From positions 1 to 40,005 of the forward strand of contig CALGFH010000139.1 in NCBI GenBank assembly GCA_937881255.1: a stretch of DNA of 40,005 nt, written 5' to 3'. The position numbers and the translations under genes were made by a program. A model generated the notes under the pieces. The model did no database searches, was not told the DNA's origin, and was given only the letters and a program-made list of their open reading frames with translations. Of the stretch, positions 1 through 40,005 are shown one piece after another. Numbering within the stretch: the first letter of the stretch is position 1; each line of letters opens with the position of its first letter. The stretch comes from an uncultured Actinomycetes bacterium. GTDB lineage: Bacteria; Actinomycetota; CALGFH01.

Positions 1-17
1 CCGCCGCACCGCCCGAT

Positions 18-290
18 TCATTCGGGGGGGAGTCCTCCCCACCGAACCCCCCCAAGAGCGACGTTGGCCAGGCTGATCGCCGACACGATCGCCCACACGC
101 CTTCGAGCATGAGAAATCCCCAGCGCTCGTCGGCCAGGGCGATCACGGCCAGCACGAACGAGCCGACCAGGTTGAGGACCAGGTAGACCAGCGAGTGCTG
201 GTCGAGCAGCCGCAGCTGGGCGAGGGTGAACCCGGCCAGGATCAGCACCGCCCCGACCAGCTCCAACGCGATGACGACCCCGTGGGACAC
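18..290 (-). CDS. small integral membrane protein, function unknown
   Basis: 90-aa ORF, almost entirely hydrophobic, with about 3 TM-like segments (VVIALELVGAVLILAGF, LVYLVLNLVGSFVLAVIAL, GVWAIVSAISLANVAL). GC3-rich codons like its neighbours. Confidence 0.5.
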   Translation of the reverse strand: MSHGVVIALELVGAVLILAGFTLAQLRLLDQHSLVYLVLNLVGSFVLAVIALADERWGFLMLEGVWAIVSAISLANVALGGVRWGGLPPE

Positions 291-328
291 GTCAGGCGTC
301 GCGGGAGGGGGCGACGGCGCCGGGCACC

Positions 329-877
329 TCAGGTGCCGGAGGCGAGGGCGAGGAGGCGGTCGACCCCGGCGTCGAGGGCGCGGACCTCGCGCTCGACCTC
401 GGCCTCGAGGGGGGCGAGCTCGGCGGCCGTGTCGGCCCCGAGGCCGGCGCTGGCGGCGCGGCGGATGGTCAGGGCGACCCGGGTGACGTCGGCCACCCTG
501 GCCCTGGCCGCGGGCAGCACCCGGGCCAGCTCGGAGAGGTCGGGCTCGCGGGCCAGCAGCCGCAGCTCGGCGTCGAGGGTCGCGGCCACCCGCCCGAGGC
601 GCCTGGCCAGCTGGGGCAGGTCGCCGACGGTGCCGCCGGCCGCCCTGACCACCGCGACCGCCTCACCGGTGGCCTGGGCGGCCACGTTCAGGTCGCGCCG
701 CAGGCAGGCCACCTGCCGCCGGGCCCCGGGCGGTGTCGTCAGCGCCTGGACGCTCCGGGCCCGCCGCCGCAGCATCGGGCTGCGCCGGACCCAGCGCACG
801 ACCCGCCAGACGGCGAAGAGGGTCACCCCGCCGGCCACAAGGCACATCACCAGCAGGGTCAGCAGCAGCTCCTCCAT
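329..877 (-). CDS. hypothetical membrane-anchored Ala/Arg-rich protein
   Basis: Start chosen at the internal ATG (MEELLLTLLVMCLVAGGVTLFAVW, an N-terminal TM helix). The rest looks helical and Ala/Leu/Arg-rich. No recognisable family. The longer ORF runs to 988. Confidence 0.4.
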   Translation of the reverse strand: MEELLLTLLVMCLVAGGVTLFAVWRVVRWVRRSPMLRRRARSVQALTTPPGARRQVACLRRDLNVAAQATGEAVAVVRAAGGTVGDLPQLARRLGRVAATLDAELRLLAREPDLSELARVLPAARARVADVTRVALTIRRAASAGLGADTAAELAPLEAEVEREVRALDAGVDRLLALASGT

Positions 878-998
878 GGCGCCGTCCTCCACTCTCCACT
901 CGGCGTCACCATCCCGGGCCGCCGCCAGCCGACCGGCGCCTTCTCCGGGAACCCCGACAACCATAGGCCGGCCCCCGGCCCTTGTCACCCGCTCCCGG

Positions 999-1274
999 TC
1001 ATCCGCCGCCGGAGACGGCGGGGAGGATCCAGACCTCGTCGGTGCCGGCGACCGGGGTCTCGATCCCGTCCAGGTAGCGGATGCTCTCGCCGTTGACGAA
1101 CACGTTGACGTGCCGGCGCAGGGCCCCGCGGTCGTCGAGGACCCGCTGGCCGACCCCGGGATGGGCCTGGCCGAGGGCGGCCAGCACCTTCCCGACGGTG
1201 GCCCCGTCGACCTCGACCCGGCGCTGCCCGCCGGCGTGGCCGGAGAGGGCGCCCGGCAGGTGGATGGTCGCCAT
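999..1274 (-). CDS. MoaD/ThiS-family ubiquitin-like sulfur-carrier protein
   Basis: 91 aa, beta-grasp-like. Ends ...VWILPAVSGGG, a C-terminal Gly-Gly typical of MoaD/ThiS/CysO carriers. Confidence 0.75.
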   Translation of the reverse strand: MATIHLPGALSGHAGGQRRVEVDGATVGKVLAALGQAHPGVGQRVLDDRGALRRHVNVFVNGESIRYLDGIETPVAGTDEVWILPAVSGGG

Positions 1275-1286
1275 CTGAGGACCCCC

Positions 1287-2402
1287 TCAGGGCACCACGG
1301 CGGCCTTGACGCAGACCACCGGCGGCAGCCACTCGGCCAGGGCCTGCCAGCTCTCCCCCTCGTCGGCGGAGCCGAACAGCTGCCCGGTGCGGGTCCCGAA
1401 GTAGAGGCCGGCCGGGTCGAGCCCGTCGCTGGCGAAGCCGTCGCGGAGCACGGTCAGCCAGGCGTCCCGCTCCGGCAGCCCGGCGGTCTGCGCCTCCCAG
1501 GAGCCGCCGGCGTCCCGGGTCCGGTAGACCCGGGCCTGGCCGTCGGGCGTGCAGCGGAACTCGTCGGAGTCCAGCGGGATGATCCAGGCGGTGTCGGGGT
1601 CGGTCGGGTGGGTGACCATGGGGAAGCCGAAGTCGCTCGGCACCCCGTTGGCCATGTCCTCCCAGTGGTCGCCCCCGTCGTCGCTGCGGTACAGGCCCCA
1701 GTGGTTCTGGAGGTACAGGCGGTCCGGGCGCCCGCCGGCCGGGGCGATCTTGTGCACGCACTGGCCGAACTCGGGGTACTTGTCGGGCAGGAACACGGCC
1801 CGGACGCCGTCGTTGCGGGCCTGCCAGCTGCGCCCGCCGTCGTCGGTCCGGTACACCCCGCCGGTGGAGATGGCGATCCACATCCGCTCCGGGTCGGCCG
1901 GGTCGGGCAGGACCGTGTGCAGGCACAGCCCGCCGCCCCCCGGCTCCCAGCGCGGCCGGTGGGGATGGTCCCAGAGCCCCCTGACGAGCTCGAAGGTCTC
2001 CCCGCCGTCCTCGGAGCGGAACAGGGCCGCCGGCTCGACCCCGGCCCACACCGTCCCCGGCTGGTCGTCGCCGGCCGGCTGCAGCTGCCACACCCGGGCC
2101 AGCGCCGCGTCCGTCCCCTCCGGGAACCGGAGGTTGCCCTCGGCCGGCTCGCTCCAGCTCCGCCCCAGGTCGTCCGAGGACCGCACCACCGCCCCCCAGT
2201 GCCCGTGCTCGGTCCCGGCGAGCAGCCGGTGCCGCCCACCCCGCCCGTCGAACCGGATGGCGTACACCTGCTCGCCACGGAAGTGCGGCCCGCTCCAGCG
2301 CCATTTCCCCCGCTCGGGGTCGCCCGCGAACAGCCACGCCCCCTTCATGGTGCCGACCGTCAACAGGACTTCCCCGGCCTGGACATCGATGTGCTCGTTC
2401 AT
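1287..2402 (-). CDS. BNR/Asp-box repeat beta-propeller protein (sialidase-like fold, no signal peptide seen)
   Basis: Six Asp-box-like motifs (SxDxGxxW): SSDDLGRSWS, SEDGGETFE, RTDDGGRSWQ, RSDDGGDHWE, TRDAGGSWE, SADEGESWQ. 371 aa. Only 12 nt separate it from the MoaD-like gene. Confidence 0.8.
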   Translation of the reverse strand: MNEHIDVQAGEVLLTVGTMKGAWLFAGDPERGKWRWSGPHFRGEQVYAIRFDGRGGRHRLLAGTEHGHWGAVVRSSDDLGRSWSEPAEGNLRFPEGTDAALARVWQLQPAGDDQPGTVWAGVEPAALFRSEDGGETFELVRGLWDHPHRPRWEPGGGGLCLHTVLPDPADPERMWIAISTGGVYRTDDGGRSWQARNDGVRAVFLPDKYPEFGQCVHKIAPAGGRPDRLYLQNHWGLYRSDDGGDHWEDMANGVPSDFGFPMVTHPTDPDTAWIIPLDSDEFRCTPDGQARVYRTRDAGGSWEAQTAGLPERDAWLTVLRDGFASDGLDPAGLYFGTRTGQLFGSADEGESWQALAEWLPPVVCVKAAVVP

Positions 2403-2447
2403 GGGGCAACCCTACCTCGCCGTCCCGACACCGGGGAGGGGTTGTCC

Positions 2448-3195
2448 TCAGCTCCCCGGCCACTCCCGCAGCCGCAGGGTGAGCAGGTCCTCGGCGGCCA
2501 CCCGGCCGGCGCCGGCCAGCAGCTCGTCGAGGTCGTCCTCGGCGTGCAGGAACCGCCCGCTCAGCGGGTCGGCCTCCCCGGCGGCGATCCGGACCAGCAG
2601 GTCTCCGGTCCGCTGGGCCGGCGTGTACTCCTCGGGCGGGCTGACGCAGAGCACGGTGATGCCGTGGCCGGCGGTCTCGGCGGCCAGCGTGCCGGTCAGC
2701 CGGAAGAAGGCCGCCTTGGCGCAGGCGTAGGCGGTCACGTACGGCTCGTCGCGGGCGCCGACCAGGCTGCCGATGTTGACCACCCGCCCGCGTCGCCGCT
2801 CGACCATCCCCGGCAGCACCGCCCGGCAGCAGTTGAACGCCCCCGGACGTGTACCTCCAGGTCACGCCACCAGTCGCCCGGGTCGGCCTCCCACAACGGC
2901 CCGGTTCCTGGGCGGTCCCGGCGTTGTTGACCAGCAGCGTGACCGGCCCCAGGGCCGCCTCGGCCTCGGCGACCACCCCGGCGACCGCTCCCAGGTCGGT
3001 GACGTCCAGGGTCCAGCCCCGCGCCACCCCGCCTCCGGCCTCCGCCGCCGCGACCGCCTCGGCCAGCTCGTCGCCCGACCGGGCGGCCAGGGCGACCCGG
3101 GCCCCGGCGGCGGCCAGCGCCTCCCCGATCGCCCGCCCGATCCCCCGCCCACCCCCGGTGACCAGCGCCACCTGCCCGTCCAGCCGCCCGCTCAT
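2448..3195 (-). pseudogene. short-chain dehydrogenase/reductase (SDR) interrupted by two 1-nt frameshifts
   Basis: The N-terminal frame has VALVTGGGRGIGRAIG...LLVNNAGT. The middle frame has GPLWEADPGDWWRDLEVHVRG. The third frame has (AFNCCRA)VLPGMVERRRGRVVNIGS...YACAKAA (the YxxxK motif). The frame changes fall at C-run 2840-2844 and at GGCCCGG 2898-2904. Each is consistent with one missing base. Confidence 0.7.
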
Positions 3196-3278
3196 CGGCG
3201 CAGCCTACCGCCACACCTGGACGGGGAACGCTGCCAAGCTGGAGCGGTAGGTCCGTGACCGGACGAGCAGGAGGAGCG

Positions 3279-3653
3279 ATGGCAGCGCCCGACACCGTGG
3301 TCGACTTCGCCGAGAAGCTGGCCGCCTTCGACGAGCTGTGGTCACCGAAGATCATCGGGCAGGTCAACGACCTGCACGTCAAGGCGGTGAAGGTCCTGGG
3401 CGAGTTCGTCTGGCATCAGCACGACGACACCGACGAGACCTTCATCGTTCTGGCCGGCCGCCTCACCGTCCGGCTGGAGGGCCGCGACGCCGTGGAGCTC
3501 GGCCCCGGCCAGATGTTCATCGTGCCCCGCGGCCTCCCCCACTGCCCGGTCGCCCCGGAGGAGTGCCACCTGCTCCTGCTCGAGCCAGCCGGCACCCCCA
3601 ACACCGGCGACCAGCCCGGGAGCGACCGCACCGCCACCGACGAGTGGATCTGA
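3279..3653 (+). CDS. cupin-domain protein
   Basis: Cupin motifs GEFVWHQHDDTDETFIVLAG and GQMFIVPRGLPH. The ATG at 3279 is preceded by AGGAGGAG. An alternative GTG start lies at 3255. Confidence 0.7.
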   Translation: MAAPDTVVDFAEKLAAFDELWSPKIIGQVNDLHVKAVKVLGEFVWHQHDDTDETFIVLAGRLTVRLEGRDAVELGPGQMFIVPRGLPHCPVAPEECHLLLLEPAGTPNTGDQPGSDRTATDEWI

Positions 3654-3656
3654 GGC

Positions 3657-4913
3657 CTACAGGTCCTCCAGGACCACCTCGGCGGTGCGGCGGCCGGAGG
3701 CGAGGGCGCCGTTGATGGAGGCGTTGTCGCGGTGGTCGCCGCAGACGTAGAGGCCGGGGCGGAGGCGGACGGGGCGTTCGGGGGGGTCGAGGGTGCCGGG
3801 GGGCTGGGCGGGCTGGGCGTGGGGGATGTGGTAGGTCTTGAGGTGGCGCCAGGCGACCACGCCCGAGCCGAACCAGTCGGCGAGCTGGCCGAGGACGGCG
3901 GCCTCCAGGTCGGGGCCCTTGGGGAGGCCGGGGCGGTCGATCACGGCTGCCGAGATGAGGGCGGCGCCGGGCGGGGCGTAGGTGGGGGCGACGGCGCTGG
4001 GGACGCAGAGGTTGTTGACCGGGCCCTGGCCGTCGCCGTCGAGGACGATCACCGGCTCGTCGACCGGGGCCCGGTCGGCGGCGAAGTAGAGGCAGCTGGC
4101 CGCGACCGACCCGGGGGCCGCCGGCTCGCCGCCGAGCAGCTCGGAGGCGGTGGGGCCGTCGGTGGCGACCACCACCGCCCTGGCCGGCAGCCGCTCGCCG
4201 TCGGCCAGGGTGACGCCGCCGTCGCCCACCGCCGTGACCCGCTGGCCGAGGCGGACGCAGCCGGGCGGGAGGCCGCCGGCCAGCTGCTCGGCGATGGCGC
4301 CCATGCCCCGGGTCGGGATGGCGACGTCGCCGAGGGCGAACATCCGGTAGACGAACTCGAACATGCGGCTGGAGGTGCCCAGCTCGTGGTCGAGCAGGAC
4401 CCCGCCGAACAGCGGCCGGAAGAAGCGGTCGACGATCGTGTCGGAGAAGCCGTCGGCGGCCAGGGCCTCGCGGGTGGTGGTCTCGGGCCGGGCGAACAGC
4501 TCCTCCAGCGACCCCGCGGTGACCCGCCGGCGCAGCTTGGCCACCTTGAGCTTGTCGCCAAGGCCGCCCACCGGGGCCAGGGCGGTGCGCAGCCCGTCCC
4601 AGCGGCGGCGGAAGGGGTCGGCCACGGTCACGAACCTGCCGCCGGTGCGGATCATCGCCCCCGGGTAGAAGGGGTGCAGCTCCAGCTCCCGGTAGTCGAG
4701 GGCCTCGGTGGCCTCGGGATAGGCGGTCAGCAGGACCTGGAAGCCCCGGTCGAGCAGGAAGTCCTCGACCCGGTCGGTGCGGACCCGGCCGCCGACCCCG
4801 TCGCCCGCCTCGAGCACGGTGGCGGCCACGCCCTTCTCGTGGAGGCGGCGGGCGCAGCGGAGCCCGGCCAGCCCGGCTCCGACGACGTAGACGCCGCCGT
4901 CCTTCGAGGTCAT
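3657..4913 (-). CDS. NAD(P)/FAD-dependent oxidoreductase (amine-oxidase / phytoene-desaturase-like)
   Basis: N-terminal dinucleotide fold VYVVGAGLAGLRCARRLHEKGVAATVLEAGDGVGGRV. C-terminal ...LYVCGDHRDNASINGALASG. 418 aa. Confidence 0.8.
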   Translation of the reverse strand: MTSKDGGVYVVGAGLAGLRCARRLHEKGVAATVLEAGDGVGGRVRTDRVEDFLLDRGFQVLLTAYPEATEALDYRELELHPFYPGAMIRTGGRFVTVADPFRRRWDGLRTALAPVGGLGDKLKVAKLRRRVTAGSLEELFARPETTTREALAADGFSDTIVDRFFRPLFGGVLLDHELGTSSRMFEFVYRMFALGDVAIPTRGMGAIAEQLAGGLPPGCVRLGQRVTAVGDGGVTLADGERLPARAVVVATDGPTASELLGGEPAAPGSVAASCLYFAADRAPVDEPVIVLDGDGQGPVNNLCVPSAVAPTYAPPGAALISAAVIDRPGLPKGPDLEAAVLGQLADWFGSGVVAWRHLKTYHIPHAQPAQPPGTLDPPERPVRLRPGLYVCGDHRDNASINGALASGRRTAEVVLEDL

Positions 4914-5960
4914 CTAGCCGCCGGGCCGTCCGACCGTCCGGGGGGCCACCCCGGCGGTCCCCCGGGCCCCCCCGGCCCGGACCGCCTCGGCGTCCCGGCG
5001 CAGGGTCCCCGGCAGGGCGAAGTGGACGTTCTCGGGGATCACCTCGACCTCGCGGACCTCGGTCGCGCCTCGCTCCCGTAGGGCCGCGACCAGCTCGTCG
5101 ACCAGCCACTCGGGGGCGGAGGCGCCCGAGCTGATGCCGACGGTGTCGACGCCCTCGAACCAGGCCGGGTCGATCGACGAGGCTTCGGAGACCAGGTGGG
5201 CCTGGCAGCCGGCGGCCCGGGCGACCTCGACCAGGCGCACCGAGTTGGAGGAGTTCTCGGCCCCGATGACCAGCACCAGCTGGCAGTCGCGGGCCAGGGT
5301 CTTGACCGCCGCCTGCCGGTTCTGGGTGGCGTAGCAGATGTCGTCGGAGCGGGGGCCGGCCAGCACCGGGAACCGCTCCCGCAGGGTGCCGATCACTCCG
5401 GCCGTCTCGTCCACCGACAGGGTGGTCTGGGTGAGGTAGGCGACCCGCTCGGGGTCGGCGACCTCGACCCTGGCCGCCTCCTCCTCGTCGCCGACCAGGT
5501 GGACGGCCCGGGGCGCGTGGCCCATGGTGCCGGCGACCTCCTCGTGGCCCTCGTGGCCGACGAGCACGATGTCGTAGCCCTTGGCGGCGAACTTGCGCGC
5601 CTCCTGGTGGACCTTGGTCACCAGCGGGCAGGTGGCGTCGATCACCCGCAGGCCGCGGGCCTTGGCCTCGGCGTGCACCGACGGGGCGACCCCGTGGGCC
5701 GAGAACACCACCGTCGCCCCCTCCGGGACCTCGTCGAGCTCGTCGACGAACACCGCGCCCCGGGTCTCGAGGTCCTTGACCACGTGCAGGTTGTGGACGA
5801 TCTGCTTGCGCACGTGGACCGGGGGGCCGTAGGTGGCCAGGGCGACCTCGACGATGTCGATGGCCCGCTCGACGCCGGCGCAGTAGCCGCGCGGGGCGGC
5901 CAGCAGCACCTGCCGGGGAGCGGCGAACGCTGGGATGGGGAGACTGCTCATGTACCCCAT
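4914..5960 (-). CDS. ispH: 4-hydroxy-3-methylbut-2-enyl diphosphate reductase
   Basis: [29 protein letters not shown], GHxxHxEV, TQTT and NSSNS motifs. Alternative ATG start at 5951. Confidence 0.9.
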
Positions 5961-6038
5961 TCTATCGGCGCCGGCCGCTGGCGCCCGCCGAGCATCGCCC
6001 GTGTGGACGTTGGCCTCTCCCGATAGGCTGGGCCGGAG

Positions 6039-6539
6039 ATGACCGAGGCAACCGAGAGCTGGGTCGCGGCCAGGGAGCTGGACCGCCGCGTGGTGACCGT
6101 CTGGACGGTGCAGGAGGCGATCGGCTACGGGGTGCTGGCCCTGCTGGTGCTGGCCGTCGACATCGGGGCCAGGCTGGCCGGGGCCGAGCTGCCCGGGCCG
6201 CCCGGGCTGGCCGCCGGGGTCGTCGCGGTCGCCGGGGGCCTGGCCGCCTGGTGGATGCCGCGGGCCAACTACCGGATCTGGCGCTACCAGGTGGCCGAGG
6301 ACGCGCTGGAGCTGCGCCACGGGGTGGTCCGGCGCATCCACTCGGCCATCCCCTACTTCCGGGTCCAGCACATCGACGTGGCCCAGGGGCCGGTCGAGCG
6401 GGCCGTCGGCCTGGCCCGGCTGGTGGTGCACACCGCCTCGGCCGGCACCGACGCCACCATCCCCGGCATCGCCGCCGGCGACGCCGAGGGCCTGCGCCGC
6501 CTGATCCTGGCCAGGGCCGGCCACGGCGATGCGGTCTGA
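6039..6539 (+). CDS. bacterial PH-domain membrane protein (YdbS-like)
   Basis: Two TM helices, then ...[56 protein letters not shown], the bPH_2 signature. Its end overlaps the next gene. Confidence 0.7.
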
Positions 6540-8139
6540 GGACCCTGGCCCGCCCCCGCCGGAGCTGAACGCGCCACCGGCGCCGGACCCCACACCCGGG
6601 CCGCCGGCGCCTCCGGGATCGCCCGGGGTCCCGCTCGAGGGCGGGGGGCCACGGCGGCTGCACGTGCTCAGCCCGGTGTTCTTCGCCATCGGGCACGCCT
6701 GGCGGCTGTGGCCGCTGGCCCTGCTGGTGGCCGCCCGGCGGCAGTTCTGGCTGCTCGGCCTGGGGGCGCTGGTGCTGCTGGCCTGGAGCACGATCGAGTG
6801 GCTGCGCCGCACCTACGAGCTGGAGGGCGGGGCCCTGCGGCTCGAGGAGGGGGTGCTGGCCCGCAAGCTCCGGTCGGTCCCGTTCGACCGGATCCAGCAG
6901 GTCGACCTGGTCCGCAAGCCTCTGCACCGCCTGCTCGGCGTGGCCACCCTGCGGGTCGAGACGGCCGGGGGCGGGTCGTCGGCCGAGGTCGACCTGGACG
7001 TGGTCACCCTGGACGAGGCCCGGGCCCTGCGGGCCAGCCTCCTCCAGGCCAAGGCCCGGCTGACGGCCGCCCCGGCCGGTCAGGCGGCCGAGGGCCAGGC
7101 CCCGGCGGGCCGGGCGGCCGCCGAGGCCGACCTGGACGTCCCAAGGGCCGAGCGGGTGCTGCTGCGGCTCGGGCTCGGCGAGGTGATGCTGGCCGGGATC
7201 ACCGGGTCGCGGGCGGCGGCCGCGCTGGTCGTGCTCGGCCCCATCTCCCAGGCCACCGACTGGTTCCCGGGCCTGTCCGACTGGCTGTTCGCGCGGTTCG
7301 ACCCGGAGGCGGTCACCCCGACCACCCCGGCCGCATTCGCCGTCGTGGCCGTGCTCGGGGTGGTCGTGTGGCTGGGCCTGGCCGCCGCCTCCAGCATCGT
7401 CACCGACTACGGCTTCACCCTGGCCAGGGCCGGCAACGACCTGGTGGTGCGCCGCGGCCTGCTGGAGCGCCGGGAGGCGGTCCTGCCCCTGGCCCGGCTC
7501 CAGGTGGTCCGGATCGAGGAGTCGCTGCTGCGCCGGGCCCTCGGCCTGGCCTCGATCCGCATCCAGAGCGCCGGCCGGGCCGGCGGCGCCGACCAGACGG
7601 CCAGCCGCCTGGCCATCCCGATCCTGCCCCGCGTGCAGGTCAACCGGGTCCTCGAGGAGCTGCTGCCTGGGGCGTCGCCGGTCCCGCGCCTGCTCCTCCC
7701 GCCCCCGGCGGCCCGCCGCCGGGCGGTGACCCGCAGCGTGGTCGTCGCCACCCTGGTCATGGCCGCGGTCGCCCTTCCCCTGTGGCGGCTGACCTCGCTG
7801 GGCGTGCTGGCCGTCCCGGCGGGGCTGGCCGTGCTCGCCCTGCCCGTGCTCGCCCTGGCCGTGGCCATGGGACTGGCCGCCTACCGGCACCTCGGCCACG
7901 CCACCCGGGAAGGCTTCCTCTACGCCCGGGTCGGGGTGGCCATCCGGGTCACCACCGCCGTCCCGGTGGCCAAGGCCCAGAGCGGCAGCGTCCGCTCCTC
8001 CCCGTTCCAGCGCCGGGCCGGCCTGGCCACCCTCCACGTCGACATCGCCGGCGGCGGCCCCACCCCCCAGGTCCACGACGAGTCCCAGGGCACCGCCACC
8101 GGGCTGCTCCAGGTGGTCCTCGGCCGCCGCCCTGGCTAG
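6529..8139 (+). CDS. triple PH-domain membrane protein (YdbT-like)
   Basis: Three repeats of the pattern ...L..R....VP..RIQ.V.......R..GLA.L.V..AG, separated by TM segments. 536 aa. Overlaps the upstream YdbS-like gene by 11 nt. Confidence 0.7.
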
Positions 8140-8213
8140 GCCGAGGGCAGGAAGCCGTCCGGTCCCGAGGCGACGTCCTTCATGCGGGAGCCTCGGTGCC
8201 TCGGCCGTGACCG

Positions 8214-9557
8214 TCAGCGTGCCAACTCCAGGAGCGCGCCGATCGAGCGGTCGAGGGCGGCGGCGACGTCGGGGACGAGCAGGTGGCGGCCGTCGCGGAC
8301 CACCTGGCGGCCCGCCACCACCACCGAGGAGACGTCGGCGGCGGTGGCGGCGAACACCAGGTGGTCGACGGCGTCGGCGGGCCGGGTGCCGGCCAGGCGG
8401 ACCGAGCGCAGGTCGAGGGTGACCAGGTCGGCCAGCTGGCCCGGGGCCAGGCGGCCGGCGTCCCAGCCGAGGGCGGCCATGCCGGCCCCGGTGGCGGCGG
8501 CCAGGAGGCCGGCCGGCTGGTGGTGGCCGCGGCGGCCGGTGGCCAGGCGCTCGTCGAGCTCGACCGCCCTCGCCTCCTCGAACAGGTCGATCACGGCGTG
8601 GCTGTCCGAGCCCAGGCAGAGGGGGCTGCCGGCGTCGGCCAGCGCCCTGGCCGGCCCGACCCCGTCGGCCAGGTCGCGCTCGGTGGTCGGGCAGATGCAG
8701 GCGGCGGTGCCGGTGGCGCCGAGGAGGGCGACGTCCTGGTCGGTGAGGTGGGTGGCGTGGACGGCGGTGGTCCGCGGGCCCAGCACCCCGGCCGACTCGG
8801 CCAGGGCGGCCGGGGTGCGGCCGGTGGCGGCCAGGCAGGCCTGGTTCTCGGCCCGCTGCTCGGACAGGTGGAGGTGCAGGGGGGCCTGGCGGTCGGCGGC
8901 CCAGGCGGCCACCGTGGCCATGGCCGCCGGGTCGACCGCCCTGACGCTGTGGACGCCGGCGGCCACGCGAACCCCGGGGCGGTCGCGCAGGGCCCCGGCC
9001 CGCTCGGCCCAGGCGCCGGCGTCGCCGTCCCCGAAGCGGACCTGGGCGCCGGCCAGCGGCTGCCCGTCGAGCCCGGCCCGCAGGTAGCAGGTGTCGATCA
9101 GGGTCAGCCGGATCCCGGCCCGGCCGGCCGCCTCGATCAGCGCCTCCCCCATCTGGTTGGGATCGGCGTAGGGCCGGCCGGCCGGGTCGTGGTGCAGGTA
9201 GTGGAACTCCCCGACGGCGGTGATCCCGGCCAGCGCCATCTCGGCGTAGGTGGCCGTGGCCAGCTCCAGGTACCGGTCCGGGTCGAGGGCCCCCGCGACC
9301 TGGTACATCAGCTCCCGCCAGCTCCAGAAGTCCCCACGACCCCGGTGGGTGCGACCCCGCAGCGCCCGGTGGAACGCATGCGAGTGCCCGTTGGCCAGCC
9401 CCGGGATGGTGACGCCAGGCAGCCGGGTCGCCCCGGCGGGCGGGTCGGCCCCCTCGGTCACGGCCGCGATCCGCTCCCCCTCGACCTCGACCAGCACCCG
9501 CTCGGCCATGCCCCGCTCCGGTCCCAGCCAGGCCAGGTCGGCATGCCAGGCGCTCAT
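8214..9557 (-). CDS. hutF: formimidoylglutamate deiminase
   Basis: LANGHSHAFHRAL, DFWSWRELMY, GEFHYLHH, GSDSH and C-terminal VVAGRQVVRDGRH closely follow the HutF sequence as I remember it. Confidence 0.85.
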   Translation of the reverse strand: MSAWHADLAWLGPERGMAERVLVEVEGERIAAVTEGADPPAGATRLPGVTIPGLANGHSHAFHRALRGRTHRGRGDFWSWRELMYQVAGALDPDRYLELATATYAEMALAGITAVGEFHYLHHDPAGRPYADPNQMGEALIEAAGRAGIRLTLIDTCYLRAGLDGQPLAGAQVRFGDGDAGAWAERAGALRDRPGVRVAAGVHSVRAVDPAAMATVAAWAADRQAPLHLHLSEQRAENQACLAATGRTPAALAESAGVLGPRTTAVHATHLTDQDVALLGATGTAACICPTTERDLADGVGPARALADAGSPLCLGSDSHAVIDLFEEARAVELDERLATGRRGHHQPAGLLAAATGAGMAALGWDAGRLAPGQLADLVTLDLRSVRLAGTRPADAVDHLVFAATAADVSSVVVAGRQVVRDGRHLLVPDVAAALDRSIGALLELAR

Positions 9558-9574
9558 ATGCCCACGGCCCGGCA

Positions 9575-9665
9575 GGGGGCTGTGGACAGCGCCACCCGCC
9601 CCGCCCGGCTGTTGGCTACCCTCCCGTTCGGGGGCCCCACCAACCGGGGTCGGGGGTTGAGCGCG
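9575..9665. repeat. intergenic copy of a short repeated element (related to 33465-33555)
   Basis: 42/60 ungapped identities with 33465-33524. Shared blocks GGGGGCTGTGGACA, GGCTAC, CTCCC, GGGGGCCC and CGGGGTCGGG appear in the same order at nearly identical offsets (0, 39, 46, about 55, about 70). Confidence 0.45.
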
Positions 9666-9684
9666 CCCCCAGTCCCGCTGGATG

Positions 9685-10932
9685 TCAGCCGCACGCCAGC
9701 TCCTCGATCACCGCCGCCAGGGCCCGGACCCCTGCCAGGCAGTCGTCGAGGTCGGCGGTCTCGGATGGGCTGTGGCTGGTGCCGGTCGGGTTGCGGACGA
9801 ACAGCATGGCCGTGGGGACGGTGGCGGCCAGGGCGCCGGCGTCGTGGCCGGCGGCGGTGGGGAGGGCCGGGGGCTCGAGGCCGTCGGACCGCAGGCGGGC
9901 GTCGAGGCGGGCGGTCAGGTCGGCGTCGAAGGCGACCCCGGGGGTGCGGGACTCGACGGCCAGCTCGGCGGTCAGGCCGTTGCGGCCGGCCGCCTCCTCG
10001 ACCGCGGTCTGGAAGGCGGTGACCAGCCAGTCGAGGGTCCGGTCCTGGGGGGCCCGCGCGTCCAGCCAGGCCGAGACCCGGGCGGGCACCGAGTTGGCGG
10101 AGTTGGGCTCGACCTCGACCCGGCCGACGGTCGCGACCGCGTCCAGCTCGGTGGCCGCGGCCCGTGCCGCGAGGACGGCCGCGGCCAGGCCGAGCATCGG
10201 GTCGCGCCGGTCGGGCAGCCTGGTCGTGCCGGCATGGTTGGCCTCCCCGGTCAGGGTGAGCCGCCAGCGCCCGTGGGGCCAGATGCCGGTGCCCAGCCCG
10301 ACCGGCTGGCCGAGGTCGGCCAGGCCGCGTCCCTGCTCGACGTGGAGCTCGACGAACGCGCCCAACCGCCCGACCAGCGCCGGGTCGGGGCCGGCCTGGT
10401 CCGGGTCGGCCCCGGCCGCGGCCATCGCCTCGGCCACGGTGACCCCGTCCGGGTCGGCGCGGCCGAGCACGTCCGGCGGGTCGAGCGCCCCGGTCAGCAG
10501 CCGGCTCCCGAAGGTCGGCACCCCGAACCGCCCGCCCTCCTCGTCGGCGAAGGCCACCACCGCCACCGGCCGCTCCGGCTCCACCCCCCGGGCGATCAGC
10601 TCACCCACCGCGACCAGCCCGCTGACCACCCCGAGGGCGCCGTCGTAGGCCCCGCCCCGCCGGACCGTGTCCAGGTGGCTCCCGACCGCGACCACGCCAC
10701 CCTCCCCGGCCTCCCCCGGCCCGGCCCACCAGGCCCAGAGGTTGCCGGCGAGGTCCTGCTCCACGGTCAGGCCGCGGGCGCCGGCCTCGGCCTCGAACCA
10801 GGACCTGGCCGCGCGGTCCTCGTCGGTCCAGGCGAGCCGGGTCCAGCCGCCGGCCGGGTCCTGGCCGATCGCGGCCAGCCCGCCGAAGCACGCCTCGAAC
10901 CCGTCCCGCAGCCGATCCTCGCTCCCGCTCAT
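9685..10932 (-). CDS. M20-family amidohydrolase (allantoate amidohydrolase / N-carbamoyl-L-amino-acid hydrolase type)
   Basis: VAVGSHLDTVRRGGAYDGALGV, VAFADEEGGRFG, FVELHVEQG and FVRNPTGTSHSPSE motifs. The ATG at 10932 has GGGGAG 5 nt upstream. The track ORF starts at a GTG at 10944. Confidence 0.8.
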   Translation of the reverse strand: MSGSEDRLRDGFEACFGGLAAIGQDPAGGWTRLAWTDEDRAARSWFEAEAGARGLTVEQDLAGNLWAWWAGPGEAGEGGVVAVGSHLDTVRRGGAYDGALGVVSGLVAVGELIARGVEPERPVAVVAFADEEGGRFGVPTFGSRLLTGALDPPDVLGRADPDGVTVAEAMAAAGADPDQAGPDPALVGRLGAFVELHVEQGRGLADLGQPVGLGTGIWPHGRWRLTLTGEANHAGTTRLPDRRDPMLGLAAAVLAARAAATELDAVATVGRVEVEPNSANSVPARVSAWLDARAPQDRTLDWLVTAFQTAVEEAAGRNGLTAELAVESRTPGVAFDADLTARLDARLRSDGLEPPALPTAAGHDAGALAATVPTAMLFVRNPTGTSHSPSETADLDDCLAGVRALAAVIEELACG

Positions 10933-11003
10933 GCAGCTCCCCACCGCTCGACGCTCCTGCCCTGGTCGGTGGAGGGATGCTACGTCACGCTGCGAACGGC
11001 ACC

Positions 11004-12911
11004 TCAGGCCGTTGCCGGGCGGGTGGCCAACGTGACCGGGCGGCCGTCGGCCGCCGGCCCGACCGGGGCCCGGCCGAACTGGGTGTTGTAGAGGTCGGCG
11101 TAGAGGCCGCCGCCGGCCAGCAGCTCGGTGTGGGTGCCCTGCTCGGCCACCCGGCCGCCCTCGACGACCAGGATCCGGTCGGCGTTGACGATGGTCGACA
11201 GCCGGTGGGCGATGACCAGGCTGGTCCGCCCCTGGAGGGCGGCGGCCAGGGCCTCCTGGATGTGGACCTCGGCCTCGGAGTCGAGGTGGGCGGTGGCCTC
11301 GTCGAGGATCACGATGGCCGGGTCGGCCAGCAGCAGCCGGGCGATGGCCAGGCGCTGCTTCTCCCCGCCCGACAGCCGGTAGCCGCGCTCCCCGACCACC
11401 GTCTCCCAGCGCTCGGGCAGGCTCTCGATCAGGTCCAGGATCCTGGCCGAACGGCAGGCGGCCTCGATCTCCTCGAGGGTCGCGTCCGGGTTGGCGTAGC
11501 GGAGGTTGGCCAGGATGGACTCGTGGAACAGGTGCGGGTCCTGGGCGACCAGGCCGATCGCCCCCCGGAGGCTCTCCAGCTCCAGGTCGCGCACGTCGAC
11601 CCCGTCGACCCGGACGGCGCCCTCGCTGACGTCGTAGACCCGGGCCACCAGCATGGCCGTGGTCGTCTTGCCGGCCCCGGACGGGCCGACCAGGGCGACC
11701 AGCTCGCCGGGCCGGACGCTGAAGCTGACGTCGTGCAGGACCGGCTCGCCGGCGGCCGCCCCCACCGCCGACGCCCCGCCGGTGAGGCTGGCGATGGTCG
11801 ACTCCTCGGCCGTCGGGTAGCGGAAGCCGACGTGGTCGAACTCGATCCGGCCGGCCGGCTGGTCGAGGGCGACGGCCCCGGGCCGGTCGCGGATCGGGCT
11901 CTCGAAGTCGAGCACCTCGAAGACCCGCTCGAAGGACACGAACGCGGTCATCACGTCCACGCGGGCGTTGGTCAGGGCCGTCAGGGGGCCGTAGACCTGG
12001 GTGACCAGGGCGGCCAGGGCGACCACGTCGCCGGCCCGGAGCTGGTCCTGGAGCACCAGCCGGGCCCCGAACCAGTAGACGGCGGCCGTGCCCACCGCCC
12101 CGACCAGGCCGAGGACGACGAAGAAGGTCTGGCCGTAGAGGGCCGAGCGGATCCCGATGTCGCGGACCCCGGCGGCCTTGTCGGAGAAGCCGGCCAGCTC
12201 GCGCTGGCGGCGCCCGAACAGCATCACCAGCAGCGCCCCGGCGACGTTGAAGCGCTCGTTCATGGTCGTGTTCATGGCCGCGTTGAGCTGCATCGACTCG
12301 CGGGTGATGGCCTGGAGCCGGCGCCCCACCCGCCGGGCCGGGAGCAGGAACAGGGGCAGCACGGCGACCGCGATCAGGGTGATGCGCCAGTTCAGCAGGA
12401 ACATGGTCACCAGGGTCGTGACCAGGCTGATCAGGTTGGAGAAGACCGAGCCCAGGGTGCCGGTGAGGGCCCGCTGGGCGCCGATCACGTCGCTGTTGAG
12501 GCGGCTGGTCAGGGCGCCGGTCTGGGTGTGGGTGAAGAAGGCCAGCGGCTGGCGCTGGACGTGGTCGAACAGGCTGGTCCGGAGCTGGTAGATCAGCCCC
12601 TCGCCGATGCGCGAGGACAGGAACCGCTGGCCGAGGGCGAGCCCGGCGTTGGCCAGGGCGACCCCCACGGCGGCCAGGCCGATCAGGTTGACCAGGGAGA
12701 AGCTGCGCTGGGGGATGGCGGTGTTGAGCAGCTCGCGCACCAGCAGGGCCGGGACCACCGCGGCCAGGGACGACAGGGCGAGCAGGAACAGGTAGCCGGC
12801 GATCTGCCAGCGGAAGTCGCGGGCGAACCCCCAGACGCGCCGGACCACGTCGCGCGACACCTTGGTGCCGGGCGGGAGGGGTTCGCGGCGGGCGTGCCAG
12901 TAGTAGCTCAT
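11004..12911 (-). CDS. ABC transporter, fused permease/ATPase (MsbA/MdlB-type exporter)
   Basis: Six-TM N-terminal half. Walker A GPSGAGKTT, signature LSGGEKQR, Walker B ILDEATAHLD. Its start overlaps the upstream MFS stop (ATGA). Confidence 0.85.
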   Translation of the reverse strand: MSYYWHARREPLPPGTKVSRDVVRRVWGFARDFRWQIAGYLFLLALSSLAAVVPALLVRELLNTAIPQRSFSLVNLIGLAAVGVALANAGLALGQRFLSSRIGEGLIYQLRTSLFDHVQRQPLAFFTHTQTGALTSRLNSDVIGAQRALTGTLGSVFSNLISLVTTLVTMFLLNWRITLIAVAVLPLFLLPARRVGRRLQAITRESMQLNAAMNTTMNERFNVAGALLVMLFGRRQRELAGFSDKAAGVRDIGIRSALYGQTFFVVLGLVGAVGTAAVYWFGARLVLQDQLRAGDVVALAALVTQVYGPLTALTNARVDVMTAFVSFERVFEVLDFESPIRDRPGAVALDQPAGRIEFDHVGFRYPTAEESTIASLTGGASAVGAAAGEPVLHDVSFSVRPGELVALVGPSGAGKTTTAMLVARVYDVSEGAVRVDGVDVRDLELESLRGAIGLVAQDPHLFHESILANLRYANPDATLEEIEAACRSARILDLIESLPERWETVVGERGYRLSGGEKQRLAIARLLLADPAIVILDEATAHLDSEAEVHIQEALAAALQGRTSLVIAHRLSTIVNADRILVVEGGRVAEQGTHTELLAGGGLYADLYNTQFGRAPVGPAADGRPVTLATRPATA

Positions 12912-14134
12912 CCTGTCCGCCCCAACCCGTCGGCGACCTCCGGCATTCCGGCCGGCGCGGCGGCCAGGGCCGGCCGGCGCAGGCGGGCCAGCAGGGCCGC
13001 GGCCGCCACCCCGGCGGCGGCGATCAGGAACGCCCGGTCGGTGCCGACGCGGTGGACCAGGCTGCCGCCGAGGGCGTTGCCGATGGCGAACCCGGTCGAG
13101 AACGCGGTGGTGACCCAGGTGAAGGCCTCGGTGACCGTGCCCGCCGGGGCGAGCCGGTCGACCAGCAGGTACAGGCAGGCGATGGCCGGGGCGATGCCGA
13201 GCCCGGCCAGGACCATGCCAGCGCCCAGCTGGGCCAGCCCGCTGGCCACGGCGAGCAGGGCGATCCCGGCCACGACCAGGGCGAGCAGGGGGACCATGCG
13301 CTGCTCGGGACCTCGGTCGGTGACGCGGCTCCCGAAGGCCAGGCCGCCGGCCATGCTCCCGACCGCCCACAGGGCGAGCAGCGGGCCGGCCAGGGTGCGC
13401 GAGCCGAGCTGCTCGGCCCCGGCCACCACCGTCACCTCGACGGTCCCGAAGGCGCTGGCCAGCAGCACGATGGTGGCCAGCACGGCCCGGATGCCGGGGC
13501 TGCGCAGGGCCCCGGCCCAGTCGGCGGCGCGGCGCTGGGGGCGCCAGGCCCGCGACGCCGGGGTGGCGGCGAACACCCCGACCCCGAGCAGCAGCAGCGC
13601 GCCCGTGCCGAGCACGGCCGCGGCCGGGGAGAGCGCGGCCGCCAGCAGGGCGACCAGCGGCGGCCCGACCACGAAGATCAGCTCCTGCACGGTCGACTCG
13701 ACCGCGAACGCGGCCTGGAGCTGGCCGCCGGGGCCGAGCAGGTCGGACCACAGCGCCCGCATGCAGGCCGCGACCGGCGGGATCGACCCCCCGGCCAGGG
13801 CGGCCAGCCCGGCCAGCACGACCGGGGACGCGGACCGCCCGGCCCAGGCCAGGGCGGCGAAGCTGAGGCCGCTGGTCACCGCGCAGCCGACCAGGACCCG
13901 GGTCTGCCCGACCCGGTCGACCAGCCGCCCCAGCAGCGGCGAGGTCAGGGCCAGGGCGATCGAGTAGGTCCCGGCGACCACCCCGGCGACCGCGTAGGAC
14001 CCGCCCCCCTCCCGGACCAGCAGCACGATGGCCAGCCCGGCCATGGCCGTCGGCATCCTCCCCACCACCGCCGAGGAGAGCAGCCGGGCCACAAAGGGCG
14101 TGCGGAGCACATCAAGGTAGATCCGAAGGCGCAT
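12908..14134 (-). CDS. MFS transporter
   Basis: About 12 hydrophobic helices and an MFS-like loop LLGRLVDRVGQTR. 408 aa. Confidence 0.8.
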   Translation of the reverse strand: MRLRIYLDVLRTPFVARLLSSAVVGRMPTAMAGLAIVLLVREGGGSYAVAGVVAGTYSIALALTSPLLGRLVDRVGQTRVLVGCAVTSGLSFAALAWAGRSASPVVLAGLAALAGGSIPPVAACMRALWSDLLGPGGQLQAAFAVESTVQELIFVVGPPLVALLAAALSPAAAVLGTGALLLLGVGVFAATPASRAWRPQRRAADWAGALRSPGIRAVLATIVLLASAFGTVEVTVVAGAEQLGSRTLAGPLLALWAVGSMAGGLAFGSRVTDRGPEQRMVPLLALVVAGIALLAVASGLAQLGAGMVLAGLGIAPAIACLYLLVDRLAPAGTVTEAFTWVTTAFSTGFAIGNALGGSLVHRVGTDRAFLIAAAGVAAAALLARLRRPALAAAPAGMPEVADGLGRTG

Positions 14135-14180
14135 CCCCCGATGGTGCCAGACGGCCCCGACGGCCCCGGGGGCTCGGGGG

Positions 14181-14702
14181 TCAGGGACGGCCGTCGACGG
14201 CGATGGCCGACAGGGCGGCGCGGACCCGGTCGGGCGGGACGCCCTCGGCCTGGGCGGCCAGCGCCGCCCGCCAGGCGGCGGCCAGGAGGCGGCCGAGCGG
14301 CGTCCCGCCCGGCCCGGTGAGCCGGTCGAGGAACGACTCGACGGGGTCGGCCCCCGCCTGCGGGTGCCGCTCGGCGAGCAGCCGGGCCAGGCCCTGGGTG
14401 GCCAGGTAGTCGAACCCGACCAGCAGGGCGGCCCGGGTGGCGGCCGCCGGCCCGTCGCCGGCCCGGGCGGCGGCCGCGCCCTCCATGCGGTCGAGCACGC
14501 GCCGTTCGGCCTCCTCGCGCACGACCGCGTACAGCCCGAGCTTGCTGCCGAAGTGGTGGTAGAGCGAGCCGGTGGTGACGCCGGCCCCGGCGGCCAGGTC
14601 GGTGACGTTGACCGCCTCGTAGCCGGCGGCCCCGAACCGCTCGAGCGCGGTGTGGACCAGCCGCGCCTTCGAGGAGCCGGGAACCGGGATCCACTCGCGC
14701 AT
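14181..14702 (-). CDS. TetR/AcrR-family transcriptional regulator
   Basis: N-terminal HTH ARLVHTALERFGAAGYEAVNVTDLAAGAGVTTGSLYHHFGSKLGLY. Confidence 0.85.
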   Translation of the reverse strand: MREWIPVPGSSKARLVHTALERFGAAGYEAVNVTDLAAGAGVTTGSLYHHFGSKLGLYAVVREEAERRVLDRMEGAAAARAGDGPAAATRAALLVGFDYLATQGLARLLAERHPQAGADPVESFLDRLTGPGGTPLGRLLAAAWRAALAAQAEGVPPDRVRAALSAIAVDGRP

Positions 14703-14733
14703 CGCCGCACAGCATAGTACGATTCCGCTATCA

Positions 14734-14748
14734 CGTAATGGAGTTACG
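14734..14748. promoter_or_regulatory. candidate TetR operator (inverted repeat CGTAA-N5-TTACG) in an AT-rich divergent promoter region
   Basis: CGTAATGGAGTTACG lies in the only AT-rich stretch (14711-14750), between the TetR gene and the divergent VOC gene. Confidence 0.3.
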
Positions 14749-14759
14749 GAGGAGGGGGC

Positions 14760-15110
14760 ATGAAGCTCACGTTCTTCTACCTGCCGGTCGCCGACCTGAA
14801 GGAGGCGCTGGCGCTCTACCGGGACACCCTCGGCTGGCAGGAGGCCTGGCGGGAGGGCGACACGACGACCAGCCTGCGGCTCCCTGGGACCGAGATCGAG
14901 CTGATGGTCGACACCGACGACGGCTCCATGACCCCCGGCCCCGTCTTCGAGGTCGACAGCGTCCAGGCGTTCCACGCCCGCCACCGGGACGAGCTTCGAT
15001 TCCGCTTCGAGCCCAAGGAGATCCCCGGCGGCTACTGGTCCGCCTTCGAGGACCCGTCCGGCAACCTCACCTACGTGCTCGACCAGTCCACCGCCGAGGC
15101 CGCCGGCTAG
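14760..15110 (+). CDS. VOC (glyoxalase/bleomycin-resistance fold) family protein
   Basis: 116 aa. KEALALYRDTLGW... and ...YWSAFEDPSGNLTYVL are typical of the small VOC fold. Strong SD GGAGGAGGGGG upstream. Confidence 0.7.
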   Translation: MKLTFFYLPVADLKEALALYRDTLGWQEAWREGDTTTSLRLPGTEIELMVDTDDGSMTPGPVFEVDSVQAFHARHRDELRFRFEPKEIPGGYWSAFEDPSGNLTYVLDQSTAEAAG

Positions 15111-16075
15111 CCCCAGCGGCGCAGGAGCCGCTCGGCTCCGGTGGCCAGCTCGTCGATCACCTGGGCGGCGGGTACAACCTGGCGGGTGGCGCCGACGCCC
15201 TGGCCGGCGTAGTGGACCATGGCGTCGATCTGGCCGGTGGTCTCGCGGTTGGGGCAGGGGACGCCGAAGCGGGGGACCGGGAGCGTCCGGGCGCCCATCC
15301 GGGTCTCGCCCACGACCTCGCCCTCGAACGCCTCGGCGGCCGCCACGGCCGAGCTGAGGGTGCGGTGCGGCTCCGGGCCGGGTGGCCACATCACCGAGAA
15401 GGCGTCGGTGAGCACGGTGTCCTCGGCCCCGGCCTGGAGCAGGGCGGCGACGTAGGCGGGGTGGGCGCCGGACTCCTCGGTGGCCAGCAGCCGGGTGCCG
15501 ACCCTGGCCGCCGAGGCGCCGGCGGCCAGGCAGGCCGCGACCCCGCGGGCGGTGGCGATCCCGCCGGCGGCGACCACCGGGACCTCGACCACGTCCAGGA
15601 CCTCGGCCAGCAGCGGCAGGAGGGCGACCTGGCCCCGGATGCGCCCGCCGCCCTCCACGCCCTGCACGCAGAGCAGGTCGCAGCCGGCGTCGGCGGCCGC
15701 CCTGGCCTCGTCGGCCGACCCGGCCTGCCAGGAGGCGAGGGCCCCGCCGTCGTGGACCCGCGCGACCAGCGCCGGGTCGGGGTCGCCGTAGTAGAAGTCG
15801 ACCAGCCGGGCCCCGGCCGCCGCGACCTCGACACAGGCCGCCTCGGCCCCGAAGGGCAGCAGGAAGGTGACTCCGACGACCCCGTCGGTCCGGCCGGCCA
15901 GGTCCTCCAGCAGCCCGGCCAGGTCGTCCGCCTGGAGCATCTGGGCCGGGACCATGCCGACCGCGCCCGCCCCGGCCACGGCCGCGACCAGCTCGGGGGT
16001 GGTGACCCCGCCCATCGGGGCCTGCTGGAGGGGCACGGAACAGCCCAGCAGCTCGGTGAACGGCGTCGAGAGCAT
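15107..16075 (-). CDS. nitronate monooxygenase (NMO / 2-nitropropane dioxygenase family)
   Basis: MLSTPFTELLGCSVPLQQAPMGGVT..., VQGVEGGGR and VVAAGGIATARGVAACLAAGASAARVGTRLLATEES. Confidence 0.8.
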   Translation of the reverse strand: MLSTPFTELLGCSVPLQQAPMGGVTTPELVAAVAGAGAVGMVPAQMLQADDLAGLLEDLAGRTDGVVGVTFLLPFGAEAACVEVAAAGARLVDFYYGDPDPALVARVHDGGALASWQAGSADEARAAADAGCDLLCVQGVEGGGRIRGQVALLPLLAEVLDVVEVPVVAAGGIATARGVAACLAAGASAARVGTRLLATEESGAHPAYVAALLQAGAEDTVLTDAFSVMWPPGPEPHRTLSSAVAAAEAFEGEVVGETRMGARTLPVPRFGVPCPNRETTGQIDAMVHYAGQGVGATRQVVPAAQVIDELATGAERLLRRWG

Positions 16076-16082
16076 GGCGGCC

Positions 16083-18394
16083 TCAGGGTCGGGTGAGGGG
16101 GGCGTAGCGGAGCAGCAGGCGCTTGCGGCCCAGGCCGGGGGGAAGTCGACCTCGGCCATGGCCCGCTCGCCCTGCCCGGACACGGTGGCCACGATGCCCT
16201 TGCCCCACTGGCGGTGGACGACCTCGTCGCCGGGGCCCAGGCCGAGGTCGAGGGCGCCGCGCTGGCGGTCGGCCAGCCGCTCGGCCGGGGTCGGCTGGCG
16301 GTCGAAGGAGACCGGCGGCTGGGGGCGGACGTTGAAGCTGCTCCGCCCGGCCCCGAACGCCGGGCTGGAGTCGCCCCAGCCGGCCGGGCCGGGCCGGGCG
16401 GCGCCGGTCTTGGCGCGCTGGCCGGGGGCGACCGTGACCAGCTCCTCGGGCACCTCCTTGAGGAAGCGCGAGGGCAGGTTGTAGCTGGTCGAGCCGAACA
16501 GGGTCCGGCTCCAGGCGTTGGTCAGGTAGAGGCGCTCCCGGGCCCGGGTGATGCCGACATAGGCCAGGCGCCGCTCCTCCTCGAGCTCGCGCGGCTCGCC
16601 GATGGAGCGGATGTGGGGGAACACGTTCTCCTCCAGGCCGACGATGAACACCACCGGGTACTCCAGGCCCTTGGCCGTGTGCAGGGTCATCAGGGTGACC
16701 GCCTGGCTGCCCGACTCGACCTGGTCGGCGTCTGACACCAGGGCGATCGACTCCAGGAACCCGGGGAGGGTCGGCTCGGCCTCCTGGCCCTCGCGCAGCT
16801 CGTACTCCTCGGCCGCCGACTGGAGCTCGCGGACGTTCTCGACCCGCCCCTGGCCCTCGATCGAGGTGTCGGCCTCCAGCTCCCGCATCAGCCCCGACAG
16901 GGTCCAGGCGTCCTGGACGAGCACGCTCGGGGAGCGGCCCTCCTCCACCCCGGCGGCCAGCTCGTCGAGCACGGCCACGAAGTCGGCCACCGCCCGGCCC
17001 TGGCGGGCGCCAAGGCCCGGGATCTCGCCGGCCCGGCGCAGGGCGTCCCCGAACGGGATGCCCTCCTCGCTGGCGAAGCGGTCGATGGCCCGCTCCGAGG
17101 TGTCGCCGATGCCGCGCCGGGGCACGTTCAGGACCCGGCGCAGGCTGACCGTGTCCAGCGGGTTGACCGTGGCCTTGAGGTAGGCGAGCAGGTCCTTGAC
17201 CTCGCGCCGGTCGTAGAACTTGACCCCGCCGACGATCTTGTAGGGCAGGCCGGCCTTGACGAACACCTCTTCCAGGGTCCGCGACTGGGCGTTGGTCCGG
17301 TAGAACACCACCACCTTGCCGTAGCCCAGGCCCTGCTCGTGGAGGCGCTCGACCTCCTCGACCACGTAGGCGGCCTCGTCGTGCTCGTTCTCGGCCTGGT
17401 AGCGCACGATCGGGTTGCCGGAGCCGATCGCCGTCCACAGGTTCTTGGGCTTGCGCTCCAGGTTGTTGGCGATCACCGCGTTGGCCGCCGACAGGATGGT
17501 CTGGGTCGAGCGGTAGTTCTGCTCGAGCAGGATGACGTTGGCCTCCGGGTAGTCGGCCTCGAAGTCGAGGATGTTGCGGACCGTCGCCCCCCGGAAGGCG
17601 TAGATCGACTGGTCGCCGTCGCCCACCACCGACAGGTTGCGGTGCTCGGCGGCCAGCAGCTTGAGCAGCTCGTACTGGGCCACGTTGGTGTCCTGGAACT
17701 CGTCCACGAGCACGTACCGGAACCGCTTCTGGTACTCGGCGAGCACGTCCGGGTGCCCCTGGAACAGCCGCACCGTCTGCAGGATCAGGTCGTCGAAGTC
17801 CATCGCGTTCGACTCGACCAGCTTCTGCTGGTACAGCCGGTAGGCCTCGGCGGCCTTCTTCTCGAACCAGCCCATCGCCCGGTCGGCCGCGGTCCCGGGG
17901 TCGATCAGCTGGTCCTTCCAGGCGCTCACCCCGTGGCGCATCGAGCGGGCCGACAGCCGCTTGGGGTCGTAGTCGAGCTGCCGGCAGACCTGGGTCATCA
18001 GCCGCTCGGCGTCGCCCTCGTCGTAGATCGAGAAGGTCGAGGTGTAGCCCAGGTGCGAGCCGCTGCGGCGCAGCATGCGCACGCAGGCCGAGTGGAAGGT
18101 CGACACCCACATCGCCTTGACGACCGGCCCGACCAGGTGGCGGAGCCGCTCCTGCATCTCCCGGGCCGCCTTGTTGGTGAAGGTGATGGCCAGCACCGAG
18201 GTCGGCGGCACCCGCTTGTCCTTGATCAGGTGGGCGATCCGGTGGGTCAGCACCCGGGTCTTGCCCGACCCGGCCCCGGCCACGATCAGCGTCGGCCCCT
18301 CGGTGGCCAGCACGGCCAGCCGCTGAGCGTCGTTCAGCCCATCCAGCAGATCAGGAGACGCGCCCGGAAGCTCCGGCGCCGGCGAAGGGTCCAC
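16083..18394 (-). CDS. pcrA: ATP-dependent DNA helicase PcrA/UvrD, with a 1-nt frameshift about 17 codons before its stop
   Basis: LNDAQRLAV, AGAGSGKTRVLTHRIA, ITFTNKAAREM, VDEFQDTN, GDGDQSIYAFRGA, LEQNYRST, TLHTAKGLEYPVVF and VGITRARERLYL motifs. The conserved tail KRLLLRYAPLTRP* is in the adjacent frame, downstream of G-run 16137-16142. GTG start at 18394. Confidence 0.85.
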
Positions 18395-18463
18395 GCCCGC
18401 AGTATACGAGCGGGACGGGATAGGCTTGGCCGTGTGAGCACAGGGGATCCGGGTCAGAACCGG

Positions 18464-19240
18464 ATGGTTGCAGGCTCGTCGGCCGCGTTGTCGGTGCGGG
18501 GGCTGCGCAAGGCGTTCGGGGCCAAGGTGGCGGTGGCCGGGATCAACCTGGAAATTCCGCACGGGTGCTTCTTCGGGCTGGTGGGGCCCAACGGGGCCGG
18601 GAAGACGACCACGCTGGGGATGGTGACCGGGCTGCTGCGGCCCGACGCCGGGCTGGTGCTGATCGACGGGGTCGAGGTGTGGCGCGACCCGGTCGAGGCC
18701 AAGCGGCGGATCGGGGTGCTGCCCGAGGACCTCCGGCTGTTCGACCGGCTGACCGGGGCCGAGCTGCTCACCTACAACGGGCTGCTGCGGGGGATGCCGG
18801 CGGCGGTGGTGGAGGCGCGGGCCGGCGAGCTGCTGGAGGTGCTGGGGCTGGCCGACGCCGCCGGGACCCTGGTGGTCGACTACTCGCACGGGATGCGCAA
18901 GAAGATCGCCCTGGCCTCGGCCCTGCTGCACGCGCCCCGGGTGCTGTTCCTGGACGAGCCGTTCGAGGCCATCGACCCGGTGTCGGCCCGGACCATCCGC
19001 GGGCTGCTGGAGCGGTACACGGCCGGCGGGGCCACGGTGATCTTCTCCAGCCACGTCATGGAGCTGGTCCAGCGGCTCTGCGACCGGGTCGGGATCATGC
19101 ACCTGGGCCAGCTCATCGCCGAGGGGCCGACCGAACAGGTGCGGGCCGGGCGCAGCCTCGAGGACGCCTTCGTCGAGCTGGTCGGGGCGAGCCACGCCGG
19201 TGCCGAGGAGCTGGGTTGGCTGGGCACCTGGTCAGCCTGA
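18464..19240 (+). CDS. ABC transporter ATP-binding protein
   Basis: Walker A GPNGAGKTTT, signature YSHGMRKK, Walker B VLFLDEPFEAID, H-loop SSHVM. Confidence 0.85.
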   Translation: MVAGSSAALSVRGLRKAFGAKVAVAGINLEIPHGCFFGLVGPNGAGKTTTLGMVTGLLRPDAGLVLIDGVEVWRDPVEAKRRIGVLPEDLRLFDRLTGAELLTYNGLLRGMPAAVVEARAGELLEVLGLADAAGTLVVDYSHGMRKKIALASALLHAPRVLFLDEPFEAIDPVSARTIRGLLERYTAGGATVIFSSHVMELVQRLCDRVGIMHLGQLIAEGPTEQVRAGRSLEDAFVELVGASHAGAEELGWLGTWSA

Positions 19241-20826
19241 AGCTGGCCCTGCTCCGCAACGGGCTGCGCCGCAGCAACTGGCCCCAGCAGGTCGCCCTGG
19301 CCCTGGGGGCGCTGGCCGGGCTGCCCCTGGCCTTCGGGGGCTTCCTGCTGCTGGCCCTGGTGCCGCGGGCCGAGCCCGAGGCCGGCCTGCTGCTGGTCGA
19401 GGTCGTGTTCCTGGCCCTGTTCCTCGGCTGGGGGCTGTTCCCGCTGCTCAGCTTCGCCGGCGACGCCAGCCTGGACCCGTCGCGGCTGGCCCTGCTGCCG
19501 CTGCGGCCCCGGCAGCTGGTGGCCGGGCTGTCGCTGGCCGCCTGCGTCGGCGTGGCCCCCCTCTGCACCCTGGTCGCCCTGGGCGGGGCGGTGGTCGGGT
19601 TCGGCACCCTCGGCCCCGGGGTGGTGCTGGTGGTGGCGGCGGTGCTGGTGCAGTTCCTGCTGTGCATCGTCGGGTCGCGGGCCCTGCTGACCGCCCTGTC
19701 CCGCCAGCTCCGCTCGCGCAAGGCCCGCGACCTGGTGATCGTGCTCGTCTCGGTGACCGCGCTCGCCTTCAACCTGGCCCTGCAGGTCGGGGCCCGGCTG
19801 GCCGAGCGGCTGGAGCGGGCCGACCTGGAGGCGCTGCGGCCCGCGGCCCGGGTGCTCGGCTGGCTGCCCACCGGCCTGGCCGCCCGGGCGCTGGTCGACG
19901 CCGGCGAGGGGCGGCTGCTGCCGGCCATGGCCGAGCTGGCCGGGGCCGCCCTGGCCGTGGCCCTGCTCGGCTGGTGGTGGTGGCGCAGCCTCGACCGGGT
20001 CCTGACCACCGCCGAGCCGGCCGCCCGCCAGCGGTCCCGGCAGCCGGCCGGGCTGTTCCCGCGGTCCCTGCGGCGGCTGCTCCCGGGCGACCAGCGGGGC
20101 GCGGTCGCCGCCAAGGAGCTGCGCTACCTGGCCAGGCACCCGCGGCTGCGGGTCGCCTGGATGGTCAGCTGCCTGCTCGGCCTGGCCCTGGTGGTGTTCG
20201 TGGCCCTCACCGAGGGGCTGCAGCGGCCCTGGGTGGTGCTCGGGTCGCTGGCCATGGCCTTCCTGGCCAGCCAGAACAGCCTCAACCAGTTCGGCTTCGA
20301 CGGCGCCGCCTACTGGACCCACGTGGCCGCCGGGGCCGACCCGCGCGGCGACCTGATCGGCCGGAACCTGGCCTCGGCGGTGACCGGCATGGTCACCACC
20401 ACCGCCCTGGCCCTGGTCCTGGCCGCGGTCACCGGCGGCTGGCTGTACGTGCCGGTGGCCCTCTGCCTCGGCCTGGGCGTGCTCGCCCTGTCGCTGGGCG
20501 TGGCCGACGTGGTCTCGGTGCGCTTCGCCTACCCCCTGCCCGACGACGCCAGCAACCTCTGGGCGGTCCAGGGGACCGGCCAGGGCTGCCTGGTCGGGAT
20601 CGTGCAGATGGTCGCCTTCGCCGCCCAGGGCGTGCTCCTGCTGCCGCTGGTCGCCCTGGTGGTGGTCGGCCTGGTCTGGTGGACGCCGGCGCTGGTCCTG
20701 GCCTGCCCGCTGGCCGTCGTGTACGGCTGGTTCCTGTGGCGGGTCGGGCTGGGCGTCGGCACCGAGTGGCTGACCGGCCACCAGCCCGAGCTGCTGGCCG
20801 CGCTCAGCGTCCGCCGGGCCGCCTGA
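19216..20826 (+). CDS. polytopic membrane protein, putative permease partner of the upstream ABC ATPase
   Basis: At least 10 hydrophobic helices, in the same orientation as the ATPase and overlapping its end. No ATG or GTG is available near the 5' end. The TTG at 19216 is my best guess, so the start is uncertain. Confidence 0.55.
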   Translation: MAGHLVSLKLALLRNGLRRSNWPQQVALALGALAGLPLAFGGFLLLALVPRAEPEAGLLLVEVVFLALFLGWGLFPLLSFAGDASLDPSRLALLPLRPRQLVAGLSLAACVGVAPLCTLVALGGAVVGFGTLGPGVVLVVAAVLVQFLLCIVGSRALLTALSRQLRSRKARDLVIVLVSVTALAFNLALQVGARLAERLERADLEALRPAARVLGWLPTGLAARALVDAGEGRLLPAMAELAGAALAVALLGWWWWRSLDRVLTTAEPAARQRSRQPAGLFPRSLRRLLPGDQRGAVAAKELRYLARHPRLRVAWMVSCLLGLALVVFVALTEGLQRPWVVLGSLAMAFLASQNSLNQFGFDGAAYWTHVAAGADPRGDLIGRNLASAVTGMVTTTALALVLAAVTGGWLYVPVALCLGLGVLALSLGVADVVSVRFAYPLPDDASNLWAVQGTGQGCLVGIVQMVAFAAQGVLLLPLVALVVVGLVWWTPALVLACPLAVVYGWFLWRVGLGVGTEWLTGHQPELLAALSVRRAA

Positions 20827-20913
20827 CCCCCGCCCGGCTGCCCCCTACCCGGCCCGACCGGCGCGGTGGATACTGCTCGAACCGTATTATCTCCGGCAGG
20901 AGGGAGATCGGCG

Positions 20914-22605
20914 ATGCCGCCAGCGTCCCCGTCCACCGCCCCGCGCGAGTCCGCGCGACCCGCCACCGGCACCTCCGGCTTCGACGCGACCTGGGACATC
21001 GTGGTCGTCGGCGGCGGCGGCGCCGGCCTGCCCACGGCCCTGTTCGCCCGCTGGCTTGGCAACCGCGTGCTCGTCCTGGAGAAGGCCCCCCAGCTCGGCG
21101 GGACCGCCGCCAAGGCCGCCTTCTGGTACTGGGTGCCCAACAACCAGCCGATGCGCGAGCTCGGGCTGGAGGACCCCAAGGACGACTGCCTGCGCTACAT
21201 GGCCCGCCTGGCCAGGCCGCAGCGCTACCACCCGGACGCGCCCCGCTTCGGCCTGACCGAGTGGGAGTACGCGATGTGCGAGGCCATCTACGACGGCGCC
21301 TCGCCCGCCACCGAGCTGCTGGCCGAGCGCGGCGCCCTCCCCTACCGGCACTGCGCGGCCGTGCCCGACTACTGGGCCGAGCTGCCCGAGGACAAGGCCC
21401 CGACCGGCCGGGTGCTGCTGCCCGAGGCGGCCAGCGAGACCATGTCGGACGGGGGCGCGGTGGCGGTCAGGACCCTGAGCGCGGCCGCCGAGCGCGACGG
21501 GGTCGAGGTCAGGACCGGGCACCGGGTGCAGCGGGTCGTCCGCGACCAGGGCGGCCGGGTGGTCGGGGTCGAGGCCACCACCGCCGACGGGGCCACCGTC
21601 AGGGTGGGCGCGGCCAAGGCGGTGGTGTTCGCCACCGGCGGCTTCACCCACGACCCGGAGCTGCGCCAGAACTTCCTCAGCGTGCCCGTGTACGGCGGCT
21701 GCGCGGCCGCCTCCAACGAGGGCGATTTCGTCTACATCGCCGGCGCCCTGGGCGCCCAGCTCCGCAACATGAACTACGCCTGGATGTGCCCGGTCTCGCT
21801 GGAGAAGGCGGTGGCCCGCGACCCGGCCATGTCGGGGATGTTCTCGGTGGCCGGCGACTCGATGCTCTGGGTCGACAAGCGGGGCCGGCGGGTGGTCAAC
21901 GAGAAGCTGGCCTACAACGAGCTCGCCCAGACCTTCTTCCGCTGGGACCCGGCCGCCGCCGAGTACCCCAACCTGGTGCTGATGGCCGTCTGGGACCAGC
22001 GCAGCCAGGACCACTCGGCCAGCGACGAGTACGGCCGGCTGATCGTCCCCCCCGGCACCGACGACGCCCACGTGATCCGGGGGGACGACCTGGCCCAGCT
22101 GGCCGCGGCCATCGACGAGCGCCTGGGCCGCTACGCCGACGTCACCGGCGGGCTGCGCCTGGCCGGCGACTTCGCGGCCAACCTGGAGGCGTCCATCGCC
22201 CGCTTCAACGAGCTGGCCGCCACCGGCAAGGACCTCGACTTCGGCCGGGGCGACCGGGCCGTGGAGCAGCTGTTCAACGGCGCGGTCAAGGAGGAGCCGG
22301 ACCGGGCCAACCCGACCATGTGGCCGCTGTCCGAGACCGGCCCCTACTACGCCGCCCTGGTCACCGGCGGGACCCTCGACACCAAGGGCGGGCCCAAGGC
22401 GACCCCCGACGGCCAGGTCCTCGACGACCAGGACCGCCCCATCCCCGGCCTGTACGGGGTCGGCAACTGCGTCGCCTCGGCCTCGGCCCAGGCCTACTGG
22501 GCCGGCGGGGCCACCCTTGGCCCGATCCTGGCCCTGGCCCACCGCGCCGCCCGGGCCGCCCACGCCGAGCGGGTCGCCGAGCCGGAGCCGGTGCCCGTCA
22601 CCTGA
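20914..22605 (+). CDS. FAD-dependent oxidoreductase (fumarate-reductase / 3-ketosteroid-dehydrogenase-like flavoprotein)
   Basis: WDIVVVGGGGAGLPTALFA...VLEKAPQLGGTAA, ...VVFATGGF... and C-terminal GLYGVGNC. The ATG at 20914 is preceded by GGAGGGAG. The track ORF starts at a GTG at 20866. Confidence 0.8.
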   Translation: MPPASPSTAPRESARPATGTSGFDATWDIVVVGGGGAGLPTALFARWLGNRVLVLEKAPQLGGTAAKAAFWYWVPNNQPMRELGLEDPKDDCLRYMARLARPQRYHPDAPRFGLTEWEYAMCEAIYDGASPATELLAERGALPYRHCAAVPDYWAELPEDKAPTGRVLLPEAASETMSDGGAVAVRTLSAAAERDGVEVRTGHRVQRVVRDQGGRVVGVEATTADGATVRVGAAKAVVFATGGFTHDPELRQNFLSVPVYGGCAAASNEGDFVYIAGALGAQLRNMNYAWMCPVSLEKAVARDPAMSGMFSVAGDSMLWVDKRGRRVVNEKLAYNELAQTFFRWDPAAAEYPNLVLMAVWDQRSQDHSASDEYGRLIVPPGTDDAHVIRGDDLAQLAAAIDERLGRYADVTGGLRLAGDFAANLEASIARFNELAATGKDLDFGRGDRAVEQLFNGAVKEEPDRANPTMWPLSETGPYYAALVTGGTLDTKGGPKATPDGQVLDDQDRPIPGLYGVGNCVASASAQAYWAGGATLGPILALAHRAARAAHAERVAEPEPVPVT

Positions 22606-22628
22606 CCGCTTCCAGAAAGGAGCCAGCC

Positions 22629-23093
22629 ATGGCCGCCACCCGCGAGCAGATGACCGACGAGGACCGCAAGGCGCTGGTCGTCGAGTACCTGAAGGCGTTC
22701 GACCGGGCCGGGGTGACCTCGGACGGGGGCAGCATCCTCGACCTGTTCGCCGACGACGCCCGGGTCTACTTCCCCAAGTGGGGCGTTGCCACCGGCCGGG
22801 ACCAGATCGGCCAGATGTTCGGCGACGTCGGCGGCACCCTCAAGGCCATCGAGCACCACTACGACGAGTTCAACTGGGTCTTCACGGGCGGCGACGTGCT
22901 CGCCGTCGAGGGGACCAGCCACGGCGAGCACCGCGACGGGCCCTGGAAGGCCGGGGAGCCCGAGCACGGGGCCGGCCGCTGGTGCGACGTGTTCGAGATC
23001 CGCGACGGGAAGATCCAGCGCTGCTTCATCTACCTCGACCCCGACTACGCCGGCAGGGACACCGAGCGCTACCCCTGGCTCGCCGGCCAGTGA
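22629..23093 (+). CDS. SnoaL/NTF2-like fold protein
   Basis: 154 aa. SD AAAGGAG lies 8 nt upstream. The pattern ...YFPKWG...G.D.I...F...WVFTGGDVLAVEG...RWCDVFEIRDGKIQRCFIYLDPDY is typical of NTF2-like proteins. Confidence 0.65.
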   Translation: MAATREQMTDEDRKALVVEYLKAFDRAGVTSDGGSILDLFADDARVYFPKWGVATGRDQIGQMFGDVGGTLKAIEHHYDEFNWVFTGGDVLAVEGTSHGEHRDGPWKAGEPEHGAGRWCDVFEIRDGKIQRCFIYLDPDYAGRDTERYPWLAGQ

Positions 23094-24001
23094 TGAGCGA
23101 CCCCCTCCCGCCGGCGCGGGTGGCCGTGCTGGGGCCGGGCGGGGTCGGCGGGCTGCTGGCCGCGCTGCTGGCCAGGCGGGGCGACCAGGTCACCTGCCTG
23201 GCCCCACCGGCCACGGCCGCCCACCTGGCCGGCCACGGCCTGGAGCTGCGCAGCCCGGCCTTGGGCGACGCCCGGGTGGCGGTCGAGGCGGCCAGCCGGC
23301 TCGAGCACCCGGTGGACGCCGTGCTCGTCACCGTCAAGGCGGCCCAGCTGGAGGCGGCGGTCGAGGCCGTGCCGGCCGGGGTGCTGGGCGACGGCCTGGT
23401 GGTGCCGTTCCTCAACGGCATCGACCACGTCGCCTGGCTGCGTGGGCGCTACCCGCCCGACCAGGTGGTGGCCGGGACCATCCGGGTCGAGTCGACCCGG
23501 GTCGGCCCGGGCGTGATCGAGCACGCCTCCCCGTTCGCGGTGGTCGAGCTGGCCGTGGGCAAGGGCCCCCGGGAGCGGGTCCAGGAGCTGGCGGCGCGGC
23601 TGGCCGAGACCGGCCTGGACGTGACCGTGCGCGACGACGAGGCCGCAACCCTGTGGTCCAAGCTGGCCGTGCTGGCCCCGATCGCCCTGGTCACCACCTG
23701 GGCCGAGGCCCCCTTCGGGGAGGCCAGGGCCGGGCACTGGGAGGAGGCGGTGGCGGTGGCCCATGAGATCGTGGCCGCGGCCACGGCCGACGGGGTCGAG
23801 CTGGACGAGCAGGCGATCGTCGGCATGCTGGAGAAGGTTCCCGACGGCATGCGCTCCTCGATGCAGAAGGACGCCGCCGCCGGTCGCCCGATCGAGCTCG
23901 ACGCCATCGGCGGCACCATCCTCCGCGCCGCCGACCGCGCCGGCACCAAGGCCCCGGTCACCGCCCGCCTGGTCGCCGCCCTCCGCGAGCGGTCCGGCTA
24001 G
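23093..24001 (+). CDS. 2-dehydropantoate 2-reductase family (PanE/ApbA-like) oxidoreductase
   Basis: N-terminal Rossmann fold VAVLGPGGVGGLLAALLARRG. FLNGIDH, WSKLAV and SSMQKDAAAGRPIELDAIGG motifs. Its start overlaps the upstream stop (TGATG). Confidence 0.75.
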   Translation: MSDPLPPARVAVLGPGGVGGLLAALLARRGDQVTCLAPPATAAHLAGHGLELRSPALGDARVAVEAASRLEHPVDAVLVTVKAAQLEAAVEAVPAGVLGDGLVVPFLNGIDHVAWLRGRYPPDQVVAGTIRVESTRVGPGVIEHASPFAVVELAVGKGPRERVQELAARLAETGLDVTVRDDEAATLWSKLAVLAPIALVTTWAEAPFGEARAGHWEEAVAVAHEIVAAATADGVELDEQAIVGMLEKVPDGMRSSMQKDAAAGRPIELDAIGGTILRAADRAGTKAPVTARLVAALRERSG

Positions 24002-24012
24002 GGCCGGGCCGG

Positions 24013-24840
24013 TCAGCCCCCCTCGGCCAGGACGAAGGCGAGGAAGAAGCCGGCGCAGGTGGCGAAGGCGTTGAACGGGCGGCCGCGCTCGAACGCCTCC
24101 GGCATCAGGGTGTCGGCCAGGGCGGCCAGGACGGCCCCGCCGGCGAAGGCGAGGGGGAAGGCCAGGGTGCTCGGGTCGGCGCCGGCCAGGGCGACCCGGC
24201 CGATGACCACCGCCGGGATCAGCAGCAGGGCCGTGGCCAGCCACAGGCCGGCGGTGGAGCGGACCGAGCGGCCCACCGAGCGCATGGCCACCGCCCCGAC
24301 CAGGGCCTCGGGGAAGTTGGCGGCGAAGATGCCGGCCAGCAGGGCCAGGCTGCCCCCGGCCGACTCCTGGTCGGCCAGCGAGACCCCGAGGGCCAGGTTC
24401 TCGGGCACGCCGTCGAGGATGGAGGCGGCCAGCAGGGCCAGCCCGACCCCCGAGGCGGCCGCCACCTGGACCTTCTCGCGCTGCTGGAGGGCGGCCCCGG
24501 CCAGCTCGCCCGGCGCCTCCTCCTCGACGTCGGGGACGTCGTCCTTGGCCTCGGCCAGCTCGCTGGCCTCCTCGGGCGGGGCCACCCGGCTGTCCAGCCA
24601 GGTGTTGACGACCACGAACACGGCCGCCCCGGCCAGCAGCCCTCCACCGGCCGGGGCGACGCCGCCCAGCTCGACCGCCTCCGGGAACAGCTCGAAGGCC
24701 AGGGCCGACACCATGGCGCCGCTGGCGAAGGCCAGCATGACGCCGGTCACCCGCTTGGGCGCGTCCCAGTAGGAGCCGAGCACCCCGCCCGCCACCAGCG
24801 AGCTGGTGGCCAGCACCCCGAACAGGACCGCTTCCCACAT
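24013..24840 (-). CDS. ZIP-family divalent metal transporter
   Basis: Eight hydrophobic helices, an acidic central loop (EEASELAEAKDDVPDVEEE) and ILDGVPENLALG / ANFPEALVG motifs of the ZupT/ZIP type. Confidence 0.8.
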   Translation of the reverse strand: MWEAVLFGVLATSSLVAGGVLGSYWDAPKRVTGVMLAFASGAMVSALAFELFPEAVELGGVAPAGGGLLAGAAVFVVVNTWLDSRVAPPEEASELAEAKDDVPDVEEEAPGELAGAALQQREKVQVAAASGVGLALLAASILDGVPENLALGVSLADQESAGGSLALLAGIFAANFPEALVGAVAMRSVGRSVRSTAGLWLATALLLIPAVVIGRVALAGADPSTLAFPLAFAGGAVLAALADTLMPEAFERGRPFNAFATCAGFFLAFVLAEGG

Positions 24841-24891
24841 GGCAAGGGGTCACTACCTCCCGGAGGCGCTCCTAACCGGGGCCGGGCCGGC

Positions 24892-26442
24892 TCACTCCCA
24901 CTCGATCGTGCCCGGGGGCTTGGAGGTGACGTCGTAGGCGACCCGGTTGACGCCCGGGACCTCGCCGACGACCCGGGTCGAGATGCGCTCCAGCACCTCC
25001 CAGGGGAGGCGGGCGAAGTCGGCCGTCATGGCGTCCTGGCTGGTCACCGCCCGGAGCACGATCGGGTAGGCGTAGGTGCGGCCGTCGCCCATGACCCCGA
25101 CGGTCCGGACGGCCGGCAGCACCGCGAACCACTGCCACAGCTCGCGGTCCAGCCCGGCCCGGCGGATCTCCTCGAGCACGATCCGGTCGGCCGCCCGCAG
25201 GGTCTCCAGCCGCTCGGCGGTGACCTCGCCGACGATCCGCACGGCCAGGCCGGGGCCGGGGAAGGGCTGGCGCTGGACCACGTCCTCGGGCAGGCCGAGC
25301 TCGGTGCCGACCCGGCGGACCTCGTCCTTGAACAGCAGGCGCAGCGGCTCGACCAGCTCCAGGGCCATCACCTCGGGCAGCCCGCCCACGTTGTGGTGGC
25401 TCTTGATGGTGGCCGTCCGCTGGCCGCCCGACTCGACCACGTCCGGGTACAGGGTGCCCTGGACCAGGTAGCGGGCGTCGCCGTGCTCCTTGGCGACCTC
25501 CTCGAAGATGCGGATGAACTCGTTGCCGATCGCCTTGCGCTTGGTCTCGGGGTCGGTCACCCCGGCCAGGCGCTCCAGGAACCGGTCGGCCGCCTTGACG
25601 TGGACCAGGTTGACCTTGAAGTCGCGGCGGAAGGTCTCGGAGACCTGCTCGGCCTCGCCGTGGCGGAGCAGCCCGGTGTCGACGAAGACACAGGTCAGCT
25701 TGTCCCCGACGGCCCGGTGGACGAGCAGGGCGGCCACCGAGGAGTCGACCCCGCCCGACAGGGCGCAGAGCACGTGGTCGTCGCCGACCCGGGCCCGGAC
25801 GGCCGCCTCCTGCTCCTCGATGATGGAGACGCTGGTCCAGTTGGGCCGGCAGCCGGCCGCCTCGTAGAGGAAGTTCTTGAACAGGTCCATGCCCCGCTCG
25901 GTGTGGGCGACCTCGGGGTGGAACTGGACCCCGTACAGGCCCCGCTCCGGGTCCTCGAACCCGGCCACCGGGGAGGCGTCGGTGCTGGCCACGATCCTGG
26001 AGCCGGGCGGGGCGGCCGTGACCGTGTCGCCGTGGCTCATCCAGACCACCTGGTCGGTGGGCAGGTCGCCGAACAGCACGCTGCCGTCGGGCTGGGCCCG
26101 CAGGCCGGTCCGCCCGTACTCCCTGACCCCGGTCCGCTCGACCCGGCCGCCAAGGGCCCTGGCCATGGCCTGCTGGCCGTAGCAGAGCCCCAGCACCGGG
26201 ATGCCCAGCTCCAGCAGCCGCGGGTCCAGGGCCGGCGCCCCCGGCTCGTAGACCGACTTGGGGCCGCCGGAGAGGACCAGGGCCTTGGCGTCGTGGGCCC
26301 GCACCGTGTCCGGGTCGATGTCGCAGGCCACGACCTCGGAGAAGACGTGGCACTCGCGGATGCGGCGGGCGATGAGCTGGGCGTACTGGGCGCCGAAGTC
26401 GAGCACGAGGACGGTGTCGTGGCCGGGGGCCGGAGTCGTCAT
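24892..26442 (-). CDS. guaA: glutamine-hydrolysing GMP synthase
   Basis: [50 protein letters not shown] and the terminal PPGTIEWE. Confidence 0.95.
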
Positions 26443-26544
26443 GGGCGCAGGATAACGAACTCCGGGAACCGATTGCTCGCTCGGCTTGCGCAGGAGTACC
26501 TTGGCGCTGAAAGGGGCAGCGCCGCCCCTTGGTGCCCAGACCTC

Positions 26545-26582
26545 GCACCGCACACCGACCGCCTGGTGTGTGGTGCTTTTTT
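26545..26582 (+). terminator. intrinsic-terminator-like hairpin plus U-tract inside the leader of the small ORF
   Basis: GCACCGCACACC-GACCGCCT-GGTGTGTGGTGC forms a 12-bp stem with one G-U pair. It is followed directly by TTTTTTGTTCTCT. Confidence 0.55.
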
Positions 26583-26605
26583 GTTCTCTGGCGAAGGAGA
26601 GCACG

Positions 26606-26827
26606 GTGACAGAGCCGGAGGAGACCATCGCGGCCGCGCCGGCGCGGCGCCGGGCGCCGGGCGCCGACCCGGTGGTGCGCTCGTTCGGGTCGGCCAGGAC
26701 CTGTGCCGCCGACGAGTGCGAGACCCACCTGTCGCGCTACAACCCCGACAGCTTCTGCTCGGTCCACCGGGGCTGGGACCGCCAGGTGGTCACCCGCCGC
26801 CGCCGGGCCGAGGAGGACGAGGGGTAG
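26606..26827 (+). CDS. small (73 aa) Cys/His-motif protein, function unknown
   Basis: GTG start with SD AAGGAGAG 5 nt upstream. Motif C-x4-C-x12-C-x2-H ([22 protein letters not shown]), then a basic tail [10 protein letters not shown]. Confidence 0.5.
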
Positions 26828-26831
26828 CCCG

Positions 26832-27992
26832 CTAGCCCATCCCCACGCCCTGGGAGCGCTGCAGCAGCTTGCCCTCGGTCTGGAGCGCCGGGGCGACCAT
26901 CACCTCGGCCTTCTGGAACTCCTTGACCGTCTGGTAGCCGGTGGTGGCCATCGAGGTCCGCAGGCCCCCGAACAGGTTCATGCTGCCGTCGTTGACCGGC
27001 GCCGGCCCGAGCAGGATCTCCTTGAGGGTGCCGAGCGGGGTGGTCTTGACCCGGGTGCCGCGGGGCAGGTCGGGGTGGAAGGTGGCCATCCCCCAGTGGT
27101 GGCCGCGCCCGGGGGCCTCGACCGCCCTGGCCAGCGGCGAGCCGATCATCACGGCGTCGGCCCCGCAGGCGATCGCCTTGGCCACGTCGCCGCCGGTGCG
27201 CATGCCGCCGTCGGCGATCACCTGCACGTAGCGGCCCGTCTCCTCCAGGTGGCGGATGCGGGCCCCGGCCGCGTCGGCCAGGGCGGTGGCCATGGGCACG
27301 CCGATGCCGAGCACCCCGCGGGTGGTGCAGGCGGCCCCCGGCCCGACCCCGACCAGGACCCCGGCGGCCCCGGTGCGCATCAGGTGCAGGGCGGTGGCGT
27401 AGGAGGCGCAGCCGCCGACGATCACCGGCAGGTCGTAGTGGGCGATGAAGGTCTTGAGGTTGAGCGGCTCGCTGCTCGAGGAGACGTGCTCGGCCGAGAC
27501 CACCGTGCCCTGGATGACGAGGATGTCGAGGCCGGCCTCGAGCGCGTACTGGTGGTAGCGGGCGACCCGCTGCGGGGTCAGGGAGGCGGCCGCCACCACC
27601 CCGGCCTCCTTGATCTCCTTGACCCGCTGGCCGATCAGCTCCGGCTTGATCGGCTCGGCGTAGATCTCCTGCATCCGCTTGGTCGCCTCGGCGTCGGGGA
27701 GGCTGGCGATCTCGGCGTAGACCGGGTCGGGGTCGTCGTAGCGGGTCCAGAGGCCTTCCAGGTTGAGCACGCCGAGCCCGCCCAGGCGGCCCAGCTCGGC
27801 CGCGATCCGGGGCGACACCACCCCGTCCATGGCCGAGGCCAGCAGCGGCAGCTCGAAGTGGTAGGCGTCGAGGTCCCAGGAGATGTCGATGTCGTCGGGG
27901 TCGCGCGTCCGCCGGCTGGGCACGATCGCGATGTCGTCGAACCCGTAGGCCCGGCGGCCGCTCTTGCCGATGCCGATCTCGACCTCAGCCAC
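26832..27992 (-). CDS. guaB3: GuaB3-type IMP-dehydrogenase-related protein (no CBS insertion)
   Basis: Collinear with mycobacterial GuaB3 as I remember it: IVPSRRTR, LDAYHFELP, LNLKTFI, LHLMRTGAAGV, AIACGADAVM, KEFQK. GTG start with GGGAGGAA upstream. Confidence 0.85.
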   Translation of the reverse strand: MAEVEIGIGKSGRRAYGFDDIAIVPSRRTRDPDDIDISWDLDAYHFELPLLASAMDGVVSPRIAAELGRLGGLGVLNLEGLWTRYDDPDPVYAEIASLPDAEATKRMQEIYAEPIKPELIGQRVKEIKEAGVVAAASLTPQRVARYHQYALEAGLDILVIQGTVVSAEHVSSSSEPLNLKTFIAHYDLPVIVGGCASYATALHLMRTGAAGVLVGVGPGAACTTRGVLGIGVPMATALADAAGARIRHLEETGRYVQVIADGGMRTGGDVAKAIACGADAVMIGSPLARAVEAPGRGHHWGMATFHPDLPRGTRVKTTPLGTLKEILLGPAPVNDGSMNLFGGLRTSMATTGYQTVKEFQKAEVMVAPALQTEGKLLQRSQGVGMG

Positions 27993-28180
27993 CTTGCGTT
28001 CCTCCCAGCAGGAGATTTGGGGGGTAGATAGACGAACGGACCCGTCCGCTGACGCGGAGGGCCCGGGGAAGGTGCATGCCCGACGCTAGCAGCGGGGTTC
28101 TGTGGAGGTCAAGGACAGCCCGATCTCCCATCCGCGCTACCATGCCAGGGAGACTTCTCGCATCAACCTGATCTTCCGAG

Positions 28181-28675
28181 GTGCCCGTGCCCGACCCCCT
28201 CGACCCGTTCGAGCCGCAAGACGACTCGCCCCCCGAGCCCATCGACGAAGAGGAGCGTGCCGCGCTTCTGGACGACCTGGCCGACCTGGCCGAGTTCCGG
28301 GCGGCGCTGGAGCAGCGCGGCTTCCTCGGCGTGGTCATCTCCTGCCCCGACTGCGAGGAGGACCACTTCTTCGGCTGGAGCCTGCTGCGGGAGAACCTGG
28401 AGCACATCCTCCAGCACGGCGAGCCCCGGGTGCACGAGCCGGCCTTCGAGCCGGCGGTCGACCACTACGTGACCTGGGACTACGCCAAGGGCTTCGTCGA
28501 CGGCGTGCTCGAGGGCGAGCACGAGCACGGCCCCCTGCGCGACGGCTGGACCTCCCCGGCCGAGGCCGCCCGGCGCCTGCGCCGGGCCCTGGCCACCCGC
28601 GGCCTGTCCGAGGACGAGGTCGCGGCCGTGCTCAGCGAGGGCGGCCTTCCGGCCGCCGACCCCGGCGACCGCTAG
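28181..28675 (+). CDS. Rv3412-like conserved actinobacterial protein (I recall this family as DUF5319)
   Basis: CPDCEEDHFFGWSLLRENL...HEPAFEPAVDHYVTWDY matches the remembered Rv3412 core (CDECQQDHYHDWDMLRSNL...HEPAYDPEPDSYVTWDY). GTG start. Confidence 0.7.
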   Translation: MPVPDPLDPFEPQDDSPPEPIDEEERAALLDDLADLAEFRAALEQRGFLGVVISCPDCEEDHFFGWSLLRENLEHILQHGEPRVHEPAFEPAVDHYVTWDYAKGFVDGVLEGEHEHGPLRDGWTSPAEAARRLRRALATRGLSEDEVAAVLSEGGLPAADPGDR

Positions 28676-29490
28676 CGCCGCTTGCGCCTGGCCAGACGGC
28701 GGCCGGTGACGGCGGCCGCGGCGGTGGTGGCGGTGGCCGCCATCCCGGCGGGCAGCCAGACCAGCCACAGCCGGCGCCGGCGGCGGAAGTCCTGCACCGG
28801 CCAGCCCCGCTCGGCGGCCAGCTCGCGCAGGTGCCGGTCGGGGTTGACCGCCACCGGCCGGCCGACCCCCTCCAGCAGCGGCCGGTCGTTCACCGAGTCC
28901 GAGTAGGCGCTGCACCGGCGCAGGTCGAAGCCGTGGCTGTCGGCCAGCCGGATGACCGCGTCGAGCTTGGCCGGCCCGTGCAGCACCGGCCCGACCAGCC
29001 GGCCGGTGTAGGTGCCGTCGACCAGCTCGCCGACCGTGCCCAGCCCGCCGTCCATGCCCAGGTAGGCCGCGATCCCCTCGGCCAGCTCCTTGGGGGCCGC
29101 GGTGACCAGGTAGGTCTTGTCGCCGTCGGCGTGGTGGGCGTCGATCACCTTGCGCATCCCCGGGTAGATGCGGGGGCCGATCACCTCGACCACGATGTCG
29201 TGGCCGATCTGGGTCAGGTCGTCGCGCCGCTTGCCCTCGATGAAGGCCAGGGCCTGCTCGCGGGCCGCCTCCATCCCCTTCTTGCCCTCGGCCCCGGTCA
29301 GCCGGAACACCAGCTGCCCGAACGCGAACCCGGCGATGTCCCGCAGGTGGTAGAACCCGTGCCGGTACAGCCCCCTGGCGAACAGGTACATGCTCGACCC
29401 GGGCAGCAGCGTCTTGTCCACGTCGAAGAACGCCGCCCGGCCCGTCCCGACCCCGGTGCCGCTGCCCCCCGCCTCCCTGGTCAGGGTCAT
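28672..29490 (-). CDS. HAD-IB family hydrolase (SerB-like) with a C-terminal TM/poly-Arg tail
   Basis: FFDVDKTLL (DxDxT), [18 protein letters not shown]. Its start overlaps the uxs stop (ATGA). Confidence 0.8.
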
Positions 29491-31820
29491 GTGCCGGAAG
29501 CCTCCAGCGCCCGCCGGAACCAGGGCACGGTCCGCTGGACCCCCTCCTCCAGCGAGATCTGCGGCTTCCAGCCCAGCTCCGCCACCGCCCTGGTGATGTC
29601 CGGCCGCCGCACCTCCGGGTCGTCCACCGGCCGCGGCCGCAGCTCGATCCTCGGCTCCGCCACCCCGGCCGCCCGGGCCACGGCCCGGGCCAGCTCGAGG
29701 ATCGTCACCTCCTCCGGGTTCCCCAGGTTGACCGGCCCCACCAGGTCGCTCCCCAGCAGCCGCCAGATCCCCTCGATCAGGTCGTCCACATAGCACAACG
29801 ACCGGGTCTGGCTCCCGTCCCCGTGCACGGTCAGCGGCTCCCCCCGCAACGCCTGCACGGCAAAGGTGCAGAAGGCGCGCCCGTCGTCGATCCGCATGGA
29901 CGGGCCGTAGGTGTTGTGGGCCATGACGCCGGTTCCGGCCCAGAAGTTCTCGAGGCCGGGAACCGAGAAGTCGTAGACGAGCGGCGTGGCCGCGACCTCC
30001 TCGATCACCTGGACCTGGGCCCATACCAGGTCGCCCGTCCGGCGAGCGTTCAGCCGCTGAGCAACGCCACGGTCCCAATCCAGGGGGCTCCATGGCTGGA
30101 CGTCGCAGAGGGTGAGGCGCCAGAACGGGTACCGACGGTCCCCGGTGCGCTGCCTGAAGGTCGATTCGTAGCGACCGACCGAGGGCAGCAGCCCGAAGCG
30201 GGCGAACGCCACGATGAGATCGTCCTTGAGCTCGGCGTGAACCGTGGAGAACTCGTGCCGCTTGGCGGCGTCGAACTTCTTGCCGGAGTGGACACCGTCG
30301 CCTTCACGGTAGCCCTCGATCACCCACTTCAGCCGCGAGAGCGGCAGCCCCAGCATCCAGCCGGGAAGCCGCTTTCGTCCGGCCTCGAAGCCGAGGTGGT
30401 CGAACAGCATCAGGAGCAGCCTGGAGTGCACGAAGATGGCGGGGCTGCGCGCGGCGGTCCCCTTCGCCTGCACGACATGGACTCCGAGGTCCCGCTCGAT
30501 GATCTTGGTGGCGCGACGCAGCGTCTCGTCGTCGCACGAGATGTGGATGAACGCGCTCTTGGGTGGGTCCTCGAACCGGCCGCCCTCGGCGATGAACAGC
30601 CCCAGGAGCCAGAGCAGCTCGTCCGTGACCTGGATCCGGGCCGGCAGCTCGGCTGATGGACCCGAGGTCCGCAGCCGCACCCGCGCATCCTCGGGGATCG
30701 GAATCCCGAGGGCCCGCATCGCTCCCAACGGGAGCTGGCCGCGTCGACGATGGGTGTGGACCTCTCCCCAGAGCATCCGGCGCTTGTGCGGGACGTCTCT
30801 GGGATCGTGGCGCATGATCGCCGCCAGGACCTCCTGGCGGCGCTCCCAGACCACCTGCTCGAGCCCGGGCGCCCGGACCATCAGCTTCCATGGGTCCAGG
30901 CCTGCGGCGTCCCAGACCTCGAGCATCGACACCTGCGGCCGGTCGCGCTCGGGAACCTCCACCTTCGTGGCGACCGCAACACGGTCTCCCACCCGGAGAT
31001 CGTCGACGGGGCGGGCCTCCGGCCGGCCATCCGGCCCTTCCACGAACAGGCTGTGATCACCGGTCACCTTGATGGAGCGGCCGTACGCGGTGTGGACCTC
31101 GTAGCACCGGGCCGACGTCGGGTGCCCGATCAGCGCCGAGGCCCCGGCCGCCCGCATCCGCGCGTCGTGGTCGAACGCCGGGACGCGGAAGCCGCTCGGC
31201 AACGGCCTGCCTCCCAACCGCTTCGCCAGTTCCTCCACCGGTTCGCGGCGGAGCTCCTGCCCGTCGTCGTAGAGCACCTGCTCGTCGGCGAGGATGGAGT
31301 TGAAGATGCGGACGATGCGGACCTGGACCCCGTGGGTGCGGTGGTAGGCCATGGCCAGGGCCTCGGCGAAGCGCTTGGCCTCGTCGTAGACGCCGCGGGG
31401 GCCGATGGGGTTGACGTGGCCCCAGTAGGACTCGGGCTGGGGGTGGACCTGGGGGTCGCCGTAGACCTCGCTGGTCGAGGCGAGCAGGAAGCGGGCCTGC
31501 TTCTCCTTGGCCAGGCCGAGGGCGTGGTGGGTGCCCAGGGCACCGACCTTGAGGGTCTGGATCGGGTACTTGAGGTAGTCGATCGGGCTGGCCGGCGAGG
31601 CGAAGTGGAGCACGGCGTCGAGCGGGCCGGGCACGTGGATGAAGTCGGTCACGTTGACGTTGAGCAGCTGGAACCGGTTCCCCACGAGGTCGTCGACGTT
31701 GCTGGCCCGGCCGGTGAGGAAGTTGTCCATGCAGACGACGTCCCAGCCCTCGCCCAGCAGCCGCCGGCACAGGTGGGACCCGAGGAAGCCGGCGCCGCCG
31801 GTGATCAGGGCCCTTGGCAC
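29487..31820 (-). CDS. uxs: UDP-glucuronate decarboxylase (UDP-xylose synthase), intein-containing precursor
   Basis: The exteins (174 + 141 aa) carry [25 protein letters not shown] (YxxxK), RIFN|TYGP and [18 protein letters not shown] start 1 nt after the ugd stop. Confidence 0.9.
29913..31298 (-). mobile_element. 462-aa intein with a LAGLIDADG homing-endonuclease domain
   Basis: Block [11 protein letters not shown] (Ser1), block [20 protein letters not shown] motifs [13 protein letters not shown] (30579-30620) and [12 protein letters not shown] (30294-30329). Block F/G is [22 protein letters not shown], followed by Thr+1. Confidence 0.85.
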
Positions 31821-31821
31821 C

Positions 31822-33159
31822 TCAGCGGCTCCCGTCGGCCGGGGCCCGGACCGGGCGGCCGACCCCGGCGACGGTGAAGCCGGCGGCCACGAACGCCTCG
31901 GCGTCGAGCGCGTTGCGGGCGTCGACCAGGATCGGGTAGGCCATGCGGGAGCGGAGGTCGGCCGGGTCGAGGTCGCTGAACTCGGCCCACTCGGTCATCA
32001 GGACCAGGGCGTGGGCGCCGTCGGCGACCTCGGCCGCCTTGTCGGCCAGCTCCAGGCCGGGTACCTGCCGGGCCGCCAGGTCGCCGGCCACCGGGTCGTA
32101 GGCGACCACCCGGGCGCCGTCGGCCAGCAGGTCGCGGGCCACGTCGATCGAGGGCGCCTCGCGCAGGTCGTCGGTGTTGGGCTTGAACGACAGGCCCAGC
32201 ATCCCGACCCGCTTGCCGTCCAGGTGCCAGAGGGCGTCGCGGACCTTGTCGACCACGGCCCGCCTGGCCTCGTGGTTGATCTTGGCCACCTCGTTGAGGA
32301 TGCCGAAGTCGACGCCCAGCTCGCGGGAGCGGTGGGCGAAGGCGGCCACGTCCTTGGGGAAGCAGCTGCCCCCGTAGCCGGCCCCGGCCTTGAGGAAGTG
32401 GACGCCGATGCGCGGGTCCAGGCCCATGCCCCGCGCGACCAGCTCGACGTCGGCCCCCGACCGCTCGCACACCCTGGCCACCGAGTTGATGAAGCTGATC
32501 TTGGTGGCCAGGAAGGCGTTGGAGGCGTGCTTGATGAGCTCGGCGGTGGCCCGGTCGGTGGCCAGGAAGGGCGCGCCCGAGCGCTCCAGGATTGGCTGGT
32601 ACAGCTCGCGCAGGGCGGCCAGGCCCCGCTCGGAGGCGGTGCCGACGACCACCCGGTCCGGGTCGAGGGTGTCGACCACGGCCGAGCCCTCGCGCAGGAA
32701 CTCGGGATTGGAGGCGACCTCCCAGTCGGCCCCCGGCCTGGCCTCGCGGGCGATGACCTGGGCGACCCGCTCGCCGGTCTGCACCGGCACGGTCGACTTC
32801 TCGCAGACCAGGCGGAACTCGCCCTCGGGCAGGGAGCGGGCCACCTCCCTGGCCACCGCCTCGACATAGGCCAGGTTGGGGCTGCCGTCGCCGCGGCTCG
32901 GGGTGCCGACGCAGATGAAGATCACGGTCCCGTGGCCGACGGCCTCGGCCTTGTCGCCGGCGATCCGGAGCCGGCCCGACCGGACCACCTCCCCCAGCAG
33001 CTCCTGGAGGCCCGGCTCGAAGAACCAGGAGCGGCCCTCACGGATGAGGTCCAGTTTGCTGGCGTCGTCATCGTCGACCACCACGTCGTGGCCGACGTGG
33101 GCGAGGCAGGCGGCGGTGACGAGGCCGACGTGGCCGGCGCCGATCACGGTGACGCGCAT
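31822..33159 (-). CDS. ugd: UDP-glucose 6-dehydrogenase
   Basis: [38 protein letters not shown] and [12 protein letters not shown]. Confidence 0.9.
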
Positions 33160-33282
33160 GCTGGCAGGCTCCTGATTTCGGGTGACGGAAATAGCGCCGG
33201 ATGATTCTAGTGGATGCCGGCCCCTCACAACCGGAGCGACGTCCTTGTCCGGCTCGTCGCCCGGTGCGACACTGCGGCCGCG

Positions 33283-34602
33283 ATGCCGACGCGCCCCACC
33301 TTGCCACGCCGGTCCCTCCGGCTCCTCCTGGCCGCCCTGCTCCTGGCGGCCAGCATGGTCGCGGCCGAAGCCGTCCCAGCGACCGCGGGGTCGGGGGCCA
33401 CTGCGGGGTCCGAGGCCGCGGGACTCCGGGCTGCGGACAGCGGGACCCGCCCGTTCCCCGGGTCGGGGGCTGTGGACAACGGGACGCGGCCGTTTCCCGG
33501 GTCGGCTACGCTCCCCCTCCGGGGGGCCCGGTTCAGCGGGGTCGGGCTGCCGCGTGGGCCGGCTGCGCCACGGGCGGGTTCGGGTCCTGGGCGGGTGGTC
33601 AGGGCCAGGTACGCGATCCTGGTCGACCCGCAGACCGGGGCGGTGCTCTGGGGGCGGCGCAGCCGCACGCCCGTGCCGCCGGCCAGCCTGACCAAGATGC
33701 TGACCGCCCTGGCCGTGCGGGCCAGCCTCGACCTGGACGCGGTGACGGTGGCCTCCAAGACGGCGGCCGCCCAGCCGGCCCGGCGCCTGGCCATGAAGCG
33801 CGGGCAGAAGCTCACCGTCGGCCAGGCCCTCAAGGCCCTGATGATCGTGTCCGCCAACGACGTCGCCGTGATGCTGGCCGAGGCGGCCGGCGGGTCGGTG
33901 GCCCGCTTCGCCCGGGCCATGGACGCCGAGTCGGCGCGGCTCGGCCTCCGCGCCTCCTCCTGGCGCAACCCGCACGGCCTGGACGCCCGCGGCCACCGCT
34001 CGACCGCCTTCGACCTGGCCATCCTGGCCAGGGCCGTCCTCCAGGACCCGTGGCTGGCCCGGGTCGTGCGCAAGCGCCACGCGGCCTTCATCTCGCCCAG
34101 CGGCCGCCGCCACACCCTCACCGCCCGCTCCCGGTTCCTGCTCGGCTACCGGGGCGCCGTCGGGGTCAAGACCGGGTTCACCGACGACGCCGGCCACTGC
34201 CTGGCCGCCGCGGCCACCCGGGGCGGGCGGACCCTGATCGCGGTGGTGCTGCACAGCCCCGACAACGCGGCCGACGCCGGGAGGATGCTCGACTGGGGCT
34301 TCGGCCGCGGCCGCTCGGCCCAGACCGGCCTGCGGCTGCCGGGCCCCGTCCGGCCGTCCAGCTTGGCCGCGCTCCTCACCCGTCCGCCCCGGGCCGTCGA
34401 GCGCCACCACCCGGCCGCCTCCGAGGCGCTGGCCTCGGCCGGCCTGGCCCGGGTCGGGGCGACCCCGGCGGCCCGTCCGGCCGGGTCCCGGACTGCCTGG
34501 ACGTGGCGGGACCGCCAGCGTGTGGCCACCGGCGCCGGGGCGGTCGTCGCCCTCCTGGCCGCGCTCACGCTCGCTGTCCACAGATTCCGCCAGCGGGCTT
34601 GA
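33283..34602 (+). CDS. D-alanyl-D-alanine carboxypeptidase (S11 penicillin-binding protein)
   Basis: Signal peptide MPTRPTLPRRSLRLLLAALLLAASMVAAEA. Catalytic motifs SLTK (SxxK), SAN (SxN) and KTG. C-terminal TM anchor. The track ORF starts earlier, at 33214. Confidence 0.8.
   Translation: MPTRPTLPRRSLRLLLAALLLAASMVAAEAVPATAGSGATAGSEAAGLRAADSGTRPFPGSGAVDNGTRPFPGSATLPLRGARFSGVGLPRGPAAPRAGSGPGRVVRARYAILVDPQTGAVLWGRRSRTPVPPASLTKMLTALAVRASLDLDAVTVASKTAAAQPARRLAMKRGQKLTVGQALKALMIVSANDVAVMLAEAAGGSVARFARAMDAESARLGLRASSWRNPHGLDARGHRSTAFDLAILARAVLQDPWLARVVRKRHAAFISPSGRRHTLTARSRFLLGYRGAVGVKTGFTDDAGHCLAAAATRGGRTLIAVVLHSPDNAADAGRMLDWGFGRGRSAQTGLRLPGPVRPSSLAALLTRPPRAVERHHPAASEALASAGLARVGATPAARPAGSRTAWTWRDRQRVATGAGAVVALLAALTLAVHRFRQRA
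33431..33508 (+). repeat. two tandem 39-nt units inside the carboxypeptidase linker
   Basis: Units 33431-33469 and 33470-33508 are 31/39 identical. They encode DSGTRPFPGSGAV / DNGTRPFPGSATL. Confidence 0.75.
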
Positions 34603-34619
34603 CTCCGGCGCCCTCTTGA

Positions 34620-34635
34620 TCGAACATACGTTCGA
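34620..34635. promoter_or_regulatory. LexA (SOS) box, actinobacterial consensus
   Basis: TCGAACATACGTTCGA is a perfect TCGAAC-N4-GTTCGA. It lies 43 nt upstream of the ATG at 34678 and overlaps a TACGTT -10-like hexamer. Confidence 0.7.
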
Positions 34636-34677
34636 ACAGAGAGGGTCTCGGAACGCACAGAGGGGAGGAGCCGGCGG

Positions 34678-34947
34678 ATGCTGATGAGAACGACGATCGG
34701 CCCGGACGACGCGGCCACCGTTGGGGAGCTGCTGCGTGAGATCGGCCAGGGCCGGGGCACGCCCGAGGAGCTTCGCGACGCCGCCATCTACTGGTCGGCC
34801 GCGATCGACCCGGACATGGAGTGCGCCGACCTCCAGACGATCGCCTGGCTCCTCCGCGACGCCAGCTCCCACCGCCGGGTCCCCACCCCCAACCGCGACC
34901 GGGCCCGCTACTGGGCCGCCTACCTGGAGGGCCGCATGGCCAGCTGA
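34678..34947 (+). CDS. 89-aa hypothetical protein, putatively SOS-regulated
   Basis: ATG preceded by GGAGGAG at a 7-nt spacing. No family recognised. Confidence 0.55.
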   Translation: MLMRTTIGPDDAATVGELLREIGQGRGTPEELRDAAIYWSAAIDPDMECADLQTIAWLLRDASSHRRVPTPNRDRARYWAAYLEGRMAS

Positions 34948-35051
34948 CGCGGGGACCGGTCGACCGTCGGCCCGCGGCCCTACCGGCGTCGCCCACCGGC
35001 AGGCGACGCCACCCACCGCCGCCGACCGGTCCCCCACCAACCGATCAACGG

Positions 35052-35268
35052 GAAGCCCAGGCGACCGCGGTTCGCGCCCGCGACCACCCGGGCCCCGGCG
35101 ACGAGGGCAGGCACCCACGACCAGTGGGTTCGAGCCCACGACCAGTGGTATGCGCCCGCGAACAGCGGTACGAGCCCGCGAAGAGCCGGGTTCGACGGCG
35201 ACGAGCGGGCACGCGCCACCAACAGCCGGGATTCCCCGCGATCAGCCGGAAGCCCCGGCGCGCCAGGC
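35052..35268. repeat. degenerate tandem array, about 10-11 units of about 20 nt
   Basis: Example units: TTCGCGCCCGCGACCACCCGG, TTCGAGCCCACGACCAGTGG, TATGCGCCCGCGAACAGCGG, TACGAGCCCGCGAAGAGCCGGG, CACGCGCCACCAACAGCCGGG. The 14-mer CCCACGACCAGTGG occurs twice exactly (35114 and 35134). The period is not a multiple of 3. Confidence 0.6.
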
Positions 35269-35348
35269 ACCGACCGGTTCTCGTGTTCTCGAACCGGCGG
35301 CGCGCCGGGGCCCCGGCAACCCGCACCTGCTCGGCTCGGTGCCTTCCC

Positions 35349-38261
<2,913 letters not shown>

Positions 38262-38269
38262 TGTCCGAT

Positions 38270-38366
38270 CTCCTCCCTCCGCCGGCATTATCCGGTGCAG
38301 GTTCCAACGGTCGGCGGCCCCGTAGCCGCCCTCTCAGCCCGGTGGCCCGGGCTCCCGTGTGCTCCG
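38270..38366 (-). promoter_or_regulatory. TPP (THI-box) riboswitch in the thiO leader
   Basis: The minus strand reads ACGGGAGCCCGGGCCACCGGGCTGAGAGGGCGGCTACGGGGCCGCCGACCGTTGGAACCTGCACCGGATAATGCCGGCGGAGGGAGGAG. This shows the conserved CTGAGA, ACC..T.GAACCTG, GGATAATGCC and GCG.AGGGA elements. The SD lies at its 3' edge. Confidence 0.85.
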
Positions 38367-38413
38367 ACCAGCGTACTCTTCGTCCCGGTACCGCCACAGT
38401 GGGAGGAGCGACC

Positions 38414-39112
38414 GTGGACGCCGACGACACCCAGCGCCTGCGCGAGCTGCGCCAGGTCGTCTACCGGGAGTTCGTGGAGGAGGGCCGCCCGCCCACCGCC
38501 GCCGAGGCGGCCCGCCGTCTCCAGCTCGGGGTCGAGGAGGTCATGGCCGGCTGGGGACGGCTGCACGACGACCACGTGCTGGTCCTGGACGACGACCGGG
38601 TCGGGATCCGCATGGCCCATCCCTTCTCGGCCGCCCCAATGCACTTCGTGGTCGCCTCGGCCGAGCAGAAGTGGTGGGGCGGCTGCGCCTGGGACTCCTT
38701 CGGGATCATGGCCGCCCTCGGCCAGCAGGTCCTGGTGGCCACCACCTGCCTCGGCTGCGGGCGGCCGCTGGCCCTGCTGGCCGACCCCGGGGCGCCGCCG
38801 CCCGAGCCGTACGTGGCCCACTTCCTGGTCCCGGCGGCCCGCTGGTGGGACGACGTGGTCGCCACCTGCTCGACCATCCGCCTGGCCTGCGACCGGGAGT
38901 GTGTCGAGCGGTGGGCGGCGGCCGAGGGCGAGCGGGTCGGGGCGGTGCTGGACCTCACCACGATGTGGCGGCTGGGCAAGGTCTGGTACGGCGACCGGCT
39001 GCACGACGACCACCGCCGGCGCACCCCGGAGGAGGCGGCCGTCGTGTTCGCCGAGCTCGGGCTCACCGGCCCGTTCTGGGACCTGGGCGACCCGGGCCCG
39101 GCGGCCGGCTAG
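38414..39112 (+). CDS. alkylmercury-lyase (MerB)-family protein
   Basis: N-terminal wHTH-like LRQVVYREFVEEGRPPTAAEAARRL. The core WWGGCAWDSFG resembles the MerB Cys96-x-x-Asp99 motif (TWCALD as I recall it). A later Cys lies in ATCSTIRLACDRECVERW. GTG start with GGGAGGAG 5 nt upstream. Confidence 0.65.
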   Translation: MDADDTQRLRELRQVVYREFVEEGRPPTAAEAARRLQLGVEEVMAGWGRLHDDHVLVLDDDRVGIRMAHPFSAAPMHFVVASAEQKWWGGCAWDSFGIMAALGQQVLVATTCLGCGRPLALLADPGAPPPEPYVAHFLVPAARWWDDVVATCSTIRLACDRECVERWAAAEGERVGAVLDLTTMWRLGKVWYGDRLHDDHRRRTPEEAAVVFAELGLTGPFWDLGDPGPAAG

Positions 39113-39516
39113 CCCCCGGCGATCTCGTCGGAGGGGTCGAGGCCGGCGGCGTGCAGGGCGGCGCCGAGGTCGGGGTGGCGGGCGAAGGCGGCCACCCGGC
39201 CGTCGCGGACGACCAGCACCGACCCGACCTCGTGGCCCTCGACGACCTCGCCGGTGGCGGCCGCGCGCCACTCGGCCAGCTGGTCGACCACCACGGTGTC
39301 GTCCCTGACGAAGAAGCGCCTGGCCTCCAGGCGGAGGCCGACCTCGCCGGTCTGGCGGCCCATCCAGGCCCGCAGCAGCTCGGTGCCGCGGCCGACCCCG
39401 CGTGGCCCGGCGACCTCGACGTCGTCGTGGGCCAGGGACACCAGGCGCTCGACGTCGCGGGCGTTCATCGCCTCGTGCCAGGAGCGGGCGACGGCCAGGG
39501 CCGGGGCTTCGGACAT
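39109..39516 (-). CDS. SnoaL/NTF2-like fold protein
   Basis: 135 aa. ARSWHEAMNARDVERLVSLAHDDVEV... and ...VLVVRDGRVAAF follow the typical SnoaL_2 pattern. Confidence 0.6.
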   Translation of the reverse strand: MSEAPALAVARSWHEAMNARDVERLVSLAHDDVEVAGPRGVGRGTELLRAWMGRQTGEVGLRLEARRFFVRDDTVVVDQLAEWRAAATGEVVEGHEVGSVLVVRDGRVAAFARHPDLGAALHAAGLDPSDEIAGG

Positions 39517-39597
39517 GGGACGAGGGTAGCGAAGGTTGTGCCCGATGCTGTGGTGGTATCGGTGGTTCGTCCGGCAATCGGCCCCAGAGGAGGCGGC

Positions 39598-39822
39598 ATG
39601 GGCAGCGATCACACCCCGGCCGACGACATCGTCTACGACCTCGTCAGCATCCAGTACCACGCCCTCAAGTCCGGCTACACCTACGGCAAGTACCTGGAGG
39701 ACGCCGAGGGCCACGACGACGTGCTGGCGTTCATCCGCATGTGCCAGCAGGAGGACGCCCAGCGGGCCGTCACCTGCCACCAGCTGCTCGCCCAGCTGAC
39801 CAAGGACGGCGGTATCGGCTAG
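39598..39822 (+). CDS. 74-aa hypothetical protein
   Basis: ATG preceded by GAGGAGG. Followed by a strong hairpin. No family recognised. Confidence 0.5.
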   Translation: MGSDHTPADDIVYDLVSIQYHALKSGYTYGKYLEDAEGHDDVLAFIRMCQQEDAQRAVTCHQLLAQLTKDGGIG

Positions 39823-39837
39823 CGAGGTCCCGGCACG

Positions 39838-39874
39838 CGAACGGGCCCCGGCCGTCGTGGCCGGGGCCCGTTCG
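39838..39874. terminator. 16-bp perfect GC-rich hairpin between convergent genes (possible bidirectional terminator)
   Basis: CGAACGGGCCCCGGCC-GTCGT-GGCCGGGGCCCGTTCG. Only a short TTCGTT follows, so it is not a classical U-tract terminator. Confidence 0.55.
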
Positions 39875-39893
39875 TTCGTGCGGGTGGAGCGAG

Positions 39894-40005
39894 CTACATG
39901 CCCATGCCGTGCGGGTGGCCGTGGCCACCGGCGGCGCCGGCCTCCTCCTTCTCCTCCGGCTTGTCCACGACCAGGGTCTCGGTCGTGAGCAGCAGCGAGG
40001 CGATG
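39894..40005 (-). CDS. groEL: chaperonin GroEL, 3' end only (the gene continues beyond the window)
   Basis: The reverse strand translates to [36 protein letters not shown]. This is the GroEL C-terminal segment with a His-rich tail. Confidence 0.85.

Follow-up and report, generated by a model that had tools for sequence, protein, structure and literature searches.

In a 40,005-nt stretch of DNA from an uncultured actinobacterium (hereafter the window), the gene of a predicted UDP-glucuronate decarboxylase (Uxs) very probably carries a canonical class-1 intein with a two-motif LAGLIDADG homing endonuclease. The element is inserted in frame into the conserved motif RIFN/T[YF]GP, in which the slash marks the insertion point. 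This kind of element is known; what is added here is the host protein and the insertion site.

The interrupted uxs gene and its predicted product

The uxs precursor is encoded at 29487..31820 (-) by an open reading frame of 777 aa plus stop with a GTG start, in the order N-extein, intein, C-extein. The N-extein (aa 1-174; 31299..31820 (-)) forms the Rossmann half of the enzyme and ends in RIFN174, and the C-extein (aa 637-777; 29490..29912 (-)) begins with Thr+1 (ACC) and forms the substrate-binding half. Between them lies the intein of 462 aa (precursor aa 175-636; 29913..31298 (-); 462 codons, 1386 nt), in which a LAGLIDADG homing-endonuclease domain interrupts a class-1 splicing domain. The junctions read RIFN174/S175ILADEQ and VMAHN636/T637YGPSM. 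The first-pass annotation had placed an intein at 29913-31298 of the 777-aa frame, after Asn174, and these boundaries hold to the base.

The residues associated with splicing are all in place. Ser1 (precursor Ser175; codon TCC, 31296..31298 (-)), the predicted first nucleophile of an N-O acyl shift, and Thr+1 (Thr637) are both present in 111 of 111 family proteins and at 75 of 75 genome loci. In block B (Thr79-Gly-Asp-His82, the TxxH motif; 31053..31064 (-)), T79 and H82 are invariant among 111 inteins. Blocks F/G (intein aa 441-462; 29913..29978 (-)) contain Asp443, the penultimate His461 and the cyclising Asn462, of which D443 and N462 are invariant; the residue before the terminal Asn varies, being H, K or N in the proteins and H, K, R, A, S or T at the genome loci. 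The window intein shows Hint blocks A/B/F/G, nucleophiles at 1 and +1, TxxH and the terminal Asn. The earlier reading of Ser1, TxxH, two acidic LAGLIDADG motifs (E238, D334), a terminal HN and Thr+1 was correct for each of them.

Profile and structure comparisons agree with this reading. The intein matches Pfam Intein_splicing (PF14890) with E=1e-18 to 3e-19, and scores above cutoff with the NCBIfam models intein_Nterm (TIGR01445; 28.7 bits, cutoff 24.5) and intein_Cterm (TIGR01443; 18.7 bits, cutoff 15.6). The Epimerase and GDP_Man_Dehyd profiles match the two SDR halves, the first as far as residue 175 and the second from residue 637 on. The AlphaFold (AF2) model of the intein (pLDDT 92.6, pTM 0.90) superposes on solved inteins, and its best Foldseek matches are PI-PkoII (E=9e-30, TMq 0.71), TliVMA, PI-PfuI and PI-SceI. 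The profile searches proposed with the first annotation recover the splicing domain at both ends, and the LAGLIDADG motifs are confirmed by alignment, family profile and fold. Elsewhere in the window, we found no intein domain in the UvrD-like helicase within 15107..19231.

On the basis of its motifs and full-length similarity to UXS, the host is predicted to be a UDP-glucuronate decarboxylase, a 315-aa extended SDR. The N-extein contains GGAGFLG, STSE and the catalytic Tyr145 and Lys149, and the insertion point lies 29 residues past Tyr145. After deletion of the intein in silico, the spliced extein aligns with human UXS1 (4gll, 2b69) at E=2e-105, gap-free across RIFN-T[YF]GP, with the next SDR far behind (E=3e-36). 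Removal of the intein restores a contiguous conserved Uxs, and intein-free homologues run contiguously over the junction, as the proposed extein alignment was meant to check; they include human UXS1 and a natural 315-aa protein (P0121) that matches the product spliced in silico at every residue (100% identity). NCBI labels close intein-free relatives as ‘UDP-glucuronic acid decarboxylase family protein’.

The gene neighbourhood supports the predicted conversion of UDP-GlcA to UDP-xylose. As had been noted, ugd lies directly upstream of uxs (31822..33159 (-)); it encodes a UDP-glucose 6-dehydrogenase of 445 aa with three UDPG_MGDP_dh domains and without an intein, and a single nucleotide separates its stop codon from the start of uxs. 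Downstream, a HAD-family hydrolase gene (28672..29490 (-)), whose first 4 nt overlap the end of uxs, is the third gene of a ugd-uxs-HAD unit. This arrangement is conserved, and the same ugd/uxs layout is found in contigs L081-L098. Judged from the 40,005 nt of the window, UDP-xylose production would depend on splicing, unless the genome has a second uxs copy elsewhere.

The endonuclease domain and its relatives

The LAGLIDADG endonuclease core (intein aa ~216-400; 30099..30653 (-)) is supported by AF2 secondary structure, Foldseek and dN/dS. In the AF2 model it consists of two alpha-beta-beta-alpha-beta-beta-alpha halves in a pseudo-dimeric arrangement, matched in Foldseek by I-DmoI and by the intein nucleases PI-PkoII, PI-PfuI and PI-SceI. 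The first LAGLIDADG helix (aa 228-240; 30579..30617 (-)) carries the catalytic acid Glu238 and aligns with LLGYYVSEG of PI-PkoII, and the second (aa 323-335; 30294..30332 (-)) carries the catalytic acid Asp334 and aligns with FLEGYFIGDG. The corresponding window motifs, LLGLFIAE238GG and VIEGYREGD334G, are helices 226-238 and 320-334 in the AF2 model. With Pfam LAGLIDADG_3, the window intein scores 18.4 bits against a profile cutoff of 22.5, whereas relatives at 26-44% identity score clearly above it (54 bits for P0251, for example).

Glu238 is conserved in 95% of 111 proteins and at 66 of 75 loci, and Asp334 in 92% and at 72 of 75. A catalytic acid has been lost in about 5-12% of family members, so decay of the nuclease happens in this intein family. 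Nuclease-core dN/dS is 0.17-0.28 in five comparisons, and across the family the domain evolves under purifying selection.

Among known inteins, the second intein of the Thermococcus kodakarensis DNA polymerase, PI-PkoII (2cw7), is the best match both in sequence (E=6e-15 with a single sequence, 1e-23 with a profile) and in fold. The two share a Hint N-lobe, a two-motif LAGLIDADG nuclease and a Hint C-lobe ending in ...ENF..G....HN. However, PI-PkoII is archaeal, resides in a DNA polymerase, is 537 aa long with an extra domain, and is only ~20% identical. The experimentally studied homing inteins PI-SceI (the VMA1 intein) and PI-PfuI belong to the same fold class, but their identity is 12-14% and they differ in host kingdom and host protein.

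At the host level, one parallel is the archaeal UDP-glucose dehydrogenase, for which Table 2 of Novikova et al. (2016; PMC4760082) gives 10 inteins in Euryarchaeota (COG1004), and which is the only such host mentioned in the main text of that paper. This enzyme works in the same nucleotide-sugar pathway as Uxs, but it is another protein with another fold, in another domain of life, and ugd in the window is without an intein. The classical actinobacterial hosts are DnaB, RNR, RecA, GyrA and others (Table 1 in Novikova et al., 2016; PMC4760082), and the 15 top bacterial intein hosts given there include neither Uxs nor any extended SDR. Those classical inteins share the phylum and the insertion into a conserved motif with the Uxs intein, whereas their hosts act in replication, repair and nucleotide metabolism, and the junction of the Uxs intein is Ser1/Thr+1.

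Inteins at the same site of SDR enzymes are nearer relatives. They occur in cyanobacterial Uxs (P0278 and P0406, Oscillatoriaceae MAGs), in dTDP-glucose 4,6-dehydratase (P0254, P0311) and in GalE/LegB-like proteins. All are LAGLIDADG inteins, 26-44% identical to the window intein, at the homologous N/xxGP position (Epimerase profile position ~171-174 of 240). They differ in host paralogue and phylum, some have a Cys nucleophile, and P0311 is offset by a couple of residues. The ‘Ter Ndse’ inteins of Trichodesmium, listed in the old InBase, may belong to this group.

The rarity implied by the first-pass annotation did not survive the database searches. More than 1000 relatives are in the databases; over 100 protein clusters contain this intein at this site, and the Uxs site is occupied in at least 97 species-level MAGs from across Actinomycetota. 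The JGI pipeline even names such proteins ‘nucleoside-diphosphate-sugar epimerase/intein/homing endonuclease’, and the relatives in cyanobacterial Uxs and RmlB use the same site. Full-text literature searches returned no description of an intein in UDP-glucuronate decarboxylase or UDP-xylose synthase, the stray matches being coincidental, probably because the intein is common only in uncultured Actinomycetota.

Empty alleles, recombination and apparent mobility

Occupied and empty alleles exist in near-identical genomes, which answers the survey of relatives that had been proposed. Metagenome contigs L081-L083, from three samples and the source of P0121, are 98.0-98.7% identical to the window in their flanks, and in a DNA comparison lack exactly the 1386 bp of 29913..31298. 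They are the strongest evidence for the insertion. The source metagenomes are JGI 3300078584, 3300076760, 3300062116, 3300039399 and 3300082531 and ENA ERZ924368. Alleles that encode the identical enzyme without an intein are common, the intein-free clusters P0121 and P0124 having 53 and 737 members. The intein-free target reconstituted from the window is GTCCGCATCTTCAAC/ACCTACGGCCCGTCC, and within 30 nt either side the empty target of the same population differs from it at one base, CGT for CGC, 10 nt upstream. Around the junction, the density of SNPs between the window and L081-L083 does not clearly depart from background, and we draw no conclusion on co-conversion from this pair.

In two other alleles of the same population, L085 and L086, maximum-chi-square analysis delimits a recombination block comprising intein aa ~337-462 and the first ~35-36 nt of the C-extein (29877..30291 (-)). 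The block is 63-83% identical to the window and its surroundings are 95-100% identical; its breakpoint falls at aa 336-338 (mismatches 2.8% versus 30%, p~1e-43). This sharply bounded divergent block, which crosses the intein/C-extein junction, resembles a co-conversion tract.

Intein and extein also differ in their similarity to the window. For P0001, identity is 96.5% in the extein and 99.1% in the intein; for P0002 the values are 98.7% and only 89.2%, and for more distant relatives ~60-64% and 66-68%, respectively. Along a tree built from 214 extein sequences, the intein is gained or lost at least 28 times. The exteins themselves are under strong purifying selection (dN/dS about 0.09-0.3).

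A lower GC content of the intein had been put forward as a sign of foreign origin. The hand-counted values are right on recount (65.8% at 30181-30300 and 78.3% at 31861-31920), but the contrast was cherry-picked: bulk GC is 0.696 in the intein and 0.715 in the exteins, too weak as evidence of origin, and we used GC3 instead. GC3 is 0.892 in the intein, compared with 0.981 in the exteins and 0.984 in ugd (Fisher p=7e-7). A foreign or mobile origin of the intein is nevertheless supported, by the GC3 deficit, the presence/absence polymorphism, the mismatch between intein and extein similarity and the recombinant block, and the element appears to have been mobile recently. With the intein as tblastn query, GenBank phages gave one weak match (24.5% identity over half of the query) and plasmids none, and a scan of IMG/VR contigs gave no match. 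Nothing in these searches points to a phage or plasmid that could account for transfer between cells.

We notice an unexpected codon pattern at empty insertion sites. In five of eight intein-free lineages, rare A/T-ending codons are clustered on the site; across the eight, such codons make up 45 of 200 near the site and 77 of 2316 elsewhere. Sites with A/T-ending codons are present in L087, L099 and L103. The divergence of a 75-nt patch anchored at the junction is significant only for L087, L088 and L099, in an ungapped comparison that inflates the background and so makes this test weak; codon endings are the cleaner measure. The cluster suggests pressure from a working nuclease.

These observations may also be read together, as a live intein-host conflict in uncultured soil Actinomycetota that involves an SDR-site intein clade, module swapping and codon-based escape, a tentative reading that we consider less likely than not. 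A large undescribed LAGLIDADG clade may have colonised one extended-SDR site (in Uxs, RmlB and GalE-like proteins) across phyla. Alleles in one population would swap the second nuclease half and the C-terminal splicing lobe as a module, and intein-free alleles would escape invasion through rare A/T-ending synonymous codons on the homing site. If true, this would be a natural immunisation of the target site, encoded in codon usage.

Proposed splicing and homing, and alternative explanations

Following the conserved chemistry of the family, the 777-aa precursor would fold and Ser1 would undergo an N-O acyl shift, helped by Thr79 and His82. The ester would then be attacked by Thr+1, and cyclisation of Asn462, helped by His461 and Asp443, would yield a free intein of ~51 kDa and the ligated 315-aa Uxs, the only form expected to be enzymatically competent. 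The free intein would cut intein-free uxs alleles across GTCCGCATCTTCAAC/ACCTACGGCCCG and be copied into the cut allele by recombinational repair, with co-transfer of some flanking extein sequence. For the window allele, we infer from its sequence both efficient splicing and present-day nuclease activity. The established model of how inteins home, and of how they pass through invasion, decay and loss, is PI-SceI, and the presence/absence polymorphism and horizontal transfer of the Uxs intein fit it. In contrast to PI-SceI, homing of the window intein would require DNA transfer between bacterial cells rather than meiosis.

The main competitor, which we consider unlikely, is an intein that splices but is an immobile passenger with an inactive nuclease, its polymorphism and mosaics arising by ordinary homologous recombination between alleles. 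That one species-level population contains both the occupied allele and near-identical empty targets speaks for it, since a very active nuclease and frequent DNA exchange should already have led to invasion of those targets. E238 or D334 is lost in some relatives, phages, plasmids and IMG/VR yielded no mobile vector, and in close allele pairs such as L084 and the window nuclease-core dN/dS is near 1, a value that derives from a handful of substitutions. However, the window allele keeps both catalytic acids, and the family-wide nuclease dN/dS would be difficult to account for with a nuclease that is never active. The divergent block spans the intein/extein junction, as expected of homing co-conversion, and the rare codons on the empty sites of most of the intein-free lineages also argue against a passenger. 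A regulatory intein, with splicing conditional on temperature, redox, metal or substrate and UDP-xylose supply switched after translation, is much less probable. The insertion into a conserved motif between the enzyme halves should leave the precursor inactive, the intein is widespread and long-lived in several actinobacterial classes, and conditional splicing is documented for other inteins, as discussed in Novikova et al. (2016; PMC4760082). But the junction nucleophiles are Ser and Thr instead of the redox-sensitive Cys of known redox switches, the abundance of intein-free alleles with the identical enzyme makes the intein dispensable to the host, and the frequent gain and loss looks like that of a selfish element.

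We see very little chance that the insertion does not splice, whether as a disrupted pseudogene or with the 462 aa retained as an extra domain. Splicing is read here from sequence and the penultimate residue is unusually variable, but the nucleophiles and assisting residues are all invariant, 75 of 80 genomes keep an intact ORF, extein dN/dS is not that expected of a dead gene, and the insertion separates the two halves of the enzyme. A chimera in which the assembler joined an intein into uxs is practically negligible: the exact 777-aa product is without a match on record, but independent assemblies (ENA, JGI, NCBI MAGs) share the in-frame architecture at the same codon (L084, with 99.6% intein identity, L085, L086 and L001-L080).

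What is known of inteins comes largely from cultured organisms and from their replication and repair proteins, whereas the uxs intein resides in a sugar-nucleotide enzyme of the cell envelope. With its Ser1/Thr+1 chemistry and cysteine-free junction, it could serve as a tool. The occurrence of occupied and intein-free uxs copies in near-identical genomes opens the spread of the intein to study. Public metagenomes hold occupied, near-identical empty, recombinant and rare-codon empty alleles in closely related genomes, and these four kinds of allele could make the homing cycle of invasion, recombination, resistance and loss, which has seldom been directly observed in bacteria, measurable there.

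The insert and its host enzyme

The uxs precursor gene (29487..31820, minus strand) is an intact ORF of 777 codons with a GTG start, encoding UDP-glucuronate decarboxylase (Uxs) interrupted by an insert of 462 aa (29913..31298, minus strand). In the translation, SILADEQ directly follows RIFN174 and TYGPSM directly follows VMAHN636, which places the intein exactly where the first-pass annotation had put it. The Pfam families Epimerase and GDP_Man_Dehyd match up to residue 175 and resume after residue 636. Without the insert, the 315-aa sequence matches the human UDP-glucuronate decarboxylase structures 4gll and 2b69 with E=2e-105, against 3e-36 for the second-ranking SDR family. The alignment is free of gaps across RIFN-T[YF]GP, so the exteins are contiguous with uninterrupted Uxs, as had been proposed. 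Inspection of the extein sequence reveals Tyr145 and Lys149.

Pfam Intein_splicing covers the insert (E ~1e-18 with the whole ORF, 3e-19 with the insert alone), and the NCBIfam models intein_Nterm and intein_Cterm each score above the curated threshold. Pfam LAGLIDADG_3 stays sub-threshold (18.4 bits, cutoff 22.5), though phmmer against PDB chains confirms the two LAGLIDADG motifs read earlier, aligning them with both motifs of PI-PkoII and the C-terminal stretch ending HN with PI-PkoII block F/G. An AlphaFold2 model of the intein from an alignment of 72 sequences has high confidence (mean pLDDT 92.6, pTM 0.90). Its best PDB fold match is PI-PkoII (E=9e-30, TMq 0.71), and further top neighbours are the TliVMA and PhoVMA inteins, PI-PfuI and PI-SceI. 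The nuclease core is matched by I-DmoI and the splicing lobes by many mini-inteins. In both sequence and fold, the archaeal PI-PkoII/PI-PfuI group is closest. Domains, motifs, fold and the contiguous extein bear out the structural reading of a full-size LAGLIDADG intein in Uxs, predicted to be a textbook class-1, nuclease-bearing intein.

Ser1, Thr79, His82, Asp443 and Asn462 are invariant in 111 aligned inteins; the extraction pattern itself required Ser at position 1 and a terminal Asn, and an earlier, looser pattern allowing S, C, A or T at position 1 again returned Ser only. Most members keep the LAGLIDADG acids: of the 111 proteins, 95% have Glu238 and 92% have Asp334, and of the 75 genome loci, 66 and 72 do. 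A minority has lost one acid, which would fit a decay phase in some lineages. By the Nei-Gojobori method, nuclease-core dN/dS is 0.17-0.28 in five sufficiently divergent comparisons, similar to the splicing lobes; these simple distance-based estimates are rough because extreme GC3 distorts dS. Such conservation suggests that the intein is functional. The penultimate intein residue is usually a conserved His. Here, the position (His461 codon, 29916..29918) holds H in 71, K in 39 and N in 1 of the 111 proteins, and H 48, K 13, R 6, A 5, S 2 and T 1 in the 75 genomes. Since it is so variable across relatives, we suggest that Asn cyclisation is independent of the penultimate residue.

The upstream ugd gene (31822..33159) carries three UDPG_MGDP_dh domains without an intein and ends 1 base before the uxs start, and a HAD hydrolase gene (28672..29490) overlaps the uxs stop codon. 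Farther neighbours include guaA, IMPDH-like genes, a UvrD-type helicase and IspH, and the wider gene context is that of an ordinary actinobacterial chromosome. Unconnected with the intein, a MerB (alkylmercury lyase) domain ORF (38216..39112, plus strand; E=2e-28) adjoins a FAD-dependent oxidoreductase gene (37050..38333, minus strand). In a stretch of about 5 kb (9682..13967), long ORFs of 469 and 996 aa on the plus strand and others antisense to them had no Pfam match, and they may be spurious open frames of 75% GC DNA.

Distribution and hosts of related inteins

The first-pass annotation implied that such an intein is rare, which does not hold. Searching with the intein alone returned 1068 proteins at E<=0.001, and scanning one genome per GTDB species found it in at least 97 genomes. 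The best 120 of the 1068 proteins are all Uxs with an intein, about 775 aa long, with intein identity down to 60% and the common junction RIFN/S[IV]LA...N/T[YF]G. Many bear the JGI labels 'UDP-glucuronate decarboxylase' or 'nucleoside-diphosphate-sugar epimerase/intein/homing endonuclease'. Every one of the 80 genomes listed is a MAG of Actinomycetota (Actinomycetes, Acidimicrobiia, Thermoleophilia with Solirubrobacterales and Gaiellales, Rubrobacteraceae, Nitriliruptoria), and in 75 of them the reading frame runs unbroken through both junctions.

When 1.84 billion cluster representatives were searched with HMMER without filters, 934 matched, and full-length ones among these were domain-scanned, 20 against Pfam and 10 against NCBIfam. 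Extended SDRs, split at Epimerase profile position ~171-174, make up most of the scanned set at 26-44% intein identity. Among the listed representatives (P0254, P0311, P0257, P0269, P0272, P0286, P0291, P0299, P0305 and P0278/P0406), these LAGLIDADG inteins sit at the homologous N/xxGP site or a couple of residues off, in dTDP-glucose 4,6-dehydratase, GalE/LegB-like SDRs and cyanobacterial Uxs. P0311 scores above the dTDP-glucose 4,6-dehydratase equivalog cutoff, and P0278/P0406 are intein-bearing Uxs of Oscillatoriaceae cyanobacterial MAGs. Because related inteins split several extended SDRs at this position, the N/xxGP loop is apparently a hotspot for inteins in paralogous enzymes that act on sugar nucleotides.

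The InBase 'Ter Ndse' entries may be inteins in a cyanobacterial sugar epimerase, which would speak against novelty. A full-text literature search found no description of an intein in Uxs or any epimerase/dehydratase-type SDR. In the main text of Novikova et al. 2016 (PMC4760082), archaeal UDP-glucose dehydrogenase is the only sugar-nucleotide host, and Uxs is not among the top-15 bacterial intein hosts. Against novelty, hundreds of Uxs-intein proteins are already public with automatic intein labels.

Empty alleles and evidence for intein mobility

Surveying relatives for empty and occupied alleles, as had been suggested, turned up both. The spliced extein was searched against 5.8 billion proteins, and the top match P0121, a 315-aa protein from a cluster of 53 members, is 100% identical to it. 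Its contigs L081-L083, from three JGI metagenomes, keep the ugd-uxs-HAD arrangement, match the window at 98.0-98.7% identity to either side of the site, and lack exactly the 1386 bp of 29913..31298. The intein boundaries are thus confirmed by nature. Judged by nucleotide identity, occupied and empty alleles exist in one species-level population, each compared contig coming from a different sample. Within 30 nt of the junction on either side, the alleles differ only 10 nt upstream (31298..31307), where the Arg171 codon (codon -3) is CGT in all three empty alleles and CGC in four of four occupied ones.

The alignment to L081/L082 also breaks between 33398 and 33460, where the window is apparently ~72 nt longer. 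A 39-nt unit encoding GTRPFPGS... occurs twice there (33428..33505), in the N-terminal region of a Peptidase_S11 gene (33214..34602, plus strand). We read the difference at 33399..33505 as a polymorphism of repeat length, affecting the signal or linker part of a D-Ala-D-Ala carboxypeptidase.

Relatives rank differently by intein and by extein similarity to the window. P0001 shares 96.5% of the extein and 99.1% of the intein, and P0002 shares 98.7% and 89.2%. The most divergent exteins of the set (P0054-P0067) are ~60-64% identical with inteins at 66-68%, the reverse of the vertical-descent expectation because inteins outpace exteins among close relatives. On the intein-bearing contigs L085 and L086, the flanks are 99-100% identical to the window and the inteins are mosaic. 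Identity is 95-100% over codons 1 to ~320, 63-83% from there through the intein end and ~35 nt of C-extein, and 98-100% again beyond. This divergent block (29877..30291) includes the last ~125 intein residues. A maximum-chi-square scan places its left breakpoint at intein aa 336-338, directly after the second LAGLIDADG motif, with 2.8% mismatches to the left and 30% to the right (p~1e-43). Family-wide, the C-terminal block falls into two types that do not track N-terminal relationships. Homing with co-conversion would be expected to produce such a divergent tract across the intein/extein junction.

A neighbour-joining tree, a simple distance-based estimate, was built from the exteins of 100 proteins with the intein and 114 without it. 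Along this tree, intein state changes at least 28 times, compared with a mean of 71 and a minimum of 57 for randomised states. The trait is therefore clustered, yet far from a single gain, and for 33 of the 214 sequences the nearest neighbour has the opposite state. The intein has a GC3 of 0.892, the exteins 0.981 and ugd 0.984. Together with the ranking disagreement, the mosaics and the state changes, this lower GC3 supports mobility of the element and the foreign origin that the first-pass annotation proposed.

In L084, whose intein is 99.6% identical, the last ~120 nt of the C-extein are only 81-88% identical to 29481..29600, and the sequence is unalignable beyond; this drop explains why the P0001 extein is only 96.5% identical. 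A second recombination breakpoint could account for it, as could an artefact of the contig end.

Codon usage at empty insertion sites

Intein-free uxs genes of neighbouring lineages have rare A/T-ending codons right around the insertion point (codons around Asn174/Thr637, equivalent to 31299/29912), for example TTCAAT before the junction and ACCTTTGGACCTTTCATGAGACTTGATGAT after it in L087, in genes with an otherwise high GC3 of 0.92-0.98. The near-site interval, codons -10 to +15, was fixed after the first lineages (L087, L088, L093) had been seen, and L099, L103, L101 and L105 were fetched afterwards. Five of eight intein-free lineages are enriched by Fisher's test: L087 (12 of the gene's 17 A/T-ending codons, p 1.7e-11), L088 of group L088-L092 (9/22, p 7e-6), L093 of group L093-L098 (3/7, p 0.012), L099 (p 1.8e-8) and L103 (p 0.002). 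Within the same interval, L101 and L105 are not enriched, and L081, an empty allele from the population of the window itself, shows a single such codon, CGT at codon -3. The eight lineages, which are not fully independent, pool to 45/200 near the site versus 77/2316 elsewhere (p=9e-21). Directly ahead of the junction, five of the eight empty lineages encode Asn as AAT in place of AAC, versus ~10% of occupied alleles.

Three explanations are candidates for this codon cluster: selection favouring target sites that resist the nuclease, mutagenesis during local break repair, or loss of the intein through conversion of a short patch from a donor of lower GC. Occupied alleles show almost no enrichment (8.8% near versus 6.7% far; 1 of 79 loci significant), which argues against a scar from the intein donor's flanks. 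With its empty, occupied and recombinant alleles and this codon signature, the family is of moderate value as a natural system for bacterial homing.
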